From the sequence record OQ870555.1: 64,000 nucleotides of DNA. One strand, given 5' to 3'. Of this stretch, positions 1-64,000 are shown piece after piece. Both the position numbers and the translations under genes were made by a program. Source of the DNA: Escherichia phage PECP14. Within the stretch, counting starts at the first letter, position 1. The number at the start of each line of letters is the position of its first letter. The notes beneath the pieces are model-generated. The model made no database searches and had not been told where the DNA came from. It saw only the letters and a program-made list of their open reading frames with translations.

Positions 1-28
1 AGTGTTTCTTCTCTAACTTACCAATATA

Positions 29-919
29 TTATACCAAATCTTTGAGCGATTCGGCAACTAAAATTTCAATACGTTGAGCCAACATATCGATCTCTTCTTT
101 ATTTAAATCACCTGGGTCTTTGCCTTCTGGAAGAAGGAAGTTACCAACTACAGGTGTTAAACGTGTTTTTGTACGAATTAGCTTCGCTAGTGCTTGAGCA
201 GCTTTATTACCAGAGGCATCATTATCTAATAGGATAACTACTACTCTTACTCCAGCAATAATGTAAGGACTGAACTTATCAGCAATGTTATCAGATGTAA
301 ACTGATGTGTACCAAAGCAGCAAGAAGCATAATCCACACCGTTATCTTCTAGATTTAACATATCAAAGATACCTTCAACTAGAACAAGAACTGGTGTATT
401 ATATCGTACAGGGAAAATCGGTGGTGAAACTTGTTTTGGTTTTACTAAGTATTTAGGAGGGGCAGAACCGTTTATAGAACGTCCCAGAAATAGGATATTG
501 CGTCCAACAGCATCTGTTATTGGGAATACAATTCTGCCTTCCCAGTCTGCTTGATGTTGGAAAGCAAAATATTTCTTCAAGGTCTTAGAACTGATACCTC
601 GGAAATCACCTTCGAAAAGGTAAGCAGATTCAGGAATTGCAAGATTCGTAGATCCATTCCTAATCTCTGAAATCTTTTTACGTACTTGTGACAATCTTGG
701 TGACTGTCTGTACTGAGTCTCATTAAAATAATGGTAAATGCTCGGTATTCCTCTACCGAAGCCACAACTCAAGCAGTGCATAATACCTGATTCAGGATCA
801 ATACGCAAACTTGGGTGTTTATCATCATGATCTGGATTGAGACAACAGATGAGGATGTCCCCACCTGTGTCTTTGTATTCAATGCCTTTCAGATCAAGTA
901 GTTCTGTTATTCTACTCAT
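29..919 (-). CDS. DNA primase (zinc-finger + TOPRIM-like)
   Basis: N-terminal Cys/His cluster (CCLNPDHDDKHP...HCLSCGFG) and acidic TOPRIM-like core (VLVEGIFDM, LLDNDASG); adjacent to helicase. Confidence 0.65.
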   Translation of the reverse strand: MSRITELLDLKGIEYKDTGGDILICCLNPDHDDKHPSLRIDPESGIMHCLSCGFGRGIPSIYHYFNETQYRQSPRLSQVRKKISEIRNGSTNLAIPESAYLFEGDFRGISSKTLKKYFAFQHQADWEGRIVFPITDAVGRNILFLGRSINGSAPPKYLVKPKQVSPPIFPVRYNTPVLVLVEGIFDMLNLEDNGVDYASCCFGTHQFTSDNIADKFSPYIIAGVRVVVILLDNDASGNKAAQALAKLIRTKTRLTPVVGNFLLPEGKDPGDLNKEEIDMLAQRIEILVAESLKDLV

Positions 920-2439
920 ATATCGCTGGCCTGTTCACCTGTTGAATTTTCAGCTTTGTCTTTCTTAGCACGTTTAGGTTGAGCTGGTTTATCCTTTTCA
1001 ATAGGAATAACGAACTCAGCTTCCATTTGCGCAATATCTTCCATTGCTAGGTTGGTAGTATTATCCATTCGCAGAGTTTCCCAGTTCATCTTAGGCATAA
1101 ACTTCACACTATCAGAGGAACGAGTCTTAACGAAGTCAAACATAATAGCACCTTGACCGTTATCAGCTTTTGCAGCATTAAGATTAGCAGCCATATCTGC
1201 GGAATCAAGAATCCCTTTAGACATACGCGTTCTACCATCTTGGTCAATCTGGTAAGGGGCAACACCAGCCACGTTATGTTTCTGGCAGATAGATTTGAAA
1301 GATGAACTAACAACCATCTGTTCTTTCCAGTCATACATATCAATGGTCTTTGAATCTGGAAGTCTTGTTTGGTTAATATAGTCTAGAAGAGCTACAGTAA
1401 CCTTATCACCATACTTAGCAACTAGTTTATTTAATTCTACGTCAACCGTCGTAATAGACAGTTCAGGATCGTAAACGATGATCATAGGAGTGTGAAGCTC
1501 ATAGCCTTCAAGGAGTTTACTTTCCATATCATAGAAGTCACTCATTTTAGCCATAGTGTATTGCTTAACGAAGTTATCGAAAAGCTCTTCACCACCATTA
1601 AACATCCTAGCCCTAGTTCTGGCTAATCTCAACAGAGCAGCACCTTCAAGAGTGTTATTACGCATTGCTAATGCAGATACTCCAGCTAACATAGCCAGAT
1701 TACGTCTAAACACTTCGTGCTCTTTCATCTCAATTGAGAAGTATGGAGCAATGTCTCCATTCAAATATTGCTGAACCTGTATGTTTGAACAGATAATGGA
1801 TTTACCAGTACCACGCCAACCACCAAGCAGTAACGTTTCTGTGCGAGCTAAACCAATTTGAGCGTCGAACTCATTACAAATACCAAGAGCGATCAAGTTC
1901 AGTTTGGTATCTTCTTCTCTCTGGAAAATACGCATTGTGTCTGCGTTGAATACCTTTCCAGTATTCGTTACTTTCTCTTCTAATTTTAAGTGAAGGGAGG
2001 CAACTCGGTTGAGAATTTCTCCCTGATCCAGCATTGTTAAATCTTGAAGCACGTCTGTTTCTAGAAGTTTCAGGAATAGATCCTGTGTATATTCGGCTTC
2101 TAGGACTTCAAGCGCCTGTTCCATGCTCACTTCTGGAATTTGAGTGTTAGCTAAGACGACAAGAGCTTGAGAAAGGCGGGCGTTCCTATTGGCCTCAAGC
2201 ATCAGTGCGTCAATGGACGGCATTGCGTTATATTTCTTATAATAATTCTGGACGGCTTGGTAAATTGAGGAGAAAGCGTCATTAAAATGATCTTTATGCA
2301 GTTTTGAGAATGTTTCCAATGCTATTTGCTTCTGTTCAGAAGCGAGAAGCATCTTCAACACTACAGCTTGCACGTTAAACAAGGTCATTCTCCTTTGCAC
2401 GCTTTCGTGCCTTCTAAATGCAAAAAGGGGAAGGAGCAT
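916..2439 (-). CDS. DnaB-like replicative DNA helicase
   Basis: Walker A-like GGWRGTGKS and FSIEM motif; 4-bp overlap with primase ORF; start may instead be the internal Met at 2388. Confidence 0.65.
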   Translation of the reverse strand: MLLPLFAFRRHESVQRRMTLFNVQAVVLKMLLASEQKQIALETFSKLHKDHFNDAFSSIYQAVQNYYKKYNAMPSIDALMLEANRNARLSQALVVLANTQIPEVSMEQALEVLEAEYTQDLFLKLLETDVLQDLTMLDQGEILNRVASLHLKLEEKVTNTGKVFNADTMRIFQREEDTKLNLIALGICNEFDAQIGLARTETLLLGGWRGTGKSIICSNIQVQQYLNGDIAPYFSIEMKEHEVFRRNLAMLAGVSALAMRNNTLEGAALLRLARTRARMFNGGEELFDNFVKQYTMAKMSDFYDMESKLLEGYELHTPMIIVYDPELSITTVDVELNKLVAKYGDKVTVALLDYINQTRLPDSKTIDMYDWKEQMVVSSSFKSICQKHNVAGVAPYQIDQDGRTRMSKGILDSADMAANLNAAKADNGQGAIMFDFVKTRSSDSVKFMPKMNWETLRMDNTTNLAMEDIAQMEAEFVIPIEKDKPAQPKRAKKDKAENSTGEQASDI

Positions 2440-2470
2440 AGCCCCCTCCCCTTAGGTTTAATTTACCAGA

Positions 2471-3238
2471 TTATTCAGCAGCCGCAGCTTTTGCATCCAG
2501 TTTAGCACGCTTAGCGGCACCATCATAGTCCTTAGCAACCAGACCACGACGAGACAGCATAGATTTAACACCGCGCTCAGACTTACCAGTTTTCTCAGCG
2601 ATCTCAGCAACAGTCATGTTAGCCAGATCCAGACCTTCTAACAGATCTTCACGAGTTTTAGCACTTGAAGTTTCCTGTACCGGCATAGCAGCGATACGAC
2701 CTTCACGAAGCAGACTCAGAGCTTTACCACGGATCTGCTTAATATTGCGACCGAAGTGAGCAGCGATAGCTTCAATAGTAGCACCAGCAACAACCTGATT
2801 AACGAAATCAGTTTCTTCGTCAGGAGTGAAGGAACGAACAGCAGCAGCTTTTTCGGTTGGCTTAACAGAAGCAGTCATTTCCAGACTCAGGATCTTACCC
2901 TGTACCTGCTTAGCACCGAACTGACCACCAGCTACAGCAGCAGCGATTTCAGCGTAAGTATACTGACCAGCATGAGCGTTCAGGAAATCAACCAGTTCAG
3001 CTTCCTGCTCAGGAGTCCACGGGGATTTCTGTACTTCGTTTGCTTTCTGTACTTCGAAACCTTCTTTACGCAGCTTAGAGCCAACAGAGCGAGCGGTAAC
3101 GTCTTTGCCAGTCTCGGTAGCCAATTCAGCAGCGATAGCAGCTACTTGTTCTTGAGAGATTACAGCAACACCCAGAGCAGTGGCTTTTGCTTTCAGAGAC
3201 TCGGTTACACCTTCTACGTTCCAGTTCAGTTTAGACAT
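2471..3238 (-). CDS. hypothetical protein with three HTH-like repeats
   Basis: three repeated segments (YAEIAAAVAGG.., IEAIAAHFGRN.., VAEIAEKTGKS..); E. coli-optimal codon bias. Confidence 0.5.
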   Translation of the reverse strand: MSKLNWNVEGVTESLKAKATALGVAVISQEQVAAIAAELATETGKDVTARSVGSKLRKEGFEVQKANEVQKSPWTPEQEAELVDFLNAHAGQYTYAEIAAAVAGGQFGAKQVQGKILSLEMTASVKPTEKAAAVRSFTPDEETDFVNQVVAGATIEAIAAHFGRNIKQIRGKALSLLREGRIAAMPVQETSSAKTREDLLEGLDLANMTVAEIAEKTGKSERGVKSMLSRRGLVAKDYDGAAKRAKLDAKAAAAE

Positions 3239-4013
3239 TATTATTTTTCTCCAATAGTTCTTTAATCGACAGGATTTCTATCCCATTCGTTTCGGCTTTC
3301 TTATAAGATGAGGAAGAACGTTTTGATTCATCCTCACAGATTAGGTATTTGACGTCTTTGGTAACGGACTTCTTAACCGTATATCCTAGACTTTCTAAAT
3401 AGTTTGTTGCATCCGTTCGATTTGCAAAATCTTGCAAAGATCCGGTAATACAGACCGTGATTCCATTTGGCTGGGTAACTAAATCATCTGTAATGATGAT
3501 ATCCGCTTTAGCACCTCGAATACCTGTTGAGAATTTCCACGGTAATTCAATAACATCCTTGCCTTGTGGGGAATTTAGCCAGGTTTTGTAATTTTCTCCA
3601 GCCTTGCCGTCAGCCTTCACATCGTGGAAGCTAGTGCAATTTTGGGACAGTTTCTTTGCTGCAACCTCTCCAATAAGAGGAATTCCTAAAGAACCGAGAA
3701 CTGAACCAAAGTCAGTGTCTCCGCGAACCTTAGTATTTAACTCGCTAATCAATTTAGCGGCAACCTTGCTACCCACAGCTCCGACCAAATCTTCTTCGGT
3801 CAGGTAAAACAGTTCTGAGATCTTAGTCAGCTCCAGCTTCTCAATAGTTTTCGGGCCAAAGCCCTTTAACTTCATTTTTGTGCAGAAGTTCTCGATTAAC
3901 TTACTTGATTGCGCTGGACAGTTGGACTTATTCCTACAGAATAATTGCCCGTTGACAAGATCTAGCTTAGAACCACAAGAGGGACATTGTGTTGGAATTT
4001 CGATTTTCATCAA
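3231..4013 (-). CDS. NAD-dependent DNA ligase, C-terminal fragment (Zn-finger/HhH/BRCT)
   Basis: CPSCGSKL..C..C zinc finger, HhH-like GIPLIGEVAAKKL, BRCT-like tail. Confidence 0.7.
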   Translation of the reverse strand: MMKIEIPTQCPSCGSKLDLVNGQLFCRNKSNCPAQSSKLIENFCTKMKLKGFGPKTIEKLELTKISELFYLTEEDLVGAVGSKVAAKLISELNTKVRGDTDFGSVLGSLGIPLIGEVAAKKLSQNCTSFHDVKADGKAGENYKTWLNSPQGKDVIELPWKFSTGIRGAKADIIITDDLVTQPNGITVCITGSLQDFANRTDATNYLESLGYTVKKSVTKDVKYLICEDESKRSSSSYKKAETNGIEILSIKELLEKNNNV

Positions 4014-4040
4014 ATTTCTTCCTTATCAATTTATATAAAT

Positions 4041-4069
4041 ATTATAACAAGTATTTAAGCATTTAGCAA
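4041..4069 (-). promoter_or_regulatory. leftward early promoter inside the ligase gap
   Basis: minus strand TTGCTA-17-TATAAT + TATAAATTGATAAGGAAG directly upstream of the ligase C-terminal ORF. Confidence 0.5.
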
Positions 4070-4212
4070 CTACAATTTTAACTAACTTTGCTTACCCTCG
4101 CCATAACTTTCTATCCCTCAACTGAATGATAATAGTATATACCTAAGCGGCGAAAATGTCAATAACCACTTTATAATTCCGACATGGTAAACGGGTAGCA
4201 AAGGGTTACGAA

Positions 4213-5184
4213 TTAGTCGTATACTCGCTCTACTATACAAGGGATTACACCACCAGCACGAATCACTCGAATCTGGCAACCGATCTCTAAATCGAGAGCG
4301 TTAATATAATCAACGTTATTAAGAGTTGCTTTAACGATTGTGGCATCATCAATAATCACCGGCTCGAAATAACCAACTGGAGTTACTTTACCAGAAGCCC
4401 CTACTTGCCATTCAACTTTAACAAGTGTGGTAATTTCGCCTTCTTCATCCTCTTTAATAGCAAATGCGCCACGAGGAAATTTATTAGTCCAACCTTCACG
4501 GAAGAATTTGTTGTTATCATTAATACGAACAACTTTACCATCTGTCGGAATCCATTTAAAGAAGGAACGAACATTAACAACTGTCAAGAAGTTCTCATTC
4601 TCTAGCCAAAGCATATCTTTTAAATAGGCTTCTGTAATACCGACTGTTTCCGCTGAACACTGGATACCATATGCAACGAAGATTAAACCACCTTCACCAA
4701 TACGTTGGATGAAATCATCGCTGTCTTTCAGGTTAATAGCACCTGAAGCGTAGTTACGTTTGTTCTCTACTTCTTTAGTAATGAGAACTTCACCAGTGAT
4801 TTGAGTTGGAACTTTTTGGGAAATAGTTTTAGGGATGTTCAGCATTTTAACATTATGCGTTACATCATTCCCTAGAATACCGTTACCACGAGTTAACGCT
4901 TGAACAAATTCACCATTAATATATAATAGAGAAATCGCACAACCATCTAACTTATCAGTTTCAACCTGACCTAATGGATTGAATGGAGCTTTATCACCGC
5001 GACCGTAATAGACTTTCTGCAAAGAATACATACGATACAAATGAGGAATATCACCTTTCGGTCCGATTTCTTCCTCCAGTGGGAATCTTTTAATCAGACG
5101 ATCATATTCTTCATCGGAAATAAGACTCATTCCCTGGTAGTACGCTTCTTGACAACGTTTGATAAAGTCTTTTACATTATTCAT
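4213..5184 (-). CDS. NAD-dependent DNA ligase, N-terminal adenylation fragment
   Basis: KLDGCAIS (KxDG adenylation motif), OB-fold region; separate ORF upstream of the C-terminal fragment. Confidence 0.7.
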   Translation of the reverse strand: MNNVKDFIKRCQEAYYQGMSLISDEEYDRLIKRFPLEEEIGPKGDIPHLYRMYSLQKVYYGRGDKAPFNPLGQVETDKLDGCAISLLYINGEFVQALTRGNGILGNDVTHNVKMLNIPKTISQKVPTQITGEVLITKEVENKRNYASGAINLKDSDDFIQRIGEGGLIFVAYGIQCSAETVGITEAYLKDMLWLENENFLTVVNVRSFFKWIPTDGKVVRINDNNKFFREGWTNKFPRGAFAIKEDEEGEITTLVKVEWQVGASGKVTPVGYFEPVIIDDATIVKATLNNVDYINALDLEIGCQIRVIRAGGVIPCIVERVYD

Positions 5185-5395
5185 CGTCTGCGATTTCCAT
5201 TTTGAGTTCTTTGTTATACTGAGCAGCCATACCAGCTAAATCAGCAGCTTCTTTCAACCACGCATCTTTGTACGCTTTCTGGTTTGGAGTGCCGATACTA
5301 TCCTGGTAATTGATTCTTGCTATGGAGAGCAAATTAAGTTTTGCTTGAATCTTTGGAAGTGTTATTGTCATTGCCATAATTGATCCTCTCATCAA
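5177..5395 (-). CDS. hypothetical protein
   Basis: ORF with early-type promoter immediately upstream (5407-5435); overlaps ligase start by 8 nt. Confidence 0.4.
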   Translation of the reverse strand: MMRGSIMAMTITLPKIQAKLNLLSIARINYQDSIGTPNQKAYKDAWLKEAADLAGMAAQYNKELKMEIADDE

Positions 5396-5406
5396 TTTAT
5401 ATAAAT

Positions 5407-5435
5407 ATTATATATGAAAACTGAGTCGAAAGCAA
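5407..5435 (-). promoter_or_regulatory. leftward early promoter cassette
   Basis: minus strand TTGCTT-17-TATAAT + ATAAATTGATGAGAGGA. Confidence 0.5.
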
Positions 5436-5462
5436 GTACATTTATAAAGAAAAAGCCAAGAA

Positions 5463-5771
5463 CTAGGCATTCTTGGCTTTGAGTTCTTCAGCTCGTTTCT
5501 GTACTTCATGCAAGACCTCGGATTCACTGAGGATTTGCGTAAAAGCGTAGAATAGCTGTGATGTAGTTTCTAGGGTATAAGGAAAAGAGAAGCCGGATTT
5601 CGTTGGAAACCACTCTCCAGTAATATCTTGGAGCCAGTAACGAATTCCCATGTATAGATTCCCACGAAATTCAGATACGGTTAGTCTTACTTGTTCCCCC
5701 TCCTTCTCCCAAAGCATGATGGACTGGTCGTCAACGTGTCCTTCATAGTTTTGATTTACCTGATCGCTCAT
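5463..5771 (-). CDS. hypothetical protein
   Basis: ORF in gene-dense minus-strand block; hairpin terminator just downstream (5794-5812). Confidence 0.5.
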   Translation of the reverse strand: MSDQVNQNYEGHVDDQSIMLWEKEGEQVRLTVSEFRGNLYMGIRYWLQDITGEWFPTKSGFSFPYTLETTSQLFYAFTQILSESEVLHEVQKRAEELKAKNA

Positions 5772-5789
5772 TTACATATCCCAAATACA

Positions 5790-5815
5790 CAAAAAGCCCC
5801 ATATAGGGGCTAATT
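5790..5815. terminator. hairpin, possibly bidirectional terminator
   Basis: AAAAAGCCCCATATAGGGGCT palindrome between minus-strand genes. Confidence 0.4.
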
Positions 5816-5821
5816 GGTTTC

Positions 5822-6118
5822 TTATCGGCCTACTGGAGAAGCACGATCTAACTCTGACTGGAGGCTCGTCACACGGCGAACTTTCGCAACAGGAATGAAA
5901 CGGAAGCTATCGTTAGTACGAGAGAAAACGAGGATTTCATCTTCTTTCGGCTTACGGATGCGCTCACGTTTAATACGCTCAGCCAGGTATTTATCCTGAG
6001 CTGGATCAAATTCCATTGTACCCTGAAGGTACGTGGTTCCTTTCTGACGAAGTTTTTCGTAATGAAGATAAAACTCACCAAATTTTTCGCATTGAGCAAT
6101 AATTTCAGCTTTATTCAT
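5822..6118 (-). CDS. hypothetical protein
   Basis: ORF, same strand as neighbours. Confidence 0.45.
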   Translation of the reverse strand: MNKAEIIAQCEKFGEFYLHYEKLRQKGTTYLQGTMEFDPAQDKYLAERIKRERIRKPKEDEILVFSRTNDSFRFIPVAKVRRVTSLQSELDRASPVGR

Positions 6119-6154
6119 AACTGTATTCCTTGTGTTGGTGGATTTATCTAAGAA

Positions 6155-6565
6155 TTACTTAGTGATAGCTCGGATAGCTTCTGCCAGATGAGCAGCTGCT
6201 TTACCGGTCAGCTTGTCGATGATTGCGTCGTCCAGGAAGTCCGGTGCTAAGCCAGCATCAGAGAATGCAGAGCGAAGATCGGAGTGAGCCTGAGCTTTGG
6301 AAGTACGAGAACCACCAGAAGCTTTTTCTCCAGTAGATGCGCTTGATTTAGAAGTAGAGCCAGCAGCTTTCTTGATATACAGACCTGCTTTGGTCAGCTT
6401 CATACGGAAACCGTTCGGAGTTACACCATTTTCCTGAGCAATTTCGCTAACAATTTCCATGCTAACGCCCGGACGCTCATCTTCTGGGAATTGCTCCATA
6501 CGAGCAACGTAGTCGGAAGACATTTTTTCGAACAGTTCATCAGTCCACTGAGTTGGAGTAGTCAT
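6155..6565 (-). CDS. hypothetical protein (Ala/Ser-rich, high-expression codon usage)
   Basis: ORF with early-type promoter upstream (6624-6652); GC3-rich codons. Confidence 0.5.
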   Translation of the reverse strand: MTTPTQWTDELFEKMSSDYVARMEQFPEDERPGVSMEIVSEIAQENGVTPNGFRMKLTKAGLYIKKAAGSTSKSSASTGEKASGGSRTSKAQAHSDLRSAFSDAGLAPDFLDDAIIDKLTGKAAAHLAEAIRAITK

Positions 6566-6623
6566 ATTTTTCGATTTCCTTAATTAAGAATTAAACAGAA
6601 TAGTTCTTTCAAACTATGAGAAT

Positions 6624-6652
6624 ATTATATCAAGAATTACAGGATTAAGCAA
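6624..6652 (-). promoter_or_regulatory. leftward early promoter cassette
   Basis: minus strand TTGCTT-17-TATAAT. Confidence 0.5.
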
Positions 6653-6672
6653 CTGAAATTTTTCAGTAACTG

Positions 6673-6927
6673 CTACACATCTAGTTCAACGATCTCCCAA
6701 TCGTTGGCCAGAGCTTCGTCTAGAGTTAGCTCAGTGGTTTTCCACGATGCATCGTCTAGCGTGAGTTTAGTGCGTCCATCTTTAGACCACCACCATGTAA
6801 ATTCTACGATGTCATTATTATCAACATCTACTTTGATAATAGTAGTAGAATAAGTATTGTTTTCCCAGCTATCTCGCTGGAGATATTTTACATCTCCAGC
6901 TTTTAACAGATCAGTTAGTTTACTCAC
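6673..6927 (-). CDS. hypothetical protein
   Basis: ORF; 8-nt overlap with upstream gene. Confidence 0.45.
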   Translation of the reverse strand: MSKLTDLLKAGDVKYLQRDSWENNTYSTTIIKVDVDNNDIVEFTWWWSKDGRTKLTLDDASWKTTELTLDEALANDWEIVELDV

Positions 6928-7624
6928 GGCGTTTTCCTTTCTCTTTATCGAGTTTCAGGGCAGCTTTAACAGCTTCATTAACCAACGTGATAACTTCTTC
7001 ACGACTCCACTTAAAGCCTAGAGCTTTAACGTCAACACCCAGCTTTTCCAGATGTTTAACAGAAGCTAATTCGTAGTGCATATAGTGCACGTTCTGTTGT
7101 TTACCTTCTGATAACAACCAAACACGATAACAACCAACTGGATTAGTCATTGCTTTCTTGATCTCACCAATACACTGATAGCCAGGAACCCAAACAAGTT
7201 CACCAACTTCAAACTCTTCTGCCATTGCATCATCAGGAATCAGCGGAGGATTCAATGGATCAACAATATCGTTTAAACGAAGCAGAGCACCATAACGTTC
7301 CAGAACAGATTTAATCATCGCTACAGAACGATAGTTACGATCAGCAATTTCTTCAAAAGAATCACCAGAAAGATACTGTTCAATTACGTTTGCAAGCTCA
7401 ACACCCTCAATCAGTGTTCCGCGCTTCTTCTTTTTCATTTCCGCAACTTGAACCTGACGATCTCTCCATTCTTCGATCATTCGTTCCATAGTTGGGTTAG
7501 AAGAAACACCGAGCATTTCACATGCTGCTTTCTTAGTACCACCATTCTCCAGATGTTCAATAACCTTTTTAAAGGTTTCATCAGGGATTTCATGGATAAG
7601 TTTCTTTCTACGAGAACCAGCCAT
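6920..7624 (-). CDS. putative DNA-binding protein (HTH)
   Basis: N-terminal HTH-like segment (TKKAACEMLGVSSNPTMERMIEEW); early-type promoter upstream. Confidence 0.5.
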   Translation of the reverse strand: MAGSRRKKLIHEIPDETFKKVIEHLENGGTKKAACEMLGVSSNPTMERMIEEWRDRQVQVAEMKKKKRGTLIEGVELANVIEQYLSGDSFEEIADRNYRSVAMIKSVLERYGALLRLNDIVDPLNPPLIPDDAMAEEFEVGELVWVPGYQCIGEIKKAMTNPVGCYRVWLLSEGKQQNVHYMHYELASVKHLEKLGVDVKALGFKWSREEVITLVNEAVKAALKLDKEKGKRRE

Positions 7625-7655
7625 ATTTAAACTCCTCTCTCAAATTTATGAATCT

Positions 7656-7684
7656 ATTATACAGAAAATTTTTCCTGAAAGCAA
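7656..7684 (-). promoter_or_regulatory. leftward early promoter cassette
   Basis: minus strand TTGCTT-17-TATAAT + AGATTCATAAATTTGAGAGAGGAG. Confidence 0.5.
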
Positions 7685-7693
7685 ATAAAATTT

Positions 7694-7927
7694 TTATGAT
7701 TCTTTGAGCAAAGAAGCAAGTTCAGCATAGACTTTATCTAACTCAAAGCCAATGCGAAGAGACACACGAGTCTTCCGTTGTTTAAGTAACCATATGGAGA
7801 CATTAGGGATGCCAGCGAGACGAGGTGGTACAACCCTACATAGTTTCTCCGCAGTATCGTAAACAGAAGTTTTACGTTCTTTTATGGGAAACTTCCTTGT
7901 TTCCCACTTTTTATTCTTCACTGTCAT
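7694..7927 (-). CDS. hypothetical protein
   Basis: ORF 7694-7978 trimmed to the internal Met to limit overlap with the upstream helicase gene; start uncertain. Confidence 0.35.
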   Translation of the reverse strand: MTVKNKKWETRKFPIKERKTSVYDTAEKLCRVVPPRLAGIPNVSIWLLKQRKTRVSLRIGFELDKVYAELASLLKES

Positions 7928-10700
7928 TTCTAGCTCCCAATTCAGCAAGAGCTTCCTCATGCATCTGACGTTCTTCATCTGTCATAAACTTAACTGGAAT
8001 CGGCATACATTCGATCTTACAGTAAGTTCTGTACCAGTCCACAATCTTTTCCGTATCCAGATCTTTACCGATACCCATCATGCCAAGATACATACGAGCA
8101 TATTTTGGGTTAGCGCTCTGACCTGTCTTAAGGAAGAAATCCTTCTTCTTATTCTTAAGAGCTTCGATAAACGGTTTGATTGTTACGTTTGAACACTTTT
8201 TAATATCTTCCCAGAACATCTCGTGCATCTTATGGAAAAATGCAGCTCGATCATTCGGTTTATCCTTGATATACTGTTCAACGTGTTCCACTGTTACATC
8301 TTTAATAGAATCCAGATGATAATAGCGAACCAGAAGTAACTTGGCTTCATAGGCATCTGCATGACGTGGTGCGCAATATTCAGGAGTTGAGTGCAGAATA
8401 GCTTTGATTCGCTCTTCTGTATACTCTTTGCCTGCACCTTCGATAGTCCCCCAGCTTTCACTGAAGATATCAATAGTTGCACCTTGATCGAGAAGATAAT
8501 AACGCAAAGTACTGGTATAGTTTCTAGATTCCAGCTCACGACGGCGTGCGTACAGTTGCTGAGCTAACTCAATCCAACCCTCGTCAATATTATATTGCTC
8601 GGAACCCGCAGAGAATCCACTCGTAGATTTATCAATAAAATAATAAATGTTCTGAGCACCACGGTCGCGCCTGATTGCTTGAAAACGCATGTTTGGCGCT
8701 TGGTTTGAGGTTCTAGTGATTACGAATACGTTATCAAAATAGTTAAAGTCAACACCACTCGTTACAGATGGACTACATAATAAACAATCAATCTGTTGAT
8801 CAATTAGCTCATTAGTTGTATAATCCAGAATACGTCGGATATCTACATCAGACGTAGAGTTTGAGTGAATTTCTTTAACTAACGCACCAGTATTACGACG
8901 TAATGCCATTCCCTTCTCATTCAGTTCATCCGGGCCACAGTCAGATACTAGGATTGATTTCTCCCCCATCTCTAAAGATGTTTGAAGTGCAACCCAAATA
9001 CTGGATTCATCAGGGAATTCATAAGCATGAGCTTTCGCCAGCATTTTACGGTGGTGATTATAAAATGCGACTGGTTTATCAAAATCAATCAAAGAACCAT
9101 AGGCTTCAATCGTTTCTGCACTGATATCACCATCGGATAAGATAACAGTTTTAGCAGTAATAAGGATATCACGAAGAACCTGAATACATTCACGACGGTT
9201 TTTAACAACCGGAGCGAATAACAGATCATTCATTACTGCGTCACATTCATCAATAAAGATCGTATCAATCTGACCCACAAAGCTCTTGAACTTATGGATA
9301 GAGTGAATAGTTGAAGACATACGATCAATGGCACCACGTTTGAAGTTCAGCATATCAACTGACTTATCATACTGACCAGCACCGAATTTCTTCGCGTTAG
9401 AAGATACAAGTGCCCTAGTATTTGTGATTGCAATAAAGTTTCCTGGAAGAACACCTGCATCTAGCCACTTAGTTACTGCTGTAGTTTTACCCGTACCAAG
9501 ACTTGCCTTAACAAATGTTAAATGTCCTTTTGGGGGTACAATGTTAATTTTCAGGTACGGAACTTCTGGTGGAGAATCTGTGTCTAGACGTTTTAATGGT
9601 ACACCTTTTAAGTTTGGTGGAATCTCACGTTTGGAGTTATTTACAAAGGCTTTGAGAGCCTGCTTACGACCGTTATTAAAGTAATCTTGAATATTACGAC
9701 TATTATCTTTAGTCGCAATATACTCAGATAAAGCTGGTTTAATCTCACGTTCTAACCACGTAAAGTCAACACCATCTTCTAACGCTCTGTGATAAAGTTT
9801 TGGGATAATACGCAGGTACACTCCATCCTCAGCTTCTTCTAGTTCGCTGATGGTTTCTTCCACTTTATCAGATGCAGCCTTCTTGCCTTTAATTTGATCA
9901 AGTAAGGAGTAGAACTCTTCTTTAAACTCACCTCTAGTTGTTTCAAAGTCAACTAGGTTATTAGGTAGATTCACCTTCGAACCCTTAACATATACAAGAC
10001 GTGGTTTATTCTCCGCTTTAAACGGATCGACTATACCATCATCAAATAAGGGATCTGCAAAATAGTGAAGCTGAACAGAAGAATAATAAGCTAAGTCAGC
10101 AATATCAAAGCCATACTTTTGCTTACTACTGTCATTGATAGATGTAAATAAGAACTTTAACTGTCCCTGCGTTACCTTGACATTAGATTCTAGCATTAAG
10201 TGCATTCGGATACCTGGTTTTAATCCAGCCGAAGACGATGCATGGGCAATAAACCCTGCATCAAGAGGAAACATATCCTCACTAATACTATTCAACATCT
10301 TAATAATATGACGTGCCATGCCAACAAGATTAAACTTGTCATAGCCACCAGTATCTACAATACCATCCACGTCCATAGCAATAATATGACTAGGATTGGA
10401 TACGTTAAAGTTTCCCCTGGTACGACGCACATTATCTTTTGGAGCTAAACATTTACCACGAATAGCTACAATATGCGGGTCTTTGGTAAGACGACGCATG
10501 ATAGGTAACATTTCAGCAAGGTTTTGCGGGTCAAGTTCTTCAAGTACATCAAATTTGAAGGGCATGGAAGCTGGTTTACCTTCTGGATGCTCTTTAGAGA
10601 ATCGCTTTGCAAAGGTGTAATCTTCCACTTTGATCTCTTTCCAGATGCCAGTGGCTTTATCTCTGGAAAATCCTGCGTGACCTTGTAGGATTGAGAACAC
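7911..10700 (-). CDS. SF2 helicase / replication-origin-binding-type protein
   Basis: Walker A VKASLGTGKTT, Walker B FIDECD; ORF is open to 10823 but GTG at 10698-10700 has an AGGAG 7 nt upstream. Confidence 0.55.
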   Translation of the reverse strand: MFSILQGHAGFSRDKATGIWKEIKVEDYTFAKRFSKEHPEGKPASMPFKFDVLEELDPQNLAEMLPIMRRLTKDPHIVAIRGKCLAPKDNVRRTRGNFNVSNPSHIIAMDVDGIVDTGGYDKFNLVGMARHIIKMLNSISEDMFPLDAGFIAHASSSAGLKPGIRMHLMLESNVKVTQGQLKFLFTSINDSSKQKYGFDIADLAYYSSVQLHYFADPLFDDGIVDPFKAENKPRLVYVKGSKVNLPNNLVDFETTRGEFKEEFYSLLDQIKGKKAASDKVEETISELEEAEDGVYLRIIPKLYHRALEDGVDFTWLEREIKPALSEYIATKDNSRNIQDYFNNGRKQALKAFVNNSKREIPPNLKGVPLKRLDTDSPPEVPYLKINIVPPKGHLTFVKASLGTGKTTAVTKWLDAGVLPGNFIAITNTRALVSSNAKKFGAGQYDKSVDMLNFKRGAIDRMSSTIHSIHKFKSFVGQIDTIFIDECDAVMNDLLFAPVVKNRRECIQVLRDILITAKTVILSDGDISAETIEAYGSLIDFDKPVAFYNHHRKMLAKAHAYEFPDESSIWVALQTSLEMGEKSILVSDCGPDELNEKGMALRRNTGALVKEIHSNSTSDVDIRRILDYTTNELIDQQIDCLLCSPSVTSGVDFNYFDNVFVITRTSNQAPNMRFQAIRRDRGAQNIYYFIDKSTSGFSAGSEQYNIDEGWIELAQQLYARRRELESRNYTSTLRYYLLDQGATIDIFSESWGTIEGAGKEYTEERIKAILHSTPEYCAPRHADAYEAKLLLVRYYHLDSIKDVTVEHVEQYIKDKPNDRAAFFHKMHEMFWEDIKKCSNVTIKPFIEALKNKKKDFFLKTGQSANPKYARMYLGMMGIGKDLDTEKIVDWYRTYCKIECMPIPVKFMTDEERQMHEEALAELGARNDSEE

Positions 10701-11196
10701 AACAATACTCCTATGTTGGTTATTCGGATATCTTTCTTTAGGACTATTCAAAAGAATAGAACAACTATTACTACCATTTACACAAACATTAATCATCATC
10801 AAGCAGTATGAATAAGTTATCATACCTCAGTGCTGCGCTCTCTTAACTCTTATCCAGATCAGAACCTAGGTCATTGGCCGCTAAGCCGATTCTGATTGCC
10901 CTCACTATCCTATTGGTAGGTGGCTACTGGACGTGTCACCATTCGCTGCTCTTTTCGTTCGCACCCCCATATAAAGCTCTGCCTATATAACGAGCTAAAT
11001 ATGCACGGTTTGGATTTACCTTTCCGAATTCAGGGTACGCAGATCACTTAATTGATAATTAACTAATGCAGTATAAACACTAGTAATAGTTAAAACAACC
11101 CTTAATGGGGCAGCCTAACTGTTCCGTATTGCGGATTGTAAACAAGAAAAATTAGCAAAATCAATTTTTACTAATGTCTCTCAATTCAATATAAAT

Positions 11197-11225
11197 ATTA
11201 TATCAAGATTTTGAGCATCCTGCAA
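11197..11225 (-). promoter_or_regulatory. leftward early promoter followed by long leader
   Basis: minus strand TTGCAG-17-TATAAT; ~500 nt ORF-free before the helicase ORF. Confidence 0.45.
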
Positions 11226-11316
11226 GTAAAATTTTTCCGAAGGTGCTATCAGTGTCTTTGAGCACAGAGAAAACCGAGTCAAAACGACTCGGTAATCAGG
11301 ATTGAGCTAATGAAAA

Positions 11317-11712
11317 TCAATCATCATTTAGGCCTGGGACATAGATTCCAATGCGATTTAATCGACCTTTAGCTTCTTCGAGAATATCTTCGGTGTACTC
11401 CCAAATATCATCTTCTACTTGCAAAAGATAAGGGGATTCACCAGTTTCGGGGTCACGTGTAATGGCTAAACCACGTGGATGGAATATAGAGAAGTTGAGG
11501 GCAACAATCAAGCCCATGCTGGACAATTCATTCCAGTCAGCTTCCCAACCATCATCTTCATCTTCGTCCACAAAGACACCTACACTAGGGTCTGTTACAG
11601 AAGTAAACGGAAATGTTACACTAACCTTGTCAACCCCCAACCAACGTGCAAGGAGCCCCTCAGCACGCTCTACCAAACTAGGATCTATCTGACGCCAAAA
11701 TACTTGTTCCAT
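11317..11712 (-). CDS. hypothetical protein (paralog 1 of tandem pair)
   Basis: shares DW.EL..MGL..ALN...F.P and C-terminal G(I/Y)x(V/I)PGL with the adjacent ORF. Confidence 0.5.
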   Translation of the reverse strand: MEQVFWRQIDPSLVERAEGLLARWLGVDKVSVTFPFTSVTDPSVGVFVDEDEDDGWEADWNELSSMGLIVALNFSIFHPRGLAITRDPETGESPYLLQVEDDIWEYTEDILEEAKGRLNRIGIYVPGLNDD

Positions 11713-11721
11713 TCTGCCTCC

Positions 11722-12150
11722 TTAAGCAGTTAAACCTGGGATCATATACCCGAAACGACGAAGTTTCTGAATCCCCTCATTTACTTCTTCGGGCGAGTAT
11801 GACCAGCCCTCACGTTCATTTACCTGGAAAGCAGGAGCTTCACCAGTGCGATAATTTACAATAAGACGGTGATTTGCAGGCATAAACAGCTTATGGTTCA
11901 AGGCAAAAACCAGACCCATTTCATCAAGTTCTTTCCAGTCTACAATCTCTTCTACTCCCTCGCCTAAATCCACACTAACTCCAATACACGGAGCTTCCTC
12001 TAGCGGGCCTTTAAAGGATAAGAAGATATCGTTATTCTCACACCAAATCTTGAGCAGATTGATGGTTTCATTATACATACCATTAGGGAGAGAGCGCCAG
12101 AAGTTGAGAAGCATAGGATTTACCTCTTTCATGAAAATATTATTGAACAT
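11722..12150 (-). CDS. hypothetical protein (paralog 2 of tandem pair)
   Basis: paralogous to 11317-11712. Confidence 0.5.
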   Translation of the reverse strand: MFNNIFMKEVNPMLLNFWRSLPNGMYNETINLLKIWCENNDIFLSFKGPLEEAPCIGVSVDLGEGVEEIVDWKELDEMGLVFALNHKLFMPANHRLIVNYRTGEAPAFQVNEREGWSYSPEEVNEGIQKLRRFGYMIPGLTA

Positions 12151-12152
12151 GC

Positions 12153-12692
12153 TTATACCTTAAGTTTCTGAAGAGCCTTACACATTTCAAGATCTGGACT
12201 AAATTCCAGCATATAGCTGATAGCATTTAAATCTTGAAGGTTTATTCCAGTCCTGCCATTTACAATAACAGTAGGAAATTGGTACATCATAGCACCAGCA
12301 TCATCTAGGACGCACCAATGCTTGAGCTTATGTTTTTCTACGAAACGTAAGACAGAATTACCCCGAGATAAACCACCTCCAGTAAAATCTGTTGTACCAA
12401 GAAAACGATCGATCAAACCGAGTCCGGTCATAATCTGAACGTTCTCCATTTCATTTCGTACAGAAAACCATGAAGATACCCCAACAATCATTATTGGGGA
12501 TGGCTTAAGAAAGTTCTGAAAAGCCTGGAGTAATGGCTTGTAAACCCAATCACCACCAAAGAATAGCTTCTCACTATCTGGAGCATGATGGTGAGAGATG
12601 CTCGAATTGAGCACCCCATCAATATCCAGGAAAATCACAGGAGTATTACTTATTTCCACCAGTAGCATCCCACGTCCAGACTTTAACTTCAT
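12153..12692 (-). CDS. HAD-superfamily hydrolase/phosphatase-like
   Basis: motif I VIFLDIDGVLN near N-terminus. Confidence 0.45.
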   Translation of the reverse strand: MKLKSGRGMLLVEISNTPVIFLDIDGVLNSSISHHHAPDSEKLFFGGDWVYKPLLQAFQNFLKPSPIMIVGVSSWFSVRNEMENVQIMTGLGLIDRFLGTTDFTGGGLSRGNSVLRFVEKHKLKHWCVLDDAGAMMYQFPTVIVNGRTGINLQDLNAISYMLEFSPDLEMCKALQKLKV

Positions 12693-12831
12693 CAGTAAAA
12701 GGAACTGGAACCTTCAATTCACCTTTACCCCACATAACAGATAGGAACAGAGAATAAATGGTAATCATACCGATTAGGTTGACAAACCATACTAGACCTT
12801 TCCAGATACCCTTAAAAATCTTCTTCACCAT
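12646..12831 (-). CDS. small membrane protein
   Basis: start reassigned to the Met preceded by AAGGAGGG; hydrophobic segment LVWFVNLIGMITIYSLFL. Confidence 0.4.
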   Translation of the reverse strand: MVKKIFKGIWKGLVWFVNLIGMITIYSLFLSVMWGKGELKVPVPFTDEVKVWTWDATGGNK

Positions 12832-12994
12832 ATTCTCCCTCCTTAATAAGGAACTCTTTCCATTCTGCTGTATCCTCATAGATAACGCAGAAATCATCAC
12901 TCTTCCATGAGAAGTCATCAGTAGCAAATTCGAAACGGTAGCACCAACTACCGTCTGGCCATACTAAAAGATCACACATGCTTTTCTGGGACAT
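12812..12994 (-). CDS. hypothetical small protein
   Basis: internal Met start with GGAGGG SD; acidic C-terminus. Confidence 0.35.
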   Translation of the reverse strand: MSQKSMCDLLVWPDGSWCYRFEFATDDFSWKSDDFCVIYEDTAEWKEFLIKEGEYGEEDF

Positions 12995-13823
12995 AAATAT
13001 TTCCCTCCATAAAAGCTTCAACTTGATCAATAAAGTGTTTATTACCAAAAACTTCGGCAGCTCCAGCACGCCATACAGTAACACCACGTTTCTCATACTC
13101 AAGCTGTTCGTCATAACGAACTTGTGGGTTAACAACCATCATCTTAGTTCCACGACATACAGCAGGAAATAGCTCCCAGTTGAAGTCGATTACTTGGTTG
13201 CTACAACCTACTACAATAACCATATCATTGCTAGTAAGTGTATCAAACAGGTTAATCTGACCCATATACCACGGAGCCGTCTCACCAAAGAATGTTACGT
13301 TTGGTTTTACCCATTCGTAATCCTCAGGGGCAATCGCAGTATACCCAACATCTTCGATGATTTGGTTGCGACCCTGACGATAGATCACCTCTTTCAAGTA
13401 CCCGTGAGCGTGAATGATTTCATCACGAGGGATACCAGCACGTTCCAGAAGGTCATCAACGTTAGTAGTGAAGTTCTTCACGCTATCCTCACCATAACGC
13501 TGGAACCATTCTGCAATTCGCAGATGGGCAATGTTAGGCTCAACAGTCTGTAATTCCTGACGACGCATGTTGTAGAACTCATGAGTCTTGAGATACAGAT
13601 CGTTACCATCTTTATCAATGCCAGGGAAACGAGCACTGAAGTAGTTAGGATCATCTTCACCACAGAAGCGACGGAAGCCAGCTTCAAAGTTAGGCAAGCT
13701 ACATACTTCCTCTAGATCGTACTCATCCCACAAGGATTTCCCACTAGCAGTATCAGTACGGAAAGCACGAACACCACTATCTACACTCAAACCTGCACCA
13801 CTAACAACGATTAGTCTACGCAT
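12972..13823 (-). CDS. Sir2-like NAD-dependent deacylase/ADP-ribosyltransferase
   Basis: GAGLSVDSGVRAFR (Rossmann NAD motif), TTNVDDL (TQNID-like), catalytic HG. Confidence 0.65.
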   Translation of the reverse strand: MRRLIVVSGAGLSVDSGVRAFRTDTASGKSLWDEYDLEEVCSLPNFEAGFRRFCGEDDPNYFSARFPGIDKDGNDLYLKTHEFYNMRRQELQTVEPNIAHLRIAEWFQRYGEDSVKNFTTNVDDLLERAGIPRDEIIHAHGYLKEVIYRQGRNQIIEDVGYTAIAPEDYEWVKPNVTFFGETAPWYMGQINLFDTLTSNDMVIVVGCSNQVIDFNWELFPAVCRGTKMMVVNPQVRYDEQLEYEKRGVTVWRAGAAEVFGNKHFIDQVEAFMEGNIYVPEKHV

Positions 13824-14017
13824 TATACGATTCCTTGCTTGAATCCTTCGATGATATTTTGGAGCAGAATTGCTTCTTCTGGGCGAACCTTCTCTTGCTT
13901 AATAAGCATATCCAAACCAGCAATACAGGTAGCTACTCCAGCATTATACCCAGCATTCCACTGCTCCATGAGCATATTTTCTAAATTACTTTTTAGATTC
14001 TGATTCAAGAAGTCCAT
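13823..14017 (-). CDS. hypothetical protein
   Basis: start set at the internal Met with GGAGG SD (ORF extends to 14101). Confidence 0.35.
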   Translation of the reverse strand: MDFLNQNLKSNLENMLMEQWNAGYNAGVATCIAGLDMLIKQEKVRPEEAILLQNIIEGFKQGIV

Positions 14018-14189
14018 AAAGTTTTTCCTCCAATTCCATAATACGATTTTCGTAAGAAGCACGCAGCTTCTCGATGGACAAAGCACGAACTGTAACTTCA
14101 TCTGAATTGATCGCTAGCTGAGCTAGATCTTCTGTTTCCATACGTCCGTTGTAAATTAAGCGATATTTAAGATGTTTTACGTTTTTCAT
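13986..14189 (-). CDS. hypothetical protein (coiled-coil)
   Basis: ORF with AAGGA SD. Confidence 0.4.
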   Translation of the reverse strand: MKNVKHLKYRLIYNGRMETEDLAQLAINSDEVTVRALSIEKLRASYENRIMELEEKLYGLLESESKK

Positions 14190-14198
14190 TCTTGTTCC

Positions 14199-14480
14199 TT
14201 AGTTCTGTACTGTAAATTCATTCTTATCACAGTGAGCATAATAATACCCATACATACGATAAATTTTCACAGCCTTAGTAGACCCCTTCGATTCTTCATA
14301 ATCAATCCAGAGCCACTTGTCTTTACCTACATAATGTACCCGAAACTTCTTAACTTTCTTATCATTCCATGTTGCAACAACACGACGATAATCAAATCCG
14401 CCCAACCAATCTAGAGCCTTACGTTCTTCACTAGGCTCTCCAAGATGGGAAACATCTACTTTTGGAAGCAATTCGCTCAT
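14199..14480 (-). CDS. hypothetical protein
   Basis: ORF with early-type promoter upstream (14509-14537). Confidence 0.5.
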   Translation of the reverse strand: MSELLPKVDVSHLGEPSEERKALDWLGGFDYRRVVATWNDKKVKKFRVHYVGKDKWLWIDYEESKGSTKAVKIYRMYGYYYAHCDKNEFTVQN

Positions 14481-14508
14481 AGCTTTCTCCTCTCAAATTT
14501 ATAAATCA

Positions 14509-14537
14509 ATTATACATAAGTTTTAGCTCGAAAGCAA
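14509..14537 (-). promoter_or_regulatory. leftward early promoter cassette
   Basis: minus strand TTGCTT-17-TATAAT + ATAAATTTGAGAGGAG. Confidence 0.5.
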
Positions 14538-14573
14538 ATAAAATAAAAGCCAGGTCGACTAGCAACCTGGCTG
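14535..14573 (-). terminator. intrinsic terminator after nrdD
   Basis: minus strand AGCCAGGT...ACCTGGCT + TTTTATTTTATTT. Confidence 0.55.
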
Positions 14574-14578
14574 ATTCA

Positions 14579-16453
14579 TTATTTAGCGCGAATGTCTTGA
14601 TGTTTCACTCGACCCATAACCTCATGTTGTTTACCTGGGTTAAACGGACGAGCACCTGGATTTCCAAGATATCCACAAACTCGACGAGTTACCTCAAGAG
14701 TCTCAGGATCATGATTGCCACAAATTGGGCATTTGAAACCATCCTCAGAAGCTATAGTTTCACCCAAGAACCCACATTCCCCACAAGAGTCTACTGGAGT
14801 ATTAATACCGAAGTAATGAACTTTACTTGCAGCATAGTTAATAACCCATTCCAGTGCATCAGGGAATCGTTTCATATCCGGTAATTCCACATAGGAAATG
14901 CACCCACCAGAAGCAATAGGAGTAAAGTTAGACTCATAATCAAACTTCACATTTGGAGCAACCTTACGTTCTACATCAAGGTGATGGGAATTAGTGTAAT
15001 ATCCTTTAGCCAGAATATCTTCATGCTCTGGGAAATACTCACGGTCTAGGCGACAGAAGCGATCACATAGAGATTCAGATGGTGTAGCATACAGACTATA
15101 CCCTAATTGAGTCTCTTCCTTCTTCTGATCAGCACGATCACGCATGTATTGTAGCACACGTTGAACGAACTTGATACAAGACTCAGACATTGTATCTACA
15201 TCTTTACCAAACATGAGCTGCAACATTTCGTGGCAACCAATATATCCTAGAGATACAGAAGCACGCTTGTAGAAATGATCAAATACATATTCATCTGGCC
15301 CCAGACGTAATCCAAAGGCTCCTGACATATAGAGGATGGGCGCAGCTTTAGCTTGAATGTATTTTAAGCGATCAACCCTCCACTCCAATGCTTTTAACGC
15401 GGTATCCACACGCAGCTCAAGCAGATCGAAGAATAGATCAATATTTCCTTCCGCTTCGATAGCGATTCGAGGAAGGTTTACGGAAACAACGCCTAAGTTG
15501 TTACGACCAGAAGTTTCACCATCTTCCGCAGCAGCCAGGAACGAACGACAGCCCATAGAGACTTTGTAGTCCCCCGTAACTTCTACAACCTTATCATAAC
15601 TGATGTAGTCAGGATACATACGTTCAGCAGTACATTTCATAGCTAACTTCTTGATATCATAGTTAACATCACCAGGTTTCATGTTTACGCCCTCACGCAA
15701 AACAAATACCAGTTTAGGGAAGATAGCTGTACGTTTATTGATACCCAAACCATCCATACGTACTTCTAGTATTGCTTTCTGTACAAGACGTGCTTCCCAA
15801 GAAGTTCCTAGACCAAAACCAAAGGTAATAAACGGACTTTGACCATTAGAGTTGAACATCGTATTGATTTCATACTCCAGGCCCTGACAGGCATCGTAAA
15901 CTTCTTTCTCAGTCATTTCCGTAGCCATTACAGATGCTTTGGCTTCATCCTTAGTCCAACGCTTTGCAAACGCATGATTCTTATCATAAGACTTACGAAC
16001 ATAAGGAGCCAATACTTCATCTAATCGGTCTACAGAAGTACCCCCATATTGATGTGAACTAACCTGAGTGATAATCTGAGCTGTGATAGCAGCCGCAGTA
16101 GTAATAGAGTTTGGTGTACTGATTTCAGCATTACCAACCTTCATACCATTCTTCAACATATCTTCCAAAGCAACCAGGCAACAGTTAGTCATACCTAATG
16201 CAGCGTAATCAGCATCATGGAAGTGAATATCACCAATCATGTGAGCATTTCGAATCTGGATTGGCATTTCTTCCAGAATCAGATATTTACTCAATTCCCC
16301 TGCAAGCATATCCCTTTGTGTAGGGAAACGTTCTGAGGGCTTATTGGCATTATTAAACAGCAGCTCTTCATCTGCTGAACCTTCGATAATTTCTTTGCAG
16401 TTTCGAATCAAGGACTGCATTCCTTTATACTTTAGTTCTTCATTGCGATTCAT
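14579..16453 (-). CDS. nrdD: anaerobic ribonucleoside-triphosphate reductase (class III)
   Basis: C-terminal Cys cluster (CGECG...CPICG) and glycyl-radical motif RVCGYLG. Confidence 0.85.
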   Translation of the reverse strand: MNRNEELKYKGMQSLIRNCKEIIEGSADEELLFNNANKPSERFPTQRDMLAGELSKYLILEEMPIQIRNAHMIGDIHFHDADYAALGMTNCCLVALEDMLKNGMKVGNAEISTPNSITTAAAITAQIITQVSSHQYGGTSVDRLDEVLAPYVRKSYDKNHAFAKRWTKDEAKASVMATEMTEKEVYDACQGLEYEINTMFNSNGQSPFITFGFGLGTSWEARLVQKAILEVRMDGLGINKRTAIFPKLVFVLREGVNMKPGDVNYDIKKLAMKCTAERMYPDYISYDKVVEVTGDYKVSMGCRSFLAAAEDGETSGRNNLGVVSVNLPRIAIEAEGNIDLFFDLLELRVDTALKALEWRVDRLKYIQAKAAPILYMSGAFGLRLGPDEYVFDHFYKRASVSLGYIGCHEMLQLMFGKDVDTMSESCIKFVQRVLQYMRDRADQKKEETQLGYSLYATPSESLCDRFCRLDREYFPEHEDILAKGYYTNSHHLDVERKVAPNVKFDYESNFTPIASGGCISYVELPDMKRFPDALEWVINYAASKVHYFGINTPVDSCGECGFLGETIASEDGFKCPICGNHDPETLEVTRRVCGYLGNPGARPFNPGKQHEVMGRVKHQDIRAK

Positions 16454-16483
16454 TATACCCTCCTTCTCTAACTAAGACTACTA

Positions 16484-16512
16484 TTATAACTCATTCGAAG
16501 GCGGATGTCAAC
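16484..16512 (-). promoter_or_regulatory. leftward consensus promoter for nrdD
   Basis: minus strand reads TTGACA-17-TATAAT, then GAAGGAGGG SD and nrdD ATG. Confidence 0.55.
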
Positions 16513-16562
16513 AATATTTTACTATAAAGTTCTGTAACATGATCTGAGTCAAAAAATTTTAT

Positions 16563-16591
16563 TTGCCAACCTCTACTAAAAATAGTATAAT
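16563..16591 (+). promoter_or_regulatory. rightward promoter in divergent control region
   Basis: TTGCCA-17-TATAAT on plus strand upstream of phoH. Confidence 0.45.
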
Positions 16592-16703
16592 CACGCACCC
16601 GTGTACGCGATATAAAATGATTATCTAGTACCATACATCTCCCAGTAAAAGCAAGTAAATTTTTTATTTAAATGCAATATCATAGGCTTATTTAAAATTG
16701 TAG

Positions 16704-16738
16704 TTGCCTTTTACTGTATATAATGGTATAATATATTT
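16704..16738 (+). promoter_or_regulatory. rightward promoter(s) upstream of phoH
   Basis: TTGCCT followed by two overlapping TATAAT hexamers. Confidence 0.45.
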
Positions 16739-16805
16739 GTAAGTTGATAAACAAGATCTTTTTGTTGATCCTCTGTTAGCGAAGTACACTATAGGAGTGT
16801 TATTT

Positions 16806-17558
16806 ATGGGAAAACCGCGTCAGAAAAGAGAGAACCGTAATGGTTCAAGAAAGCGTAGCAACAAGTACGAGAGTAACGTAATTCAGGCTGACTTTTCGAA
16901 TGATTACGCCAATCCAGTTGCTAAATCCCTAGTTGGTAAAAACCGTGAGCAAAAATCATATATCAATATGATCAAGAATAACACAGTGACTGTGGGTATT
17001 GGTGAACCAGGTACTGGTAAAACCTTCATCCCGTCAGTTCTTGCAGCTCAGGAACTCGTAGACATTCACTCAGATATTGAGCAAGTGATCCTCGTGCGTC
17101 CGAACGAACCTCTAGGTAAATCTCTTGGTATGCTCCCAGGTGATCTGGCAGAAAAGCTAGAGCCTTGGTTGGAACCAATAGCCGATGGCATGAAATGGGC
17201 AATCGGTGATCACGCCTACAAAGGATATGTCGAACGCCAGAAAATTAAATTCCTGGCTATCGAACATGCCCGTGGCCGAACTTTCAACAACTCCTATGTA
17301 ATTGTCGATGAAGCTCAGAATATCTCCGTTGAAGCAATGATCTGTCTCCTGACTCGTGTCGGACAGGATTGCCGTTTAATCATCTGTGGAGATATCGCTC
17401 AGAAAGACATTAAGGGTGACTCCGGTCTAGCACTTCTTATGGAAGTCTATGAGAAGTACGAGAACGCCCCTTTCTCAATGATCGAACTAATTGATAACGT
17501 TCGTTCTGTTGAGTCTAAAGCATTCTACGATATCTTTAAGGATATGGGGAAGGTATAA
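16806..17558 (+). CDS. phoH: PhoH-like ATPase
   Basis: Walker A GEPGTGKTF, Walker B VIVDEAQN; TAGGAG SD before ATG 16806. Confidence 0.75.
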   Translation: MGKPRQKRENRNGSRKRSNKYESNVIQADFSNDYANPVAKSLVGKNREQKSYINMIKNNTVTVGIGEPGTGKTFIPSVLAAQELVDIHSDIEQVILVRPNEPLGKSLGMLPGDLAEKLEPWLEPIADGMKWAIGDHAYKGYVERQKIKFLAIEHARGRTFNNSYVIVDEAQNISVEAMICLLTRVGQDCRLIICGDIAQKDIKGDSGLALLMEVYEKYENAPFSMIELIDNVRSVESKAFYDIFKDMGKV

Positions 17559-17559
17559 T

Positions 17560-17802
17560 ATGGGAAACGTCGTACATCTGCACCGCAAAACTAAGATCCA
17601 CCGTACTTCACTGAGTGCTGCTAATATGATTACACGCAAAGAAGGGGAAGAAAGTCCAAAGACTTCCCTAGCGTGGAAAATTGTAGCCTCTAACCCAAAC
17701 CGGCCATTCAATTATAACGAACTTTCAACATCAGTAGATATTCTTCTGAGGGCGAATGCGAAAGCAAAAGTAATTAATCAAGCCGAAAAACTAGACTGGT
17801 AA
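17560..17802 (+). CDS. hypothetical protein
   Basis: ORF starting at ATG 17560 directly after phoH. Confidence 0.4.
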   Translation: MGNVVHLHRKTKIHRTSLSAANMITRKEGEESPKTSLAWKIVASNPNRPFNYNELSTSVDILLRANAKAKVINQAEKLDW

Positions 17803-17923
17803 TATAGAAGGCCTGGGTATGAAAATACTCGGGCCTTTTCTATCAGAAAATTTTATTTGCCAAATGACTGAGAATAAAGTAAACTATTTCCTTAATCCTG
17901 ATAATTACAAAAAGGAAAGCCAA

Positions 17924-20254
17924 ATGAGCCATCGCATCGAAAAAGTAATTAAACGTGACGGTACTGTTCAGGACTTTGCTCCTGAAAAACTCAATGATTG
18001 GGCCGCATGGGCATGTAAAGATACTGACGTAAGTTGGTCTGCCGTAGTTATGGCTGCCCTGAAAAATCTACCCAAAGGTGTTGTAGACTCCGATACACTC
18101 CAAGATGTGTTAATTAAAGCCGCTGAAGGTCTTATCAAAGACAATCCAGCATATGATACTGTAGCAAAGGAATTACGTCTTGCGCAGATGCGTAAACGCC
18201 TATATGATTCCTTCGAACCACCTTCTCTGCGTTTCTTCCACGATCATATGGTTCGTGTTGGCGCTTGGGAAGACATGAGTGCATGGATTAGCGATGATCA
18301 GTTTGACGCTCTGAATCAAGTTATTGACCATGATCGCGATCGTTTATTCACCAGTGGTGGACTGAAACAGTTCTTCGACAAGTATTCCCGTCGTAATATT
18401 GCAACTGGTGAAATTTATGAAACCCCGCAGTTTGCCTACATGGGTATGGCAATGGCGATGTTATCTCAACCTAACTGGACAATTCTAGATGCAATCGACC
18501 TCTACAATGCAATGTCGCTCCACAAAATCAACGTTCCTACGCCGCCACTGGTTGGCCTGCGCTCTAGTGACCGTGGATTTGCTAGTTGCTGCCTCGTGGA
18601 TTCCACTGACACTCTGGATTCAATCGACACAGCCGAGCACATCGTCTTCAAAATGGTCGCAGCCAGAGCGGGAATCGGGTATCATCTTGAAAGCCGATCA
18701 ATTGCTGATCCGGTGCGAAATGGGGCATTCCCGCATTCCGGAAAACTGCCATATTATCGACACATTGACCGTTCAGTAAAAGCTAACACTCAGCAAACCC
18801 GTGGCGGTTCTGCTACTGTGTCTTATCCATACTTCGATCCTGAAATCATTCAGTTGATGCAGGTTAAACAGCAACGTGCTACAGACGAGAATAAAATCGA
18901 TAAAATGGATTACTCTCTGAGCTTTAACAACCTTCTGTTAAAACGTTACCTGAAAAACGAAGATATTACGCTAATGTCCTACTTCTACGCACCAGAAGTT
19001 CATGAAGCGTTTTATGGCGAAGATGAGGCTAAGTTTGAAGAAATCTACATGGCAGCGGAGAAACGTGTGGCATCTCTTACAAAGATCGACCACGAAGGGA
19101 AAACAATTCCAGCAGCTCCTAGAATCTCTGCAAAAGAAATCCTAGATACTTGGTTACGCATCCGTATGGAAACAGGGCGTATGTACGCTCATCATATTGG
19201 TGAATCTAACCGTCATGGTAACTTCCTTGACCCGATTCGTATGACCAACCTTTGTGTAGAGATTACTCAGCCTACTCGTCCATTCCAGCACATTACGGAA
19301 CTGTACAAAACTGCGGATCAATTAGATGATATGCGTCCAGAAGATATTGGTGAAGTATCTCTGTGTAACTTAGGTGGTGTTGTACTTGGACGCATGGAAT
19401 CTCTGGCTGAGTGGGAAAAAACTTGCTACATCCTACTGAAATTCGTTGATACAATTATTGAAATTCAGGATTATCCGTTCCCAACTATGGAATATACAGC
19501 TAAGAAACGTCGTAATGTTGGTATTGGCCTGATGAACGCAGCAGGTGCAATGGCAGCAGAAGGTCTGGCTTATGAAGGTATTGAAGCCCGTAACTGGATT
19601 CACCGTGAGGCTGAAAAACTGTCTTACTTCCTGCATAAAGCCTCTGTACGCCTAGCTAAAGAACAGGGTGCATGTGAGTGGTTTGATCGTACTAAACCAT
19701 CTAAAGGAATTCTGGTAATCGACACGTACAAGAAAACTGTTGATGAACTGGTATCCGTAGGTCTAGAAATGGATTGGGAGTCTCTGCGTGCAGATATTCT
19801 GAAATATGGTATGCGTAATTCTGTTCTGACTGCTCAGATGCCAGGAGAAAGTTCTTCTGTTCTGCTAGGAGTTACTAACTCTATCGAACCGCCTCGTAAG
19901 ATTGTATCTATCAAGGGTAGTGCAGTGAATAAAGTAATTGCAATTGCTCCAGGTGCAACCGATTGGGAAACGTTAATGAGCTATAAACTGGCTTATGATG
20001 TAGATCGTATCGAGTGGATCAAATGGGTAGCAACTATGCAGAAATTCTTCAGTCAGTCTATCAGTACGAATATGTACTATGACTACACCAAGTTTGATAA
20101 TGAAATCATTCCTGGCCCAGTAGTAGTTCGTGATTTCATGACTGCTGTTAAGTATGGGTGGAAAACTTTCTACTATGCAAACTTCAATACCGCAAATGGT
20201 GGAGGTGCTGGAGAAGAAGCAGCCGGTTGTGCATCCGGCGGTTGTACTATTTAA
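17924..20254 (+). CDS. nrdA: ribonucleotide reductase large subunit (class Ia)
   Basis: ATP-cone N-terminus (VIKRDGTVQDF), catalytic-site Cys motifs, C-terminal CxxC tail; start at Met with AAGGA SD. Confidence 0.85.
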   Translation: MSHRIEKVIKRDGTVQDFAPEKLNDWAAWACKDTDVSWSAVVMAALKNLPKGVVDSDTLQDVLIKAAEGLIKDNPAYDTVAKELRLAQMRKRLYDSFEPPSLRFFHDHMVRVGAWEDMSAWISDDQFDALNQVIDHDRDRLFTSGGLKQFFDKYSRRNIATGEIYETPQFAYMGMAMAMLSQPNWTILDAIDLYNAMSLHKINVPTPPLVGLRSSDRGFASCCLVDSTDTLDSIDTAEHIVFKMVAARAGIGYHLESRSIADPVRNGAFPHSGKLPYYRHIDRSVKANTQQTRGGSATVSYPYFDPEIIQLMQVKQQRATDENKIDKMDYSLSFNNLLLKRYLKNEDITLMSYFYAPEVHEAFYGEDEAKFEEIYMAAEKRVASLTKIDHEGKTIPAAPRISAKEILDTWLRIRMETGRMYAHHIGESNRHGNFLDPIRMTNLCVEITQPTRPFQHITELYKTADQLDDMRPEDIGEVSLCNLGGVVLGRMESLAEWEKTCYILLKFVDTIIEIQDYPFPTMEYTAKKRRNVGIGLMNAAGAMAAEGLAYEGIEARNWIHREAEKLSYFLHKASVRLAKEQGACEWFDRTKPSKGILVIDTYKKTVDELVSVGLEMDWESLRADILKYGMRNSVLTAQMPGESSSVLLGVTNSIEPPRKIVSIKGSAVNKVIAIAPGATDWETLMSYKLAYDVDRIEWIKWVATMQKFFSQSISTNMYYDYTKFDNEIIPGPVVVRDFMTAVKYGWKTFYYANFNTANGGGAGEEAAGCASGGCTI

Positions 20255-20263
20255 TAAAAACAA

Positions 20264-20290
20264 GGAGATCTTCGGGTCTCCTTTTTCTTT
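20264..20290 (+). terminator. intrinsic terminator after nrdA
   Basis: GGAGATC-TTCG-GGTCTCC hairpin + TTTTTCTTT. Confidence 0.6.
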
Positions 20291-20335
20291 GAAATTTTAC
20301 TTGCTAATCGCTACCAGATTTGCTATAATATCTAT

Positions 20336-20833
20336 ATGAAATTAACACAGAGTAGATTAAAAGAGCTAATCTCCTATGACCCTGAAACTGGCGAATTTAC
20401 CTGGCTCCCAAGAAAAACTTTAGCAAAGCATTTATGGAACGCTAAAGCAGGAACCTATGATAAATTAGGGTATCTTCGTATAAAAGTTGAAGGAGTTCAA
20501 TATTTAGCTCATCGCCTAGCCTTCTTGTATATGACTGGAGAAATACCAGAAGGAAAAATTGACCATAAAGATACTAATCCGTCTAATTGCGCCTGGGATA
20601 ATCTCCGTGAAGCCACGAGTTCTCAAAATTCTATGAACTCGTGTGCAAGATCGGATAACCAGCTTGGAATGAAAAATATTCGTGTAAAAGGCACTTCATT
20701 TCAGGTTAGGATAGGCAAAGACGGCAAATCTTATACAAAAACTTTTAAAACCCTAGAAGAAGCTATAGAATGGAGAGACACCAAACTACTAGAACTTCAT
20801 GGGGACTTTGCAAACAACGGAGAAGCTAAATGA
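20336..20833 (+). CDS. HNH homing endonuclease with AP2-like DNA-binding domain
   Basis: IDHKDTNPSNCAWDNLREATSSQN (HNH), NIRVKGTSFQVRIGKDGK (AP2-like); sits between nrdA and nrdB. Confidence 0.7.
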   Translation: MKLTQSRLKELISYDPETGEFTWLPRKTLAKHLWNAKAGTYDKLGYLRIKVEGVQYLAHRLAFLYMTGEIPEGKIDHKDTNPSNCAWDNLREATSSQNSMNSCARSDNQLGMKNIRVKGTSFQVRIGKDGKSYTKTFKTLEEAIEWRDTKLLELHGDFANNGEAK

Positions 20834-21975
20834 CTACTTTACTTAACTTAGAATGGGATCATACTAACGCTGATCTTTTCCTCGGTGATTCTTTGGGTAT
20901 CGCAGATTATGTGCGTGTGGCACACCCCGAACTAGAGCGATTAGCTCTGTTGCAGCGTTCCCAGTTCTGGACTGAAACTGAAATTAGTCTTGAAGCTGAT
21001 AAAAAGCAGTGGGGTAATCTCCCACGTGATATTCAGGAAATTACTCTCCTGAACTTAGCATGGCAGACCCAAACAGATTCTTTCATTAGCCGTGCTCCTG
21101 AAGCAGCTATTATGCCGCTTGTAAGCCGTCCTGAATTGGAGGGTATGCTCAAGCAGTGGAGCTACTTCGAAGATCTGCACAGCCGTGCGTATAGTAATAT
21201 TATTCGTAACGTTCTGACTGATCCAGCAGAATTTATTGATTCTGTAACTAAAAACCAAGAAGCATTTGCACGTATCGCAGATTCTGTTGAACTGTTTGAT
21301 GAATTGTATCTGTTAGGTCAGTATTTCCTTGCAGTACGTGATCATCGTGGTGATAATACTTATCCAGAAACTGAGTTCCCTGAAGTTAAACGTGAAACTC
21401 AGGCTAAGCTGTTAGATGCTTACTTTGCAATCTACGGTCTGGAAGCAATGCAGTTCTACGCATCCTTTGCATGTACCTTTGCTCTAGCAGAGAACGATAT
21501 TCTGCAAGGTATTGCTAAGAACCTGCAATTAATCGCTAAAGATGAAGCTCTACATACTCAAATGTCTAAAGCTATCATCCAGATTATGTTCCAGCAGTTT
21601 GATAAAGATCTGGTAGACGAAGCATTAGCTAAAGCACCAGCACAACTCCTAAAAACTCTGAAAACTGAGATTGAATGGGGTCACTTTATCTTTAAAGGCC
21701 GTAGTCTGATTGGTTTGAACGCAGAACTGCTTGAAGAATACCTTTACTTTGTAGGACGTAACGCATTTATGCACATTGGTGTAGAATGGCCAAGCCACTT
21801 ACCTGTAATTACTAAGAATCCGATTCCGTGGATCATGAACTGGTTGGATACTACTTCTCTACAACCTGCTCCGCAAGAGATTCAGATTGGTGCAGCCTAC
21901 CGCGTAGGTCAAGTCACAGAAACCTCTGCTGATACTCTGAAAGATCTTGGCAACGAATTTGAGGGTATGTTCTAA
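20830..21975 (+). CDS. nrdB: ribonucleotide reductase small subunit
   Basis: di-iron ligand E/H motifs (FEDLHSRAY, DEALH). Confidence 0.8.
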   Translation: MTTLLNLEWDHTNADLFLGDSLGIADYVRVAHPELERLALLQRSQFWTETEISLEADKKQWGNLPRDIQEITLLNLAWQTQTDSFISRAPEAAIMPLVSRPELEGMLKQWSYFEDLHSRAYSNIIRNVLTDPAEFIDSVTKNQEAFARIADSVELFDELYLLGQYFLAVRDHRGDNTYPETEFPEVKRETQAKLLDAYFAIYGLEAMQFYASFACTFALAENDILQGIAKNLQLIAKDEALHTQMSKAIIQIMFQQFDKDLVDEALAKAPAQLLKTLKTEIEWGHFIFKGRSLIGLNAELLEEYLYFVGRNAFMHIGVEWPSHLPVITKNPIPWIMNWLDTTSLQPAPQEIQIGAAYRVGQVTETSADTLKDLGNEFEGMF

Positions 21976-22505
21976 TGATAGCAGCAATCTATGCAACTGG
22001 GCCGAATGGGGAGTTCGGCCTCAATGGTAAGCTCCCCTGGGGTTCTTTCAAAGAAGAACTAGATATCTTCTATGCTACATTGGATTCTCTAGCACCTGAT
22101 AATATTATTGTAGGAGCAGGAACTTGGTTAGCCTTCCCTGAGACTCTGCAAAAAAGAATACTAGGAGATTCTGACCTATTTATTTATGCAAATAGACCAC
22201 TACCTAACTCTGTAGGATCAGCTACACGCATAAGCAACATTGGATACCGTCTGCCTGATTTTCTCAAGGAAGAGGTAACTGTAGTATTAGGGGGAGCAAC
22301 TCTGCTTCTTGAAATGTATGTCAAAAATCATCTAGATATGGCGTATATCTCTACTATTACTTCAGCCACACCATTATCCGCTGATGTACATCTGCATCAT
22401 CATATTACTTTAACTAATTCAATGGCAACTAGAATGGACTATGTGGCAGGACAGAATGCAGATAAAACGCTTTCATTCTTACAAGAATTGGTGATATTTA
22501 AATGA
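21975..22505 (+). CDS. frd: dihydrofolate reductase
   Basis: [23 protein letters not shown]-terminus typical of DHFR. Confidence 0.7.
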
Positions 22506-23356
22506 AGCAATATATTGAAACTGGAAAACGTATTCTTGAAGAGGGTGTATGGGTAACGAATCCTAGAACAGGGGTTCGTTGCCTAACCATTATTGATGCA
22601 GACTTTACCTTTAACGTAGGGGCGGGAGAACTGCCGCTAGTAACTACTCGTAAAGCATTTGCTAAACAAGCAATAATGGAAATGATCGGATATCTCCGTG
22701 GGTACGACTCAGCAGCACAATTCCGCGCTATTGGTGTTAATACATGGAATGCTAATGCAAATGAAAATATTGCCTGGCTAGGTAATCCATTCCGTAAAGG
22801 CGAGGATGATATGGGACGAGTCTATGGTGTTCAAGGACGTCATTGGACTAATTCTGATGGTATGGTATTTGATCAGTTAGCCAAAGTCTATCATAATTTG
22901 AAGAAAGGGATTGACGATCGTGGAGAAATTTTAACTTTTTGGAACCCTGGGGAATTTCGTAAAGGATGCTTACGTCCATGTATGCATACCCATCAATTCT
23001 CTATTTTAGGTGATACACTATACCTAAACTCTTTCCAGAGGTCTAATGATTTCTTGCTGGGCCAAGTATTTAATATGGTGCAATGTTATGCACTTCTAGC
23101 TATTATGGCACAGATTACAGGTCTTAAGCCAGGTATTGCTCGTCAAAAGATTATCAATCTTCATATCTATGAAGATCAGTATAATGTTCTGATGGAGCAC
23201 AAGCAATTCGATCGTAAACCTTTTGCATCTCCTACTTTAGAAATCAATCCAAATATCCAAACTTTGGATGATGTATTAACGTGGGTAAATAAGGATGATT
23301 TTACTGTTCGTGGCTATGAACACCATCCTGCTATTGCATACCCATTCACAGTCTAA
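22502..23356 (+). CDS. thyA: thymidylate synthase
   Basis: ThyA-like length and motifs including catalytic-site CLRPCMHT. Confidence 0.8.
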
Positions 23357-23362
23357 TTCAAA

Positions 23363-23388
23363 TAGCCCTTCGGGGCTATTATATTTAA
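23363..23388 (+). terminator. intrinsic terminator after thyA
   Basis: AGCCC-TTCG-GGGCT hairpin followed by AT-rich tract. Confidence 0.5.
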
Positions 23389-23396
23389 ATTTCATT

Positions 23397-23424
23397 TGCT
23401 TACTGAGTGAAATTCAAATATAAT
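23397..23424 (+). promoter_or_regulatory. early promoter cassette (TTGCTT -35, TATAAT -10)
   Basis: A-rich upstream tract, TTGCT, 16-18 bp spacer, TATAAT, then conserved leader; precedes 23450 CDS. Confidence 0.5.
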
Positions 23425-23449
23425 ATATTTTATAAATTGGAGACACTTA

Positions 23450-23703
23450 TGGGACTCTTTAAAAAGAAAGTTTATTTAACACAAAGTCAAGAACGCAGGT
23501 TCTTAGCTCTGTCTCAGTATTACCATTTACCTTTCGATCATTTCATAGAACGGGCGTTAGAACAATTCCTAGAAAAGGAATTAAGGGCAATTAGACCTGA
23601 ACCGCCAAGAGCACCAAATGATGCACAGAGAGGTCATCCACGTATCCCACCTATGCCGCCAGTTCCACCAGCGACTAGGGTCATTATAGAAGGTGATAAA
23701 TAA
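23450..23703 (+). CDS. hypothetical protein (Pro-rich C-terminus)
   Basis: start after promoter cassette and GGAGA SD. Confidence 0.45.
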
Positions 23704-23972
23704 TGTCTATTCTTTTATCTGCTTTAGAAGCAAAGCAAAATACTATTGCTAGTATTAAAAAGGAAGTAATTGATCTGGAATCACTTATCGCCGTAGAAAT
23801 CGATAAAGCCATTAAAGATAAAGAATTTAACTGCCACATCCAGGGACTGACTGAATACTCAGAAAACGCTAGAAATAGCGTTATGCAAAAACTTAGCAAA
23901 CTAGGTTATGTTGTAGAAGCTAAGTATGAACAGCGTGAAGGTTTTTGGCTTGAAATTGATTGGAGCAAATAA
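23703..23972 (+). CDS. hypothetical protein
   Basis: ORF. Confidence 0.45.
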   Translation: MSILLSALEAKQNTIASIKKEVIDLESLIAVEIDKAIKDKEFNCHIQGLTEYSENARNSVMQKLSKLGYVVEAKYEQREGFWLEIDWSK

Positions 23973-24448
23973 TGTCGGTTTTCCACATATATACAGATGG
24001 TGCATGTAAAGGCAATCCTGGTTTAGGTGCGTGGGGATTTGTTGTCTATAATGATAATGATGATCGTATTGGCTCTAAATCTGGCTTTAGCCCTAAAACT
24101 ACTAATAACGAAATGGAACTTACTGCAATTGTAGAAGTTCTTCGTTGGTCTACTAAGAAAGATAATCGTCCAGTAATTATCTACACTGATTCTGCTTACT
24201 GCAAAAATGGTATGGAAAGCTGGATGTGGTCTTGGCAGAAGAAAGGCTGGAAGAAGGGAGATGGTGAAACTCCTCTCAATTTAGAACTCTGGCAAGAAGC
24301 GTTTAAACTAACTCAACAGTATATTAATTTCCATGATACTAACCCAACCTTTGTTAAGGTTAAAGGTCACTCAGGTATTCGTGGTAATGAAGAAGTTGAT
24401 GCTCTATGCAATACTGTAATTACTGAGCAAGAACTTGATGAGATGTAA
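23972..24448 (+). CDS. rnh: ribonuclease H
   Basis: YTDGAC...ELTAIVE...YTDSAY RNase H motifs. Confidence 0.75.
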   Translation: MSVFHIYTDGACKGNPGLGAWGFVVYNDNDDRIGSKSGFSPKTTNNEMELTAIVEVLRWSTKKDNRPVIIYTDSAYCKNGMESWMWSWQKKGWKKGDGETPLNLELWQEAFKLTQQYINFHDTNPTFVKVKGHSGIRGNEEVDALCNTVITEQELDEM

Positions 24449-24468
24449 TAAATAAATTAAAAATTCAC

Positions 24469-24497
24469 TTGCTTAAAGCCCTCGAATTTAGTATAAT
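24469..24497 (+). promoter_or_regulatory. early promoter cassette
   Basis: AAAAATTCACTTGCTTAAAG...GTATAATATT; 17-bp spacer. Confidence 0.55.
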
Positions 24498-24524
24498 ATT
24501 CGTATTGAAAGTGAGGAGGGCTTT

Positions 24525-24803
24525 ATGCGAATTTACAACTCAAATTCATTAGGATTTAAACCTTTGAGAAAACGCGCACAATCTCCGCGTCAGATCAGAA
24601 AGGCAAATATTGGTGAGCCAGAAACTAGGCTTCCACCACCTCCGGAGCAACGTCTAGTTTACCTAGACGAAGAATTAGCCGAAAGGGAACGCAAAGCTCA
24701 AGAAGAAATTGAGCGTAAGAAACTATGTACTGCTCCTGCATATAATAAGGGTGGTTATCAGTACGTTTCCAGTGAGGAACAAGCTAAGATGATCGGCAGA
24801 TAA
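24525..24803 (+). CDS. hypothetical protein
   Basis: promoter cassette + GAGGAGG SD. Confidence 0.5.
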   Translation: MRIYNSNSLGFKPLRKRAQSPRQIRKANIGEPETRLPPPPEQRLVYLDEELAERERKAQEEIERKKLCTAPAYNKGGYQYVSSEEQAKMIGR

Positions 24804-24820
24804 TTTTTAAAAAATTCATT

Positions 24821-24849
24821 TGCTAAACGCTTCAAAATTTCGTATAATA
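24821..24849 (+). promoter_or_regulatory. early promoter cassette
   Basis: TTGCTA-17-TATAAT followed by ATAAATTGAT leader. Confidence 0.55.
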
Positions 24850-24887
24850 TATCTCATAAATTGATTAACAAAAAAGGAAAACAAATA

Positions 24888-25403
24888 ATGGCTAAGCAGA
24901 AAAACGCAAAAACTCAGGCAGCTCCGGCAGTTAAAACTTTCGCTCAGACCGAAGCCAATCGTAAGGCTCGTCTGGAACGTCATCTGCGTAAGCATCCTAC
25001 TGATGCTCAGGCTCAGACTGCCCTGAAGTCTGCGGCTCCGGTTCGCCAGAAGCCGAAGGCCAAGAACTCTACTCGCGCAACTGCTAAGCAGGTTGTGTTC
25101 ATCAAGGGTGAAGGTCATAAGTCTGTACCGGTAACTCTGAGCTTTAACGGCGGTGCTGAGATGTTCGCCCGCAACGGTATGGCTCTGAAAGACTACGAAA
25201 AAGCAGTCAATCAGAAGCGTAAGCCAATGGCTGACGTAATACGTGAATCCCGTGGACAGTTTGGCTCCGTTAAACCGAATATTTTCGGTGTAGAGTATAG
25301 CCGTGACAACGTTCGCGCTCTGTGCTACGGTATCGGTATTAAGTTTACTGGTGCTTCTGATCGTAAATCCGCTAAACCTACTCGTAAGCGTAAAGCGAAG
25401 TAA
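24888..25403 (+). CDS. highly basic Lys/Ala-rich protein
   Basis: promoter cassette upstream; GC3-rich high-expression codon usage. Confidence 0.5.
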   Translation: MAKQKNAKTQAAPAVKTFAQTEANRKARLERHLRKHPTDAQAQTALKSAAPVRQKPKAKNSTRATAKQVVFIKGEGHKSVPVTLSFNGGAEMFARNGMALKDYEKAVNQKRKPMADVIRESRGQFGSVKPNIFGVEYSRDNVRALCYGIGIKFTGASDRKSAKPTRKRKAK

Positions 25404-25408
25404 TGATT

Positions 25409-25432
25409 GATGGGGCGAAAGCCCCATATACT
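25409..25432 (+). terminator. GAAA-tetraloop hairpin (terminator/stability element)
   Basis: GGGGCGAAAGCCCC; same hairpin recurs at 25689-25704. Confidence 0.4.
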
Positions 25433-25464
25433 AACTCTTTCTCTGACTAATTAAGGATATTTTT

Positions 25465-25680
25465 ATGTTCTCTAAGAAACCACGTTCCGTTACTGAAATC
25501 GTTGCTTCCTTTACCACTATTACTGATGAACTTCAAGCTCGTATTGAAGCTGACCAGAAAACTGCTGCTGATATTCAGAAACAGCAGGAAGAACTCGCTC
25601 TGAAACTGGCTGAAACCAATAAGAGTGAAAAATCTGCTCAAACTATTAAGGAAAATATCCTTAAACTGCTGGACAAGTAA
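25465..25680 (+). CDS. hypothetical small coiled-coil protein
   Basis: ORF with SD; between two GGGGCGAAAGCCCC hairpins. Confidence 0.45.
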   Translation: MFSKKPRSVTEIVASFTTITDELQARIEADQKTAADIQKQQEELALKLAETNKSEKSAQTIKENILKLLDK

Positions 25681-25688
25681 TTTAAATC

Positions 25689-25712
25689 AGGGGGCGAAAG
25701 CCCCTCTTATTT
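25689..25712 (+). terminator. GAAA-tetraloop hairpin (terminator/stability element)
   Basis: GGGGCGAAAGCCCC + CTTATTT. Confidence 0.4.
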
Positions 25713-25721
25713 GGAGAAACT

Positions 25722-25934
25722 ATGCGTAACTTCGTTGCAAAGAATGATTTTAACCGTGCTAGCACTCACAAGTCTGCTAGAGACTACACTCGTCTTTCTA
25801 AACATGAGCTTCTAGAAGAAATCATGGAAGAAAACTGGGATGTTAGTGAAAATGGAACAGACCTGTTTGAAGAAGAGGAACTTCCTCTGAAAGACCCCAA
25901 ACAGTGGGAGTCTATTAAAGAGACAGCTCTTTAA
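25722..25934 (+). CDS. hypothetical protein
   Basis: ORF. Confidence 0.4.
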   Translation: MRNFVAKNDFNRASTHKSARDYTRLSKHELLEEIMEENWDVSENGTDLFEEEELPLKDPKQWESIKETAL

Positions 25935-25964
25935 TAGTTTTCTACAACAATAAAGGACATAATT

Positions 25965-26666
25965 ATGAAATTCAAGCCCTTTGGTATGCTGGACATTGAA
26001 TCTCTAGGTACTCCAGGAAATTGCGGTACTACTCATATTGCAATGCCTTCTTTCGCTTTTGTAGCGATGCACGGAATTGATAAAGATCCTGATCTGGTAT
26101 TCGTTACTCTAGACGTTCAAGATCAGCTTAATGCGGGTGCTAAGGTAACTGCCTCTACTATTGCATTCTGGATGGATCAAGCTAAAAACAGTCCATCTGC
26201 GCTCCATATTATGGAGGCTCTAAATGGTCGTAATCCTAAACTGATTGCCTTCCGTGATGGTAAGCATCACTGCACTAATGACGTAGGCTCTAATTATGCT
26301 GCCTTCTCTATGGCTCAGAACATTATGGAATTGTCTCTAGGAGATAATGCTCTGTATTACGGCAATGGCCCAGAGTTTGATATGACAATCTACTCTGCAA
26401 ATACGTTCCATGCCGGAACCCATGAAGAAATAGTTCCGTGGAAATTCTGGAACTTAGGTAACGTTCGATCTTTCCGTAATCAGTGGATGCAAGCTGGTTA
26501 TAGCTATAAAGATCTAGAAGCCGAAGGTGCTAGCTGGGCAAAAGCTAAAATGGAAAAGATGGACACCATTCGTTATGGAATCTATCCTGTGAAGCATGAT
26601 CCAGCATTCGATGCTTTAGTTGAAAGTTATTGTGTAGCCGTCATGATCGAAAAAATCAAAATTTGA
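25965..26666 (+). CDS. putative DEDDh-type 3'-5' exonuclease
   Basis: MLDIESLG (exo I-like) and HDPAFDALV (exo III-like H..D) motifs. Confidence 0.45.
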   Translation: MKFKPFGMLDIESLGTPGNCGTTHIAMPSFAFVAMHGIDKDPDLVFVTLDVQDQLNAGAKVTASTIAFWMDQAKNSPSALHIMEALNGRNPKLIAFRDGKHHCTNDVGSNYAAFSMAQNIMELSLGDNALYYGNGPEFDMTIYSANTFHAGTHEEIVPWKFWNLGNVRSFRNQWMQAGYSYKDLEAEGASWAKAKMEKMDTIRYGIYPVKHDPAFDALVESYCVAVMIEKIKI

Positions 26667-26667
26667 T

Positions 26668-26696
26668 TTGCTTTCAGCTCCAAAATTCTGTATAAT
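26668..26696 (+). promoter_or_regulatory. early promoter cassette
   Basis: TTGCTT-17-TATAAT. Confidence 0.55.
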
Positions 26697-26736
26697 ATAT
26701 TCATAAATTTGAGAGAACAACAAAAGGAAAACAATT

Positions 26737-26919
26737 ATGCCAGTATCTAAAAACGTCCGTAAAAATGGTAAAGTAGCAAAACGTAACCTGGGTCTGCGTC
26801 GTATGGCTGAACGTCAGTCCGGCATCCAGAAAATCTTTAACGTACTGAATCGCGCCAATCCGAATATTGATAACAGTTCTGATACTGTTCTGCGCACTCT
26901 GCTGGCAATCGGTCTGTAA
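26737..26919 (+). CDS. small basic protein
   Basis: promoter cassette upstream. Confidence 0.45.
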   Translation: MPVSKNVRKNGKVAKRNLGLRRMAERQSGIQKIFNVLNRANPNIDNSSDTVLRTLLAIGL

Positions 26920-26973
26920 TAGACCGTTTTTAAAACAAATTCAAATCTCAAACTTCATATAAGGAAGCAAATA

Positions 26974-27612
26974 ATGACTACTCGTATCTCTAAAACTCGT
27001 GCTCTGGCAACTATCAAGTCTCTGGAAGCTAAAATCCGTAAAGCTACTGAACAACAGCTTTTGATTGCTGTTGGTGAAGGTAAAGACAAGAATCAAGTTG
27101 TCGTTGGTGCTGCAATCGAAGTAGATGCTCTGTCTACTCGTATTAAAACTGATTTCCAGTCTCTGCTGGATATGATGACCCAGCGTGATCATCTGAAAGC
27201 AGCGCTGATCAAGAGCAATGCTGAAACTGTTGTAGAGATCGGTTCCCGCTCTATGACTGTTGCGGAAGCAATCGAAGCTAAGCGTTCTATGGAACTCAAA
27301 GCTCAGTTGCTGGCTAACATGCGTAAGCAGTTCCATGCTGCTACTGTTAAGTTTAACACTCAGAAGGCTCAGTTTGATGCCAAGTATGAGCGTTTGCAGG
27401 ATACCATGGCTACCCGCGACAAGAAGACTTCCGAGGATGAAGTTAAGATGCAGCTTAACCTGCTGGAACTCAAGAACACTCCGTTCCTGATCGATCCGCT
27501 GGAGCTGGAAAAGCTGATCAAGCAACACGACGAAGAATACCAGGACTTTGCAACCAACGTTGACTTTGTTCTGTCTGAGTCCAACGCCTCTACTTTTATC
27601 GAAGTAGAGTAA
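26974..27612 (+). CDS. hypothetical protein (coiled-coil)
   Basis: ORF with strong codon bias. Confidence 0.5.
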   Translation: MTTRISKTRALATIKSLEAKIRKATEQQLLIAVGEGKDKNQVVVGAAIEVDALSTRIKTDFQSLLDMMTQRDHLKAALIKSNAETVVEIGSRSMTVAEAIEAKRSMELKAQLLANMRKQFHAATVKFNTQKAQFDAKYERLQDTMATRDKKTSEDEVKMQLNLLELKNTPFLIDPLELEKLIKQHDEEYQDFATNVDFVLSESNASTFIEVE

Positions 27613-27996
27613 TAATTTAAAAGACTAGTAAATCGGTAGACGAAAGCCCAAGCATCTTACCTCGCAGCAGCGGTTGAAATACGAGGTTAAATAAGACCGC
27701 TGACCATACTATAAAGTATAATCTATTGGAGATTATGTTTATTACATCAGACATTTAATCTGACACGTAAAAACAAAAGGTCGTTGGTAGTACCAACACA
27801 ACTTCAAAGATCAACGCTCAAGTATGAAAGCTGAAAAGTTAAAAGCACTCAAACTTCTAACCTTCTAAAGCTAAAAGATGCAAAGTATTCGTTGATGATT
27901 CAAACCCTAGATCAAAGGTACATGGCTCATAAGATATGGCCTGTGGCGCCTCTAGGCTGTTTATCGGTTTACTAGTCTCTCAATTTAAAAATGTAT

Positions 27997-28025
27997 TTGC
28001 TAATTAGTTTAGTTTTCTGTATAAT
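27997..28025 (+). promoter_or_regulatory. early promoter cassette
   Basis: TTGCTA-17-TATAAT + ...TAAATTGATGAGA. Confidence 0.55.
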
Positions 28026-28055
28026 ATATTTTTAAATTGATGAGACGAGGCTATT

Positions 28056-28373
28056 ATGATTTTTCATATTCTGATTGATGATGTGCGTAACCTTCATGGA
28101 ATGGACATTATCATTCGAACCCCCGAAGCCGCTGTTGAGTTTCTGAATAAAACCGATACCACAGGTCATTTCGTTTATATGGATAACGATCTGGCTGTAG
28201 ATGGTATGGAAGGTTATCAAATTCTTCGTTTACTCCTAGAATTTGGTCAGAGACCCAAGAAAGTGGTACTAGTAACCTCGAACCCAGTAGCTAAAGAGAC
28301 CATGCGTAATGATCTCTTAGACGAAGGGTATCAAGAAAGCCCTAATCGTATTGAGTACGATTGGCCGGAGTAA
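28056..28373 (+). CDS. standalone receiver (CheY-like) domain protein
   Basis: ILIDD ... FVYMDNDLAVDGMEGYQIL ... KVVLVTSNP matches receiver-domain landmarks. Confidence 0.45.
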   Translation: MIFHILIDDVRNLHGMDIIIRTPEAAVEFLNKTDTTGHFVYMDNDLAVDGMEGYQILRLLLEFGQRPKKVVLVTSNPVAKETMRNDLLDEGYQESPNRIEYDWPE

Positions 28374-28378
28374 ATAAA

Positions 28379-28828
28379 ATGAAGGCAGCTTTGCTTTTAA
28401 TAGCTGCCCTAACCTATAGCTTCAATAGTCATGCGACCTACGACTCAAAGCAGATTGATTGCATTGCAAAAAATATCTACTTCGAAGCACGAGGTGAGGG
28501 CACTAAAGGAATGATCGCAGTTGCACAGGTTACTAAAAACCGTGTTAACTCTGGTACTTTTCCTGATTCTTACTGTAAAGTAGTATATCAGTCTAACCAG
28601 TTCTCTTGGGTGGCCAAGAGACCAAAAGTTGATAAAACCGATGAGGCTTGGCAAGTTGCTAAGAATTTAGCTAGAGTGATATACTACGTTGATTTACCAC
28701 AAGATCCAACACATGGAGCGTTATACTTCCATAGTGGTAAAGATAAACCGTACTGGACAAAGAAGTTTAAGAAAACAACGAAGATTCAAGGCCATACGTT
28801 TTACAAGCCTGTGGTTAAGAAAACTTAA
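28379..28828 (+). CDS. SleB/CwlJ-type cell-wall hydrolase, secreted
   Basis: signal peptide MKAALLLIAALTYSFNSHA; NIYFEARGE...AVAQVTKNRV...QFSW motifs. Confidence 0.7.
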   Translation: MKAALLLIAALTYSFNSHATYDSKQIDCIAKNIYFEARGEGTKGMIAVAQVTKNRVNSGTFPDSYCKVVYQSNQFSWVAKRPKVDKTDEAWQVAKNLARVIYYVDLPQDPTHGALYFHSGKDKPYWTKKFKKTTKIQGHTFYKPVVKKT

Positions 28829-28837
28829 AAAATTCGA

Positions 28838-28866
28838 TTGCTTAAAGCCTTAAATTTCTGTATAAT
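28838..28866 (+). promoter_or_regulatory. early promoter cassette
   Basis: TTGCTT-17-TATAAT + ATAAATTAATGAGAGGA. Confidence 0.55.
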
Positions 28867-28897
28867 ACTTTCATAAATTAATGAGAGGAAGCGAAAT

Positions 28898-29068
28898 ATG
28901 AAATCAGTTGTAATTATTGGTGTTAATACTCGTGGTATCCGTACTACGAAAACAGTTAAAACTACTAACGTTGCTGAAATTACTACAAACCCTAAGAAGT
29001 TTGATTTCGCCAAAGTCTCGGCAGTTATGACAGAACAATCTTTTAACCAAGCACTGGGAATTAAATAA
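28898..29068 (+). CDS. small hypothetical protein
   Basis: 56-codon ORF after promoter cassette and GAGAGGA SD. Confidence 0.3.
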   Translation: MKSVVIIGVNTRGIRTTKTVKTTNVAEITTNPKKFDFAKVSAVMTEQSFNQALGIK

Positions 29069-29517
29069 TGGAAGAGAATATTCTAGATGTTTTGCGTAGG
29101 GCTTTGCAGGAATCTAAGGTTGATGGTTCTGATAAAGAAGTAGCTAAAAGCTACCAGACCATAATCGGAGATCTTCAGCGTGTTGATAAAGACTTCATTA
29201 CTTCTGAACAGTTTGTATCTTATCTAAAAGCTCAACTGAAAAGCATTAATCAGACGAAAGCTAAACTTCACGGTCAAGACCTTGATAATTATAGCTTGCA
29301 GTCTGCTCAGTATGAATATATACTGAACAAATGGTTACAACAGTATCTGCCGCCTCAGCTTTCTGATTCTGAGATTCGCAAATACTTTGCAGAATTAGTT
29401 AAGTTGAACCCTGGGATTACGAAGGGTATGCTGATGAAAGCGATTAAGGAAGAATTCCCTGGTCGTTATGATGGTGGTATTGCTGCTCAAGTTGCTGGCG
29501 AATTCAATAAAAATTGA
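29068..29517 (+). CDS. GatB/YqeY-domain-like protein
   Basis: C-terminal GMLMKAIKEEFPGRYDGGIAAQVAGEF. Confidence 0.4.
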   Translation: MEENILDVLRRALQESKVDGSDKEVAKSYQTIIGDLQRVDKDFITSEQFVSYLKAQLKSINQTKAKLHGQDLDNYSLQSAQYEYILNKWLQQYLPPQLSDSEIRKYFAELVKLNPGITKGMLMKAIKEEFPGRYDGGIAAQVAGEFNKN

Positions 29518-29518
29518 T

Positions 29519-29547
29519 TTGCTAAACGCTTCAAAATTCTGTATAAT
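29519..29547 (+). promoter_or_regulatory. early promoter cassette driving a non-coding region
   Basis: TTGCTA-17-TATAAT; no ORF downstream until tRNA-Arg at 30382. Confidence 0.55.
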
Positions 29548-29569
29548 AGATTCATAAATTAGAGAACAG

Positions 29570-30381
29570 CGAGCCGATTACGCTGAGTGAGTTTAGTGAT
29601 TCCTAATAGGATAGCTATTCCACTGAATAGAGTCGGTGAGTTGGAGACTAGTAAGTACTCTGAGAGAGGCTACGAGCTAACGCTTATTGCTATTGATAGG
29701 GAACTGAAAATCTGCGGAAAACTCGGGAGCTGTCCCGAAATCTCGTAAACTCTTCTCTAGTTTATGTTAGTGGGGTGTCGAACTGACTTATGTGATAACA
29801 CTGCCAGATGCTCACAGGCTGACATTGAGCTTTACTGCTCCTTCTGGAAAGAATCGGATAACTCGGGCTTATACCGGATAAGCATTCGCTGCTGGAGTAC
29901 ATACTATGACGGTTCAGGAGGTACGCCACCTGATCAGTATTAGGTTAGAATCGAAACAGCTAAACCACGAGGAAACCTGACGGCCTCAACCAAACTCGGA
30001 ACTCGGGATCACTGCCTAGTGTGTACCCCGTTTAACCTGAGACTAGGCATCCAGCTTCGCATCGAAAATCGGAGGTGCGATTCTAACAGACCGCGTAACT
30101 ATGAGAGTGGGAAACGCTGACATGAGAGATGTCACTAATGGTGCCCAATAGTACAGGTAATTCGCGATAATTCCTGTTGAGCGGCAGCAGTAGGCTGGGA
30201 GTCATGACCTAAGCCTAACCGAGTTCTTCACATACGGAGAACATAACCACAAAGTCACCCTGACTTAAACTGGAAGATATTGTCTGACGGAAGGGCTGCA
30301 GAGCTTAATCTGAGGGGGCTGACCCTACCTACCGTCGGGTATCTTTAAGAGCTTTTATAAGAGTTCTTAAAAATACCTAAA
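29570..30381 (+). ncRNA. candidate long structured non-coding RNA / leader co-transcribed with tRNA-Arg
   Basis: ~810 bp downstream of an early promoter with no ORF of 60 aa or more on either strand; visibly GC-richer than flanking coding DNA. Confidence 0.35.
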
Positions 30382-30456
30382 CGGGGTGTAGTCTAAGGGA
30401 TAGGCAGGAGTCTTCTAAATTCCTTTATGCAGGTTCGAATCCTGTCACCTCGGCCA
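30382..30456 (+). tRNA. tRNA-Arg(TCT)
   Basis: hand-folded cloverleaf; AC loop CTTCTAA; T-arm GCAGG-TTCGAAT-CCTGT; CCA encoded. Confidence 0.6.
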
Positions 30457-30694
30457 ATTTTATTAACTGCTAGGAAAATAAAGTGAAAACACGATATATA
30501 GTAAAAGTAGTAGGTGAACATTCACAAGTAAATACCACCGATGTTACAGCGCTAGCATTTGAAGTAGTCTCCGGTATAGTCATATTTCATAACGGAGATA
30601 TCAAAGCTCCTGAATTTGCTGTGGATGCTAGCCTGTTTATTTCTGCAACTAAAGTAACTGTAGTAGCTAACTCTTCTAAATAATAAGGAAATAT

Positions 30695-31639
30695 ATGTTT
30701 ACTAAAAACACTAAAGAACTGACTTCCGATCAAAAAGTAATTCGTACTATTAAACGTTGGGGTGTTGGTGCTGTAGTTGGTCTTGGCGCTCTTATTCTGG
30801 CTCTCAATTCCTATACAGTTGTTCAGGACGGTACGGTTAAAACTCAGACTTTCCTGGGTAAAGTTAGTCCTAATCCTGTATTGCCGGGGTTCCATATTGT
30901 CAACCCATTCGCCTCTTTTGATACTTTTAGTACGAAAGATATTTCTATGAAACTGGATAAACTTCAGGTTCCTAGCCAGGATAAGTTTAAGTCTACAGTT
31001 GACATTACCGTTATGTTGCAGTTTGATGGTGCTAAAGCTCCTATGAACCGTGTTAACGCAGGTACTCAGGATCAAGCTCTGAACAAGTACGTTGAAGAGA
31101 AGATGCTGTCTACGATTCGTGAGTTTGGTAAGTCTGTACCAAAAGCACAAGATCTGTTCGACGCTAAGATTCAGGCTCAACTGCAAACCGCTATTCAGCA
31201 AGAAGTAGAAGAGTATGCGCGTCCTTATGGTTACACCGTTAAGCAAGTATTCCTTCAGGATATTACTCTGCCACCGGTAATCATGGAACAGGTACAGAAC
31301 ACCAAAGTTCGTGAAGAACAAGTTAACGCTGCAAAAGCTGAACTGGCTCGTGTTGAACAAGAAGCACAGCAGAAAGTTAAGCAAGCTGAGGCAGATCGTT
31401 CCGCTCGTGAAAACATGGCAGTAGCTAACGAACGTGACGCAGATGCTAAACTGTACGCAGCTAAGAAAGAAGCTGAAGCTAACGCCGCTCTGCAACGTAC
31501 CATTACTCCTGAAATGATTCGTTGGAAGCAGCTGGAAGTTGAAATGCTTCGTGCTGAAAAATACCAAGGGGGTGTACCACAGACTGTTGTCGGTACTGGC
31601 TACGATGGTCAAATGATCATGGATATGCGTAACAAGTAA
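30695..31639 (+). CDS. SPFH/band-7 (prohibitin/HflK-like) membrane protein
   Basis: N-terminal TM helix, SPFH core, long Ala/Glu/Gln coiled-coil tail; two terminators downstream. Confidence 0.65.
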   Translation: MFTKNTKELTSDQKVIRTIKRWGVGAVVGLGALILALNSYTVVQDGTVKTQTFLGKVSPNPVLPGFHIVNPFASFDTFSTKDISMKLDKLQVPSQDKFKSTVDITVMLQFDGAKAPMNRVNAGTQDQALNKYVEEKMLSTIREFGKSVPKAQDLFDAKIQAQLQTAIQQEVEEYARPYGYTVKQVFLQDITLPPVIMEQVQNTKVREEQVNAAKAELARVEQEAQQKVKQAEADRSARENMAVANERDADAKLYAAKKEAEANAALQRTITPEMIRWKQLEVEMLRAEKYQGGVPQTVVGTGYDGQMIMDMRNK

Positions 31640-31662
31640 TAGTTACACGTAATCTTCGAACC

Positions 31663-31698
31663 AAGCCCGCGTTTCCTTCGAGAGCGCGGGCTTTTCTG
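31663..31698 (+). terminator. intrinsic terminator after SPFH gene
   Basis: AGCCCGCG...CGCGGGCT stem + TTTTCTG. Confidence 0.6.
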
Positions 31699-31714
31699 TA
31701 TTTAAGGCAAAAGA

Positions 31715-31754
31715 AAAAGCCCCTTACCTTTCGGCAGGGGCTTTTGTTTTTTGG
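31715..31754 (+). terminator. second, possibly bidirectional terminator
   Basis: AAAAAGCCCCT...AGGGGCTTTTGTTTTTT at the convergence point of plus and minus genes. Confidence 0.6.
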
Positions 31755-31959
31755 TTTAGAACCATACTCTCTTGTTACAACAACCACTCATACGGGAGAC
31801 CAATCTTGACTGAAAATCTACTCTAGGGGGCAGGATAAGAGTAGGCTTAAAGGCAAACGGATTGAACACCGGTATTTGTGTAAACATTGCTGGAGAGCAA
31901 CAACGTGCTACAGGTATTGGGCAGCACGAAACAGATTTTCTGCAACACATAATTCCTCC

Positions 31960-32376
31960 TTAGGAGTTATTACCGCCATTTTGAGCTTTTGCAACTTGGC
32001 TTTGGCAGAAGCTATTAAACTTACCCATAAGTGCTACAAGCTGTTTCCCATCCTCTGTCTTTGCGAAGTCTTCGAAAAGGGCTAGTACTGCCTGTCCTTC
32101 CGCAGAAACCTGCGGTTGTTGGGTTTGTTGCTGAACTTGCTGCTGAGGCACCTGTTGCTGCATTTGTTGAGGCATTTGCGACTGCCCGCTCATTTGCTGC
32201 ATCATTTGCATAGGACTCACACTTCCAGGGTTTTGCTGGAGTTGCTGCTGCATCTGTTGCGCTTCTGCTAAACGCTGTTGCAACTGTTGTAGGTAAGGGT
32301 TATCCAGACCCGGAATGGGCTGCTGAGAGCCCATTGGTTGATTAAATCCGTTGTTCACAAAACCATATTTACTCAT
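31960..32376 (-). CDS. glutamine-rich low-complexity protein
   Basis: over 30% Gln with poly-Q(M/P) tracts; convergent with neighbouring plus-strand genes. Confidence 0.45.
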   Translation of the reverse strand: MSKYGFVNNGFNQPMGSQQPIPGLDNPYLQQLQQRLAEAQQMQQQLQQNPGSVSPMQMMQQMSGQSQMPQQMQQQVPQQQVQQQTQQPQVSAEGQAVLALFEDFAKTEDGKQLVALMGKFNSFCQSQVAKAQNGGNNS

Positions 32377-32398
32377 AATGGGCTCCTCCCCTTAAAGA

Positions 32399-33400
32399 TT
32401 AGGCTGGTACTTTAGCCTGTAGAGCTGCTAGAGTCTGAGTAATTGCACCCAGGCTTACAGCGATTTGATTGATTACCTGACCGTTTGCACCGCTACCTGC
32501 AGCGATTGCTTCACGCAGACGGCATTCATTCAGTTCGTCTTGGATACGCGCAGTAGTTACACCAGCAATCGCAGTCTGAAGTTCGCAGCAGCACTCAGCA
32601 AGCTGACGTTCGATAGCGTTCTGGTTAGCACACATCTGAGCCTGAACAGCGGCAAACTGGTTGTTAGTCTGAAGAGACTGCTGGAAAGCAATCTGGGCAG
32701 AGTCAAACTTGTCTTGTGCACGAGCGATCTGGTTAGCAGCGAAAGCTTGATCCATCTGGCGAGAAAGATCGAACTGACCCTGAATAACGTTACGAGTTTC
32801 CTGACAGATCTGGTTGGACAGGTTAGCACCAGTACCATACACAGTAGTCAGAATCTGTTGAGTGCTAGAAGCTTGAGCAGCACCTACACCATTAACAGCG
32901 CTCAGAACAGCACCAGTACCTTGATTCGCTTCGGTACGAGCAGTGTTGATTGCAGCTAGAATACTTGCAGTATCCTGGTTAGATAGGATAGCATCCACAG
33001 CAGTTCCCTCAGCGGCAACACCAGCACCACGTCCGAAACCACCGAAACCACCGAATCCGCCTGTTAATAGAGCACCAATCAGGATAGCTCCGAATAGACC
33101 CATACCTTCACCGCCGAAAGCACCATTTGCTACTGCTGGGTAACCACCCATCAGACCTGGGAAGCCGCTAGTGAATACGTTTACTGGTTCTTGCATTTTA
33201 TGTTTCCTATGTTTATGACAGCCCTCATGGTCGTCATCTTCATCATCTTCATCGTCATCATCGTGATCACGATGTTTCTTTTCGTAGGCCTTGACCTTCT
33301 CCCACTTATGTTTGTCTGATTCCTCATGACGTCTCAGTTCTGCTGCGACTTCACTGACGGTCTCAGGTTTCTTAGTTGCTTCTTCTGTCATTTTTGACAC
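32399..33400 (-). CDS. hypothetical protein: acidic/His-rich N-term, Gly-zipper segment, Ala/Gln-rich domain
   Basis: DDDDEDDEDDDHEGCHKHRKHK then GGFGGFGGFGRG; TTGACA-type promoter and AGGAGGTG SD upstream. Confidence 0.5.
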   Translation of the reverse strand: MSKMTEEATKKPETVSEVAAELRRHEESDKHKWEKVKAYEKKHRDHDDDDEDDEDDDHEGCHKHRKHKMQEPVNVFTSGFPGLMGGYPAVANGAFGGEGMGLFGAILIGALLTGGFGGFGGFGRGAGVAAEGTAVDAILSNQDTASILAAINTARTEANQGTGAVLSAVNGVGAAQASSTQQILTTVYGTGANLSNQICQETRNVIQGQFDLSRQMDQAFAANQIARAQDKFDSAQIAFQQSLQTNNQFAAVQAQMCANQNAIERQLAECCCELQTAIAGVTTARIQDELNECRLREAIAAGSGANGQVINQIAVSLGAITQTLAALQAKVPA

Positions 33401-33459
33401 CTCCTAGTATATAGAAAATGTGTGTCTCTTTGATCACTCATCTATAACATATACTTTAC

Positions 33460-33500
33460 ACTACCCCAGCGAAAATGTCAAGGGGTCTTTAAAAATTGCC
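33460..33500 (-). promoter_or_regulatory. leftward sigma70-like promoter for the convergent module
   Basis: minus strand CCTTGACATTTT...TAAAGT, then TAGGAGGTG SD before 33400 ATG; coordinates approximate. Confidence 0.4.
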
Positions 33501-33597
33501 CCCGGATTTTTAGTGGGATAACAATTTCTGGACCTCACCACTCACCTGCTACCCTTAAGTGCCCTGCGATTTTCCACTAAAAAGTTTAAAAATTCGA

Positions 33598-33626
33598 TTG
33601 CTTGAATGCTAAATTCTCTGTATAAT
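33598..33626 (+). promoter_or_regulatory. early promoter cassette
   Basis: TTGCTT-17-TATAAT + TTATAAATTTGAGAGAGGAA. Confidence 0.55.
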
Positions 33627-33656
33627 ATATTTATAAATTTGAGAGAGGAATCAAAT

Positions 33657-34712
33657 ATGATTAAGACTGGTCTAGTAATTGGTAAGTTCGCACCATTAAC
33701 GCGTGGTCATATTAACCTAATAAACACAGCAGCAACTATGTGTGAACGAGTTATTGTTGTAGTTAGTCATGATAATCGTTGGCTGGATAAGCAGAACACA
33801 CGTGATCAGGAAGTATTACAGTTAAAGAATCGACTTCGTTGGTTAGAACAAACTTACGCGGATATTGAGCACGTTTCGGTAGAGTACATTATTGAAGATG
33901 ATATTCCTGAATATCCGAATGGTTGGCCGGAATATGCTAGAATCCTTAATGAAAATTATGGACATTTGCCTGAGATCACCATTTTCTCTAGCGAACTAGA
34001 CTATGATGCAGAATATAAGAAATATCTGCCGAAGTTTGGTCATTATATTGTAGATTCTGATCGGACTCGTGTTCCAATCTCAGCTACAATGATTCGTAAT
34101 GATCTTATGAAGTATTGGGAGTTTCTTCCTAGCGTAGTTCGTAAAGATTACGTGCGTAAGGTTGTAATCATTGGGACTGAAAGCTCAGGCAAAACAACTT
34201 TAACAAAGTACCTTGCGAAATTATATAATACTTCGTGGGTAGAAGAATATGGTCGTACTTACTGCGAAGTTGATCTAGTTGGTAATGAAGAACTCCTGAC
34301 TAGCGAGGACTATAATAAAATTGCATTCAGGCACAAAGAGCTAGAGTTTGAGGCAGAACGTACTGCAAATAAGATCATGTTTGTAGACACAAATGCTTTC
34401 ATTACAGAGTTTTATCACAGACTTTACGAGCATCGTAAAAATCCGGTTGTAACAGCTATTGCTAAAGAAGAGCATTATGATTTAGTTATAGTTTTAGCAC
34501 CTACTGTTAAGTGGGTAGATGATGGTTTACGTATTAACTCCGATCGTTCAATTACTTCTGAACTGTTCGAGCAGATGAAGAAAGAATTTCCTAATCAGTT
34601 TCCAGAAGGGCGTACTGTATATATTGACTCCCCGGACTATAAGGTTCGTATGGACGAAGCAGTAAACGCAGTAGACTGGCTGATTCATCACTTTAACGTT
34701 GGAGAGTTTTAA
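33657..34712 (+). CDS. NadR-like NMN adenylyltransferase / ribosylnicotinamide kinase
   Basis: GKFAPLTRGH (HxGH nucleotidyltransferase) and GTESSGKTTL (Walker A kinase). Confidence 0.65.
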   Translation: MIKTGLVIGKFAPLTRGHINLINTAATMCERVIVVVSHDNRWLDKQNTRDQEVLQLKNRLRWLEQTYADIEHVSVEYIIEDDIPEYPNGWPEYARILNENYGHLPEITIFSSELDYDAEYKKYLPKFGHYIVDSDRTRVPISATMIRNDLMKYWEFLPSVVRKDYVRKVVIIGTESSGKTTLTKYLAKLYNTSWVEEYGRTYCEVDLVGNEELLTSEDYNKIAFRHKELEFEAERTANKIMFVDTNAFITEFYHRLYEHRKNPVVTAIAKEEHYDLVIVLAPTVKWVDDGLRINSDRSITSELFEQMKKEFPNQFPEGRTVYIDSPDYKVRMDEAVNAVDWLIHHFNVGEF

Positions 34713-34713
34713 T

Positions 34714-35391
34714 ATGACTAACTATCTTGTAAATGACTTTAAAAACTGGAAACCTTTGGAATATCTGTGGCTGTTTATAGCAGTCGCCTTTATTAGTTTA
34801 GCTAACTATAATGGTACAGCTCTAGATTGGGCTACTGCAATAACCAACGTGGTTTGTGTTATTCTGGTTGCAAAAGGACGTGTTTCCAACTATATTTGGG
34901 GCTTAGTTGGTGTTCTTACCTATGGTATTACAGCTTTAAACGCAGATCTTTATGGTAACGCTGCACTAAACCTGCTATACTACGTTCCTATGCAGTTTTA
35001 TGGAATGTACTTATGGCATAAAAATAAGCCAAGTAATCTGCCAGATGTTCCAACTAAGGTTCTGACTAAAGCCCAAGCTCTGCTGACTCTAGGGATTCTA
35101 GCAGTAGCCACGTTAGGGTATGGTAGTTTCTTAGCTACTACGGCTGATCCATTCCCAATGTTGGATGCATTTACTGCGGTAGGTAGTGTGATCGCTATGT
35201 GGCTTATGGTTAAGCAGTATGCCGAGCAGTGGCTGATCTGGATTGCTATTAACATTGGTACTGTATATATTTGGCTTGTAACTGCCCAGTCTACGGGTGC
35301 TTCTTATGCAATCCTAGCAATGTGGCTGGTGTTCTTAGGTAACTCTATTATGGGAGCCTATAAAGGCTACTTTGTAAGAGTTAACAAATAA
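34714..35391 (+). CDS. pnuC: PnuC-like nicotinamide riboside transporter
   Basis: polytopic membrane protein with PnuC-like W/Y-rich helices; directly follows NadR-like gene. Confidence 0.6.
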   Translation: MTNYLVNDFKNWKPLEYLWLFIAVAFISLANYNGTALDWATAITNVVCVILVAKGRVSNYIWGLVGVLTYGITALNADLYGNAALNLLYYVPMQFYGMYLWHKNKPSNLPDVPTKVLTKAQALLTLGILAVATLGYGSFLATTADPFPMLDAFTAVGSVIAMWLMVKQYAEQWLIWIAINIGTVYIWLVTAQSTGASYAILAMWLVFLGNSIMGAYKGYFVRVNK

Positions 35392-35396
35392 AGTAG

Positions 35397-35425
35397 TTAT
35401 AGCCCTCTAAGCGAGGGCTATTATA
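35397..35425 (+). terminator. hairpin terminator after pnuC
   Basis: ATAGCCCTC-TAAGC-GAGGGCTAT. Confidence 0.5.
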
Positions 35426-35438
35426 CAGAAATTTTCAC

Positions 35439-35467
35439 TTGCTTTATATAGAAAATTTCTGTATAAT
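35439..35467 (+). promoter_or_regulatory. early promoter cassette
   Basis: TTGCTT-17-TATAAT; near-identical leader to the 33598 copy. Confidence 0.55.
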
Positions 35468-35497
35468 ATATTTATAAATTTGAGAGAGGAATCAAAC

Positions 35498-35794
35498 ATG
35501 AAACACATTGTACTTGCATTGACTCTAGTATCTACTTCTGTATTTGCTGCTCCACAACAGGAACTTTGTCAAGTTCAAGTTTGTAATAAGCTAGAACGAT
35601 TTACTCTAGACATTTGGTCGCACATTAAAGATAATATGGGTGAACAGTGTTTTGATATTGTTCTGCCAAAAGAACAAGCTGTTCCTGGGGCTGTTCTCAG
35701 CTCAGAATCACGTTGGTGGCAGGGTTCTTCTATCAACCCAACTAAGAAGTCAGTGACACGTATCAAACAAGTATATCAGTGCAATGTTCAGTAA
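35498..35794 (+). CDS. small secreted Cys-containing protein
   Basis: signal peptide MKHIVLALTLVSTSVFAAP. Confidence 0.45.
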   Translation: MKHIVLALTLVSTSVFAAPQQELCQVQVCNKLERFTLDIWSHIKDNMGEQCFDIVLPKEQAVPGAVLSSESRWWQGSSINPTKKSVTRIKQVYQCNVQ

Positions 35795-35802
35795 AATTTC
35801 AC

Positions 35803-35831
35803 TTGCTTAATGCCGAAATTTTCTGTATAAT
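35803..35831 (+). promoter_or_regulatory. early promoter cassette preceding tRNA-Ser
   Basis: TTGCTT-17-TATAAT. Confidence 0.55.
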
Positions 35832-35845
35832 ATATTCATAAATTC

Positions 35846-35939
35846 GGAAGATTAACCCTAAAGGTAAGGGAGCTGTTTGCTAAACAGCCAGTAGCTGTGG
35901 AGACACGGTGTGCCAGTTCGAATCTGGCATCTTCCTCCA
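35846..35939 (+). tRNA. tRNA-Ser(GCT)
   Basis: acceptor GGAAGAT/ATCTTCC; AC loop TTGCTAA; long variable arm; follows promoter. Confidence 0.7.
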
Positions 35940-35944
35940 AATTT

Positions 35945-36022
35945 GGTTCTCAAGCTCATTTGGTATGAGCCGTCGCCTCATAAGCGAAAGGTAGGTAGGT
36001 TCGAATCCTCCGGGAGCCACCA
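35945..36022 (+). tRNA. tRNA-Met/Ile2(CAT)
   Basis: D-stem GCTC/GAGC; AC loop CTCATAA; T-loop TTCGAAT; CCA encoded. Confidence 0.55.
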
Positions 36023-36039
36023 ATTAACTAGGAGACTAT

Positions 36040-36225
36040 ATGTCTAGATTCTATGAAATGAAGAAAGCATTAGAAGAATGTCGGTGTAAGGATTGTCATG
36101 GTGGTGGTAGGCAGGATGATGCAGAACCTGGGGATATTTTCTGTAGAGAATGGGAATGTCCTACATGTAAAGGTACTGGTATCAACCCTGAATATGCAAT
36201 TTGTCTAGACATTGAGCGAGGCTAA
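36040..36225 (+). CDS. small Cys-rich (zinc-ribbon-like) protein
   Basis: CRCKDC...CREWECPTC. Confidence 0.4.
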   Translation: MSRFYEMKKALEECRCKDCHGGGRQDDAEPGDIFCREWECPTCKGTGINPEYAICLDIERG

Positions 36226-36565
36226 GATGGATATTTTTACTACTCCGGCAATAAACCTTTTAGGTGTTGGCTTGTTCCAAGCTACGGTGTATCGTACTGA
36301 TGATTCTACTGATGTGGTAACGTTCATCGTACCTGAGTTCTTCCTAGAAAAGTTCTTTGAAGAGTTTGAGCAGTTCCGTGAAGAACACAATGCTCATTCC
36401 GATATGGAAGATCTAGCAGCTATGTTCCCTGTGGTTTACGGCTATATCTTTGAAGGTAATGGCCTAGATCTTAATAAATCTGAACTCGTTGAACTTAATT
36501 GGGGCATCAATTTTGAAGTTGGCTCTCCATTCCCTCGATATTTCCAGGGTTTAGAGATTCGCTAA
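36212..36565 (+). CDS. hypothetical protein
   Basis: ORF. Confidence 0.45.
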   Translation: MSEAKMDIFTTPAINLLGVGLFQATVYRTDDSTDVVTFIVPEFFLEKFFEEFEQFREEHNAHSDMEDLAAMFPVVYGYIFEGNGLDLNKSELVELNWGINFEVGSPFPRYFQGLEIR

Positions 36566-36573
36566 GATTACAT

Positions 36574-36650
36574 GGGGGTGTAATCGAATTGGCATAGGTA
36601 CTGGACTTAAAATTCAGGTTTTGTGGGTTCGAATCCCACCACCCCTACCA
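36574..36650 (+). tRNA. tRNA, anticodon TAA (isotype uncertain)
   Basis: acceptor GGGGGTG/CACCCCT; T-arm GTGGG-TTCGAAT-CCCAC; AC loop CTTAAAA with short variable loop. Confidence 0.5.
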
Positions 36651-36665
36651 AATTAAGGAAATAAA

Positions 36666-36788
36666 ATGAAAGCTATTAAGAAAGCACTACGTAAATTTAT
36701 GTACTGTCGTTTTCATAGCATCAAGACTTCAACTAATGGTACGACTTATGATCGCTATGATCCTAAGTTTGGCTTACATTCTAAATAA
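36666..36788 (+). CDS. small hypothetical protein
   Basis: 40-codon ORF with AAGGAAA SD after a tRNA. Confidence 0.3.
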   Translation: MKAIKKALRKFMYCRFHSIKTSTNGTTYDRYDPKFGLHSK

Positions 36789-36801
36789 CTGGAGATAATA
36801 A

Positions 36802-37008
36802 ATGGCTAATCCTGAAATTACTGCACAGCGCTTTATGCTGAAAGGTATTATTGCTGAAGCAGGCATGACAGAAGAAGTTGCAGATTTTCAAAAGCAGTTC
36901 CTAAATATTCTCACTCAAGCCAAAGAGCTAGGAGAGAAAGAACATGGCGCGGCTATTATGGCAATCACATTGGTTGGGCTTGATCTGGCAGAAGAATCAG
37001 GAGTTTAA
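36802..37008 (+). CDS. hypothetical protein
   Basis: ORF. Confidence 0.4.
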   Translation: MANPEITAQRFMLKGIIAEAGMTEEVADFQKQFLNILTQAKELGEKEHGAAIMAITLVGLDLAEESGV

Positions 37009-37038
37009 CTCCTCCAAGCAGAAATTTTAAAAATGTAC

Positions 37039-37068
37039 TTGCTTTTTACTTAAGATTTCTGCTATAAT
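37039..37068 (+). promoter_or_regulatory. early promoter cassette
   Basis: TTGCTT-18-TATAAT. Confidence 0.5.
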
Positions 37069-37098
37069 AGTTATATAAATTGATGAAGGAGTTAACGA

Positions 37099-37374
37099 AT
37101 GTCAAAACGTGTTACTGCAACTGGTGTTGAAAGTGCTGTTTGTAAATCCTGGGGTGGCTGGGAAGGTGAGATTGAATGGCTTTATTTCTACGATGTAGAA
37201 CTTCTGCCGGAAGTCAAAGCTAAATGTGTGGAAGCTGGTATGGCTCCTGATGCAAAGGCTGATATCGAAATCACCATGACTAAGCTAGAAGGTCGTGTAA
37301 TTACGCTCAATGATGATTATGAAGAAGTGTTCGAGCTTCCATTCAAACTGAGTGTCACCCCTAGCTTCGAGTAA
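37099..37374 (+). CDS. hypothetical protein
   Basis: promoter cassette + AAGGAG SD. Confidence 0.45.
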   Translation: MSKRVTATGVESAVCKSWGGWEGEIEWLYFYDVELLPEVKAKCVEAGMAPDAKADIEITMTKLEGRVITLNDDYEEVFELPFKLSVTPSFE

Positions 37375-37410
37375 CTGATATAGCACTGAGCAAGTTCTTT
37401 AAAATTTGAC

Positions 37411-37439
37411 TTGCTCAGTCCTTCAAAACTTGATATAAT
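37411..37439 (+). promoter_or_regulatory. early promoter preceding tRNA cluster
   Basis: TTGACTTGCTC / TATAAT. Confidence 0.5.
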
Positions 37440-37503
37440 AGTTATCTAATTTGGAAAACATATTTAAAAGTGTTTAAACTAGTATTTGAATATTTCTAAA
37501 TAT

Positions 37504-37594
37504 GTTGGATTAGTATCGTAGAGGTAGCGAAGCAGACTGTAAATCTGCCGACTCGGAAGGGTCTCGGGTGGTTCGACTCCATCATCCAACACCA
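37504..37594 (+). tRNA. tRNA-Tyr(GTA)
   Basis: AC arm GCAGA-CTGTAAA-TCTGC; long variable arm. Confidence 0.6.
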
Positions 37595-37601
37595 AATTTA
37601 A

Positions 37602-37678
37602 GTCCTGTTAGACAAACTGGTAAAGTCACTACCCTTTCAAGGTAGGATTTGCGGGTTCGATCCCCGCACAGGACGCCA
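37602..37678 (+). tRNA. tRNA-Glu(TTC)
   Basis: acceptor GTCCTGT/ACAGGAC; AC loop CTTTCAA; T-arm GCGGG-TTCGATC-CCCGC. Confidence 0.7.
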
Positions 37679-37687
37679 AATTCTGCA

Positions 37688-37763
37688 TTCCTAGAGTGTT
37701 ACTGGACAGCATGTCGGTCTCCAAAACCGTACGGTCTAGGTTCGAGTCCTAGTAGGTTTGCCA
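37688..37763 (+). tRNA. tRNA-like, anticodon CCA (Trp?), non-canonical acceptor
   Basis: AC arm TCGGT-CTCCAAA-ACCGT and T-arm CTAGG-TTCGAGT-CCTAG are good but acceptor stem does not pair. Confidence 0.35.
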
Positions 37764-37769
37764 ATATTT

Positions 37770-37844
37770 GCACCTTTAGCTGAGATGGATTAGCGCTTGC
37801 CTGAAGAGCTTGAGAGGTTGGATCGTTACCAACGGGGTGCACCA
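37770..37844 (+). tRNA. tRNA-Phe(GAA)
   Basis: acceptor GCACCTT/GGGGTGC; AC loop CTGAAGA; T-arm GTTGG-ATCGTTA-CCAAC (atypical loop). Confidence 0.5.
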
Positions 37845-37846
37845 AT

Positions 37847-38134
37847 TTGAAGGAGATGCTGATGCATCCTGAAAACTTCTTTATTTACTGTGCGGATAAG
37901 TCACTGAAACGCAGAATTAACAAAGTCTATCATTATCGTGCTAGTCAACAGCCTTATGTTTATGCTTTTGATGGAGAAACCATTCCACTAGAGCAGTTGG
38001 CTTGTGATTACATGGTATTGAAGAACTTTGATGAGACAAAGATCTCAAGCGTTCATAATCGACAGAACCCATTAACGTGGAAGTATAAGAAGAAAAAGAA
38101 AGGCATCATATTTCTGAAAAATGTAGTTGCTTAA
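37847..38134 (+). CDS. hypothetical protein
   Basis: ORF after tRNA cluster. Confidence 0.4.
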   Translation: MKEMLMHPENFFIYCADKSLKRRINKVYHYRASQQPYVYAFDGETIPLEQLACDYMVLKNFDETKISSVHNRQNPLTWKYKKKKKGIIFLKNVVA

Positions 38135-38155
38135 CCGCTTAAAGTTCTGTATAAT
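38127..38155 (+). promoter_or_regulatory. early promoter cassette
   Basis: TTGCTT-17-TATAAT. Confidence 0.5.
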
Positions 38156-38184
38156 TATTACATAAATTGAACTGGAGAAGCAAC

Positions 38185-38409
38185 ATGACAGAACAAGAAT
38201 TGAAAGAACGTAAGCTGGTAATGCTTCGCTTACTAAACATTTTCTCTGGTATGGATGGTGGTATTGACTTCGTTAATCTACGTTGCTTTGTAGAAGAAGC
38301 AGAAGGTGAGGCTATCACTAGGATTCTTAAACATATGGGTTTGTTATTAGATGTTGCTAATGTGGCTACTCAATATAAGCTCGAAGATTTACCGGAGCGT
38401 GTTAAATGA
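38185..38409 (+). CDS. hypothetical protein
   Basis: promoter cassette + GGAGA SD. Confidence 0.4.
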   Translation: MTEQELKERKLVMLRLLNIFSGMDGGIDFVNLRCFVEEAEGEAITRILKHMGLLLDVANVATQYKLEDLPERVK

Positions 38410-38597
38410 AAATGTTAGTTAAATTTAAGTGTTGTGGTTCTGAACATATTTTCACTCGTTATAGAGAGTTTAAGATGTGTGAGTGTGGTAAGTCAGGCTA
38501 TGATGCTGGAGATGGCTATTATGCTAGATCTATAGGACATTATAAAGATCTAGAGTTTACTAATCTCGAAAAGCAAGATAAATCGACCGTTGGCTGA
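38406..38597 (+). CDS. small Cys-containing protein
   Basis: ORF overlapping previous stop. Confidence 0.4.
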   Translation: MKMLVKFKCCGSEHIFTRYREFKMCECGKSGYDAGDGYYARSIGHYKDLEFTNLEKQDKSTVG

Positions 38598-38659
38598 ATG
38601 GCTTAGGCGGAGGCCTGCAAAACCTCCTTATGTGAGTTCGAATCTCATGCGGTCGTCCA
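38584..38659 (+). tRNA. tRNA-Cys(GCA)
   Basis: acceptor CGACCGT/GCGGTCG; AC loop CTGCAAA; T-loop TTCGAAT. Confidence 0.6.
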
Positions 38660-38666
38660 AATTTTA

Positions 38667-38749
38667 GGGTCGTTAGCCAAGCGGTTTGGCGGTGGACTGT
38701 TAATCCATGTCGAAAGACAACGTAGGTTCGAATCCTACACGGCCCGCCA
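38667..38749 (+). tRNA. tRNA-Asn(GTT), extended variable region
   Basis: acceptor GGGTCGT/ACGGCCC; AC arm GTGGA-CTGTTAA-TCCAT; T-arm GTAGG-TTCGAAT-CCTAC. Confidence 0.55.
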
Positions 38750-38852
38750 TATTCTGTGTAGAGTTAAGTAAACCGGTAGCCAACCAGCTATCATTACTGA
38801 TATCGAATTCAGTCACAGATACCATTTTTCATTAACAACTGAGGAAATAGAT

Positions 38853-39038
38853 ATGACAACTCGTGCAATTGCTCGACTAGAAGCTGATCGTGATAATCTG
38901 ATTAATAATATTAAGGTTCGTGGTAATATTATTAAGGCTCTGAAAGCTGAACTTCTTGAAGAACTTCAAGGTCAAGTAGAGCGTCGTGAAGCTCTAAAAG
39001 AGGTTGAGGAAGCTATCGAAAAACTCAAAACTGAGTAA
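38853..39038 (+). CDS. small coiled-coil protein
   Basis: ORF with GAGGAAA SD. Confidence 0.4.
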   Translation: MTTRAIARLEADRDNLINNIKVRGNIIKALKAELLEELQGQVERREALKEVEEAIEKLKTE

Positions 39039-39047
39039 ATAAATTAT

Positions 39048-39124
39048 GCGATCGGGGCTGGCTTGGTAATGGTACTCCCCTGTCACGGGAGAGAATGTGG
39101 GTTCGAATCCCATCGGTCGCGCCA
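39048..39124 (+). tRNA. tRNA-Asp(GTC)
   Basis: AC arm CTCCC-CTGTCAC-GGGAG; T-arm GTGGG-TTCGAAT-CCCAT. Confidence 0.7.
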
Positions 39125-39138
39125 ATTTAGGCTATAGT

Positions 39139-39330
39139 ATGACACGCAAATATTTAGTTATTAAAGGTGAACATGCAGGACAAACTGTATACTCATTGAA
39201 ATTTCATGATTATGGTTTAGCCTCAGATGATACTCGATATACTGGAATAGAGCATACAAGTGTAACATTAGACGAAACAGGTGATTATCCTAGTTTTACT
39301 ATTCCTAAAGATTTCTTAAAAGAGATTTAA
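39139..39330 (+). CDS. hypothetical protein
   Basis: start moved downstream of tRNA-Asp. Confidence 0.4.
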   Translation: MTRKYLVIKGEHAGQTVYSLKFHDYGLASDDTRYTGIEHTSVTLDETGDYPSFTIPKDFLKEI

Positions 39331-39331
39331 T

Positions 39332-39408
39332 GCTTCCATAGCTCAACTGGTTAGAGCTACCGCCTCTTAAGCGGAGGGTTGAAGGTTCAAGTCCTTCTGG
39401 GAGTACCA
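39332..39408 (+). tRNA. tRNA-Lys(CTT)
   Basis: D-stem GCTC/GAGC; AC loop CTCTTAA; T-arm GAAGG-TTCAAGT-CCTTC. Confidence 0.6.
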
Positions 39409-39611
39409 AACAAATAGAGTAAAGGCTACAGTAGGTGCACCCTTACGGACTGCTACACCGGACTCTATTCATTAACAAACATTCTAGCGTGGTGGAGAGG
39501 GGACACCAGCTTGCCGAGGGTAGAAGCTCGTTCGATTCGAGTGAAAGAATGGTTCTCGTAAATCCGCACAAGTGATAGCAGGTTCAAGTCCTGCCTAGAT
39601 TGACTTATTAT
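39409..39611 (+). other. degenerate tRNA-like elements
   Basis: two T-arm-like hairpins (CTCG-TTCGATT-CGAG; GCAGG-TTCAAGT-CCTGC) with no complete cloverleaf. Confidence 0.3.
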
Positions 39612-39685
39612 GCGTTCGTAGTTAAAAGGTATAATTTTTGGTTGCCAACCAGAAGTTGAGGGTTCGATTCCCTCCGACCGCACCA
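39612..39685 (+). tRNA. tRNA-Gly(GCC)
   Basis: AC arm TTTGG-TTGCCAA-CCAGA; T-arm GAGGG-TTCGATT-CCCTC. Confidence 0.6.
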
Positions 39686-39933
39686 AATTTAGGTTTCTGC
39701 TTCCTAGAGAACGAACTCCTAGATAAACAAGGTGATGAGTTTCCGGCCGGTTCTAGTCGCTGAAAATCCTCCCGACCAGGTAGGTGTAAGTAAACGAAAG
39801 TTTACTTATTAAGTAAGTCCGACACATCGGCGGGTGTGTTCTAGTACTTAAAGAAGGTCTAGCAAACTTTCTCGCTAGCATGAGTTGATAGCTCGGTGAC
39901 TTACCTAATAAGTAAATTTATTAAAAAATGTAG

Positions 39934-39962
39934 TTGCTATTTAGCTTAATTCTCTGTATAAT
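39934..39962 (+). promoter_or_regulatory. early promoter preceding tRNA-Pro/Met cluster
   Basis: TTGCTA-17-TATAAT. Confidence 0.5.
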
Positions 39963-39994
39963 ATATTTTATAAAGTGAGTTAACAAAGAATATT

Positions 39995-40072
39995 CTCCGT
40001 GTAGCTCAGTTTGGCCAGAGCGTTTCGTTTGGGGCGATAGGGTCGGGGGTTCAAATCCTCCCACGGAGACCA
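39995..40072 (+). tRNA. tRNA-Pro(TGG)
   Basis: acceptor CTCCGTG/CACGGAG; D-stem GCTC/GAGC; AC loop TTTGGGG. Confidence 0.7.
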
Positions 40073-40078
40073 AACAAT

Positions 40079-40156
40079 TGCGGGTTAGATCTCTGGTAGA
40101 GATCGCTAGTCTCATAAGCTAGAAAGAGGTAGGTTCGATTCCTGCACCCGCTTCCA
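40079..40156 (+). tRNA. tRNA-Met(CAT), possibly initiator (1:72 mismatch)
   Basis: D-stem GATC/GATC; AC arm CTAGT-CTCATAA-GCTAG; T-arm GTAGG-TTCGATT-CCTGC. Confidence 0.55.
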
Positions 40157-40177
40157 ATTCAATAGAAGGATTTCGAA

Positions 40178-40342
40178 ATGAAATTATTTCGCTTAAAAGT
40201 AAGTGATCTACGTTCTAGTAAAGATCGTAAGAAGTATCTATTAGCCCATTACGGTAAAGATAAAAATGAAGTAATGGCGGAATTTGGTATTAATCATCCT
40301 TACTTGAAAGTCTACTCTATTAAAGAAGTATACATGTACTAA
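40178..40342 (+). CDS. small hypothetical protein
   Basis: 54-codon ORF between tRNAs. Confidence 0.3.
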   Translation: MKLFRLKVSDLRSSKDRKKYLLAHYGKDKNEVMAEFGINHPYLKVYSIKEVYMY

Positions 40343-40344
40343 AT

Positions 40345-40423
40345 AGATCGCTAGCTCAATTGGTTTAGCAGCACCCGGCTTTTAACCGGAAGGTTCTGGG
40401 TTCGAGTCCCAGGCGGTCTACCA
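40345..40423 (+). tRNA. tRNA-Lys(TTT)
   Basis: acceptor AGATCGC/GCGGTCT; AC loop CTTTTAA; T-arm CTGGG-TTCGAGT-CCCAG. Confidence 0.65.
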
Positions 40424-40440
40424 ATTTAAAGGAATTTGTT

Positions 40441-40758
40441 ATGAATATTAACAAAGTTCTAGAAACAATATCAGAAATGTCTGGTAGAGCTGGAAAACGC
40501 TTTACTGAACTATGTATTAAAAATCAAAAAGTACCAGAACATCAATGTCATTATTGTCGAGATTGTGAACAATACCATGAAATGTGTATGGTTGAAGATT
40601 GGGTCTGGAATCAGATAAGAAAAGAACAACCCAAAGATATTGTTCTATGTTTTACTTGTATGGAACGACGTTTAGGACGTAAAATTACTCTTAAAGATCT
40701 TAAACATGTTCCCTGTAACGCTCCTTACTTCATTGGCTTTAGAATGGAGAGATTTTAA
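40441..40758 (+). CDS. Cys/His-rich protein, possible HNH-type nuclease
   Basis: CHYCRDCEQYHEMC...CFTCMERR. Confidence 0.35.
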   Translation: MNINKVLETISEMSGRAGKRFTELCIKNQKVPEHQCHYCRDCEQYHEMCMVEDWVWNQIRKEQPKDIVLCFTCMERRLGRKITLKDLKHVPCNAPYFIGFRMERF

Positions 40759-40891
40759 TGACTATCTGGTTTTACTTAATGAAGCAGAAAATAAAAGATC
40801 CCTATGTATTCTCTGCCGATTTTACAATAGGTATGTTTATAGCAGGTTTCTGTGAATTTGTAGTTGAAGCCTACATTATAGGAAGTCTTTT

Positions 40892-40965
40892 GCTCGGTTA
40901 GTTTAATGGGAGAACCCCGTCTTTACACGGCGGTTGCGATAGTTCGATTCTATCACCGAGTACCA
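40892..40965 (+). tRNA. tRNA-Val(TAC)
   Basis: AC arm CCGTC-TTTACAC-GGCGG; T-arm GATAG-TTCGATT-CTATC. Confidence 0.65.
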
Positions 40966-40990
40966 ATTAACTCAAAATAAGGAATTGCAA

Positions 40991-41344
40991 ATGCAATTAT
41001 CAAGCAAGGTTCAAGGCTATTTCGGACATGTAACAATGGAGTTCGCTATCTCTAAAGGTTGGGACTTCGAACAAGATTTAGCTGAGTTCTACAAAGATAT
41101 TGATCTGAACGTACCGTACATGGGACTCTCAACTGGTCAAGAGATCACAGAAGCCGACGTGTTCAAGGCAAGTCAAGGTGAGGTAACACCTAGTTTTGCC
41201 GAGTTCTGGTTAGGTATCACACTGAAAGAAGATGCACCGGATAGTGGAGTACTAATGACTAGTATGCACTCTGGAAGCTCTGATTACCTTTTCGTTAGTG
41301 ACGTTAAGGAAATACAAGAAATCTGCAAAAATGTACTTGCTTGA
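40991..41344 (+). CDS. hypothetical protein
   Basis: ORF after tRNA-Val. Confidence 0.45.
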   Translation: MQLSSKVQGYFGHVTMEFAISKGWDFEQDLAEFYKDIDLNVPYMGLSTGQEITEADVFKASQGEVTPSFAEFWLGITLKEDAPDSGVLMTSMHSGSSDYLFVSDVKEIQEICKNVLA

Positions 41345-41365
41345 TGCTTAATTTCTTGTTATAAT
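41337..41365 (+). promoter_or_regulatory. early promoter driving a non-coding stretch
   Basis: TTGCTT-17-TATAAT; next ORF starts 360 bp downstream. Confidence 0.5.
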
Positions 41366-41725
41366 ATTTATATAAATTGATGTGAAAATAGCTGCCTAGA
41401 TATTAGGTGTATGACGTCTACACTAGCAGAGCTACCGAAAAAAGAGATCCTCAGGATAAACGCCGTAGCAAAATTAGTCTGATATCCATCAATTTAGTTC
41501 ACTAAGGTATTAGCTCGACCTAGGACTGGCTGCCAAAAAGCACGGTTGCAATTAGACCCATAATGGCGGGGGATACTTTGCAAGAAGTTCTAGATTAGTC
41601 CACTAGATTCAGCGGCAACTGAATAGTGTATCGGGTTTGTGGAGAGCGGTTATCCTCTACTGGCTAATGTCTGAGGGTAATACGCACACCGAGCTAATAG
41701 CCTTAGTAAACTAGAAGGAATATCT
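41366..41725 (+). ncRNA. candidate promoter-driven non-coding RNA
   Basis: 360 bp with no ORF after the promoter at 41337-41365; GC-rich. Confidence 0.3.
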
Positions 41726-41989
41726 ATGTTTGATCTTAAAGATATGGCTAAGAAACTAATGTCGCAACGTTATCAACAAAGAACCCTCCATAAACGAGTT
41801 TCCGATATGAAGAAACGTTGCAATAATGCTAAGTATTATAATAGTCTTAATAAACTATCTGATATAGATCTTGCTAAAACTGAAGCAATATATAATCACT
41901 TAGTAGTAGAATCTGATATAGTGAATAAAGATATTGCTAGGCTAGAAGCTCAGATTGTAGCAACTGTTCTCGATATGTATAGAGAATAA
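41726..41989 (+). CDS. hypothetical protein
   Basis: ORF. Confidence 0.45.
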   Translation: MFDLKDMAKKLMSQRYQQRTLHKRVSDMKKRCNNAKYYNSLNKLSDIDLAKTEAIYNHLVVESDIVNKDIARLEAQIVATVLDMYRE

Positions 41990-41998
41990 ATAAATTTT

Positions 41999-42077
41999 GG
42001 GGAATGGGTCTGCATGGAGTGGACACCTCGCTTGCACCGAGGACATCAGAACGGTTCGATTCCGTTATTCTCCACCA
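41999..42077 (+). tRNA. tRNA-Ala(TGC)
   Basis: AC arm CCTCG-CTTGCAC-CGAGG; T-arm AACGG-TTCGATT-CCGTT. Confidence 0.6.
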
Positions 42078-42083
42078 AAATTC

Positions 42084-42159
42084 GGGGTCATAGGTTATTT
42101 GGTTAAACTTACTGCCTTGCAAGCAGTGGAACTCAGTTCAATTCTGAGTGACTCCACCA
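42084..42159 (+). tRNA. tRNA, anticodon TGC (second Ala-type)
   Basis: AC arm ACTGC-CTTGCAA-GCAGT; T-arm CTCAG-TTCAATT-CTGAG. Confidence 0.55.
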
Positions 42160-42178
42160 AACAAATTAAGGAAATAAT

Positions 42179-42397
42179 ATGGTATTCTTAGCAGCCTCTG
42201 TAGTTCTTGCAGCTTTAGCACTAGCTATCTATTTTAGAACTATTAAAGATTTAGCTAAAGAAAAGAAAACTTTCTTTACTGATTATTCTTGGGGCGCTCC
42301 ATATACCGTCCGCTTTATCAGCTTAGAAGCTATGCTGATAATGGTATTCAGTGGTATAGGTTCCGTTGTTACAGGGTTACTATTTATTTCTAACTAA
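42179..42397 (+). CDS. small membrane protein
   Basis: two hydrophobic helices. Confidence 0.45.
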   Translation: MVFLAASVVLAALALAIYFRTIKDLAKEKKTFFTDYSWGAPYTVRFISLEAMLIMVFSGIGSVVTGLLFISN

Positions 42398-42404
42398 ATA
42401 AAAT

Positions 42405-42485
42405 GGGGATGTGGCGAAATTGGCAGACGCGCTAGATTTAGGTTCTAGTCTTCGGGTGTGGGTTCGAGTCCCTCCATCCCTACCA
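42405..42485 (+). tRNA. tRNA-Leu(TAG)
   Basis: AC arm CTAGA-TTTAGGT-TCTAG; long variable arm. Confidence 0.6.
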
Positions 42486-42659
42486 AACATTGGATTAACT
42501 CATGATGAAAACTCCTATAACTGATATCTGGTTAGCTGTTAATACATTAACTAAAGAGTATGTGTTTATAGAGTATGGTCAGAGGTATGACCAAAAGATG
42601 TATAATCTCATACTTCCAGTATCCGCTAATGAAGTTTATGATTTAATCCTGAGATCTAC

Positions 42660-42750
42660 GGAAGAGCAAATCGATTAGGTGACGAAAACCACTTGGAAAG
42701 TGGCTGACTGGTAAAACGGCTTGAGAGTTCGAATCTCTCTTCTTCCGCCA
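42660..42750 (+). tRNA. tRNA-Ser(GGA)
   Basis: AC loop TTGGAAA; long variable arm; T-arm GAGAG-TTCGAAT-CTCTC. Confidence 0.55.
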
Positions 42751-42757
42751 AACAACT

Positions 42758-42847
42758 GGAAGGTAGGACATAGTGGTATGTAACAGGTCTTGAAAACCTG
42801 CCCGCTGTAGCGATATGGTGATGGTTCGACTCCATTACCTTCCTCCA
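42758..42847 (+). tRNA. tRNA-Ser(TGA)
   Basis: AC arm CAGGT-CTTGAAA-ACCTG; long variable arm; T-loop TTCGACT. Confidence 0.65.
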
Positions 42848-42865
42848 ACTAATAAGGAAAACCTT

Positions 42866-43069
42866 ATGAAACACATTGTTAAGTATACCGAAAGCGAACG
42901 TGGCTGGGGTGGTGAAATCTGGTATCGTCCATTTGACACCGAGGCCGAAGCCTTGATGGAAGTTAATGATGTAAATAAAGATCTACCTAAAGATCATGTG
43001 CCAACATACTACATCCAAGCTGAGTATATTGGTGTTAAGGATAAGGTTCCCGAAGGTTACAAGTTTTAA
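42866..43069 (+). CDS. hypothetical protein
   Basis: start after tRNA-Ser with AAGGAAA SD. Confidence 0.45.
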   Translation: MKHIVKYTESERGWGGEIWYRPFDTEAEALMEVNDVNKDLPKDHVPTYYIQAEYIGVKDKVPEGYKF

Positions 43070-43388
43070 ATAATTCTTGAAGTATGCCGGAATCGGTAGA
43101 CGGGGCTTCCTAAAGGGCGTAAGGGGAACATCCACTCCTCATAAGATACCCGAAAACGAGGCTGAGATAAATGGTCTATCTCGTGAAGGTTCAAGTCCTT
43201 CTGCTTCTTGATACATCAATGGCTCAAAGAGTAACGGTGCACCTTTCTAGAGAATTTCCTGGGCGAGAATCCAGGTGTAATCAACTAGTTGTTAGTGTGA
43301 TGAGTTTCGGAGAGCCGCCACAATTGAAGTCTTTAGAATGGGTATCGCCCTTTAGCCCCTCCGAAAGGGATAACTAGAGATTTCAATT

Positions 43389-43465
43389 GTGGCTATATCA
43401 TAATTGGTTAATGATCCTGATTGTGAATCAGGCCTATGTGGATTCGAATTCCACTAGCCACCCCA
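43389..43465 (+). tRNA. tRNA-His(GTG)
   Basis: AC arm CCTGA-TTGTGAA-TCAGG; T-arm GTGGA-TTCGAAT-TCCAC. Confidence 0.7.
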
Positions 43466-43471
43466 AATATT

Positions 43472-43546
43472 GCGTCCTTATTTCAATGGAAAGAATGTAA
43501 AGCTACGAACTTTACGATCGGGGTTCGATTCCCTGAGGATGCACCA
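43472..43546 (+). tRNA. tRNA-Arg(ACG)
   Basis: AC arm TAAAG-CTACGAA-CTTTA; T-loop TTCGATT. Confidence 0.65.
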
Positions 43547-43570
43547 ATTAACTTATATAGGAACTAAAAT

Positions 43571-43771
43571 ATGGCTGATTTCTGCAAAGAATGCTCTATC
43601 GATATGTGGGGCAAAGATACTGGTGATCTTTCTGGTCTGATTACAGAAGCCGAAGTTAAAGAAGGCTATGGTGCTGTTGTAATCTGTGAAGGTTGTGGTA
43701 TTATTCGTGTTGATCATAATGGTAAACGTCTAGAAGAACCAGATCCAATTGCCACGGTTCCTGTAGAATAA
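43571..43771 (+). CDS. small Cys-rich protein
   Basis: CKEC...CEGCG. Confidence 0.4.
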   Translation: MADFCKECSIDMWGKDTGDLSGLITEAEVKEGYGAVVICEGCGIIRVDHNGKRLEEPDPIATVPVE

Positions 43772-43778
43772 AAATTAT

Positions 43779-43854
43779 TGGGATGTAGATCAATTGGCAG
43801 ATCGTCGGCCTCTGACTCCGAAGGTTCCACGTTCGATCCGTGGCATCCCAGCCA
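43779..43854 (+). tRNA. tRNA-Gln(CTG)
   Basis: AC loop CTCTGAC; T-arm CCACG-TTCGATC-CGTGG. Confidence 0.65.
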
Positions 43855-43860
43855 AATACT

Positions 43861-43936
43861 TGGAGAGTAGTGTAACGGTTAGCACAACGGCCTTTGACTC
43901 CGTTAATGGTAGGTTCGATTCCTCCTTCTCCAGCCA
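43861..43936 (+). tRNA. tRNA-Gln(TTG)
   Basis: AC loop CTTTGAC; T-loop TTCGATT. Confidence 0.6.
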
Positions 43937-43942
43937 ATTTAT

Positions 43943-44017
43943 GCGTGATTAGTTCAGTGGCTAGAATAACTGGCTTCCAACCAGTAGACACGAGTTCGAC
44001 TCTCGTATCCCGCACCA
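43943..44017 (+). tRNA. tRNA-Gly(TCC)
   Basis: AC arm ACTGG-CTTCCAA-CCAGT; T-arm ACGAG-TTCGACT-CTCGT. Confidence 0.65.
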
Positions 44018-44033
44018 AATATAAGGAAACGTT

Positions 44034-44255
44034 ATGCACGTTTTTGAGTTTCGTAATAAAAACCCTAATAGACGAGTTTTAATTATTGGTGAAACATATC
44101 GAGCTTATGAGCAAGAAGATGGTTCGGTTTTATTAAATGATGAAAAGCAAGGCTATAGTTTTCATCCAGAAGAAACATATGAGGAATTTCGTACTAAGTT
44201 TCTTTTACCAGACTGGCTAGCAATAGCTGAGCAAAGAGAACCCGAAGATGGCTGA
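44034..44255 (+). CDS. hypothetical protein
   Basis: ORF. Confidence 0.45.
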   Translation: MHVFEFRNKNPNRRVLIIGETYRAYEQEDGSVLLNDEKQGYSFHPEETYEEFRTKFLLPDWLAIAEQREPEDG

Positions 44256-44422
44256 TAATCTAAAGCTAAAGGTAGATAAACAAATGAAGTGCGTTGAGGT
44301 TGAGTTGGGTGAAGAACGTTTAAAACTCTCCTTCGAATTCTTACAACAGTTGGCTATGACAGTAATGTCTGATAAGTCTCCTGTATTTGAAAAAGAAATT
44401 CCGTTGAAATAACGGGTTTATT

Positions 44423-44497
44423 GCTCCTAAAGCATTGCTGGCAATGCAGTTGCCTTGTAAGCATCTGAACCGGGTTCGATTCCTGGTGGGAGCACCA
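44423..44497 (+). tRNA. tRNA-Thr(TGT)
   Basis: D-stem GCAT/ATGC; AC loop CTTGTAA; T-loop TTCGATT. Confidence 0.65.
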
Positions 44498-44512
44498 AAT
44501 TTAAAAATTCAT

Positions 44513-44541
44513 TTGCCTTCTCTCTTATTTCTTGTTATAAT
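44513..44541 (+). promoter_or_regulatory. early promoter cassette
   Basis: TTGCCT-17-TATAAT. Confidence 0.5.
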
Positions 44542-44571
44542 ATTTATATAAATTAATGAGAGGGAAGGCAA

Positions 44572-44865
44572 ATGAAACGTTATCTTTCTGTCGTATTCCA
44601 AACGGGTGGTCAACGCTACACTTACGAATTTCCTGAGTCTTGGAAAATCAAAGAGGGTGATCAAGTTGTTGTGCTAACACCTCGTGAAGGCTTCAAAGTA
44701 GTAACGGTTAAACAAGTATTTCCAAAAGATCACGAACCATCTAAGTCTATTAACTATAAGATGATTCATGGTCTGGTACGAAAAGTACCTAGAACAGAAG
44801 TCGAAGTAGATAAAACTGGAGAAGCTAAATACCAGTATACCTCTTACTTAGACGAAATGATGTAA
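44572..44865 (+). CDS. hypothetical protein
   Basis: promoter cassette + GAGGGAAGG SD. Confidence 0.5.
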   Translation: MKRYLSVVFQTGGQRYTYEFPESWKIKEGDQVVVLTPREGFKVVTVKQVFPKDHEPSKSINYKMIHGLVRKVPRTEVEVDKTGEAKYQYTSYLDEMM

Positions 44866-44866
44866 T

Positions 44867-44942
44867 GCTCCGATAGTTCAAACGGTTAGAACAGGCGACC
44901 GATAATCATCAAATCTTGGTTCGATCCCAAGTCGGAGTACCA
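44867..44942 (+). tRNA. tRNA-Ile(GAT)
   Basis: D-stem GTTC/GAAC; AC loop CCGATAA; T-arm CTTGG-TTCGATC-CCAAG. Confidence 0.55.
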
Positions 44943-44948
44943 AATTAT

Positions 44949-45021
44949 AGTTAGTTGGCAGAGTGGTTATGCACCTCCTTCATACGGAGTGACTACAGTG
45001 GTTCAAATCCACTACTAACTA
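44949..45021 (+). tRNA. tRNA-Met/Ile2(CAT), CCA not encoded
   Basis: acceptor AGTTAGT/ACTAACT; AC loop TTCATAC; T-arm AGTGG-TTCAAAT-CCACT. Confidence 0.55.
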
Positions 45022-45393
45022 CTAAACAGAGGATCAGGTCATTGTACCAGATCCTGCTGAGAAGAGAGTCCACATTCTATAAATGCCCGGGCGTGACAGC
45101 AGGAAGTAGACTGCAACTCCATGCTATCCAGGAGTATAAATGTAGAAGCTAGGACTTTAGATAGACATTGTCTTAGCGTGAGCAATCACGTAGTTGCAAC
45201 AGACCTGGAAGATCGCAACGTTAAAATCAAAGTTCCAGTGCTTATTTATCTAATCGAGACCATCAATCTCACCGGAATGCTAGCACCCCAACAGTAGCTA
45301 GTGATTAGATAATAAGCAAGCCTGCCTTCCAGTTTTTATCTTGCTTCTGGGTTAACAAAAAGCTGAGCCAAATTCTAACATCAGGGAGATCTA
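45022..45393 (+). ncRNA. candidate non-coding RNA downstream of tRNA cluster
   Basis: 370 bp ORF-poor GC-rich stretch between the last tRNA and the grcA-like gene. Confidence 0.25.
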
Positions 45394-45762
45394 ATGAAAG
45401 CATATCAAAGTCTTAAGTCTGGCGTAATTAACATTGTTCATAACAATCAGATCATTCAACTATATTCTAAAGATGGTGAACTTAAACAGAAAGTTCTAGT
45501 CGAAGATCTAGAAGGTATCACACCTCACTTTGACCCTGAGGCCTTTCGCATTGTAGATGTGGAAGTGGTTCCTCAAGTCGAGGGTGGTCAGCACCTAAAT
45601 GTCAATGTGTTAAGCCGTGATCAGCTTTTGGATGCACAGAAACATCCTGAAAAATATCCTCAGTTGACCATCCGTGTCTCTGGCTATGCTGTTCGATTTA
45701 ACGCATTGACGCGTGAACAACAGAACGACGTTATTAGTCGTACATTTACTCAGGCGATATAA
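45394..45762 (+). CDS. grcA: autonomous glycyl-radical cofactor (GrcA/YfiD-like)
   Basis: C-terminus [35 protein letters not shown] (glycyl-radical motif RVSGY). Confidence 0.75.
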
Positions 45763-45843
45763 TGGGGTTTGGATACGATTTCTCCCAGCTACGCAAGGTA
45801 GTCGAGCAAACTCCATTTATCTCCCAAGTTTTAGGAGAAATGT

Positions 45844-46137
45844 GTGGATCGAGCATTAAGACGCCATCACCGGCAACGTGTGAAAAACAATCGCAAGAAG
45901 TATTGGACAGTCTTCCCACATGAAGAAAGCCCTAAGCGGTTAGGCATTATCACTACCACTCCTTGCATCTGTTCTTGTTGGATGTGTGGGAATCCTCGCA
46001 AATACCATAAGAATAGTAAAGCAGGCATGAAAATCTCGGAGATTAAAAAGATGGATGCAATGATCTTAGGTATCGGATACGGCGAAGGTATTTCAAATGA
46101 TGAATTTGATGGCTTCGTAGGTTTCGGTGAAGGTTAA
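45844..46137 (+). CDS. hypothetical protein
   Basis: ORF followed by hairpin terminator. Confidence 0.4.
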   Translation: MDRALRRHHRQRVKNNRKKYWTVFPHEESPKRLGIITTTPCICSCWMCGNPRKYHKNSKAGMKISEIKKMDAMILGIGYGEGISNDEFDGFVGFGEG

Positions 46138-46145
46138 TTAATAAC

Positions 46146-46184
46146 AAACCCCAGCTATTGAATAAGTAGTCTGGGGTTTTCTTG
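46146..46184 (+). terminator. intrinsic terminator
   Basis: AACCCCAG...CTGGGGTT + TTTCTT. Confidence 0.55.
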
Positions 46185-46201
46185 TATATAGGATTTTCGA
46201 A

Positions 46202-46387
46202 ATGAAAATTTTTAAAGTGAACTATAGCGGCCTGTGGTTAGGTGGTACAGCTATTGTTGTTGCGGAAACTGCGGAAGAAGCAATCGAACTGGCTAGAAAC
46301 CATAGAAGTTCTATAGAATTCGAGAATGTGACAGTAGAAGAACTCCCTAGCAGTGGGGTAGTGTACAACGACAACGGAGATTACTAA
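46202..46387 (+). CDS. hypothetical protein
   Basis: ORF. Confidence 0.4.
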   Translation: MKIFKVNYSGLWLGGTAIVVAETAEEAIELARNHRSSIEFENVTVEELPSSGVVYNDNGDY

Positions 46388-46445
46388 TGTTATATTTTGA
46401 AGTTCGTCCACATTAAGTTAATTTAAGAGACTTAATGGAGGTAAT

Positions 46446-46841
46446 ATGAGCCGTACATATCGTAAACAATCTGGTAATCGTCACTGGCGTGATGCACATC
46501 GTTCTACTTATAATTTTCATAGCACTAATATCCGTATTCCATATATCTACACGGATAGGGATGGTAAGCAGTGGAAATATTATCAAGTTCGATCCAATGA
46601 AGCATGGGCTAAAACTTGGGATGAAATTGAGAAGGAGATCCAGGAAAACATCATTCGTAACGAGAAGAAAGATGGGCACTGGTGGGATTCTATTAGTAGA
46701 AGTGTTAAGTGGCATTCTAACAAAATGGTTCGTCAGGGAAACCGTCGTGAACTTCACCGTGTGATGAAAGATCCAGAAAATTACGACTATAATCGTGATC
46801 ATGACCTGCGTAAGCGTGGGTTATGGTGGGTTTACGACTAA
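46446..46841 (+). CDS. hypothetical protein (basic, Trp-rich)
   Basis: ORF. Confidence 0.45.
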   Translation: MSRTYRKQSGNRHWRDAHRSTYNFHSTNIRIPYIYTDRDGKQWKYYQVRSNEAWAKTWDEIEKEIQENIIRNEKKDGHWWDSISRSVKWHSNKMVRQGNRRELHRVMKDPENYDYNRDHDLRKRGLWWVYD

Positions 46842-46858
46842 TTTCATAAATAATTCAT

Positions 46859-46888
46859 TTGCTAAAACCCTCTCCTTTTGATATAATA
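46859..46888 (+). promoter_or_regulatory. early promoter cassette
   Basis: TTGCTA-18-TATAAT + ATAAATTGATGAGAGGG. Confidence 0.5.
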
Positions 46889-46917
46889 TTTATATAAATT
46901 GATGAGAGGGCTTTGAA

Positions 46918-47190
46918 ATGAAAGAAGCAGAAATTAATGAAATGGCTAGAGTATTCATCGTTTCCTATATGCAAGGCAGTTGCAATAGTTTATTCGAGTC
47001 TGCTGTAGTATTTCAGGAAATGTTAGCCGAGAAAGGCGTACATATGGAAGATACTGAAATTGAAGATCTTCTAATGGAAACTTGTAGTAGTGCTGAAGTC
47101 TTCCAGTGTGGTAACTGTAATTGGTGGTGTCCAGAGCATGACCGTTCTGAAGAAGGTTCCTACTGTTCCGATTGTGAAGGAGAAGAATAA
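46918..47190 (+). CDS. Cys-rich hypothetical protein
   Basis: CGNCNWWC...CSDCEGEE. Confidence 0.45.
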   Translation: MKEAEINEMARVFIVSYMQGSCNSLFESAVVFQEMLAEKGVHMEDTEIEDLLMETCSSAEVFQCGNCNWWCPEHDRSEEGSYCSDCEGEE

Positions 47191-47489
47191 TGAATAAGTT
47201 TATTATTGCTCTGGTAATTTCAGCAGTCAGTTTCGGTTCTCTGGCATCTACCAAAGTTTCTATGAAAAATGGTAATGTTAAAGTTCAGCAGAATGGCATT
47301 ACCACCGAATATGGTAAAGTACGTGATGTAAAAGAACGTAATGGCAAAGTAGAAATATATACTAATAAAAACTTCTCTACTCCGGCTGTTACTGTTAGTA
47401 AACGTGGTGAAATCACTACTCAACGTACTAATAGTTCTGATTCTTTTACTTGCCGTTATGACTGCGGCTTTGAAGGTGAAGATGAGTAA
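47190..47489 (+). CDS. secreted hypothetical protein
   Basis: signal peptide MNKFIIALVISAVSFGSLAS. Confidence 0.45.
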   Translation: MNKFIIALVISAVSFGSLASTKVSMKNGNVKVQQNGITTEYGKVRDVKERNGKVEIYTNKNFSTPAVTVSKRGEITTQRTNSSDSFTCRYDCGFEGEDE

Positions 47490-47901
47490 TTTAGACCCTA
47501 GAATTAAACATGCAGTTGAAGAAATCCAAGATCAAATCGATGAGGATTTCACTGTTTGGTCAAGATTTGGTAATGGTGAAGGTTGTCAGCTTTATAGCAT
47601 GAAAATGGGTATCTCGATTGAACTTAGTATCAATCCCGAGGGTAACGTAGAAGCCCAACCCATGTTCAGTGTTCCAGGCTTCTCTGGATTTGTTATGGGC
47701 ATGAAACTATGTCTACCAAATAAACATCTTTACCGTGTTATCTGTCAGCTAGAAACAATTAAACATTTCTTGCCAGAAGATAACATTAATGACTACTATC
47801 ATGAAGTTGTAGCAGCTTACATGATGAAAGAACGCAAACGTCGGAGAGCAGAACGTGAAAGAGCTAAATCTCAACAGTCTAGTACAGATTCCAGCAACTG
47901 A
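47482..47901 (+). CDS. hypothetical protein
   Basis: start set to the internal Met overlapping previous stop. Confidence 0.4.
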   Translation: MSNLDPRIKHAVEEIQDQIDEDFTVWSRFGNGEGCQLYSMKMGISIELSINPEGNVEAQPMFSVPGFSGFVMGMKLCLPNKHLYRVICQLETIKHFLPEDNINDYYHEVVAAYMMKERKRRRAERERAKSQQSSTDSSN

Positions 47902-48151
47902 TGCTGTACTAGACTTCCTCAAGCAGGAACATATTAAGTTCTGGACTAACTATGCAGAACAGTACGAAGAAACTTCTAGTGCAATAACATTCGCGGATAA
48001 ACGAATAGCTGAGTATACAGATCCTAGAGTTAAGAATGGTATGATTACTTTACCGCTTTGGGATGTAATGGAAAAGTTTGGTAAAGATTTGTGCCCAGGT
48101 TGTATACCATTATTTGTTACTATTCTAATTGATGAAAAGGATCTTAAATGA
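47855..48151 (+). CDS. hypothetical protein
   Basis: GTG-initiated ORF. Confidence 0.35.
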   Translation: MKELNLNSLVQIPATDAVLDFLKQEHIKFWTNYAEQYEETSSAITFADKRIAEYTDPRVKNGMITLPLWDVMEKFGKDLCPGCIPLFVTILIDEKDLK

Positions 48152-48432
48152 TTATCTCTCCATTTGCTTTGTGGTTTGTTATTGGTGCAGTTGTCGCGAT
48201 TTACAGTCTGATTGATGATCTGTATATCTCTAAAAATAAAGATGTTATTCTTTATGTTATAAACAAATATCGTCCACCAGAATTAGCAGAATTTGACGAT
48301 GAAAAGATGTTCAAATTCATTATGTCAGGTATGCTTATTATGGACACCTTGTTCGGGCCAGTAGCTACTTATTTCTTCTTCCGTAAAACTCGTAAGATGA
48401 AAAAGTTCCGTGCTGAAATGCAGAGCAAGTAA
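48148..48432 (+). CDS. small membrane protein
   Basis: hydrophobic helices. Confidence 0.45.
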   Translation: MIISPFALWFVIGAVVAIYSLIDDLYISKNKDVILYVINKYRPPELAEFDDEKMFKFIMSGMLIMDTLFGPVATYFFFRKTRKMKKFRAEMQSK

Positions 48433-48548
48433 AGAACTCGCGTAGGACCGAGTTGCGTCACCTGCAACTGTTACGGATAAGGGAGTCGTGCCCCTTAGTG
48501 CGGTAAGTGGTGAGTTGGTCGCTGACCTCAACTTTAACTGGAGATATC

Positions 48549-48896
48549 ATGAGCTTTATTTTATTCATTGTAGCAACATGGTTTATTATTGGTTTAGGCT
48601 ATGCTATTGCAGTTATTCGTCATCTGGATGAATACTCTGCTGAATGGTTTATTAAGTACCTACGTTTAGACGATCAAGAACACGAGTTCGACAGTGCTGA
48701 GGAAAGGCAGGCTGTCCAGTCAATGACTCCCAAAGAATGCTTGCTTTACATGCGTGTAATTGGTTTCTTTGGACTGTTGGTAGCAGGGCCATTAGGTCTT
48801 ACTATTGCTCCCTACAAAGAAGTTGTTGACGACATTAAACTATGGAGAACCGCTGGATCGCTACGTCGTGCTAGAGAATTAAGTAAACAAGAGTGA
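48549..48896 (+). CDS. membrane protein
   Basis: GGAGA SD; TM helices; terminator follows. Confidence 0.45.
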   Translation: MSFILFIVATWFIIGLGYAIAVIRHLDEYSAEWFIKYLRLDDQEHEFDSAEERQAVQSMTPKECLLYMRVIGFFGLLVAGPLGLTIAPYKEVVDDIKLWRTAGSLRRARELSKQE

Positions 48897-48930
48897 TGAT
48901 AATCACCTCCTAGCAAGAATAATAATGACA

Positions 48931-48968
48931 AAGCCCAGCCTGCAATTTTGCGACTGGGCTATTTTTGT
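48931..48968 (+). terminator. intrinsic terminator
   Basis: AGCCCAG...CTGGGCT + ATTTTTG. Confidence 0.55.
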
Positions 48969-48981
48969 AATAAAATTTCAG

Positions 48982-49010
48982 TTGCTCAGATGCCACAAGT
49001 ATTGTATAAT
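48982..49010 (+). promoter_or_regulatory. early promoter
   Basis: TTGCTC-17-TATAAT. Confidence 0.5.
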
Positions 49011-49041
49011 ATGTTTATAGATTGAGGCAAAAGGATAATTT

Positions 49042-49740
49042 ATGAGAATCATTTCAAAGTTCAATGATGTATACGATTTGCAGAATAGTTTATTTGATCC
49101 AGATCGTGTCTGGGAGCGTAAAACTGAAGAGCTGCTAGTAAAAGTAACTGACGATGTAGAAAAGAATATCGTTCATAATCGTCAGGTGTTTCGTGAGGGT
49201 TCCTTATCCTTCCGTGGTGACTTCGAATACTCAGTAAATCCACTGTTTATTGCAGGTGAAGTTTACTGGTTACATGAACTGTCCTGCTGGCATCCAGCAT
49301 TCAGTTTCAAAACGTTCAACATCGATGCTGTGTTCGATAAAATGGAAGAAATGGGATTACATGCCCGTTCTTACTTACTAGATAAGAATCGTGGTGATGT
49401 TCGTGAAACCATGCGAGATATGTTGGTTGAAGCAAAACCTAAAGCAGAACGTATCTTATCTGAACTGCGCGTACCAATTGCATATGTGAAGGGTATTAAG
49501 AAGAACGATAACGACGATGTTCGTAACTTCGTAATTCAGACCAACATTCGTTTCCACCAGTCGGGTATTCCGTGGCAGGAAATTGAAAGTAACTTATACC
49601 GTTTACACCAAGTTCTCGAACAGTATATTTTCGGTGTACTAGGAACTGGTGAGCCTGATATGATTACCGTATCAGATAAAGACAGGTTAGCAGCACATGG
49701 ATTTGATACAAAAACTTCTTTCAGGAATATGGCAAGGTAA
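49042..49740 (+). CDS. hypothetical protein
   Basis: promoter cassette upstream. Confidence 0.5.
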   Translation: MRIISKFNDVYDLQNSLFDPDRVWERKTEELLVKVTDDVEKNIVHNRQVFREGSLSFRGDFEYSVNPLFIAGEVYWLHELSCWHPAFSFKTFNIDAVFDKMEEMGLHARSYLLDKNRGDVRETMRDMLVEAKPKAERILSELRVPIAYVKGIKKNDNDDVRNFVIQTNIRFHQSGIPWQEIESNLYRLHQVLEQYIFGVLGTGEPDMITVSDKDRLAAHGFDTKTSFRNMAR

Positions 49741-50146
49741 GTGGTATATCCTGGGAGCTGGTCTTGCGATAGGTATCGGATTCGGTGCTTATCACTTAGT
49801 AAGTAAGGTTGAAACTCTAGCTGGAGATCTTGCAGTTGCGACTAAAAAGATCTCCACTCTAGAGACTTCCCTTAATAAGGTGAAAACTGAGAGTGAACTT
49901 CGTGAGACTCGAATGAACCAGTATTTCACAATGAATAATATTTCGCAAGCAGATCTAGACAAAAAGATTAAGCAGCTAGATAAAGCTCTTAGTCGTCAAG
50001 ATGTTATCGCTGCAAAGCCTGGATTGGTAACATTAATTGCTAAAAAGCAGAATAAAGAGTTCGAGGAAAGATTAGCATGTTTAACTGGAAACTTGGAGTA
50101 CTGCTCGCAGCCGCAATCACAATCACAGGCTGTGCAGAAGAAATAA
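49697..50146 (+). CDS. membrane-anchored coiled-coil protein
   Basis: N-terminal TM then coiled coil. Confidence 0.45.
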   Translation: MDLIQKLLSGIWQGKWYILGAGLAIGIGFGAYHLVSKVETLAGDLAVATKKISTLETSLNKVKTESELRETRMNQYFTMNNISQADLDKKIKQLDKALSRQDVIAAKPGLVTLIAKKQNKEFEERLACLTGNLEYCSQPQSQSQAVQKK

Positions 50147-50430
50147 AACCAGAGCCATCTCATGAGTTAAAGCAAGCTCATGTTGACTGGCCTAAAGGAC
50201 TTCAGCCGTGTAGCTTTGATTTCAAATTCGAAAAGAAATTAGCTACAAATGGTGAAGATGGCGTAGTAGTTGTTGTACCTTACAAAGATTGGAATGCAAA
50301 AGCAAAATGCGAGGAAGCAGTTTACTCTTACATTTCACGACTGACCGGTATGGTTTGCTTCTATCGTCAAGATTTACAAGAAAAACGTTGCTTAGTTTAC
50401 TATCCACCCATTACAAATAGGAAAGATTAA
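50077..50430 (+). CDS. putative lipoprotein
   Basis: lipobox LAAAITITGC. Confidence 0.45.
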   Translation: MFNWKLGVLLAAAITITGCAEEIKPEPSHELKQAHVDWPKGLQPCSFDFKFEKKLATNGEDGVVVVVPYKDWNAKAKCEEAVYSYISRLTGMVCFYRQDLQEKRCLVYYPPITNRKD

Positions 50431-51182
50431 TGTCAGTATTAGTCGGTTTACATGGTGAGGCTGGTGCGGGAAAAGATACCGTTGCAGAATTAATGATTGA
50501 CTGGTGTAATGACACGTTCCCAACGTGTTTATCCCGTCGTTACAGTTTTGCTAAACCCGTTTACGAACTTGCATCCGTAATCCTCGGGGTAACTCCAGAG
50601 TTTCTGGGAGAGCGCAGGGGAAAAGAGATTGACCAATGGTTTACGGTCACACAATCTCAATTGGAGCGAGCTAGAGACGTATGGTTTAAGTATGGTATCG
50701 ATAAGTTTGAGGACTTCTCGTACGTTTGGCCGATTTTTGAAGGAAAATACCTTGATCCTCAGCAGTTAATTGGGCAAGCTGATGATGCGCTGTATAGCGT
50801 ATTTATCTCCCCAAGAAAAATGCTACAGCTTGTAGGTACTGAGTTAGGAAGGCAGCTGGTGCATGAACGCATTTGGCTCATAATTCTGGAGCAATCCATC
50901 GATAAAGACGACCCAGACGTCGCAATCGTTACCGATGTGCGTTTCCCCAATGAGGGAGAGCTAATCATGGAAACCAATACTCTAGATATGGATTCCATGC
51001 TTATTAAGGTTGAATCTGGTATTACTAATAAGTATCGCATCGAGACAGATCATCCGTCTGAAAGCGGTATTCCTGAAAAATACATTTCTCATAAATTTGA
51101 GAATACCTTCAACGGACTTGATGCACTTCGTACTGATGTGTACCACTTCTGTGACTTAGAGCTAGAACCACTAGTTGGATAA
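50430..51182 (+). CDS. deoxynucleoside monophosphate kinase-like P-loop kinase
   Basis: P-loop GEAGAGKDT at N-terminus. Confidence 0.55.
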   Translation: MSVLVGLHGEAGAGKDTVAELMIDWCNDTFPTCLSRRYSFAKPVYELASVILGVTPEFLGERRGKEIDQWFTVTQSQLERARDVWFKYGIDKFEDFSYVWPIFEGKYLDPQQLIGQADDALYSVFISPRKMLQLVGTELGRQLVHERIWLIILEQSIDKDDPDVAIVTDVRFPNEGELIMETNTLDMDSMLIKVESGITNKYRIETDHPSESGIPEKYISHKFENTFNGLDALRTDVYHFCDLELEPLVG

Positions 51183-51194
51183 TTAAGGATCACT

Positions 51195-51794
51195 ATGACT
51201 AATAAGAAAGAAGAAAAGACTAACCTGTTTCACACTGTTCGCCAATCTAACGAATATACCTTTTTCTTTGATGAAGAATTAGGCTCACCGGATGAGTATC
51301 GTGACCTATCCATGATACTGATGCAGGCTGGTGAAGATGATGAAATTAATCTGATGATTAATGGGCCTGGTGGTTACGTTGATACTGCTGCACAACTATC
51401 TAATCTAATCGCTAACTGTCGTGGAACGGTTATTGGACACCTGCTCGGTCCTAGTGCTTCTGCTTACTGCACAATCTTCCTGTCTTGCCACGGTTGGGTT
51501 GTACATCCACATGCTACGCTTATGGGACATACGTTCTCTGGCGGATTCTGTGAGAAAGGTCAAGAAATCAAGAAAGCCTATGAATCTTACAACCAGTTTG
51601 TAGAAGATATGATGCTCGATGTTTACTTCCCGTTCTTCTCTATTGACGAGATCGAGGACATGGTAAAAGAGAATAAGAATATCTACCTCAACAGCAAAGA
51701 AATCAATAAGCGTATTGAAATTTTGGCGAATTATCGCAAAGAGCAATATAGTAAAGCTCAAGCTCCACATCCAGAAGAACATGGAGAAGTGTAA
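51195..51794 (+). CDS. ClpP/S14-like peptidase domain protein (tentative)
   Basis: INGPGGYVDTAAQLSNLI...GPSASAYCTIFLSC resembles ClpP core. Confidence 0.35.
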   Translation: MTNKKEEKTNLFHTVRQSNEYTFFFDEELGSPDEYRDLSMILMQAGEDDEINLMINGPGGYVDTAAQLSNLIANCRGTVIGHLLGPSASAYCTIFLSCHGWVVHPHATLMGHTFSGGFCEKGQEIKKAYESYNQFVEDMMLDVYFPFFSIDEIEDMVKENKNIYLNSKEINKRIEILANYRKEQYSKAQAPHPEEHGEV

Positions 51795-51802
51795 GTAGTT
51801 TT

Positions 51803-51836
51803 AAGCCAGAGTTGTTAAACTCTGGCTTTTCTTTTG
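51803..51836 (+). terminator. intrinsic terminator
   Basis: AGCCAGAGTT-GTTA-AACTCTGGCT + TTTCTTTT. Confidence 0.6.
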
Positions 51837-51897
51837 CCTAAAATTCTTCTTGACAACGACAAAAAATTATGCTCCAGAAGTGATCTTTAAAAACACG

Positions 51898-51926
51898 TTG
51901 TAATTTTCCTCTAGAATTAGTATAAT
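51898..51926 (+). promoter_or_regulatory. sigma70-like promoter upstream of holin-like gene
   Basis: TTGTAA-17-TATAAT followed by GGAGG SD and GTG start. Confidence 0.45.
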
Positions 51927-51950
51927 GGTAATGGTTAGAGGAGGTTACAA

Positions 51951-52607
51951 GTGGAAAAGTTTCTACAACTATTAACGGTACTGCTCCAAGAAGCGAAAGA
52001 TCCAGCTTCGCTACTAAAACGTCTGCTAACTATCTTAGTTGCTGTCATTATTTTCTTGTTTGTAAGTAACACTAGCGAGGTGATGTCATTTTTAAAGACT
52101 TTCTCCACGTCTGCGGTTTTACAGGATGTTCAAACCCAAAGGATAGATAACTTTCCTAATGTAGCACGAGAAAAGAGCATGGTCCTTTTCTCTCAGACGG
52201 GTGCGGATGCTGTTTTTGTAGTCAAGTATAAACCCGATGCTATAAACGATTATTCGAACATTATTGCATGGGAAAGCAATGCGCAATTGGATAGGGCTGA
52301 CTTGGCCGATAAAGCAGTAAACAAGACGTCTGAACTTTATAGACGTCACCTGGAAGGCTTTAACTACGCTTCGGATTTAAGTGTAAAAGTAAATAAATAT
52401 ATGGGGTCAAATATACCCGCGTTTAAGAACGTTACTTTTAATTACGTCTACACTTGTCCGTATTTCAATCTAAATAATATCTATGCTGGATACATAGGTA
52501 TTGCCTGGAAGGATAAACCCGTAGATACAGCTGACTCGGAACAATTTAATGAGTACTTAACAAAGCTTTGCTCACCGCAGCAAAGATCATTAGGTAGATC
52601 TATATGA
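51951..52607 (+). CDS. membrane protein, holin candidate
   Basis: GTG start with GGAGG SD; N-terminal TM; immediately upstream of endolysin. Confidence 0.4.
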   Translation: MEKFLQLLTVLLQEAKDPASLLKRLLTILVAVIIFLFVSNTSEVMSFLKTFSTSAVLQDVQTQRIDNFPNVAREKSMVLFSQTGADAVFVVKYKPDAINDYSNIIAWESNAQLDRADLADKAVNKTSELYRRHLEGFNYASDLSVKVNKYMGSNIPAFKNVTFNYVYTCPYFNLNNIYAGYIGIAWKDKPVDTADSEQFNEYLTKLCSPQQRSLGRSI

Positions 52608-53017
52608 GTTTTAAATTTGGTAAAAATAGCGAAAAACAATTAGCAACTGTTAAGCCCGAGCTACAAAAGGTAGCTCGTAGGGCTTTAGAACTATCTCCGT
52701 ATGATTTCACAATCGTACAAGGTATTCGTACAGTAGCACAAAGTGCCCAAAACATTGCTAATGGTACTTCATTTTTGAAAGACCCTAGCAAGAGTAAACA
52801 TGTAACGGGAGACGCTATCGATTTTGCACCATATATTAATGGTAAGATTGATTGGAAAGATCTGGAAGCATTTTGGGCTGTTAAGAAGGCTTTTGAACAA
52901 GCTGGTAAGGAACTTGGTGTCAAACTTCGTTTTGGTGCCGACTGGAATAGTTCTGGTGATTATCATGATGAGATCGATCGTGGTACTTACGACGGTGGTC
53001 ACGTAGAATTAGTCTGA
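52604..53017 (+). CDS. lys: endolysin, L-alanyl-D-glutamate peptidase (M15-like)
   Basis: SKHVTGDAIDF ... DGGHVEL zinc-ligand H/D/H pattern; 137 aa. Confidence 0.65.
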   Translation: MSFKFGKNSEKQLATVKPELQKVARRALELSPYDFTIVQGIRTVAQSAQNIANGTSFLKDPSKSKHVTGDAIDFAPYINGKIDWKDLEAFWAVKKAFEQAGKELGVKLRFGADWNSSGDYHDEIDRGTYDGGHVELV

Positions 53018-53027
53018 TAATAAATCA

Positions 53028-53052
53028 AGGCGGGGTAATTCCCGCCTTTTAA
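53028..53052 (+). terminator. intrinsic terminator after endolysin
   Basis: GGCGGG-GTAATT-CCCGCC + TTTT. Confidence 0.55.
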
Positions 53053-53092
53053 AGCAAAGGGGGCTTTAAAAACTTAATGATAGGAGAAAGCC

Positions 53093-53509
53093 ATGTTTGC
53101 AGAACTATTCACCATGATATTACTAGGAATATGGAAAATAAGCCTAGTAATTTTCATCTTAATGATAATTCTCACTATTGTCGCACTAGTTACCCAAAAT
53201 GATACATTAAAGAAAGTCGTTCATGGGCTAGAGTATATAATTATGGGCACATTCGGCGTTTGCAAATGCAACTGCCAGAGGAATACGAAATATTGTTGGC
53301 TTTGGATGGAGTTAGAGAACTGCATCACAGTAGCCCTGGCTGTCTCATTCGGTATGATTCTTATGGCCCTTACTCTAGCATTGATACCACTAATGTTAGC
53401 TGGGGGAGTCACGGCTTATTTCACCCTTTTCTCCCCTATACTTATGTATTCAATATATCCAATAACTATGTACTTAGTTAGGAAGAGATTCCCACATCAA
53501 GCACACTAA
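53093..53509 (+). CDS. polytopic membrane protein
   Basis: four hydrophobic helices. Confidence 0.45.
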   Translation: MFAELFTMILLGIWKISLVIFILMIILTIVALVTQNDTLKKVVHGLEYIIMGTFGVCKCNCQRNTKYCWLWMELENCITVALAVSFGMILMALTLALIPLMLAGGVTAYFTLFSPILMYSIYPITMYLVRKRFPHQAH

Positions 53510-53522
53510 TATAAAAAAGTAG

Positions 53523-53551
53523 TTGACTTTCCGCTGAAATTTTTATATAAT
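53523..53551 (+). promoter_or_regulatory. early promoter (TTGACT variant)
   Basis: TTGACT-17-TATAAT + ATAAATTGAATCAGAGGAG. Confidence 0.55.
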
Positions 53552-53584
53552 ATTTGTATAAATTGAATCAGAGGAGTTTCACAA

Positions 53585-53995
53585 ATGTCAGATCGTTACT
53601 ATACTCAGATGGCTAACCATTACAATATGGCTCCGTATGAATTGAACATCGCATTACGTGACCTCGATTCACCAGAGCGTGCAAAACTTGAGAAAAAGGC
53701 GGGAATTCGTATGTCTAGCAAGGGCAAGAAACTTACTCGTATTGACTTAAATACCATGCTAATGGAAGAGCTTGGCGTGAATATTGAAGGTCAGAAGTTG
53801 CCTCTCAATGTTCTTGAAACGATGCTGGATAAAGTCAAAAAGAAAACCTATAAGAAAGTACAAGTACCGGAAGGCAGGCTAAAAGCCCCTTATCAGGCTG
53901 CTGTATCTGAGTGCTTAGGTGCTACCTTAGATCTTAGCACTGCAACAGTAAAAGTAATGAAGGCATTTTTGGAGGCCATTAATAAACATGAGTAA
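53585..53995 (+). CDS. hypothetical protein
   Basis: promoter cassette upstream. Confidence 0.5.
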   Translation: MSDRYYTQMANHYNMAPYELNIALRDLDSPERAKLEKKAGIRMSSKGKKLTRIDLNTMLMEELGVNIEGQKLPLNVLETMLDKVKKKTYKKVQVPEGRLKAPYQAAVSECLGATLDLSTATVKVMKAFLEAINKHE

Positions 53996-54278
53996 ATTAG
54001 TATATCTATTGAAGGGATCTACCTGCAATCCATGCAAGATGTTTGAGCCTGTATTTGATAAAGTAGTACAGGATTACAGTTTAGAAGTTCATAAAGAGAC
54101 TGATAACACAGAACTTATGCAGAAATTTGGCGTTCGTCAGGTTCCTGTAGTAGTTCTAGCAGATCGTCTCCCGAATGGTCGTGTGGAAGCCAACCACATT
54201 CTGATTGGTCGTCAGCTTCGTAAGGAAACTATGCACGATGCAATCAAAAACTTCCTGGAAGATAATCCAGAAGATTAA
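53988..54278 (+). CDS. thioredoxin/glutaredoxin-like protein
   Basis: CNPC active-site-like motif. Confidence 0.5.
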   Translation: MSKLVYLLKGSTCNPCKMFEPVFDKVVQDYSLEVHKETDNTELMQKFGVRQVPVVVLADRLPNGRVEANHILIGRQLRKETMHDAIKNFLEDNPED

Positions 54279-54284
54279 TACCCA

Positions 54285-54316
54285 AAGCCTAGTCTTAGCT
54301 GACTAGGCTTTTTTAT
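54285..54316 (+). terminator. intrinsic terminator
   Basis: AAGCCTAGTC...GACTAGGCTT + TTTTT. Confidence 0.6.
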
Positions 54317-54319
54317 TAC

Positions 54320-54349
54320 TTGCTTTCTGCTAAAAATTTTGATATAATA
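54320..54349 (+). promoter_or_regulatory. early promoter cassette
   Basis: TTGCTT-18-TATAAT. Confidence 0.5.
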
Positions 54350-54379
54350 TATGTATAAATTGATGAGAGGAGTATCACA

Positions 54380-54760
54380 TTGAATTACGCATATCTTATA
54401 ATACATAACAACGTGGTCTGTGGTACTCGTGCTGTAGAAATGGGAATCACAGAAGAAAAATATAAGTCACTGCCTGAAAAGGAGCAAGAATATTATGTTG
54501 AGCAAGCTGCTTGGGAATATGCTGAAGTTTATCCCGAAGAACGTGAAGGCCGTGTTACTATTGTTGTTGCTCTGGGGCTGGTGGGCTGTGATACCGAAGT
54601 TGATACAGATCTAGAAACACTTGAAGAATGGGAAGGATTGGATATTGCAGAACAAAATGCTATCATCCGTCAATCTTTCTGGGAAGTAGTAGACTGTCAC
54701 GTTGTCTTTGAGCCAAATGATACAGAAGCTGAAAAACACACTAATTGGATGACTCGATAA
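54380..54760 (+). CDS. hypothetical acidic protein
   Basis: TTG start after promoter cassette. Confidence 0.4.
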   Translation: MNYAYLIIHNNVVCGTRAVEMGITEEKYKSLPEKEQEYYVEQAAWEYAEVYPEEREGRVTIVVALGLVGCDTEVDTDLETLEEWEGLDIAEQNAIIRQSFWEVVDCHVVFEPNDTEAEKHTNWMTR

Positions 54761-55623
54761 TGAAAAAAGAATTTAACCTGCACGAAATGTTAGTAGTACC
54801 AGACGATGTTAACCTGTTCTTCGTAGGAGATATTCACGGCTGTAATGATATGCTGGAAGATGCTCTTAAACTAGCAGGATATAAAGAAAAGCGTGACTAT
54901 GTTGTCTGTGTTGGCGACTTAATTGACCGTGGCCCGCAGAACTTACAGGTTCTAGCCAAATTCTTATATAACCCACGCTTCCGTAGCGTTCGTGGCAACC
55001 ATGATCAGTTTATGATTGCCGGGGATTATGCCAACTGGATGTATAATGGTGGAATGTGGGCAATGAATGATCTGGATACCGATACAATTAAAGGTATCGC
55101 AGAAGATATGGCAGTTAAAATGCCAGTATTCATGACTGTACTCCATCGTGGCAAGAAATACGGTGTTGTTCATGGTGGAATACCATTCCAGTATAAAGAT
55201 GCGGGATTCGATGTACATACACCTAATTGGGACGATATTATTGATCATATCGCTGCAAGTGAAAATGATCCTAATGATCATCCTAGTTATTACATTGAGC
55301 CATATCTATGGGATCGTGATGTAATTCAGGAAATTGGTTTTCATCTGTCTAAGCAAGGTGCAGAGCACCCCTATTTCCAGCGTTATGCAGGATTTAAAGA
55401 TGAATTGACTGTGGAAGTACCAGAAGTTGAGAGTGTGGATTTCGTATTCCACGGACACACTGGTGTTCCTTACCCAATTCTGTACAAGAACCGTGTTTAT
55501 CTCGATACTGGCGGTGTTTTCAACGGGCAGTTGACGGTTGCGCAAGTTAATGATGAAGCTGGTAAGATTATGACATTTACCACTGACAAAGATGATAGCT
55601 GTGGTGTACAGAGGATTCTATAA
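54760..55623 (+). CDS. Ser/Thr protein phosphatase (PPP-family metallophosphatase)
   Basis: GDIHGC, GDLIDRG, RGNHD motifs. Confidence 0.75.
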   Translation: MKKEFNLHEMLVVPDDVNLFFVGDIHGCNDMLEDALKLAGYKEKRDYVVCVGDLIDRGPQNLQVLAKFLYNPRFRSVRGNHDQFMIAGDYANWMYNGGMWAMNDLDTDTIKGIAEDMAVKMPVFMTVLHRGKKYGVVHGGIPFQYKDAGFDVHTPNWDDIIDHIAASENDPNDHPSYYIEPYLWDRDVIQEIGFHLSKQGAEHPYFQRYAGFKDELTVEVPEVESVDFVFHGHTGVPYPILYKNRVYLDTGGVFNGQLTVAQVNDEAGKIMTFTTDKDDSCGVQRIL

Positions 55624-55991
55624 TGGAACGTGAAGAACGTTATGTAGTTATAAAGCTGTCTGATATTGAGAAAGCCCTAGAATTAGGGCATATCACTCAA
55701 AGTAACTTTACCACTTTGGAACATATCTTGTCCAAACTATGGTATAGTCGAGCACAACGTGGTAAAGAAGATCTCAAAACCGTCGTGGTAGAGCATGATT
55801 GGCCAGAGTACGAAGAAGTCTGGAAAATGCTAGAGAATCGTGTTGGTTTTGAGCAAGCACGACAGGAAGAACTTGACAAAGGATATCAAGAAGCGAAAGA
55901 GCACCATGAGGTTTATGATGAAATATTCAAACTTCGTGGTATTAGTAGTTATTGTCAGGGTTGGAATAAATATGCGGAGGAAGTTCTGTAA
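55623..55991 (+). CDS. hypothetical protein
   Basis: ORF. Confidence 0.45.
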   Translation: MEREERYVVIKLSDIEKALELGHITQSNFTTLEHILSKLWYSRAQRGKEDLKTVVVEHDWPEYEEVWKMLENRVGFEQARQEELDKGYQEAKEHHEVYDEIFKLRGISSYCQGWNKYAEEVL

Positions 55992-56197
55992 TGAAGAGAT
56001 TACTACTATTATCAGTACTAATACTAGCTGGATGTGATTCCTACGATGATAATATGAGATTTACTGCAGAAGATACAAAACACTTATGTGATGTAGCTGG
56101 AGGTGAGCTAGATTATTCCAGTATTCAAATTGGACTCACAAAAGGTATATTCTACGATAGTTATACTATTACATCCACATGTGTAAGGGATAAATAA
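55991..56197 (+). CDS. putative lipoprotein
   Basis: lipobox LILAGC. Confidence 0.4.
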   Translation: MKRLLLLSVLILAGCDSYDDNMRFTAEDTKHLCDVAGGELDYSSIQIGLTKGIFYDSYTITSTCVRDK

Positions 56198-56787
56198 TGA
56201 AAGTTAAATTCTGGAGTGAACTCCACTTAGACCACCCAGGGATTCTTCGTTTTCGCCCCTGGTTTAAGAACATGAAAGAGCACGATGAGTATATCCTAGA
56301 TACTTTGTCCAAGCACATTGGCAAGCGTACAAAACTTGTGCTGCTAGGAGATAGTGCCGTGGGGCGAGAAGGGTTGGCCAAGTTGAAGTCGGTTATCCAC
56401 AACGTGCCTAACCAGCTAATTATGGGAAACCACGATGCAGAGCGTCAGGGTCTACGTATTAAAGATCTTGTAGACGTTTATGACGATATTCAGGCTCTAG
56501 GTAAGCAAACAGGTGGTGGCAAGAAGTTCTGGCTGTCGCACTGTCCTTTACACCCAGAGGAACTTCGTGGTAAGCTGAACATTCACGGACATGTGCACAC
56601 CAATTCTGTGCGTGACCCACGTTATATCAACGTCTCTTTTGAGATGAGCAAGACTCCTATTCCTTTAGAGGATATTGTGTCTGGCAAGTTCACAAGCTAT
56701 GATAAAGTGGTTAACTGCACTACTGGTGAAGTACTCCAAATCGATGAAGATGTGGTAGCGGTATTGAGGGAAGATATCAATGTTTGA
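56197..56787 (+). CDS. calcineurin-like metallophosphoesterase
   Basis: LLGDSAVG, GNHD, GHVHT motifs. Confidence 0.55.
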   Translation: MKVKFWSELHLDHPGILRFRPWFKNMKEHDEYILDTLSKHIGKRTKLVLLGDSAVGREGLAKLKSVIHNVPNQLIMGNHDAERQGLRIKDLVDVYDDIQALGKQTGGGKKFWLSHCPLHPEELRGKLNIHGHVHTNSVRDPRYINVSFEMSKTPIPLEDIVSGKFTSYDKVVNCTTGEVLQIDEDVVAVLREDINV

Positions 56788-56849
56788 TTTTGATGGCATG
56801 GCTCGTGAGATATTTATAGCAATAGGGATAGTAGTTCTTATCTCTTTCT

Positions 56850-56880
56850 TTATAGGCCTAGGCTTAGGCCTTTTATTTTA
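56850..56880 (+). terminator. palindromic hairpin + T-run
   Basis: GGCCTAGGCTTAGGCC + TTTTATTTTA. Confidence 0.45.
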
Positions 56881-56888
56881 AAACTTCA

Positions 56889-56918
56889 TTTGCTAAAACG
56901 CTTAGTTTTCTGTATAAT
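56889..56918 (+). promoter_or_regulatory. early promoter cassette
   Basis: TTGCTA-18-TATAAT. Confidence 0.5.
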
Positions 56919-56948
56919 TACTTTATAAATTGATGAGAAGGAATCAAA

Positions 56949-57380
56949 ATGCAAAAGATTGATAAAGCACTCTTAATCGCAACAGCAGATAAGTTTGAGC
57001 AAGTTAAAGCTACTTTTAAGGCAGTCTTTCAGTCCTATGTTCAAGACAAATCGAACCCGATTTCTGAGCGTTTGATGATGTGGGAATGTTTTGCTTGCAA
57101 TGCTCTGCTAATTTCCGATTATAAGGGAGAAGTATCTGAGGAATTGCATGAGATCTTTATTAATGAGGATACTCCACGCTATCAGTTAGTGAACTTCCAA
57201 GATCTAGCTGAGCAAGTTATTCCTGATGATCTTTGGGACAAGTATTACGGTGATCCTGAAGAAGATGGTATGGAACCTGAGAAGTGCATTGAACTGATCT
57301 GTAAGGATCATCCTGAAATTGCTGAGAAATTTGAGTTAGTATTTGCTTCTGAGTTCTCAGGTTTCGTTAACGATTGGTAA
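56949..57380 (+). CDS. hypothetical protein
   Basis: promoter cassette upstream. Confidence 0.5.
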   Translation: MQKIDKALLIATADKFEQVKATFKAVFQSYVQDKSNPISERLMMWECFACNALLISDYKGEVSEELHEIFINEDTPRYQLVNFQDLAEQVIPDDLWDKYYGDPEEDGMEPEKCIELICKDHPEIAEKFELVFASEFSGFVNDW

Positions 57381-57397
57381 GTAAATAAAAAATTCAG

Positions 57398-57426
57398 TTG
57401 CTTTTAGCTTTAAAATTCTGTATAAT
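57398..57426 (+). promoter_or_regulatory. early promoter cassette
   Basis: TTGCTT-17-TATAAT. Confidence 0.5.
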
Positions 57427-57458
57427 AAGTTCATAAATTAATGAGAGAGGAAATTCTA

Positions 57459-57710
57459 ATGGAAAACATGACTAAAACTGAAATGGCTAACGTTCTGGCA
57501 ATTCTCCTCGATATGCAGGGTTTTGAAGGTCAGCTCATGAAGATGTCTATTCCGGCAATGAAAAAGATGTACGATTCTCTGAACAAGAATGCTATGGCAT
57601 TCAACCTCGCAAAACAGGAAGCACGTTTTGCGAAAGAGCATCAAGCAACTGCCGAACGTCGTGCAGCATCTTTTGAGCGTGAAGTTAAGCAACTAAAAGG
57701 TAAGAAATAA
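57459..57710 (+). CDS. hypothetical protein
   Basis: promoter cassette + GAGAGAGG SD. Confidence 0.45.
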   Translation: MENMTKTEMANVLAILLDMQGFEGQLMKMSIPAMKKMYDSLNKNAMAFNLAKQEARFAKEHQATAERRAASFEREVKQLKGKK

Positions 57711-58123
57711 TGACTTACAGCCAATTCTTCTATTCACTAGGGCTTGGTGCCTTAGTTTCACTCTGTATTTCGATGGGCACGACGGGCTATATGCTTAGTC
57801 AAAGAGATGCAGATTTACCAAAACCAGTAACTAAAGAAGTATACGTTTATTCTAGTCCTGAAGTACAAGCAATAGCGGAACGTAATAGAGTGCTCGCAGA
57901 AGCAAACGTTGCACTTAAACAAACAGAATTAGATGAAGCGTTATCGAAATATTCTGGGGTTGAAGTAGTAGATGCCTACAAAATGGAAGACTCAATTGAA
58001 GTCAAGCTTCAAATTGAAGAGGGTAAAAGATTCTGTAAAATGAATGATTCCTCCTTATTAAAAATTAAGTTTTATGAAACTATAAGCCCCTACATTAAAT
58101 GTAGTAATGGAGTAACGGATTAA
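57710..58123 (+). CDS. membrane-anchored protein
   Basis: N-terminal TM. Confidence 0.45.
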   Translation: MTYSQFFYSLGLGALVSLCISMGTTGYMLSQRDADLPKPVTKEVYVYSSPEVQAIAERNRVLAEANVALKQTELDEALSKYSGVEVVDAYKMEDSIEVKLQIEEGKRFCKMNDSSLLKIKFYETISPYIKCSNGVTD

Positions 58124-58404
58124 TGATTACAGAAATTTTAATTGGATTGCTGGTTCTCACGACTTTAGCAGCAATTGGTGGAATCATTGGCATTCTTAAT
58201 GCTAATAAAAATATGGAAGCAATGAAGGCCACCAATAATGCGCTTTGGGAAAAATATATAGCTGCTGAAAAAGATATCGAAGACACGCAAAGACGTTCAG
58301 ATCTTCTTAAAGAAAAGCTAAAGAATGTTGAAGCTCTTGTTGGTAACACTAAACTTCCTATTAAAGTCCTGCGCGCTCAGGTAATCACGGAGATTAAGAA
58401 ATGA
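58123..58404 (+). CDS. small membrane protein
   Basis: ORF. Confidence 0.4.
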   Translation: MITEILIGLLVLTTLAAIGGIIGILNANKNMEAMKATNNALWEKYIAAEKDIEDTQRRSDLLKEKLKNVEALVGNTKLPIKVLRAQVITEIKK

Positions 58405-58646
58405 TGTTAATTATCTTAGCTTTTTATCTGGTTATTATTGGTGTTCTGGTTACTAAGTATCACACCTGGACTCCAAAGAACGTTGGTAAAGTAGCACTGT
58501 TTGTTCTGCCAGTTCCTATCATCATTGTTGCTATGTTGTTCACGATGTTGGCAGGTAAAGTGACAAAAACTGACGTAAAACGCATTGTAGACGAACTACA
58601 GCAATCTTCTGACCTGATCGAGGATATTCTGAAAGATGAAGCTTAA
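58401..58646 (+). CDS. small membrane protein
   Basis: ORF. Confidence 0.4.
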   Translation: MMLIILAFYLVIIGVLVTKYHTWTPKNVGKVALFVLPVPIIIVAMLFTMLAGKVTKTDVKRIVDELQQSSDLIEDILKDEA

Positions 58647-58968
58647 TTTTAGTGAATTAACCCTGCTGGACGAGTTTCTAGGTTTTGTTACTGAACGTGG
58701 GTTTATTAACGTAGACCCCCAGACACTAGAAGTCCTTCAATCTATCCAGAATAAAACTAAAACAGATCTGGAAGACTTATGGCGACCGCTTTCTGAGTTA
58801 ACTCCTCTTAATATGAAGGTGATTGTTAAAAATATTGAAACTGGTGAAGAACGTGAGATGGTTCGTAAAGAACTAGCTAATAGTTATTCTCCAGAGTCCT
58901 TAGTGATGCATCATGACGATGAACCAGAAACACTTTGGACAGCCCATTACGTTTGGCGTCTACCTTGA
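58636..58968 (+). CDS. hypothetical protein
   Basis: ORF. Confidence 0.45.
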   Translation: MKLNFSELTLLDEFLGFVTERGFINVDPQTLEVLQSIQNKTKTDLEDLWRPLSELTPLNMKVIVKNIETGEEREMVRKELANSYSPESLVMHHDDEPETLWTAHYVWRLP

Positions 58969-59067
58969 TTGATTTAACAACTGTTACGGCAATCCTAATC
59001 TTCGGTTTAGTGGTTGCCGTTTTCATAATCGTTGAGCAGGCCAAAGTAATACGGAGACTTAAAAACA

Positions 59068-59268
59068 ATGCTAAGACTTCTTAGTTCTAAGCTCTCCCAA
59101 TCCATTTGGGAGTATTTTATAATTTTACCAGCTTTTATGTTAAGTTGTGCAATCATTAACATTATGTATCAAGAAGCTGGTTGGACAGTTCAAGATTTCC
59201 ACATTTCACAAGTTCTTCCTTTCATGTATGAAGGCGTTATCGCAGCAATAAATGGAGTTCGTAAATGA
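59068..59268 (+). CDS. small membrane protein
   Basis: ORF. Confidence 0.4.
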   Translation: MLRLLSSKLSQSIWEYFIILPAFMLSCAIINIMYQEAGWTVQDFHISQVLPFMYEGVIAAINGVRK

Positions 59269-59732
59269 CAGCACTGCAAAGATTACAGAATTACTGGTTT
59301 GATGGCCAATTTAATGATCTATTCATCCAGTTGTTTGTCGAAACGAACGGACGTTTTAATTACCGCTTCTTTAATACTTTCCATGAGACGAAGTTCTCGC
59401 ATACAGAGATTAATGCAGCGATTCAAGATCTCACCGGTTCTAAGGTAATTCCTTATCGTGATGTAGATTTTGCACCTGATTGTTTTGGTTTTGAACTGTT
59501 TAAGAAAGCGTATAAGTTCGGTAAGTTCGAAGATGCACGACATTGGATTCATGACTTCTGGTATAACACCGATATCGTTCCTAGCCGTGTACTGATCCTC
59601 AACTGGATTGCTAAACAACATCCGCCGAAAGCACAGTCGGCATTCCTTCCAACTGATACAGGAAATCTTTACCATGACACAAAAGAAAAATCCAGTGCTA
59701 GAGCAGATGAAGCAGTTGGAGAAGCAGATTGA
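59265..59732 (+). CDS. hypothetical protein
   Basis: ORF. Confidence 0.45.
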   Translation: MTALQRLQNYWFDGQFNDLFIQLFVETNGRFNYRFFNTFHETKFSHTEINAAIQDLTGSKVIPYRDVDFAPDCFGFELFKKAYKFGKFEDARHWIHDFWYNTDIVPSRVLILNWIAKQHPPKAQSAFLPTDTGNLYHDTKEKSSARADEAVGEAD

Positions 59733-60057
59733 GGAAGGAAGCGTTGATGGGCAGTCAATTGTCAATCATGCTTTCGATCTTACAGTAGGATGTGCTAATC
59801 CGCTGGTGGCAGGTGAAACAGCAGATATTCTTGGGCTTTTAATGGCAGTTGGCCAGTTAATCGAGATTACCCAAGAAGAGCTAGATAATGATGAAGAAGT
59901 AACTGTTCATGATGTTCTCGGTGCTCTAGATCTGATTGTTAATGCTTATGCCTATAAACGCCGCCACTCAATTGATGAATATCTAGTTTCTCGTGAGATT
60001 ACTGAATCTCTTCTGGAAACTGCTGATATGGCCTTAAACGGCAAGCAACTTCACTAA
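59674..60057 (+). CDS. hypothetical protein
   Basis: internal Met start; overlaps previous ORF by 59 nt; terminator follows. Confidence 0.35.
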   Translation: MTQKKNPVLEQMKQLEKQIEEGSVDGQSIVNHAFDLTVGCANPLVAGETADILGLLMAVGQLIEITQEELDNDEEVTVHDVLGALDLIVNAYAYKRRHSIDEYLVSREITESLLETADMALNGKQLH

Positions 60058-60062
60058 TCCTA

Positions 60063-60092
60063 GAGGCCAGGACTTAATTGTTCTGGCCTTTC
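60063..60092 (+). terminator. hairpin terminator
   Basis: GGCCAG...CTGGCC + TTTCGTG. Confidence 0.45.
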
Positions 60093-60614
60093 GTGTATAC
60101 TATGAGAGATAAAATAAACGAATTACTTTATGAGGAAGCATTACAATTCCCCATAAATAGATTCACTAAATCAGATGGATCTATTAATAGAACTAAGCTC
60201 AAACAACTTCATCCAGACTTCCAGCAAGATGCACTTAATCTTATCTTTATCAGGAGAGCTGTAGAAGCACATGGTAAGTTCTTTGGATATGAAAGAGTTA
60301 AGTATAGAACTATGCAGCAGCAGGTTGAGATCTATTGCCCAGATCACGATGGTTACTTCTTGCAAACTGCACGGTCTCACTTAGAAGGACATGGTTGCCG
60401 ATTATGCGCTCATAAAGTTGTGACACGCTTAACAGAATATGGAGTGTACACCGTACCAGCACCTTTCCACAAATTTGTAGTTGACGGTGAGCATATAATT
60501 TGGTATAATAAAGATCAAAAGTTAAAACAGGAGTTAAAGAAAGATGGAGTACGTAGTCTGGTCAAACCCATTAGCTCTACTCTCCCACAAACTGTTCAAG
60601 ACGACGTGGGGTAG
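60078..60614 (+). CDS. hypothetical Cys/His-containing protein
   Basis: YCPDHDG...HGCRLCAHK. Confidence 0.4.
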   Translation: MFWPFVYTMRDKINELLYEEALQFPINRFTKSDGSINRTKLKQLHPDFQQDALNLIFIRRAVEAHGKFFGYERVKYRTMQQQVEIYCPDHDGYFLQTARSHLEGHGCRLCAHKVVTRLTEYGVYTVPAPFHKFVVDGEHIIWYNKDQKLKQELKKDGVRSLVKPISSTLPQTVQDDVG

Positions 60615-60828
60615 GAATGAGATAACTGTTAATGAGAATCCACTTAATCATCAACATCCTTTAGTCCCAATTCTCTATAAGATTATTATAAATGGTACAG
60701 AATACTTATTAGATGATTTTGGTAAAGAGTTTGTACAAGAAGCCATAGAAGATAATAGTATCTCTATGCGTGAAGTAATTAATAGAGCAGCCAACTTTGA
60801 TAAGAGTTGGATGCTAATCTGGGGTTAA
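60544..60828 (+). CDS. hypothetical protein
   Basis: ORF overlapping previous by 71 nt; start uncertain. Confidence 0.3.
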   Translation: MEYVVWSNPLALLSHKLFKTTWGRNEITVNENPLNHQHPLVPILYKIIINGTEYLLDDFGKEFVQEAIEDNSISMREVINRAANFDKSWMLIWG

Positions 60829-60829
60829 T

Positions 60830-61063
60830 ATGGAAATTATAGCAAGTGTCTTAGTAGTTATGTTATTCATCGTAATACTTGTATCTTTCGTTATTATGCG
60901 TAGAGCTAGAGAACTAGCGGAGGACGTAATGAAGTTACGTGGCGAGGTGGCTACTCTTAAATTACAGCGTGAGTCTCTTAAGTTATTTGTGGCTCAAGGT
61001 AGCCTAGAACATACAGCGGAAGACTTCATCGTATATCTTAAACGTTACATGGGAATCAAATAA
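60830..61063 (+). CDS. small membrane protein
   Basis: ORF. Confidence 0.4.
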   Translation: MEIIASVLVVMLFIVILVSFVIMRRARELAEDVMKLRGEVATLKLQRESLKLFVAQGSLEHTAEDFIVYLKRYMGIK

Positions 61064-61248
61064 TGGAAACACTACTTCTTGTACTACTAGGTGGCTCACT
61101 CTTAACCATTCTAGGCTTGATAATTGTATGCAGTCGCCTCAATGTTAAGAATCTAGAATTAAATAGTGAGAATGAGATTCTTAACCGAGAAATTAAACAA
61201 CATAATATCGCAGCTCGTAAGCTATTAGATAAACTGGAGAATAAATAA
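61063..61248 (+). CDS. small membrane protein
   Basis: ORF. Confidence 0.4.
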   Translation: METLLLVLLGGSLLTILGLIIVCSRLNVKNLELNSENEILNREIKQHNIAARKLLDKLENK

Positions 61249-61859
61249 TGTTTACACAACAAACCATTAAAGTAGTTGCAGATCATGAACTAGACACATG
61301 GGATTACAGCTTTAAAGATCTGACTGCTACAGTACAGTTTAAATCTATGCAACTGTCGTTTTTACACACTGATCTTCAAGGTTGTAAAGAGTTTCAGGCT
61401 AAACTCATGAATGCTCGTGCTATCTTTGGCACAGCTCGCATTCCGGCTGATAATCTGATTAATGCACTGATCGATGCAGGATACAAACTTGTGAAGACTG
61501 AGGTGAACCGCCCAAGTACTCCAGTGACTATTCGGGATCCGTGGCAGTCAGGGCCAATCGCAATGCTGAATAATTCTGATAAAAGATTAATGTCGGATAT
61601 GCACAATGTTCCTTGTGGTGGCGTGGTAAGTAATACGCAATCATATAAGTTTGGGGAAGATTGCAGTCCTTCTGTACAATTGAAACATACTCAAGAAGCT
61701 CTCGAATCTGATATGCGAAGCGTAGCACCTGCGGATGCTGGAGTTTCTAGGAACTCATATACTATTCATCTGAGCACGCCATCTAGTAAGAATGAGAGCT
61801 TAGCTGATGCTGTTATGGAAGCTCTTGTTGATCTGACTAACAGTAAGGGTTTTAATTAA
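61248..61859 (+). CDS. hypothetical protein
   Basis: ORF. Confidence 0.5.
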   Translation: MFTQQTIKVVADHELDTWDYSFKDLTATVQFKSMQLSFLHTDLQGCKEFQAKLMNARAIFGTARIPADNLINALIDAGYKLVKTEVNRPSTPVTIRDPWQSGPIAMLNNSDKRLMSDMHNVPCGGVVSNTQSYKFGEDCSPSVQLKHTQEALESDMRSVAPADAGVSRNSYTIHLSTPSSKNESLADAVMEALVDLTNSKGFN

Positions 61860-62590
61860 TGAAAGATTTGGCTGTAAAGTTTAAGAATATTCTAGCCCTC
61901 GCTAAGGGGGCAGATCATCGCTGTTTCTCTGATCTAACCGCTGAGGAGAAACATGCAGTAATGTTTGTTTGTGAGATGTTCCCTGCTAGATGGGAAGGTG
62001 GTAAGATTAAGTATGATAACAAAGCTGCAAAAGCTGACCTTGCTTACTCTTACGTTGATATGAATAAACTTCTCAAGTCTTTAGACCCAACTGCTAAAGG
62101 CCACATGGGAAACTATATTCACGTTATTATTGATGAACCTCTCCCAGCTTATAGAGAAACATCCGCTAGAGAAGCATTAGAAGCATATCCAGAACAATTG
62201 TACATTCCACCTAAGAAATGTAAGTTCGATCATCTTCCAACATTAGCATTTGAAACTAGCATCACATTTGAAGATATTTATAGAACGATTGGAGCTGTAG
62301 TAGCACGGATTGCAGTGGCACATCATCGTGATATAGAACTTACTACAGCGGAAGATTATATTCTATATGCTATTCATGATGAAAAGGATTCTTTCAAACG
62401 TTTAATGGATGCCCTAGGATTAGGTAGTCTCACTGCGCTTGTGCTTAACCAGGCTCCTAGAACCAAGCGTTATGCAAAAGGATCTATTACTCTCGAAGAA
62501 ACAGGATCTACATCTTCATTCCTTGCTACATATATTTATCTAGCATCTAAAGGAATCTATCTAAAGGCTAGAAAGAATGTCACTATATAA
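61859..62590 (+). CDS. hypothetical protein
   Basis: ORF. Confidence 0.5.
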   Translation: MKDLAVKFKNILALAKGADHRCFSDLTAEEKHAVMFVCEMFPARWEGGKIKYDNKAAKADLAYSYVDMNKLLKSLDPTAKGHMGNYIHVIIDEPLPAYRETSAREALEAYPEQLYIPPKKCKFDHLPTLAFETSITFEDIYRTIGAVVARIAVAHHRDIELTTAEDYILYAIHDEKDSFKRLMDALGLGSLTALVLNQAPRTKRYAKGSITLEETGSTSSFLATYIYLASKGIYLKARKNVTI

Positions 62591-62933
62591 AGTATATATT
62601 CTTGCAAATAGGGATCTGACGAAGATCCCTAAGAGAACAAAGATCGGTATTAGTATGAATCCACATAATAGGATTCAAACACTAAACTTAGATAAGATAG
62701 TTTATCGAGGTTTTGACGATCTATATGTATATGGAATCTATGAAACCCACAATCCTAGAGATCTAGAAGCCGCTGCACATATCTACTTTAAGAAATACCG
62801 CTGTAACTTAAAAGGATTCGAAGGATGCACAGAGTTCTTTGATATTCACCCACAACTTGCAGAACGATTCCTATTAAATACAGGAGCCAAGAAGATTTAC
62901 GAACCCAATATCAATCTCGAAGAGGATGTATAA
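62577..62933 (+). CDS. GIY-YIG-like (T5orf172-type) domain protein
   Basis: YKVYILAN...KIGISMNPHNRIQTLN resembles GIY-YIG/T5orf172 core. Confidence 0.45.
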   Translation: MSLYKVYILANRDLTKIPKRTKIGISMNPHNRIQTLNLDKIVYRGFDDLYVYGIYETHNPRDLEAAAHIYFKKYRCNLKGFEGCTEFFDIHPQLAERFLLNTGAKKIYEPNINLEEDV

Positions 62934-62950
62934 ACGTTAACAAAATCTTC

Positions 62951-62980
62951 TTGACAACTCATTGCGGCACATGTTATAAT
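62951..62980 (+). promoter_or_regulatory. sigma70 consensus-like promoter facing the repeat region
   Basis: TTGACA-18-TATAAT; no ORF downstream within the window. Confidence 0.5.
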
Positions 62981-63256
62981 AATCTCATAGATTAAAAACA
63001 ACTCTTGTTTTGAACTCTAGGGGCGATGATTATTACACTTAGTATTACGTCTATACGTTGCGACAGCACGAGTATAGATCTAATTACTAAGTCTTCCGTA
63101 ATACTCACGCGCCCCACGGGTAAGCTCTCATGAAATGGGGGCTACTTTACTTTTTTATTTATATGAATATATTTAAAGGCAATATTTGTGTTCAAGATGA
63201 TACACTTGTTGCCTCCGCTCTTCCTAGGATGGCACAACACTTTCTAGTAGACTCCT

Positions 63257-63880
63257 AAGTTTCTAGGAAAACTCTTGCATTCTAGGGCAGTTTCTCACCT
63301 ACTATAAATATCCTAGGCCGGTTTCCTATACAGGGCGGTTATAGGGAGGGCGGTTATTTCTAGAAGACATTTTTCCAAAACACATTTCTGGAAATTGCTA
63401 TCGGATTTGCACATTATGTTTCTAGAAATTTATGGTCGGATTTGCACATTGATAGGAGTCTCCGAAGTTTTTAGGAACACTGAAAATAGCAGCATTATTT
63501 CGGGCCGAAGGCCCATGATTGCCTGAGTTTTTAGAGCCACAGGAATTTTCACTTGTCAAGCGATTTTGCCCCATTTTGCTAATAAAATTTCGCAGAATCT
63601 CCACTAATCTCAATTCTAGCCAAAACATCTCACATTATCCCCAAAAACGCAGCAAATCGGTGCTAAAGCACCAACACCGCTGCTCCTCTCGTAGTTCCTC
63701 CCAAAATCTCGTCGAATTCGCACTTCTCCCCAAACTCACACAATCACACACCCTCTCATCGAAGTCACAAAAATCTTGTCGGATTCGCACACCTTAACAC
63801 TTGCCAGATTTGCACATATTCTAGCTAATTCCACAAGAATCGAGCCGCGCTCGTGATTGCTGGAGTTTTTAGGAAAATTC
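63257..63880 (+). repeat. second dispersed repeat family (A/G)AGTTT(T/C)TAG(G/A)
   Basis: copies near 63257, 63463, 63525, 63862; plus GGGCGGTTAT tandem pair at 63335-63358 and GGGCCGAAGGCCC hairpin at 63501-63515. Confidence 0.55.
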
Positions 63881-64000
63881 ATTGTCGGATTCGCACATAT
63901 AAAAAATATTTCCCATCGGATTTGCACACTACCAAAAATTGTCGGATTCGCACATGCACGCTGGCACGTAATCCGTGGGGGCAAATGTCGGATTTGCACA
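63401..64000 (+). repeat. array of 8 direct copies of a ~15-bp motif (T)GTCGGAT(T/C)(T/C)GCACA
   Basis: copies near 63401, 63435, 63777, 63807 (partial), 63883, 63915, 63939, 63986; same orientation, irregular spacing, no ORF. Confidence 0.7.

What the first reader, a model, noticed from the sequence alone, without database searches (positions are those of the whole stretch)
41337..41725. Further promoter-fed non-coding GC-rich islands inside the tRNA region
Several 200-400 bp stretches lack ORFs and are GC-richer than coding DNA: 41366-41725 (directly after a promoter), 45022-45393, 43070-43388, 27613-27985 and 39686-39930. Several contain long inverted repeats, e.g. GCCACAATTGAAG / TTTCAATTGTGGC in 43305-43395. 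They may be stable RNAs of unknown function.
Basis: seen in the sequence. Interest (0 to 1): 0.6.

Follow-up and report, generated by a model that had tools for sequence, protein, structure and literature searches.

The report
Phage T5 "RNA2H" stable RNA gene
The ORF-free stretch is a promoter plus the gene for a small, intricately folded RNA already annotated in phage T5 as "RNA2H, stable RNA of unknown function"; it is real and conserved across the T5 phage family, but it is not a new discovery and its job is still unknown.

Summary
The window is a T5-like Salmonella/E. coli phage (Epseptimavirus). 41337-41365 is the ortholog of T5 early promoter P13b. 41496-41712 is the ortholog of T5/BF23 "rna2H: stable RNA with unknown functions". 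No Rfam family, tRNA or ORF matches it. Comparative analysis gives a defined fold. A 22-bp closing stem P1 carries a conserved bulge. Inside it are helices P2-P6 and two loop-to-strand pseudoknots. A covariance model finds the RNA in at least six Demerecviridae lineages, and 40 of 54 pairs covary. The ends annotated in T5 lie inside P1 with a 2-bp 3' stagger, which suggests excision by RNase III from a promoter-RNA-ORF-tRNA transcript; this is an inference. Published T5 deletion mutants that lack the gene are viable, so it is accessory. Its function remains unknown.

The other listed islands are also structured RNAs:
- 43070-43388 is T5 RNA1, RNAI and RNAIII.
- 39686-39930 contains RNAIV.
- 45023-45393 and 27622-27979 are conserved, covarying elements that T5 records do not annotate.

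"GC-rich" holds only weakly. Interest is moderate to low.

The parts
41337..41365 (+). Early promoter, ortholog of T5 'promoter P13b': -35 TTGCTT 41337-41342, 17-nt spacer, -10 TATAAT 41360-41365. The start site is inferred at about 41372.
   Evidence: Sequence. 91% identical over 67 nt to the T5 P13b feature. Nearly invariant in relatives including T5 and BF23; the two substitutions lie outside the hexamers. Not listed by the generic scan because the -35 matches 3 of 6.
41373..41496 (+). 5' leader hairpin P0 (arms 41373-41382 / 41487-41496, 10 of 10 complementary) enclosing an optional 104-nt insertion (41383-41486, two predicted hairpins).
   Evidence: Arms found. The insertion is absent in T5, BF23 and vB_EcoS-26175I, where the same stem closes a loop of roughly 10 nt. 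It is present in both Epseptimavirus and Tequintavirus members. Folded alone it is not unusually stable, z = -1.2.
41496..41712 (+). RNA2H-family core (217 nt): P1-closed, six-helix fold with two pseudoknots.
   Evidence: Homology to T5/BF23 rna2H. Covariance model R1 scores 215.5 bits, a single copy in the window. z = -3.7. Covariation.
41496..41517 (+). P1 5' arm. It pairs with 41690-41712. There is a C.A mismatch at 41500/41708.
   Evidence: 17 of 22 pairs covary in the 12-sequence alignment.
41690..41712 (+). P1 3' arm with a bulged G at 41700. The bulge is kept in all lineages and is A in the Aeromonas phage.
41508..41702 (+). Predicted mature RNA (about 195 nt), obtained by transferring the T5-annotated ends of rna2H. 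These ends leave a 2-bp-staggered 3' overhang inside P1.
   Evidence: The T5 feature is 6514-6685 of L005, against P1 at 6502-6695. RNase III cleavage is inferred, not shown.
41523..41527 (+). PK1 5' strand GGACU. It pairs with the P4 loop AGUCC at 41597-41601.
   Evidence: 100% paired in 31 sequences, and 4 of 5 pairs change on both sides. The lineage versions are GGACU/AGUCC, GAGUC/GACUC, GAGCC/GGCUC, GAACC/GGUUC, GAACC/GGUUU and GAGUC/GGCUC. The pseudoknots were not part of the model that made the alignment.
41531..41535 (+). PK2 5' strand UGCCA. It pairs with the P5 loop (C)GGCA at 41613-41617.
   Evidence: Versions are UGCC/GGCA, ACCA/UGGU, UACCA/UGGUA, UGCCA/UGGCG and, read from the sequence, UUGC/GCAA in My1. 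In the automatic count only one pair of PK2 changes on both sides, and the CM alignment scores the My1 row as unpaired at three positions. Support is weaker than for PK1.
41540..41543 (+). P2 5' strand GCAC. It pairs with GUGU at 41626-41629 and encloses P3, P4 and P5.
   Evidence: GCAC/GUGU, ACAC/GUGU, and AAGA/UCUU in the Providencia phage. Recovered de novo by RNAalifold.
41545..41584 (+). P3, a variable hairpin. Its base (UUGC/GCAA) is conserved and its interior is exchanged between phages in at least six versions.
   Evidence: All 5 base pairs covary.
41589..41607 (+). P4 hairpin (UCUAG/CUAGA, 9-nt loop carrying the PK1 partner).
   Evidence: The stem becomes UCUGA/UCAGA, CGGAG/CUCCG, GUGAG/CUCAC, UUCCG/CGGAA, GCUGG/CCAG(U) and CUGGA/UCCAG. 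5 of 5 pairs covary.
41608..41623 (+). P5 hairpin (UUCAG/CUGAA, 6-nt loop carrying the PK2 partner), abutting P4.
   Evidence: The stem becomes ACGC/GCGU, CUGAC/GUCAG, AGGG/CCCU and ACUCU/AGAGU. 5 of 5 pairs covary.
41624..41638 (+). J5/6, a conserved joining strand UAGUGUAUCGGGUUU. Its first part forms the P2 3' strand.
   Evidence: Nearly invariant in Markadamsvirinae and Sugarlandvirus.
41639..41689 (+). P6, a variable domain (version A: irregular hairpin with loop UGGCUAAU). T5 carries an unrelated version B, closed by the same 3 bp.
   Evidence: The closing pair changes U-A / C-G / A-U. Interior pairs covary in RNAalifold.
41726..41989 (+). Downstream 87-aa ORF (Shine-Dalgarno AGAAGGAA at 41713-41720), followed by two tRNA-Ala genes. 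It is probably co-transcribed. It is absent in T5 and in phage 1-23.
   Evidence: No terminator-like site lies between 41366 and 42160.
43076..43220 (+). Ortholog of T5 RNA1 (tRNA-like stable RNA).
   Evidence: 81-82% identity over 144 nt to T5/BF23 rna1.
43221..43320 (+). Ortholog of T5 RNAI (5' GGCUC... ...GAGCCGCCA 3'). Its interior has diverged.
43317..43393 (+). RNAIII ortholog (about 43325-43387) inside a 20-nt-armed stem. The stem overlaps the CCA end of RNAI and the 5' end of tRNA-His.
39798..39919 (+). RNAIV ortholog (about 39811-39907) bracketed by a 22-nt stem that is 91% complementary.
45023..45393 (+). A further multi-hairpin RNA-like element. It is absent from T5 and present in about 148 phage records. 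It overlaps a 58-aa ORF at 45121-45297.
   Evidence: z = -2.8. Several helices are kept by paired changes against L026/L250, with indels of 3, 1 and 8 nt. The ORF is intact in 6 homologs but shows no third-position bias.
27622..27979 (+). A structured element of about 355 nt, 3' of the T5.085-like gene, closed by a stem of about 20 bp with G.U pairs in the sense strand. It is unannotated in T5.
   Evidence: z = -5.1. At least 93% conserved in 437 records. Unannotated in T5. Divergent homologs in 'Salmonella phage 41' and My1 keep the stem with different sequence.

Best explanation
41337-41725 is a promoter plus a non-coding RNA gene. It is the Epseptimavirus ortholog of phage T5 'RNA2H'.

Proposed mechanism:
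- Host RNA polymerase starts at about 41372 from a T5-type early promoter (the P13b ortholog).
- The transcript begins with a leader hairpin, P0. In this phage P0 carries an optional 104-nt insertion.
- It continues through the 217-nt RNA2H core and most likely runs on into the 87-aa ORF and the two tRNA-Ala genes.
- The core folds into a compact body. The 5' and 3' ends form a 22-bp stem (P1) with a conserved bulge. Inside it, P2 closes a junction of three hairpins (P3, P4, P5), and a variable domain P6 follows.
- The single strand between P1 and P2 pairs with the loops of the abutting hairpins P4 and P5, giving two pseudoknots.
- P3 and P6 are peripheral modules that are exchanged between phages. 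P1, P2, P4, P5 and both pseudoknots are kept throughout the Demerecviridae.

Inferred steps:
- P1 is cut on both strands by host RNase III, as in rRNA precursors. This would release a stable RNA of about 195 nt (about 41508-41702) and separate it from the downstream mRNA/tRNA precursor.
- The released RNA acts in trans as an accessory factor, most plausibly by binding a protein or RNA of the translation/tRNA conflict zone in which it is embedded.

Confidence by step: shown by sequence, homology and covariation, about 0.95. RNase III excision, about 0.5. A trans-acting binding or decoy role, about 0.25.
For: Identity:
- The window is 98.8% identical to Salmonella phage STK8t, an Epseptimavirus.
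- The core matches T5 AY543070 31808-31979 'rna2H: stable RNA with unknown functions' and BF23 rna2H, at the same position: after promoter P13b and before tRNA-Ala.

Non-coding:
- No ORF above 32 aa.
- Unannotated in four close relatives.
- No tRNA call and no Rfam hit even at E <= 10 on 401 nt.

Structure:
- On a MAFFT alignment of 35 sequences, 93.4% of cells pair. 19 pairs change on both sides, against 10.2 +/- 1.9 in shuffles (0 of 500) and 1-3 when the partners are slid.
- Covariance model R1 finds homologs that nhmmer missed: Providencia phage PSTCR5 at 63 bits, an IMG/VR phage at 94 bits, Aeromonas phage TS3 at 56 bits and Pectobacterium phage My1 at 51 bits.
- In 12 diverse sequences, 93.2% of cells pair against 70.8% in shuffles. 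40 of 54 pairs covary, against 10-17 when slid.
- PK1, which was not in the model, is 100% paired with 4 of 5 pairs covarying. The lineage-specific versions are listed.
- RNAalifold recovers P1-P6 de novo.
- Whole-hairpin replacement occurs at P3 and P6.

Processing:
- The T5-annotated ends of rna2H and rnaIII both lie inside long perfect stems and leave 2-nt (2-bp) 3' overhangs.
- No terminator-like site precedes the tRNA-Ala genes.

Accessory status:
- T5Mos (deletion 30661-38625) and T5-123 (deletion 29191-32442) lack rna2H and grow (PMC11464382).

Phage-specific:
- No match in 5,426 E. coli genomes.
- No true match in 185,579 bacterial species genomes by a family-specific pattern.
Against: - There are no transcript data for this phage. 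The label 'stable RNA' rests on the T5/BF23 GenBank annotation, and its primary papers are not in the searchable library.
- RNase III cleavage is inferred only from the position of the annotated ends, and I do not know how those ends were determined.
- No functional partner is conserved next to the gene. The flanking ORFs here are absent in T5.
- The gene is dispensable in the laboratory.
- The PARIS paper reports rescue only for the fragment carrying tRNA-Pro/fMet/Lys/Val and attributes it to tRNA-Lys. That gives no sign that these RNAs counter PARIS.
- PK2 rests on few covarying positions.
- The CM-built alignments lean toward the nested helices.
- The single-sequence MFE predicts a different pairing in the P4/P5 region.
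Confidence: 0.8

Rival explanations
1. It is a purely cis-acting leader and processing module. The fold exists only to give the P13b transcript a protected 5' end and an RNase III entry site upstream of the ORF and tRNAs. The excised RNA is a by-product with no trans function.
For: It always lies at the head of a transcription unit or immediately 5' of a tRNA or small ORF. The long P1 stem is bracketed like rRNA spacers. It is dispensable. The same bracketing recurs around RNAIII, RNAIV and the 27.6-kb element.
Against: A processing stem needs only P1. Two pseudoknots, P2, P4 and P5, and a 15-nt joining strand that is nearly invariant in Markadamsvirinae and Sugarlandvirus, are conserved well beyond that need, the helices and pseudoknots in at least six lineages. 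T5 annotators list it as a stable, accumulating species.
Confidence: 0.25
2. It is a riboswitch-like sensor or a self-cleaving ribozyme of a class not yet described. The double-pseudoknot core binds a ligand or catalyses its own excision.
For: The fold is compact, pseudoknotted and closed by P1. It has conserved joining strands and variable peripheral hairpins, as in aptamers and small ribozymes. It lies next to tRNAs, where phage ribozymes are often found (my own knowledge, not tested here).
Against: No expression platform or terminator follows. The downstream element differs between lineages: ORF, tRNA-Ala, tRNA-Leu or tRNA-Tyr. There is no Rfam ribozyme or riboswitch hit at E <= 10. The annotated ends fit a protein dsRNase better than an internal cleavage site.
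Confidence: 0.08
3. It is a DNA-level element: a miniature inverted-repeat cassette, a recombination or homing target, or a replication signal. Its terminal inverted repeats are the P1 arms.
For: 22-bp inverted repeats flank a cassette of 170-195 bp. Modules are swapped mosaic-fashion between phages. Homing endonuclease genes populate the T5 tRNA region.
Against: G.U pairs are valid only in the sense-strand RNA, for example P2 G.U in 25 of 31 sequences and P1 wobbles. The asymmetric bulge is conserved. Loop-to-strand covariation (PK1, PK2) has no meaning for a cruciform. The window holds a single copy. The element has a fixed syntenic position and no target duplications.
Confidence: 0.03
4. 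It is a decayed protein-coding gene or a degenerate tRNA.
For: Small ORFs and tRNA-like RNAs (RNA1, RNA2, RNA3) are common in this region. A few records annotate a 'hypothetical protein' over it.
Against: There is no ORF above 32 aa. Indels are not in multiples of three, and hairpins are swapped as whole units. Substitutions are paired across helices. ARAGORN and the Rfam tRNA model give nothing.
Confidence: 0.02

Closest known systems
Phage T5 / BF23 'RNA2H' (misc_RNA rna2H, GenBank AY543070 31808-31979; NC_042564 4056-4227)
   Same: The sequence is homologous, with conserved blocks identical or nearly so. The position is the same, after promoter P13b and before tRNA-Ala. The fold is the same.
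   Different: Hairpin P3 and domain P6 are replaced by unrelated versions. This phage has a 104-nt insertion in the leader hairpin, and small ORFs on both sides that T5 lacks.
The other T5 stable RNAs (RNAI, RNAIII, RNAIV; tRNA-like RNA1, RNA2, RNA3) and, from memory, the two stable RNAs of the phage T4 tRNA cluster (species 1 and 2, rnaC/rnaD)
   Same: They are small RNAs encoded among phage tRNA genes on the same strand. Their function is unknown. They lie in a deletable region. Several are bracketed by long stems.
   Different: There is no sequence or structural similarity to RNA2H; R1 finds a single copy in the window. RNA1, RNA2 and RNA3 are tRNA-like and RNA2H is not. The T4 comparison was not tested here.
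RNase III processing stems of rRNA operons and phage T7 early transcripts
   Same: A long duplex is formed by the sequences flanking the product. The annotated ends are staggered by 2 bp with a 3' overhang.
   Different: The excised product is a small pseudoknotted RNA, not rRNA or mRNA. Cleavage has not been demonstrated for any member.
Large structured phage/prophage RNAs found beside tRNA genes (ROOL, GOLLD; Rfam families)
   Same: They are phage-borne, adjacent to tRNAs, have complex conserved folds and an unknown function (my own knowledge).
   Different: RNA2H is about 200 nt, against about 500-800 nt. No Rfam hit was found at any threshold used.
Double-pseudoknot aptamers and ribozymes (e.g. 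twister, HDV-like)
   Same: The architecture is compact, closed by P1, with two pseudoknots and variable peripheral stems.
   Different: No match to their covariance models. No cleavage site or expression platform can be identified.

Membership tests
T5 RNA2H stable RNA | Sequence homology to the annotated rna2H of T5/BF23 | tested here: met
   blastn gives 76% identity over 95% of the query, with long identical blocks. nhmmer and CM hits are full length.
T5 RNA2H stable RNA | Same genomic position and strand: downstream of promoter P13b, between tRNA-Val and tRNA-Ala | tested here: met
   The order here is tRNA-Val 40892-40965, P13b ortholog 41316-41382, the RNA, then tRNA-Ala 41999 and 42084. 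Two small ORFs are intercalated.
T5 RNA2H stable RNA | Shared secondary structure | tested here: met
   All helices and both pseudoknots can form in the window sequence. Family covariation is shown.
T5 RNA2H stable RNA | Accumulates as a discrete stable RNA in infected cells | not testable with these tools
   Only the GenBank note is available. No paper in the library describes it.
RNase III substrate | About 20 bp or more of near-perfect dsRNA formed by the flanks | tested here: met
   P1 has 21 pairs plus one mismatch and one bulge.
RNase III substrate | Cleavage on both strands leaving 2-nt 3' overhangs, dependent on rnc | not testable with these tools
   The T5-annotated ends are consistent with this, but how they were determined is unknown.
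tRNA / tRNA-like RNA | Cloverleaf with T-arm and acceptor stem, detectable by ARAGORN or Rfam RF00005 | tested here: not met
   No call between 40965 and 41999.
Any Rfam 15 family (riboswitch, ribozyme, 6S, Y RNA, tmRNA, RNase P, ROOL/GOLLD and others) | Score at or near the family's gathering threshold | tested here: not met
   Zero matches with E <= 10 on 41340-41740. None at gathering threshold.
Riboswitch / cis-regulatory leader | An expression platform (terminator or Shine-Dalgarno-sequestering helix) coupled to the aptamer, with a conserved regulated gene | tested here: not met
   No terminator-like site follows. The downstream element differs between lineages.
Protein-coding gene | A conserved ORF with codon-like substitution pattern | tested here: not met
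   The longest ORF is 32 aa and lies in the optional insertion. Indels and module swaps are seen.

The most novel reading that the evidence does not exclude
RNA2H may not be a processing by-product but a new class of compact double-pseudoknot RNA, conserved across the Demerecviridae, with a specific trans activity. That activity could be binding or decoying a host or defence factor of the tRNA/translation conflict, or catalysis. On this reading it belongs to a larger, mostly unannotated set of at least eight stem-bracketed structured RNAs in these phages, including the 27.6-kb and 45.0-kb elements. Together they would form an 'RNA island' that acts alongside the phage tRNAs.
Probability: 0.2. 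Interest if true: 0.7.

Novelty: already known. Interest (0 to 1): 0.35.

Why it matters
T5-like phages are currently the main model for how phage tRNA arrays defeat tRNA-cutting immune systems such as PARIS, retron Eco7, Schlafen and OLD. The stable RNAs interleaved with those tRNAs have carried the label 'unknown function' for decades. They are ignored by almost all of the roughly 430 deposited genomes that carry RNA2H, and sometimes mis-annotated as proteins.

This work produced three usable things:
- a testable secondary structure
- a covariance model
- the demonstration that the fold is conserved family-wide

With these, the RNA could be annotated and submitted to Rfam. Targeted mutants could also be designed, aimed at PK1, PK2 and the P1 cleavage site. 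This does not change the fact that the RNA's existence is already recorded in the T5 annotation.

Tried and rejected
- Rfam at gathering threshold and at E <= 10, on the whole tRNA region and on 401 nt: nothing in the island. Nothing meaningful for 27550-28050 either.
- ARAGORN: no tRNA or tmRNA in the island.
- The single-sequence MFE pairs CCUAGGAC with a stretch just upstream of and overlapping the P4 5' arm. The covariation (UCUAG/CUAGA to UCUGA/UCAGA, with the upstream strand unchanged) contradicts this, so I rejected it in favour of P4 plus PK1.
- A possible helix CAAA/UUUG extending P2 was rejected. A-to-C and A-to-G changes in L146, L147 and L026 are not compensated.
- nhmmer with the family alignment missed every homolog outside Markadamsvirinae and Sugarlandvirus.
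- Two short IMG/VR motif scans returned many chance hits.
- The family-specific pattern gave one chance hit in bacterial genomes and one in metagenomes, and neither scored with the model.
- blastn against E. coli genomes: no match.
- Literature searches for T5 stable RNAs, RNA2H or Ksenzenko/Shlyapnikov papers found no description of the RNA. They did find the deletion mutants.
- A resemblance of the J1/2 strand to RNase P CR-V, and of the P1 arms to a Shine-Dalgarno/anti-Shine-Dalgarno duplex, was considered from memory and dropped. Strand order differs, and the motif is not kept in the Providencia phage.
- Strand assignment of the 27.6-kb element from MFE alone failed because the antisense strand folds even better. 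Sense-strand G.U pairs in diverged homologs settle it.
- Flanking ORFs gave no informative partner.
Full report
**What the window is.** The 1.2 kb around the finding is 98.8% identical to Salmonella phage STK8t and 93-96% identical to many other Epseptimavirus genomes (Demerecviridae, T5-like phages). The window carries 28 tRNA genes, all on the + strand. Twenty-seven of them lie between 35.8 and 45.0 kb, which is the classical T5 'tRNA region'.

**Check of the observation.**
- Between the stop of a 119-aa ORF (40985-41344) and the ATG at 41726, the only ORF of at least 30 aa is a 32-aa GTG ORF.
- TTGCTT (41337-41342), a 17-nt spacer and TATAAT (41360-41365) lie directly upstream. This stretch is 91% identical to the feature annotated 'promoter P13b' in T5 and nearly invariant in relatives, the two T5/BF23 substitutions lying outside the hexamers. 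The generic promoter scan omits it only because its -35 hexamer matches 3 of 6 positions.
- 'GC-rich' is a weak description. The ORFs of the tRNA region have 0.376 +/- 0.037 and the tRNAs 0.513. The island 27613-27985 has 0.373 and is not GC-richer at all.
- The quoted inverted repeat is real: 43317-43336 / 43374-43393.
- 45022-45393 is not ORF-free. It holds a 58-aa ORF.

**Identity.**
- blastn of 41490-41720 finds 429 phage records.
- In T5 (AY543070) the match falls on 'rna2H: RNA2H, stable RNA with unknown functions'. In the BF23 tRNA-region record it falls on 'RNA 2H'.
- In both records the feature follows 'promoter P13b' and precedes tRNA-Ala, on the tRNA strand.
- Nearly all other records leave the stretch unannotated, and a few place a 'hypothetical protein' on it.
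- The object is therefore already recorded, although only as an annotation. No paper in the searchable library describes it, and Rfam 15 has no family for it.

**Anatomy.** Here i is the position within 41496-41712.
- A leader hairpin P0 (41373-41382 / 41487-41496) follows the inferred start site.
  - In this phage it encloses a 104-nt insertion. T5, BF23 and 26175I lack the insertion, and their P0 stem closes a small loop.
  - The insertion occurs in members of both Epseptimavirus and Tequintavirus. Folded alone it is not unusually stable.
- In the core, the 5' and 3' ends form P1 (i 1-22 / 195-217). P1 has 21 pairs, one C.A mismatch and a bulged G.
- Inside P1:
  - P2 (45-48 / 131-134) closes a junction of three hairpins.
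  - P3 (50-89) is one of the three. Its interior is variable.
  - P4 (94-112) is the second.
  - P5 (113-128) is the third and directly abuts P4.
  - A conserved joining strand J5/6 follows.
  - A variable domain P6 (144-194) follows J5/6.
- The strand between P1 and P2 pairs with the loop of P4 (PK1: 28-32 with 102-106) and with the loop of P5 (PK2: 36-39/40 with 118/119-122).

**Evidence that the fold is real.**
- Close relatives replace whole hairpins rather than mutate them.
  - P3 exists in at least six versions that share only the basal UUGC/GCAA.
  - P6 exists in two unrelated versions closed by the same three pairs.
- P4 changes from UCUAG/CUAGA to UCUGA/UCAGA within Epseptimavirus.
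- On a plain MAFFT alignment of 35 distinct sequences:
  - 93.4% of cells pair.
  - 19 pairs change on both sides, against 10.2 +/- 1.9 in shuffles (0 of 500) and 1-3 when partners are slid.
- A covariance model built from that alignment, without the pseudoknots, detects full-length homologs that nhmmer missed:

| Homolog | Lineage | Score |
|---|---|---|
| Providencia phage PSTCR5 | Priunavirus | 63 bits |
| 106-kb IMG/VR phage | unnamed | 94 bits |
| Aeromonas phage TS3 | Shenzhenvirus | 56 bits |
| Pectobacterium phage My1 | Mccorquodalevirinae | 51 bits |

- Klebsiella Sugarlandvirus members carry it too.
- Every helix is kept with different sequence. PK1, for example, reads GGACU/AGUCC, GAGUC/GACUC, GAGCC/GGCUC, GAACC/GGUUC, GAACC/GGUUU and GAGUC/GGCUC.
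- In 12 diverse sequences:
  - 93.2% of cells pair, against 70.8% in shuffles.
  - 40 of 54 pairs covary, against 10-17 when slid.
- RNAalifold recovers P1-P6 on its own.
- Caveats:
  - The CM-built alignments favour the nested helices.
  - PK2 rests on few varying positions.

**Processing (inference).**
- In T5 coordinates the annotated rna2H begins at the 13th nucleotide of the P1 5' arm. It ends three nucleotides past the partner of that first nucleotide: the bulged G plus two paired C. This is a 2-bp-staggered 3' overhang.
- The annotated rnaIII ends likewise sit in a long perfect stem and leave a 2-nt 3' overhang.
- This is the signature of RNase III, as in rRNA precursors. Transferred to the window, the mature RNA would be about 41508-41702.
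- No terminator-like site lies between the RNA and the tRNA-Ala genes. One transcript probably carries the RNA, the 87-aa ORF and the tRNAs.
- I could not find out how the T5 ends were determined, so this step has about even odds.

**Function.**
- Nothing in the tools reveals it.
- The RNA has no counterpart in 5,426 E. coli genomes.
- A family-specific pattern finds no true counterpart in 185,579 bacterial species genomes. Metagenome hits are all T5-like or Sugarland-like phages.
- No neighbouring protein is conserved with it.
- The viable T5 deletion mutants T5Mos and T5-123 lack it.
- The PARIS paper reports rescue only for the fragment with tRNA-Pro/fMet/Lys/Val, so nothing there points to these RNAs as the suppressor.
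- The extent of conservation goes beyond what a mere cleavage stem needs: two pseudoknots and three helices across at least six lineages, plus a joining strand nearly invariant in Markadamsvirinae and Sugarlandvirus. This leans me toward a trans-acting accessory RNA. A purely cis processing module remains a serious rival.
- Rejected alternatives:
  - A DNA-level cassette. Sense-strand G.U pairs, the asymmetric bulge and the loop-strand covariation all argue against it.
  - A decayed coding sequence.
  - A tRNA.

- *43070-43388.* This is the ortholog of T5 RNA1 (43076-43220), RNAI (43221-43320, ending GCCA) and RNAIII (about 43325-43387). It overlaps the 3' end of RNAI and the 5' end of tRNA-His.
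- *39686-39930.* It contains the RNAIV ortholog (about 39811-39907) inside a 22-nt-armed stem, upstream of the P13a promoter ortholog.
- *45023-45393.*
  - It is absent from T5 and present in about 148 records.
  - Several of its hairpins are kept by paired substitutions, and indels of 3, 1 and 8 nt occur.
  - A 58-aa ORF stays open in six homologs without third-position bias. A small protein or a dual role cannot be excluded.
- *27622-27979.*
  - It lies outside the tRNA region, 3' of the T5.085-like gene.
  - It folds far better than shuffles, z = -5.1.
  - It is at least 93% conserved in 437 records and unannotated in T5.
  - Its closing stem of about 20 bp is kept with different sequence and sense-strand G.U pairs in 'Salmonella phage 41' and in My1.
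- All of these share one design: a structured RNA bracketed by a long stem.

**Verdict.** The main object is the T5 RNA2H gene, known as an annotation for about two decades and, from my memory, from work of the 1980s. What is new here is a covariation-backed fold with two pseudoknots, its distribution across the Demerecviridae, and two further conserved structured elements that T5 records do not annotate. Novelty of the finding as given: already known. Interest: moderate to low (0.35). There is a modest chance (about 0.2) that these RNAs have a specific role in phage-host conflict, which would be considerably more interesting.

Noticed in passing
window 27622-27979: A structured element of about 355 nt (z = -5.1), 3' of the T5.085-like gene and just before the next promoter. 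It is at least 93% conserved in 437 phage records and unannotated in T5. Its closing stem of about 20 bp is kept by compensatory changes and sense-strand G.U pairs in 'Salmonella phage 41' (where a tRNA follows it) and in Pectobacterium phage My1. It has no Rfam match and may be an undescribed RNA family.
   Followed up: partly
window 28056-28373: The gene right after that element (T5.084 homolog) matches Pfam PF20274 cREC_REC, 'cyclic-phosphate processing receiver domain' (E = 1e-14). By its Pfam name this domain is tied to cyclic-phosphate (RNA-end) processing.
   Followed up: no
window 45023-45393 (ORF 45121-45297): A multi-hairpin element with many paired substitutions. It is absent from T5. 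It overlaps a 58-aa ORF that is intact in six homologs but lacks third-position bias. Its first ~60 nt recur in Klebsiella phages immediately 5' of their RNA1 homolog.
   Followed up: partly
window 41383-41486: An optional 104-nt insertion inside the leader hairpin of RNA2H. Its presence or absence is polymorphic and crosses genus boundaries (present in some Tequintavirus and some Epseptimavirus members). Its own role was not examined.
   Followed up: partly
window 37770-37841: Rfam tRNA hit (33.4 bits) that ARAGORN does not call. It lies where T5 has tRNA-Phe, so the window probably has 29 tRNA genes.
   Followed up: no
window 38752-38824, 39480-39605, 43076-43220: Orthologs of the T5 tRNA-like RNAs RNA3, RNA2 and RNA1. 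RNA1 and RNA2 have recognisable T-arms (GGTTCAAGTCC) but large insertions, and neither ARAGORN nor Rfam calls them tRNAs.
   Followed up: partly
L145:13214-13381 (Providencia phage PSTCR5); L200 upstream of 11186: In distant relatives the RNA2H homolog is preceded by further unannotated, hairpin-rich sequence rather than by an obvious T5-type promoter. A small hairpin directly abuts P1, as P0 does in T5.
   Followed up: no
window 45394-45762: A 122-aa protein with a glycyl-radical domain (PF01228, E = 4e-18), resembling a stand-alone glycyl-radical 'spare part' for pyruvate formate-lyase, at the end of the tRNA region.
   Followed up: no

What the first reader, a model, noticed from the sequence alone, without database searches (positions are those of the whole stretch)
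51951..53509. Lysis-type genes embedded in the early region
A membrane protein (holin candidate, GTG start with GGAGG SD), an M15-like L-Ala-D-Glu peptidase endolysin (H..D..H zinc ligands, 137 aa) and a four-helix membrane protein lie together, preceded by a sigma70-like promoter rather than the early cassette. Their position among early genes is unusual for lysis functions.
Basis: partly seen in the sequence, partly recalled or inferred. Interest (0 to 1): 0.4.

Follow-up and report, generated by a model that had tools for sequence, protein, structure and literature searches.

The report
T5-type holin–endolysin lysis operon
This is the well-known holin–endolysin lysis operon of a T5-like phage, sitting where it sits in every phage of that family, so it is real but ordinary.

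Summary
The window is a T5-like phage (Demerecviridae, about 99.5% identical to Salmonella Epseptimavirus genomes). The three ORFs at 51951-53509 are orthologues of T5.041 (holin), T5.040 (lys, EndoT5) and T5.039 (four-TM hypothetical), at 96.3, 96.4 and 82.6% amino-acid identity. The 218-aa protein is a full-length T4-gpT-type class III holin (Pfam PF11031, E 1e-114). The 137-aa protein is 132/137 identical to the solved EndoT5 L-alanyl-D-glutamate peptidase, with the SxHxxGxAxD motif, D130 and H133 intact. The window carries at least 20 copies of the T5 early promoter cassette, and the holin promoter lacks the cassette's discriminator and downstream element. The interpretation "unusual position" does not hold. 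This placement is conserved across Demerecviridae, is annotated in T5 and is noted in the literature. The third gene belongs to a tiny family confined to T5-like phages and always lies just downstream of the endolysin. Its lysis role is not shown. Verdict: already known, low interest.

The parts
48982..49010 (+). Early-cassette promoter (TTGCTC-N17-TATAAT, then ATGTTTATAGATTGAGG) heading the operon of the T5.047-like gene, the spanins, dnk and the Clp-like protease
   Evidence: motif scan; it corresponds to the annotated T5 promoter at 24443-24517
49697..50146 (+). i-spanin (149 aa; N-terminal Gly/Ala-rich TMD, coiled-coil periplasmic part), orthologue of T5.045
   Evidence: phrog_739 Rz-like spanin, E 8e-38; annotated as i-spanin in Sw2; 84.6% identical to T5.045
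50077..50430 (+). o-spanin (117 aa; lipobox ITG|C with Cys19). Its 5' end overlaps the 3' end of the i-spanin gene by 70 nt in another frame. Orthologue of T5.044
   Evidence: phrog_812 Rz-like spanin, E 4e-30; sequence; annotations; 90.6% identical to T5.044
50430..51182 (+). dNMP kinase (dnk), a classical T5 early enzyme; it lies between the spanins and hol-lys and is not a lysis gene
   Evidence: Pfam PF21448 and phrog_139; T5.043
51195..51794 (+). Clp-protease-like protein (T5.042 orthologue); a conserved upstream neighbour of the endolysin throughout Demerecviridae
   Evidence: Pfam PF00574 and phrog_1827; synteny
51803..51838 (+). Intrinsic terminator (11-bp stem, -17.4 kcal/mol, z -5.0, T-rich tail) ending the upstream early operon
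   Evidence: annotated as a terminator in T5, Sw2, Sugarland and Slocum
51849..51855 (+). Invariant CTTGACA element 68-71 nt upstream of the -10 hexamer. No -10 lies at a usable spacing, and its function is unknown
   Evidence: alignment of six divergent Demerecviridae intergenic regions
51898..51926 (+). hol-lys promoter: -35 TTGTAA, 17-nt spacer, -10 TATAAT, then discriminator GGTAATGG. It lacks the ATATT and ATAAATTGA element of the early cassette
   Evidence: annotated as a promoter in T5
51951..52607 (+). Holin, class III (T4 gpT type), 218 aa, GTG start, GGAGG SD at 51940-51944, single TMD at about residues 20-40, large C-terminal domain with conserved C169 and C207
   Evidence: Pfam PF11031, E 1e-114, covering 3-217 of the protein and 2-233 of 233 profile positions; phrog_860 holin; 96.3% identical to T5.041; alignment A4
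52604..53017 (+). Endolysin: Zn-dependent L-alanyl-D-glutamate peptidase (M15C, EndoT5 orthologue), 137 aa, soluble, with no signal or SAR segment. Its start overlaps the holin stop (ATGA)
   Evidence: 132/137 identical to PDB 2MXZ/8P3A; Pfam PF13539; phrog_465; S64-x-H66-x-x-G69-x-A71-x-D73, W114, D130 and H133; maximum hydropathy 0.57
53027..53048 (.). GC-rich 9-bp hairpin after lys with only a short U tract on the + strand; probably a leaky terminator or attenuator
   Evidence: -16.4 kcal/mol, z -2.2; annotated as a putative terminator in T5 and Slocum; absent where ORF3 abuts lys in L009
53093..53509 (+). T5.039 orthologue: 138-aa membrane protein with four predicted helices, a Cys-containing basic loop (residues 55-76) and a basic C-terminus. 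Function unknown. There is no room for its own promoter in the 44 nt after the hairpin, so it is read from the hol-lys promoter
   Evidence: phrog_5944, unknown function; no Pfam or NCBIfam family; family of 10 clusters only; alignment A2; context
53523..53551 (+). Next early-cassette promoter (TTGACT-N17-TATAAT-ATTTGTATAAATTGA), marking the start of the downstream operon of the T5.038-like gene and thioredoxin

Best explanation
This is the canonical lysis operon of a T5-like siphophage.

Transcription. Host sigma70 RNA polymerase starts at a dedicated promoter (51898-926), just after the terminator of the upstream early operon. The transcript has a very short leader.

Holin. The class III, T4-gpT-type holin is translated from a weak GTG start. 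It has one TMD and a large periplasmic domain. It accumulates in the inner membrane until it triggers and forms large holes.

Endolysin. The soluble, signal-less endolysin is translated by coupling at the ATGA overlap. It is a Zn-dependent L-alanyl-D-glutamate peptidase nearly identical to EndoT5, which is Ca-activated. It escapes through the holes and cuts the peptide stems of the peptidoglycan.

Spanins. The i-/o-spanin pair at 49697-50430 then disrupts the outer membrane. It is transcribed separately from an early-cassette promoter together with dnk.

Third gene. Its transcript must come from read-through of a weak hairpin after lys. It encodes a lineage-restricted four-helix membrane protein of unknown role.

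Shown and inferred. Shown here: homology, motifs, gene order, the promoter and terminator anatomy and its conservation. Inferred: the timing of expression, translational coupling, the low holin translation rate and read-through into ORF3.
For: - Phage identity: the region is 99.5% identical over 2 kb to Epseptimavirus genomes that annotate holin and endolysin here. The T5 record has the same order with a promoter and terminators.
- Holin: Pfam PF11031, E 1e-114, full length; phrog_860; a single TMD; C169 and C207 invariant among five divergent homologues. PMC12894885 states that T5 hol is a close homologue of T4 gpt and a class III holin.
- Endolysin: 132/137 identity to 2MXZ/8P3A, 'L-alanyl-D-glutamate peptidase'. 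H66, D73 and H133 are present. D73, W114, D130 and H133 are invariant in homologues down to 32% identity. Ca-activated EndoT5 biochemistry is described in PMC10487532.
- Spanins: PHROG Rz-like spanin hits and the Sw2 and T5 annotations.
- Promoter and terminator anatomy.
- Prior description: a T5-like lysis cassette of holin, soluble peptidase endolysin and i-/o-spanins is described in PMC4342426.
Against: Nothing found here contradicts the assignment. The gaps are these:
- No expression-timing or activity data for this phage were available.
- The one paper on T5 hol/endo transcription and translation (Chernyshov et al. 2024, cited) could not be read.
- NCBIfam has no model for any of the three proteins.
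- MAFFT did not place H66 in one column for the two most distant endolysins because of a loop-length difference.
- The zinc-ligand numbering (H66, D73, H133) and D130 as catalytic base come from my recollection of Mikoulinskaia et al. 2009, not from a text read here.
Confidence: 0.93

Rival explanations
1. The three genes form a functional triad: the four-helix protein (ORF3, T5.039) is a dedicated lysis regulator or accessory, such as an antiholin, a holin partner or a second pore former, as the first reader implied by grouping it with the lysis genes.
For: - ORF3 homologues lie immediately downstream of the endolysin in every lineage examined that has one: T5, Sw2, Sugarland, Slocum, L009, L010/L011, L012/L013 and L014/L015.
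- In L009 only 1 nt separates the two genes.
- In the window the gap has no room for a promoter.
- ORF3 is retained where the M15 endolysin has been replaced by a PF00959 lysozyme.
Against: - The whole early region is syntenic in these phages, so adjacency may simply be inherited.
- Providencia phage PSTCR5 has the T-type holin and the endolysin but no ORF3.
- There is no similarity to any holin, antiholin or other annotated family: phrog_5944 is 'unknown', and Pfam and NCBIfam give nothing.
- The loops predicted to face the periplasm are very short, unlike T4 RI, which binds the periplasmic domain of gpT (my knowledge).
- The AF2 model is of low confidence (pLDDT 56).
Confidence: 0.2
2. Despite lying in the early region, the hol-lys operon is regulated like a late or continuously expressed unit. 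Its promoter lacks the early-specific discriminator, so it escapes the shut-off of early promoters. The conserved distal CTTGACA is part of that control.
For: - PMC7472727 reports that all known T5 early promoters carry ATATT in the discriminator and differ from late promoters mainly there. It also reports that gpT5.026 acts on discriminator contacts.
- The hol promoter has GGTAATGG (window) or GGTACTGG (T5) instead, and lacks the ATAAATTGA element. The annotated T5 late promoters P-G25, P-J5 and 110375 lack that element too.
- The promoter architecture, including the distal CTTGACA at a fixed 68-71 nt, is conserved in six divergent phages.
Against: - No expression data were available here.
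- Some promoters in the early region also lack the cassette (P-K28b and e13212; 60481 and 62951), so lacking the cassette does not mean late.
- Holin clocks can time lysis from early, low-level expression without any transcriptional switch. The weak -35 (4 of 6) and the GTG or TTG start fit that simpler model.
- The distal TTGACA has no partner -10 hexamer at 16-18 nt.
Confidence: 0.3

Closest known systems
Bacteriophage T5 hol (T5.041, 'C1') - lys (T5.040, EndoT5) - T5.039 operon, with the T5.044/T5.045 spanins
   Same: Gene order, sizes (218, 137 and 138 aa), the 4-nt hol/lys overlap, the terminator-promoter-operon-hairpin layout and the overlapping spanin pair two genes upstream are all the same. 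Amino-acid identities are 96.3, 96.4, 82.6, 90.6 and 84.6%.
   Different: - The holin start codon is GTG here and TTG in T5.
- The -35 is TTGTAA here and TTGAAA in T5.
- T5 has an HNH endonuclease gene (hegF) between the T5.047 gene and the spanins, which is absent here.
- The endolysin has five substitutions, none at the metal-ligand or W114 positions.
Phage T4 holin gpT (class III holin, Pfam PF11031)
   Same: The protein matches the family profile over its full length, has one N-terminal TMD with a large C-terminal domain, and has the same length of 218 aa (T4 length from my knowledge).
   Different: - In T4, t is a late gene unlinked to the endolysin gene e, and it is controlled by the antiholins RI and RIII (lysis inhibition).
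- Here the holin is translationally coupled to its endolysin in one operon inside the early region.
- No RI or RIII homologue was looked for or seen.
M15C L-alanyl-D-glutamate peptidase endolysins of RB43/RB49 and PDB 8Q2G, 23RI; ChiX (5OPZ)
   Same: They share the fold family and the SxHxxGxAxD Zn motif, with E-values of 1e-20 to 6e-12.
   Different: About 40% identity only. The RB43 and RB49 enzymes lack the Ca-regulatory loop that EndoT5 has and that is kept here (PMC10487532).

Membership tests
Class III holin, T4 gpT family (Pfam PF11031 Phage_holin_T) | Full-length match to the family profile above the curated threshold | tested here: met
   382 bits against a cut-off of 22.2, E 1e-114, protein residues 3-217 on profile positions 2-233 of 233
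Class III holin, T4 gpT family (Pfam PF11031 Phage_holin_T) | A single TMD near the N-terminus followed by a large soluble C-terminal (periplasmic) domain | tested here: met
   One hydrophobic peak only, at about residues 20-40, with a Kyte-Doolittle 19-residue maximum of 2.44. The N-in/C-out orientation itself was not tested.
Class III holin, T4 gpT family (Pfam PF11031 Phage_holin_T) | Lethal hole formation in the inner membrane that releases a cytoplasmic endolysin | not testable with these tools
   This needs expression and complementation assays.
M15C Zn-dependent L-alanyl-D-glutamate peptidase (EndoT5 type) | Close sequence relation to an enzyme with a solved structure and a characterised activity | tested here: met
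   132/137 identical to 2MXZ/8P3A, E 1.8e-88
M15C Zn-dependent L-alanyl-D-glutamate peptidase (EndoT5 type) | Zn ligands and catalytic residues: the SxHxxGxAxD motif and the C-terminal D-x-x-H | tested here: met
   S64, H66, G69, A71, D73, D130 and H133 are present. D73, W114, D130 and H133 are invariant in six homologues down to 32% identity.
M15C Zn-dependent L-alanyl-D-glutamate peptidase (EndoT5 type) | Soluble cytoplasmic enzyme with no signal peptide or SAR domain, hence holin-dependent | tested here: met
   No hydrophobic segment; the 19-residue hydropathy maximum is 0.57.
M15C Zn-dependent L-alanyl-D-glutamate peptidase (EndoT5 type) | Muralytic activity on the L-Ala-D-Glu bond | not testable with these tools
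   Shown for T5 EndoT5 in the literature (PMC8140593, PMC10487532), not for this variant.
Two-component spanin (Rz/Rz1 type, overlapping genes) | An i-spanin with an N-terminal TMD, plus an o-spanin lipoprotein with a lipobox Cys, encoded by overlapping genes | tested here: met
   phrog_739 and phrog_812, 'Rz-like spanin'. The o-spanin begins MFNWKLGVLLAAAITITGC, with Cys19. The genes overlap at 50077-50146. Annotated as spanins in Sw2 and T5.
T5 early promoter cassette (A-tract, TTGCTw -35, TATAAT, ATATT discriminator, ATAAATTGAtGAGAGG) | The ATATT-type discriminator and the conserved ATAAATTGA element downstream of the -10 | tested here: not met
   The hol promoter has TATAAT followed by GGTAATGGTTAGAGGAGG. 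At least 20 other promoters in the window carry the element. The early-promoter definition is taken from PMC7472727.
Known holins, antiholins or other lysis regulators (considered for ORF3 / T5.039) | Sequence or profile similarity to any annotated lysis family | tested here: not met
   The only match is phrog_5944, 'unknown function'. Pfam gave nothing, and NCBIfam gave only a chance-level hit (E 0.09). The exhaustive HMM search found 10 clusters, all of the same unannotated family.

The most novel reading that the evidence does not exclude
The T5.039-family four-helix membrane protein may be a previously unrecognised partner or regulator of T-type holins. It is co-transcribed with hol-lys and retained next to the endolysin slot even when the endolysin type is swapped. 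Together with the non-cassette promoter and its invariant distal CTTGACA, the hol-lys-ORF3 unit would be a self-contained timing device. That device would let lysis genes sit in an early region without causing premature lysis.
Probability: 0.15. Interest if true: 0.45.

Novelty: already known. Interest (0 to 1): 0.1.

Why it matters
For the scan, it matters mainly as a negative result. The "lysis genes among early genes" pattern is the normal, published architecture of T5-like phages, not an anomaly of this genome.

Some modest open points remain for phage biologists.
- It is unclear how T5-like phages delay lysis to about 40 min (my recollection, not checked here) when the holin and endolysin are encoded in the early region.
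- The function of the conserved distal CTTGACA is unknown.
- It is unknown whether the T5.039 family takes part in lysis control.

EndoT5-type enzymes also attract applied interest as antibacterials, but this variant differs from the studied enzyme by only five residues.

Tried and rejected
- NCBIfam scan of all three proteins and the spanins gave nothing above chance.
- Rfam scan of 49000-55000 gave no RNA family.
- Folding of the holin 5' region and the hol/lys junction showed no structure beyond shuffled controls (z +0.34 and -0.52). I therefore do not propose an mRNA hairpin masking the starts.
- The AF2 model of ORF3 had pLDDT 56 and pTM 0.38, so no fold search was run because the matches would be meaningless.
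- I considered the distal TTGACA (51850) as the -35 of a second promoter. It was rejected because the only -10-like hexamer (TATGCT) lies at a 12-nt spacing and nothing usable lies at 16-18 nt in any of the six phages.
- Literature searches for T5.039, T5.040 or T5.041 by locus tag found nothing, and a search for T5 temporal RNA-seq with holin found nothing relevant.
- The CRISPRi-ART T5 paper's main text has no occurrence of holin, endolysin or spanin.
- The key paper on the T5 hol/endo operon (Chernyshov et al. 2024) is not in the library.

Full report
**What the window is.** A 2-kb query around the finding matches 449 phage records. The best matches are 99.5% identical over the full length: Salmonella phages GEC_vB_N3 and N7, vB_SabS_Sds2 and Sw2, the last being Demerecviridae, Markadamsvirinae, Epseptimavirus. 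These records annotate Clp protease, holin, endolysin and two hypothetical proteins under the match. The window also carries 28 tRNA genes at 30-45 kb, as T5-like genomes do. The + strand of the window corresponds to the - strand of the T5 reference NC_005859.

**Checking the observation.**
- ORF 51951-52607 (218 aa) starts with GTG, six nt after GGAGG (51940-44). It has a single hydrophobic segment at about residues 20-40.
- ORF 52604-53017 (137 aa) starts with an ATG that overlaps the holin stop (ATGA). It has H66, D73 and H133.
- ORF 53093-53509 (138 aa) is very hydrophobic. A low-confidence AF2 model gives four long helices.
- A promoter-like site, TTGTAA-N17-TATAAT, lies at 51898-51926.
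- Consensus promoter hits in this region are no more frequent than in shuffled sequence (19 against 16.9). The case for this promoter therefore rests on conservation (below) and on the T5 annotation.

**What the proteins are.**
- The 218-aa protein matches Pfam PF11031 (Phage_holin_T) end to end at E 1e-114, and PHROG 860 (holin). It is 96.3% identical to T5.041. Five homologues down to 47% identity keep the TMD position, the YTCP(Y/F)FNLNN block and two cysteines, C169 and C207. [quoted passage not shown]
- The 137-aa protein is 132/137 identical to PDB 2MXZ/8P3A, the L-alanyl-D-glutamate peptidase of T5. It carries S64-x-H66-x-x-G69-x-A71-x-D73. D73, W114, D130 and H133 are invariant in homologues down to 32% identity. 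It has no hydrophobic segment, so it is a soluble, holin-dependent endolysin. EndoT5 is a Zn enzyme activated by Ca through a loop containing W114 (PMC10487532), and that loop is kept here.
- The 138-aa protein is the orthologue of T5.039, annotated 'contains four transmembrane domains' (82.6% identity). It matches only PHROG 5944 (unknown function) and no Pfam or NCBIfam family.

Two genes upstream of the Clp-like gene lies an overlapping spanin pair.
- The i-spanin is at 49697-50146 and the o-spanin at 50077-50430, with lipobox ITG|C (Cys19).
- Both hit PHROG 'Rz-like spanin' families. They correspond to T5.045 and T5.044 and to the annotated Sw2 spanins.
- The phage therefore has the full holin, endolysin and spanin set. 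It is split into two transcription units by dnk (50430-51182) and a Clp-like protease gene (51195-51794). This T5-like lysis cassette has been described (PMC4342426).

**Transcription anatomy.**
- The window contains at least 20 copies of a stereotyped promoter cassette. It consists of an A-tract, TTGCT(A/T), a 17-nt spacer, TATAAT, an AT-rich ATATT-like discriminator, and ATAAATTGA(T)GAGAGG running into the SD. The same cassette is seen in annotated T5 early promoters. PMC7472727 reports that all known T5 early promoters carry ATATT in the discriminator and differ from late promoters mainly there.
- One cassette (48982-49010) heads the operon of the T5.047-like gene, the spanins, dnk and the Clp-like gene. 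That operon ends at a strong terminator (51803-51828, -17.4 kcal/mol, z -5).
- The hol promoter follows. It has a weaker -35 (4 of 6), a perfect -10 and the discriminator GGTAATGG. It has no ATAAATTGA element, and its leader is so short that it holds little more than the SD.
- After lys there is a GC-rich hairpin with a poor U tract (53027-53048). ORF3 follows 44 nt later, with no room for a promoter, so ORF3 must be read from the hol promoter.
- The next cassette promoter (53523-53551) starts the operon of the T5.038-like gene and thioredoxin, which ends at the terminator at 54284-54311.

**Conservation.**
- The same order, spanins, dnk, Clp-like, terminator, holin, endolysin, is found in T5, Sw2, Klebsiella phage Sugarland, Serratia phage Slocum, Providencia phage PSTCR5 and four metagenomic lineages. 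In PSTCR5 the 222-aa holin is present but unannotated.
- Vibrio phage X1 keeps Clp-like and endolysin adjacent without a T-type holin.
- The Clp-hol intergenic region keeps the same layout in six phages whose holins are only 46-67% identical to the window's. The layout is a terminator, an invariant CTTGACA 68-71 nt upstream of the -10, a TTGnAn -35, GTATA(A/C)T, an SD and a start codon. The start codon is GTG in four phages, TTG in T5 and ATG in Sugarland.
- Being 'among early genes' is thus the family norm. [quoted passage not shown]' (PMC3326045).

**The third gene.**
- An exhaustive profile search of 1.84 billion representatives found only 10 clusters, all of 130-138 aa.
- Their alignment keeps M1, G52, G55, C59, G87, G105, Y119 and R130, and a basic C-terminus.
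- In every lineage examined that has it, it lies directly after the endolysin. In L009 it lies 1 nt after.
- It stays in place in L012 and L013, where the M15 peptidase has been replaced by a PF00959 lysozyme.
- PSTCR5 lacks it.
- This fits a lysis-associated accessory, but it is equally explained by inherited synteny. I give the lysis-regulator reading about 0.2.

**How it most likely works.**
- Shown by homology and anatomy: the holin forms holes, the cytoplasmic peptidase reaches the murein, and the spanins finish the envelope.
- Inferred: a moderate promoter, a weak start codon and a holin threshold set the lysis time. hol and lys are translationally coupled, and the hairpin attenuates ORF3 expression.
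- Open: whether the non-cassette promoter gives the operon different temporal control from the surrounding early genes. I put this at about 0.3. Some early-region promoters also lack the cassette, and no expression data could be consulted. The one dedicated paper (Chernyshov et al. 2024) is not held.

**Verdict.** The claim of an unusual position is not supported, because this is the known T5 arrangement. Novelty: already known. Interest: low (0.1). Small residual questions concern T5.039 and the conserved distal promoter element.

Noticed in passing
window 49697-50146 and 50077-50430: An overlapping i-spanin/o-spanin pair (T5.045/T5.044 orthologues) that completes the lysis gene set. It is driven by an early-cassette promoter at 48982-49010 and is separated from hol-lys by dnk and a Clp-like protease gene.
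   Followed up: yes
window 51849-51855 (also T5, L005, L006, L008, L009 intergenic regions): An invariant CTTGACA lies 68-71 nt upstream of the holin promoter's -10 in six divergent Demerecviridae, with a semi-conserved TATG 12-13 nt after it. No -10 lies at sigma70 spacing, and the function is unknown. It could be a regulator site or an RNAP docking site.
   Followed up: partly
window, at least 20 sites, e.g. 16704, 23396, 24820, 27997, 28838, 35803, 44513, 46859, 48982, 53523, 54320, 56890, 57398 (+ strand); 5435, 4069, 57 (- strand): A highly stereotyped early promoter cassette: A-tract, TTGCTw, N17, TATAAT, an ATATT-like discriminator, and ATAAATTGAtGAGAGG running into the SD. It matches annotated T5 early promoters.
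   Followed up: partly
L012 2900-3397 and L013 2118-2615 (metagenomic T5-like contigs): Endolysin module swap: between a conserved T-type holin and a T5.039 homologue, a 165-aa PF00959 (T4-lysozyme-type) enzyme replaces the M15 peptidase.
   Followed up: partly
L008 2833-3501 (Providencia phage PSTCR5, MW057857.1): A 222-aa T-type holin gene (GTG start, 46% identical to the window's holin) sits in an unannotated gap of the GenBank record, directly upstream of the endolysin. This phage lacks a T5.039 homologue.
   Followed up: yes
L007 2762-3887 (Vibrio phage vB_ValS_X1): In this Vibrio T5-like phage the Clp-like protease gene overlaps the endolysin gene directly, with no T-type holin between them. 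The Clp-like-endolysin adjacency is therefore older than the holin's presence at this site.
   Followed up: no
window 30382-45022: A cluster of 28 tRNA genes on the + strand, typical of T5-like early regions.
   Followed up: no
holin start codons: window 51951; T5 20997; L005 3651; L006 3532; L008 2833; L009 2927: The holin start codon is non-ATG in five of the six lineages (GTG four times, TTG in T5) and ATG only in Sugarland. This suggests selection for low holin translation.
   Followed up: partly
search hits H74 (OR848346.1) and others: Records named 'Listeria phage' and 'Campylobacter phage' carry near-identical T5-like sequence, probably from mislabelled or contaminated short assemblies.
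   Followed up: no

What the first reader, a model, noticed from the sequence alone, without database searches (positions are those of the whole stretch)
54760..56787. Two metallophosphatases in close proximity
A PPP-family Ser/Thr phosphatase (GDIHGC / GDLIDRG / RGNHD) and a second calcineurin-like phosphoesterase (GNHD / GHVHT) are separated by two small ORFs, one a predicted lipoprotein. This suggests the phage dephosphorylates host proteins or nucleotides during early infection.
Basis: partly seen in the sequence, partly recalled or inferred. Interest (0 to 1): 0.35.

Follow-up and report, generated by a model that had tools for sequence, protein, structure and literature searches.

The report
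Two phosphatase genes, T5-like early operon
This is the well-known, already annotated pair of phosphatase-type genes of T5-like phages (a lambda-phosphatase-like enzyme and a small phosphoesterase of unknown substrate), sitting in one early operon; it is real but ordinary, and what the enzymes act on is still untested.

Summary
The window is a T5-like Salmonella phage (Epseptimavirus, 99.3% identical to GEC_vB_N3). Positions 54760-55623 encode the orthologue of T5.035, a lambda-phosphatase (NinI)-type PPP enzyme with every catalytic residue conserved. Positions 56197-56787 encode the orthologue of T5.034, a small aq_1665/COG4186-type metallophosphoesterase.

They lie in one early operon of six translationally coupled genes, separated by a 122-aa ORF and a 68-aa lipoprotein. 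T5 itself lacks both small ORFs, and there the two enzyme genes abut.

The two enzymes are not duplicates; they are related only at superfamily level. The second carries a rare Glu-for-Asp change at the first metal ligand, but the gene is still under purifying selection.

Relatives of the second enzyme in other phages sit mostly among DNA replication and repair genes, and some carry inteins in their active-site motifs. This points to a nucleic-acid or nucleotide substrate rather than a protein.

The pairing is typical of T5-like phages but not obligatory: two natural T5-like contigs lack the second gene, and a published T5 knock-down screen scored both genes "Not Fit".

Both genes have been annotated since 2004-05. 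Their substrates remain unknown.

The parts
54284..54311 (+). Rho-independent terminator closing the upstream (thioredoxin) unit; upstream boundary of the operon
   Evidence: 11-bp stem, 5 G-C pairs, T-run; same position as a terminator annotated in T5 records
54320..54372 (+). T5-type early promoter (-35 TTGCTT 54320-54325, 17-nt spacer, -10 TATAAT 54343-54348) with the conserved leader ATAAATTGATGAGAGGAG, which includes the ribosome-binding site
   Evidence: Sequence read. The promoter-leader motif occurs 15 times in the window against 0.05 expected. T5 records annotate an early promoter at the syntenic place. The resemblance to T5 P_N25-type promoters is from my own knowledge
54380..54760 (+). 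First gene of the operon, 126 aa, DUF7167 protein of unknown function (TTG start)
   Evidence: Pfam PF23768 E=2.5e-7; PHROG 6798 E=3.4e-75; same CDS annotated in phage Stitch; dN/dS 0.10 against Stitch
54760..55623 (+). Lambda-phosphatase (NinI)-type PPP metallophosphatase, 287 aa; orthologue of T5.035 (79% identical)
   Evidence: Residues D24, H26, D53, R57, N80, H81, H138, R186 and H233 correspond to lambda D20, H22, D49, R53, N75, H76, H139, R162 and H186. AlphaFold model pLDDT 93.7; best structural match 1g5b, E=2.5e-20, TM 0.82. dN/dS 0.02
55623..55991 (+). 122-aa ORF of unknown function (PHROG 7810), conserved core VVVEHDWPEYEEVW; absent from T5, variably present in T5-like phages
   Evidence: dN/dS 0.11; no Pfam, PDB or PADLOC match
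55991..56197 (+). 68-aa predicted lipoprotein (signal peptide, lipobox LAGC at nt 56024-56035, Asp at +2, two further Cys); labelled 'Rz-like spanin' in RefSeq, probably wrongly
   Evidence: The true spanin pair lies at 49697-50430. Homologues sit in the same slot in L020 and in the My1-like L114
56197..56787 (+). Small aq_1665/COG4186-type metallophosphoesterase, 196 aa; orthologue of T5.034 (55% identical); motif I carries Glu8 instead of Asp
   Evidence: dN/dS 0.13 between two Glu8 carriers
56780..56881 (+). 33-aa hydrophobic ORF overlapping the end of the phosphoesterase gene by 8 nt; last gene of the unit
   Evidence: annotated as a CDS in Stitch; coding status weak (dN/dS 0.9 on 2 differences)
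56854..56871 (+). Rho-independent terminator closing the operon; the next early promoter follows at 56890-56918
   Evidence: a terminator is annotated at the same place in Stitch

Best explanation
This is the conserved early 'phosphatase operon' of T5-like phages. One sigma-70 early promoter drives six translationally coupled genes; four junctions are TAATG overlaps. Two of the genes encode unrelated binuclear metallophosphoesterases that most likely do different jobs. The first (orthologue of T5.035) is a lambda-phosphatase-type, presumably Mn2+-dependent phosphomonoesterase. It has a complete active site plus a helical insertion specific to the T5-like clade, and it most likely removes phosphate from proteins (host or phage) soon after the second-step DNA transfer. 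The second (orthologue of T5.034) is a small cap-less aq_1665/COG4186-type phosphoesterase. Judged by the company its relatives keep in other phages, it most likely acts on a nucleic-acid end or a nucleotide during replication or recombination. Both appear to be accessory rather than core genes. The two small ORFs between them are cargo in an insertion/deletion hot spot, not part of a phosphatase machine. Shown here: identity, orthology, active-site conservation, operon structure, purifying selection, distribution. Inferred: substrates and timing.
For: Identity and orthology: 99.3% DNA identity to Salmonella phage GEC_vB_N3 and 97.5% to Stitch, with the same genes annotated. The proteins are 79% and 55% identical to T5.035 and T5.034 in the same gene order. 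First enzyme: lambda phosphatase E=2.8e-32, all nine catalytic residues conserved. Its model matches 1g5b far better than an ApaH-like protein (E 2.5e-20 and TM 0.82 against 1.4e-11 and 0.65). dN/dS is 0.02. Second enzyme: PHROG 547 E=2.1e-55; model best matches 1xm7; ligands of motifs II-V invariant; dN/dS 0.13. The family has 21,612 cluster representatives at E<=0.001 and occurs in 820 phage records. Not duplicates: hhalign 89% probability over motifs I-III only, BLASTP E=0.01. Operon: terminator, promoter, TAATG junctions, terminator. DNA-side inference for the second enzyme: 14 of 20 large immediate neighbours of non-T5 relatives are replication, recombination or nucleotide-metabolism genes. 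These include DNA polymerases, helicases, primase-helicase, ligase, a UvsX-like recombinase and exonucleases, and one relative lies between SbcD-like and SbcC-like genes. Relatives also carry inteins inside motif III or motif V. Accessory status: two natural T5-like contigs (L093, L107) keep the first enzyme but lack the second. T5.034 and T5.035 both scored 'Not Fit' in the CRISPRi-ART knock-down screen of T5 (PMC11879866, supplement 16).
Against: No biochemical or genetic test of either protein was found; substrates are inferred from homology and neighbourhood only. In T5-like phages the second enzyme does not sit in the replication module. Glu8 at the first metal ligand may change metal affinity or activity in this particular phage. 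Klimuk et al. 2020 (PMC7472727) state that the classical T5 gene C2 (conditional-lethal, late-transcription defect) maps to the 32-kDa Ser/Thr phosphatase ORF. If so, the first enzyme would be essential rather than accessory. The CRISPRi-ART screen misses many known essential T5 genes (for example the primase, D10, D13), so 'Not Fit' is weak evidence. Adjacent PPP-phosphoesterase pairs recur in three non-T5 contigs (L044, L046, L113), which hints at a link between the two enzymes.
Confidence: 0.55

Rival explanations
1. The first enzyme is the product of the classical T5 gene C2. It would be an essential regulator that, by dephosphorylating a host or phage factor, allows modification of RNA polymerase and the switch from early to late transcription.
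For: Klimuk et al. 2020 (PMC7472727) state that the C2 mutation maps to an ORF for a 32-kDa putative Ser/Thr phosphatase. The protein here is 32.7 kDa and is the only such ORF in the region. C1 is attached to the nearby T5.041. Purifying selection is very strong (dN/dS 0.02).
Against: No primary mapping data are cited. None of the four T5 GenBank/RefSeq records labels the gene C2. T5.035 had one of the weakest knock-down effects in CRISPRi-ART (-4.78, p=0.98, 'Not Fit'), although that screen is insensitive. The classical papers were not available to read.
Confidence: 0.2
2. The two enzymes are a functional pair that act in sequence on one substrate. One possibility is healing of RNA or DNA ends: a phosphodiesterase step on a 2',3'-cyclic or blocked end, followed by a monoesterase step, as the lambda-phosphatase-like domain of bacterial Pnkp does. 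Another is degradation of a nucleotide-derived compound.
For: The two are co-transcribed and translationally coupled, and they directly abut in T5. All 26 T5-like loci retrieved through the phosphoesterase have the PPP gene just upstream, and 19 of 21 retrieved through the PPP gene have the phosphoesterase. Adjacent pairs with one small ORF between them, in either order, occur in otherwise unrelated contigs L044, L046 and L113. The Pnkp phosphatase domain 4j6o is a structural match (E=1.1e-9), and there are weak hits to bacterial Pnkp and to PHROG 8238 'RNA ligase'.
Against: Outside T5-like phages the pairing is rare: PPP within 10 kb in 3 of 54 phosphoesterase loci, and the phosphoesterase in 1 of 59 PPP loci. 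L093 and L107 keep the PPP gene without the phosphoesterase. The gap between the genes is variable (0 to about 575 nt). No kinase or ligase partner lies in the operon. No proper null model for adjacency was computed.
Confidence: 0.15
3. The first enzyme is an ApaH-like nucleotide hydrolase (Ap4A hydrolase or Np4A-RNA decapping enzyme), not a protein phosphatase.
For: Sub-threshold hits to ApaH models (NF001204 63.3 bits, TIGR00668 39.3 bits) and to ApaH structures (E 4.5e-10 to 3e-6). Its length (287 aa) is close to that of ApaH.
Against: The scores are far below the ApaH cut-offs (176 and 222.85 bits). Lambda phosphatase is about 20 orders of magnitude better in sequence and clearly better in fold. 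E. coli and Shigella ApaH structures are not among the top 50 structural matches. The extra residues are insertions in a lambda-phosphatase core.
Confidence: 0.08
4. The second enzyme is a counter-defence phosphodiesterase that destroys cyclic-nucleotide immune signals (CBASS, Pycsar, type III CRISPR, Thoeris).
For: It is an early gene. The fold is shared with class III cyclic-nucleotide phosphodiesterases (Rv0805, GpdQ; Foldseek E about 4e-4). It is accessory and patchily distributed.
Against: The similarity is only generic superfamily similarity, ranked below YfcE, Mre11, LpxH and Vps29. The neighbourhood of relatives is replication and repair, not anti-defence islands. There is no PADLOC signal, though that library holds defence genes rather than anti-defence genes.
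Confidence: 0.08
5. The Glu8 variant of the second enzyme in this phage is catalytically dead or decaying.
For: The first metal-ligand Asp is Asp in 191 of 203 representatives, and Glu occurs only in this sub-lineage. One related contig (L021) has the gene split in two. Some T5-like phages have lost the gene.
Against: dN/dS is 0.13 between two Glu8 carriers (window against Stitch, 16 synonymous and 8 non-synonymous differences). All other ligands are intact. Glu retains the metal-binding carboxylate.
Confidence: 0.1

Closest known systems
Bacteriophage T5 T5.035 / T5.034 (early region, 'putative serine/threonine protein phosphatase' and 'phosphoesterase')
   Same: Orthologues (79% and 55% identity), same order and strand, same flanking genes (holin, endolysin, thioredoxin upstream; T5.033-like gene downstream), same early promoter and terminator layout.
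   Different: In T5 the two genes abut with a 1-nt overlap. Here a 122-aa ORF and a 68-aa lipoprotein lie between them. The second enzyme is 23 aa longer at the C-terminus and has Glu8 instead of Asp8. The upstream small gene is 126 aa here and 81 aa in T5.
Bacteriophage lambda Ser/Thr protein phosphatase (NinI, PDB 1g5b)
   Same: E=2.8e-32; all metal ligands, both phosphate-binding Arg and the general-acid His are conserved; fold TM 0.82 on the lambda chain.
   Different: 66 residues longer: insertions of about 25 and 18 aa between the fourth and fifth motifs (helices 157-207 in the model) and a C-terminal beta-hairpin extension of about 19 aa. Only about 37% identical. Different genomic setting (virulent-phage early operon rather than the lambdoid nin region).
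E. coli PrpA / PrpB protein phosphatases (NCBIfam NF008516, NF007425)
   Same: Best NCBIfam matches (95.6 and 75.7 bits); same bacterial lambda-phosphatase-like clade.
   Different: Far below the equivalog cut-offs (326 and 332 bits), and the match covers only the N-terminal half. Not an orthologue.
Aquifex aeolicus aq_1665 (PDB 1xm7), COG4186 'predicted phosphoesterase'
   Same: Best sequence match (E=0.0018) and best structural match (E=4.3e-11, TM 0.67/0.71, 27% identity) of the second enzyme. Same size, single cap-less domain, extra His three residues after motif I. T5.034 is annotated COG4186.
   Different: aq_1665 is cellular and itself of unknown function, so it offers a fold, not a mechanism. 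The phage family has its own signature, FWLSHxPxHPxELRGKxNIHGHVH...RYINV.
Mycobacteriophage cluster A metallophosphoesterases (Bxb1 gp47; A10ZJ24 Gp48, EMBO Rep 2025, PMC12287305)
   Same: An early phage metallophosphoesterase with phosphodiesterase activity that damages host DNA. It is an example of what a small phage enzyme of this superfamily can do.
   Different: Not specifically related: hhalign probability 1.6% and BLASTP E=7.3 against Bxb1 gp47. Its function cannot be transferred.
T5 A1 (pre-early predicted metallophosphatase needed for host DNA degradation)
   Same: Same phage group and same superfamily; shows that T5-like phages use this fold on DNA (bioRxiv 10.64898/2026.04.02.716235).
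   Different: A different gene, in the first-step-transfer region, a far larger protein (a 60-kDa protein was historically assigned to A1), essential. It was not compared by sequence here.

Membership tests
PPP family, lambda phosphatase (NinI)-like clade | Motifs GDxHG, GDxxDRG and GNH[ED] in order | tested here: met
   GDIHGC aa 23-28, GDLIDRG aa 52-58, RGNHD aa 78-82; invariant or nearly invariant in 34 homologues
PPP family, lambda phosphatase (NinI)-like clade | Remaining metal ligands (lambda H139, H186) and phosphate-binding Arg (lambda R53, R162) | tested here: met
   H138, H233, R57 and R186 align with the lambda residues
PPP family, lambda phosphatase (NinI)-like clade | Significant sequence and fold similarity to the solved lambda enzyme | tested here: met
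   phmmer E=2.8e-32; Foldseek E=2.5e-20, TM 0.82 on the target; PHROG 246 E=4.4e-92
PPP family, lambda phosphatase (NinI)-like clade | Mn2+-dependent hydrolysis of phospho-Ser/Thr/Tyr substrates | not testable with these tools
   Needs an enzyme assay
E. coli PrpA/PrpB (NCBIfam equivalogs) | Score at or above the curated equivalog cut-off | tested here: not met
   95.6 against 326 bits; 75.7 against 332 bits
ApaH (symmetrical Ap4A hydrolase) | Score at or above the curated cut-off; ApaH-type fold as best match | tested here: not met
   63.3 against 176 bits and 39.3 against 222.85 bits; the best ApaH-like structure, 2qjc, is only TM 0.52/0.65, behind lambda phosphatase
aq_1665 / COG4186 small metallophosphoesterases (PHROG 547) | Motifs II-V of the superfamily (GD, GNH[DE], H, GHxH) | tested here: met
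   G51-D52, N78-H79, H115/H119, H130-G131-H132 and H134 are invariant in 40 sequences
aq_1665 / COG4186 small metallophosphoesterases (PHROG 547) | Motif I DxH (first metal-ligand Asp) | tested here: not met
   SELHLDH: Glu8 replaces Asp while His10 is kept. Asp is found in 191 of 203 representatives; Glu occurs only in the Stitch-like sub-lineage
aq_1665 / COG4186 small metallophosphoesterases (PHROG 547) | Family-level sequence and fold match | tested here: met
   PHROG 547 E=2.1e-55; Foldseek best match 1xm7, E=4.3e-11; T5.034 annotated COG4186
Pfam Metallophos / Metallophos_2 | Score at or above the gathering threshold | tested here: not met
   For this sequence PF12850 scores 18.1 against 27 bits. 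However, 28 of 39 relatives match PF00149 and 22 of 39 match PF12850
aq_1665 / COG4186 small metallophosphoesterases (PHROG 547) | Catalytic activity and substrate | not testable with these tools
   No characterised member was found in the literature search
Two-component spanin (RefSeq label 'Rz-like spanin' on the 68-aa ORF) | Outer-membrane lipoprotein signal | tested here: inconclusive
   Lipobox LAGC is present, but Asp at +2 is the classical inner-membrane retention signal in enterobacteria (my own knowledge). The homologue in L020 has Asn at +2
Two-component spanin (RefSeq label 'Rz-like spanin' on the 68-aa ORF) | Partner i-spanin gene embedded, overlapping or adjacent; location in the lysis cassette | tested here: not met
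   Its neighbours are the 122-aa ORF and the phosphoesterase. A canonical overlapping i-/o-spanin pair (T5.045/T5.044-like) lies at 49697-50146 and 50077-50430
T5 gene C2 product | Orthology to T5.035 | tested here: met
   79% identity, syntenic
T5 gene C2 product | T5.035 is the gene hit by the C2 amber mutations | not testable with these tools
   Only a statement in PMC7472727. No GenBank record carries the label. The classical papers were not held

The most novel reading that the evidence does not exclude
The lambda-phosphatase-like enzyme and the aq_1665-like phosphoesterase are a genuine two-enzyme module. It would have been assembled independently in T5-like phages and in at least three unrelated phage lineages (L044, L046, L113), with the two enzymes acting in sequence on one phosphorylated substrate. 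Alternatively, the first enzyme is the long-sought C2 function that flips T5 transcription from early to late through dephosphorylation.
Probability: 0.15. Interest if true: 0.55.

Novelty: already known. Interest (0 to 1): 0.2.

Why it matters
Very little as a discovery. The gene pair has been annotated in T5 since 2004-05 and in hundreds of T5-like genomes. Its remaining value is that neither enzyme has a known substrate. T5-like phages are used as biocontrol and therapy agents, and how T5 switches from early to late transcription is still unsolved. One paper asserts that the classical regulatory gene C2 is this phosphatase. The second enzyme belongs to a very large uncharacterised family (more than 21,000 cluster representatives). 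Its placement beside phage replication genes, and its inteins, make it a reasonable target for biochemical work.

Tried and rejected
1. A phosphohistidine-phosphatase reading of the 122-aa ORF. A single-sequence PDB search hit human PHPT1 around its catalytic His (E about 0.8-1.2). The matched 'EHHEVYD' stretch is not conserved in the family, and the hit disappears with a family profile. Rejected as chance.

2. Transfer of function from the characterised mycobacteriophage metallophosphoesterases (A10ZJ24 Gp48 / Bxb1 gp47). There is no specific relationship.

3. ApaH membership of the first enzyme. Cut-offs are not met and the fold match is worse than to lambda phosphatase.

4. The two enzymes as a recent duplication. 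They are related only at superfamily level.

5. A defence-system reading of the operon. No PADLOC hits except a meaningless Cas11a match at E=0.004 for the 126-aa protein.

6. The spanin reading of the lipoprotein. A true spanin pair lies elsewhere in the window.

7. A literature search for COG4186 / aq_1665 function found nothing functional.

8. Attempts to read the T5 genome paper and the classical C2 papers failed because they are not held. No T5 record labels C2.

It was repeated without that sequence.

10. Minus-strand ORFs in the region are short (105 aa or less), lack database support and run against the positive GC skew. They were not pursued.
Full report
**What the window is.**
Positions 54300-57000 are 99.3% identical to Salmonella phages GEC_vB_N3 and N7 and 97.5% identical to phage Stitch (Demerecviridae, Epseptimavirus). 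440 phage records match this stretch. In Stitch the same stretch is annotated thioredoxin, hypothetical, 'NinI-like serine-threonine phosphatase', hypothetical, 'Rz-like spanin', 'phosphoesterase', hypothetical. So the finding lies in the early 'C' region of a T5-like phage.

**Checking the observation.**
The ORF map and alignment with T5 and Stitch put the first enzyme at 54760-55623 (ATG start, 287 aa, 32.7 kDa). The second is at 56197-56787 (196 aa).
- First enzyme: Pfam Metallophos E=6.9e-17, PHROG 246 E=4.4e-92 and the solved lambda phosphatase at E=2.8e-32.
- Second enzyme: PHROG 547 E=2.1e-55. It is only weakly seen by Pfam (PF12850, 18.1 bits, below the 27-bit threshold) and by PDB sequence search (aq_1665, 1xm7, E=0.0018).
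- Between them: a 122-aa ORF and a 68-aa ORF with a classical lipoprotein signal (MKRLLLLSVLILAG|C).

In an alignment of 34 homologues down to 29% identity, D24, H26, D53, N80, H138 and H233 are invariant, and R57, H81 and R186 nearly so. Aligned with lambda NinI, these are lambda D20, H22, D49, N75, H139, H186, R53, H76 and R162.

For the second enzyme, 40 sequences down to 33% identity keep H10, G51-D52, N78-H79, H115, P117, H119, H130-G131-H132 and H134 invariant. The one exception is the first ligand. The window, Stitch and a few close relatives have Glu8, whereas 191 of 203 family representatives, T5 and most Epseptimavirus contigs have Asp. Between two Glu8 carriers the gene still shows dN/dS 0.13. 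The variant is therefore maintained, not decaying.

**Structures.**
- The AlphaFold model of the second enzyme (pLDDT 94.6) is closest to aq_1665, a protein of unknown function (Foldseek E=4.3e-11, TM 0.67/0.71). YfcE, Mre11, LpxH and Vps29 follow.
- The model of the first enzyme (pLDDT 93.7) is closest to lambda phosphatase (E=2.5e-20, TM 0.82 on the target). It is well ahead of an ApaH-like protein (2qjc, 1.4e-11), PPZ1, the Pnkp phosphatase domain, PP5 and PP2A.
- Relative to lambda, the T5-like clade has two insertions (about 25 and 18 aa, helical in the model) and a C-terminal hairpin. These do not turn it into an ApaH. The ApaH and PrpA/PrpB equivalog cut-offs are missed by a wide margin.

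**Operon anatomy.**
A terminator at 54284-54311 ends the thioredoxin unit. The promoter is TTGCTT-17-TATAAT at 54320-54348, followed by the leader ATAAATTGATGAGAGGAG. Six ORFs follow (126 aa DUF7167, first enzyme, 122 aa, lipoprotein, second enzyme, 33 aa). Four of the junctions are TAATG overlaps and one is an 8-nt overlap. A terminator at 56854-56871 closes the unit, and the next promoter is at 56890-56918.

The promoter-plus-leader motif occurs 15 times in the window against 0.05 expected. T5 records annotate an early promoter at the syntenic site. Expression in the early class is therefore well supported by homology. It was not measured here.

**Comparison with T5 and relatives.**
In T5 the two genes (T5.035, T5.034) abut with a 1-nt overlap and no ORFs between them. 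Across IMG/VR T5-like contigs the gap is 0, about 290, about 350, about 500 or about 575 nt. It holds the 122-aa ORF, a lipoprotein, both, or remnants. The My1-like contig L114 has PPP, lipoprotein, phosphoesterase. The junction is an insertion/deletion hot spot.

All 26 T5-like loci found through the second enzyme have the first enzyme just upstream. Of 21 T5-like loci found through the first enzyme, 19 have the second. L093 and L107 lack it while keeping the flanking genes.

Outside T5-like phages the pairing is rare: 3 of 54 loci in one direction and 1 of 59 in the other. It is not absent, though. L044, L046 and L113 have the two genes adjacent with one small ORF between them, in either order, in contigs that share almost nothing else with the window.

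The two enzymes are not duplicates (hhalign 89% over motifs I-III only; BLASTP E=0.01).

**What the second enzyme's family does elsewhere.**
The family is very large: 21,612 cluster representatives at E<=0.001 and 820 phage records, including T4-like, jumbo, Kuravirus and actinophage genomes.

I looked at the large immediate neighbours of non-T5 relatives. In 14 of 20 cases these are replication, recombination or nucleotide-metabolism genes. They include DNA polymerases, a polymerase exonuclease subunit, DnaB-like and other helicases, primase-helicase, ATP-dependent ligase, a UvsX-like recombinase and exonucleases. One relative sits between SbcD-like and SbcC-like genes. Earlier look-ups showed the same pattern (primase-helicase and Pol A; Pol B and a 5'-3' exonuclease).

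Five relatives of 466-514 aa carry inteins that interrupt motif III (GNH|C...) or motif V (HGH|C...). Removing them in silico restores the family consensus. From general knowledge, phage inteins favour replication and nucleotide-metabolism enzymes.

This is association, not proof, but it makes a nucleic-acid or nucleotide substrate the best guess. The characterised mycobacteriophage metallophosphoesterases (PMC12287305) are not specifically related.

**What is known experimentally.**
I found no assay of either protein.
- Klimuk et al. 2020 state that the classical gene C2 maps to the 32-kDa Ser/Thr phosphatase ORF and conclude that its effect on RNA polymerase must be indirect. C2 mutants lack a 90-kDa protein associated with RNA polymerase. 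No record labels the gene C2, and I could not read the primary papers.
- In the CRISPRi-ART screen of T5, T5.034 (-3.90, p=0.76) and T5.035 (-4.78, p=0.98) are both 'Not Fit'. Many truly essential T5 genes are also 'Not Fit', so this is weak evidence.

**The small ORFs.**
The 122-aa ORF has a conserved N-terminal core (VVVEHDWPEYEEVW) that is shared with T4-like and Pseudomonas phages. It has no recognisable fold relatives, and a tempting PHPT1 hit proved spurious.

The lipoprotein is labelled 'Rz-like spanin' through PHROG 6073. However, the window has a canonical overlapping spanin pair at 49697-50430 next to dnk, as in T5. The lipoprotein has no i-spanin partner and carries Asp at +2. The label is probably an annotation artefact, and a membrane or periplasmic accessory role such as exclusion is more likely.

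**Verdict.**
The feature is already known and annotated. Interest is low. The open points are the C2 identity, the possible functional link between the two enzymes, and the substrate of a very large uncharacterised phosphoesterase family.

Noticed in passing
window 55991-56197: The 68-aa lipoprotein is annotated 'Rz-like spanin' in RefSeq T5-like genomes (through PHROG 6073). It has no i-spanin partner, lies outside the lysis cassette and has Asp at +2. This is probably a propagated misannotation.
   Followed up: partly
window 49697-50146 and 50077-50430: A canonical overlapping two-component spanin pair lies just upstream of the dNMP kinase gene, as T5.045/T5.044 do in T5. It consists of a 149-aa protein with an N-terminal transmembrane segment and an overlapping 117-aa lipoprotein with lipobox ITGC.
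   Followed up: partly
window, 15 sites (e.g. 5387-5412 minus strand, 46882-46907, 54343-54368, 56913-56938, 57421-57446): The motif TATAAT-N6-ATAAATTGATGAGA (-10 box plus conserved leader and ribosome-binding site) occurs 15 times against 0.05 expected. It marks the T5-type early transcription units. Strand usage switches between roughly 8 kb and 26 kb.
   Followed up: partly
window 56215-56235 (codon 8 of the second enzyme): Asp-to-Glu substitution at the first metal ligand, together with GDI-to-GDS in motif II. It is restricted to the Stitch/GEC_vB_N3-like sub-lineage; other Epseptimavirus and T5 sequences have Asp.
   Followed up: yes
proteins P0185, P0254 (motif III) and P0206, P0240, P0298 (motif V): Relatives of the second enzyme carry insertions of about 290-320 aa that begin with Cys, end in TGN followed by Cys, and split the GNH or HGH active-site motifs. 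These are inteins with probable homing-endonuclease domains, although Pfam reported nothing at E<=0.001.
   Followed up: partly
L093 (about 10861-11450) and L107: Two natural T5-like contigs keep the first phosphatase and the flanking genes but lack the second phosphoesterase. L093 also lacks the lipoprotein.
   Followed up: partly
L021 9998-10589: In one close relative the second phosphoesterase gene is split into two reading frames. This is either a frameshift or a sequencing error.
   Followed up: no
L044 9992-11344; L046 9079-10546; L113 502-2299: Non-T5 phage contigs in which an aq_1665-type phosphoesterase and a lambda-phosphatase-type enzyme are neighbours, separated by one small unrelated ORF (62-66 aa in L044 and L046). 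The gene order differs between contigs.
   Followed up: partly
window 55623-55991: The N-terminal 78 aa or so of the 122-aa ORF (core VVVEHDWPEYEEVW) recur in T4-like Citrobacter, Cronobacter and Klebsiella phages and in Pseudomonas phages, sometimes fused to a different C-terminal domain of about 100 aa. Function unknown.
   Followed up: partly
L002 4304-4549 (T5.036, RefSeq NC_005859): The 81-aa gene upstream of T5.035 is labelled 'major head protein' in RefSeq, which cannot be right for an 81-aa early protein. Its counterpart here is the 126-aa DUF7167 protein.
   Followed up: no
PMC11879866 supplement 16 (T5 gene C1 = T5.041): The gene annotated as holin (C1) is among the strongest 'Fit' genes in the T5 knock-down screen (2.45, p=4e-8), while the endolysin and both spanins are 'Not Fit'.
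   Followed up: no
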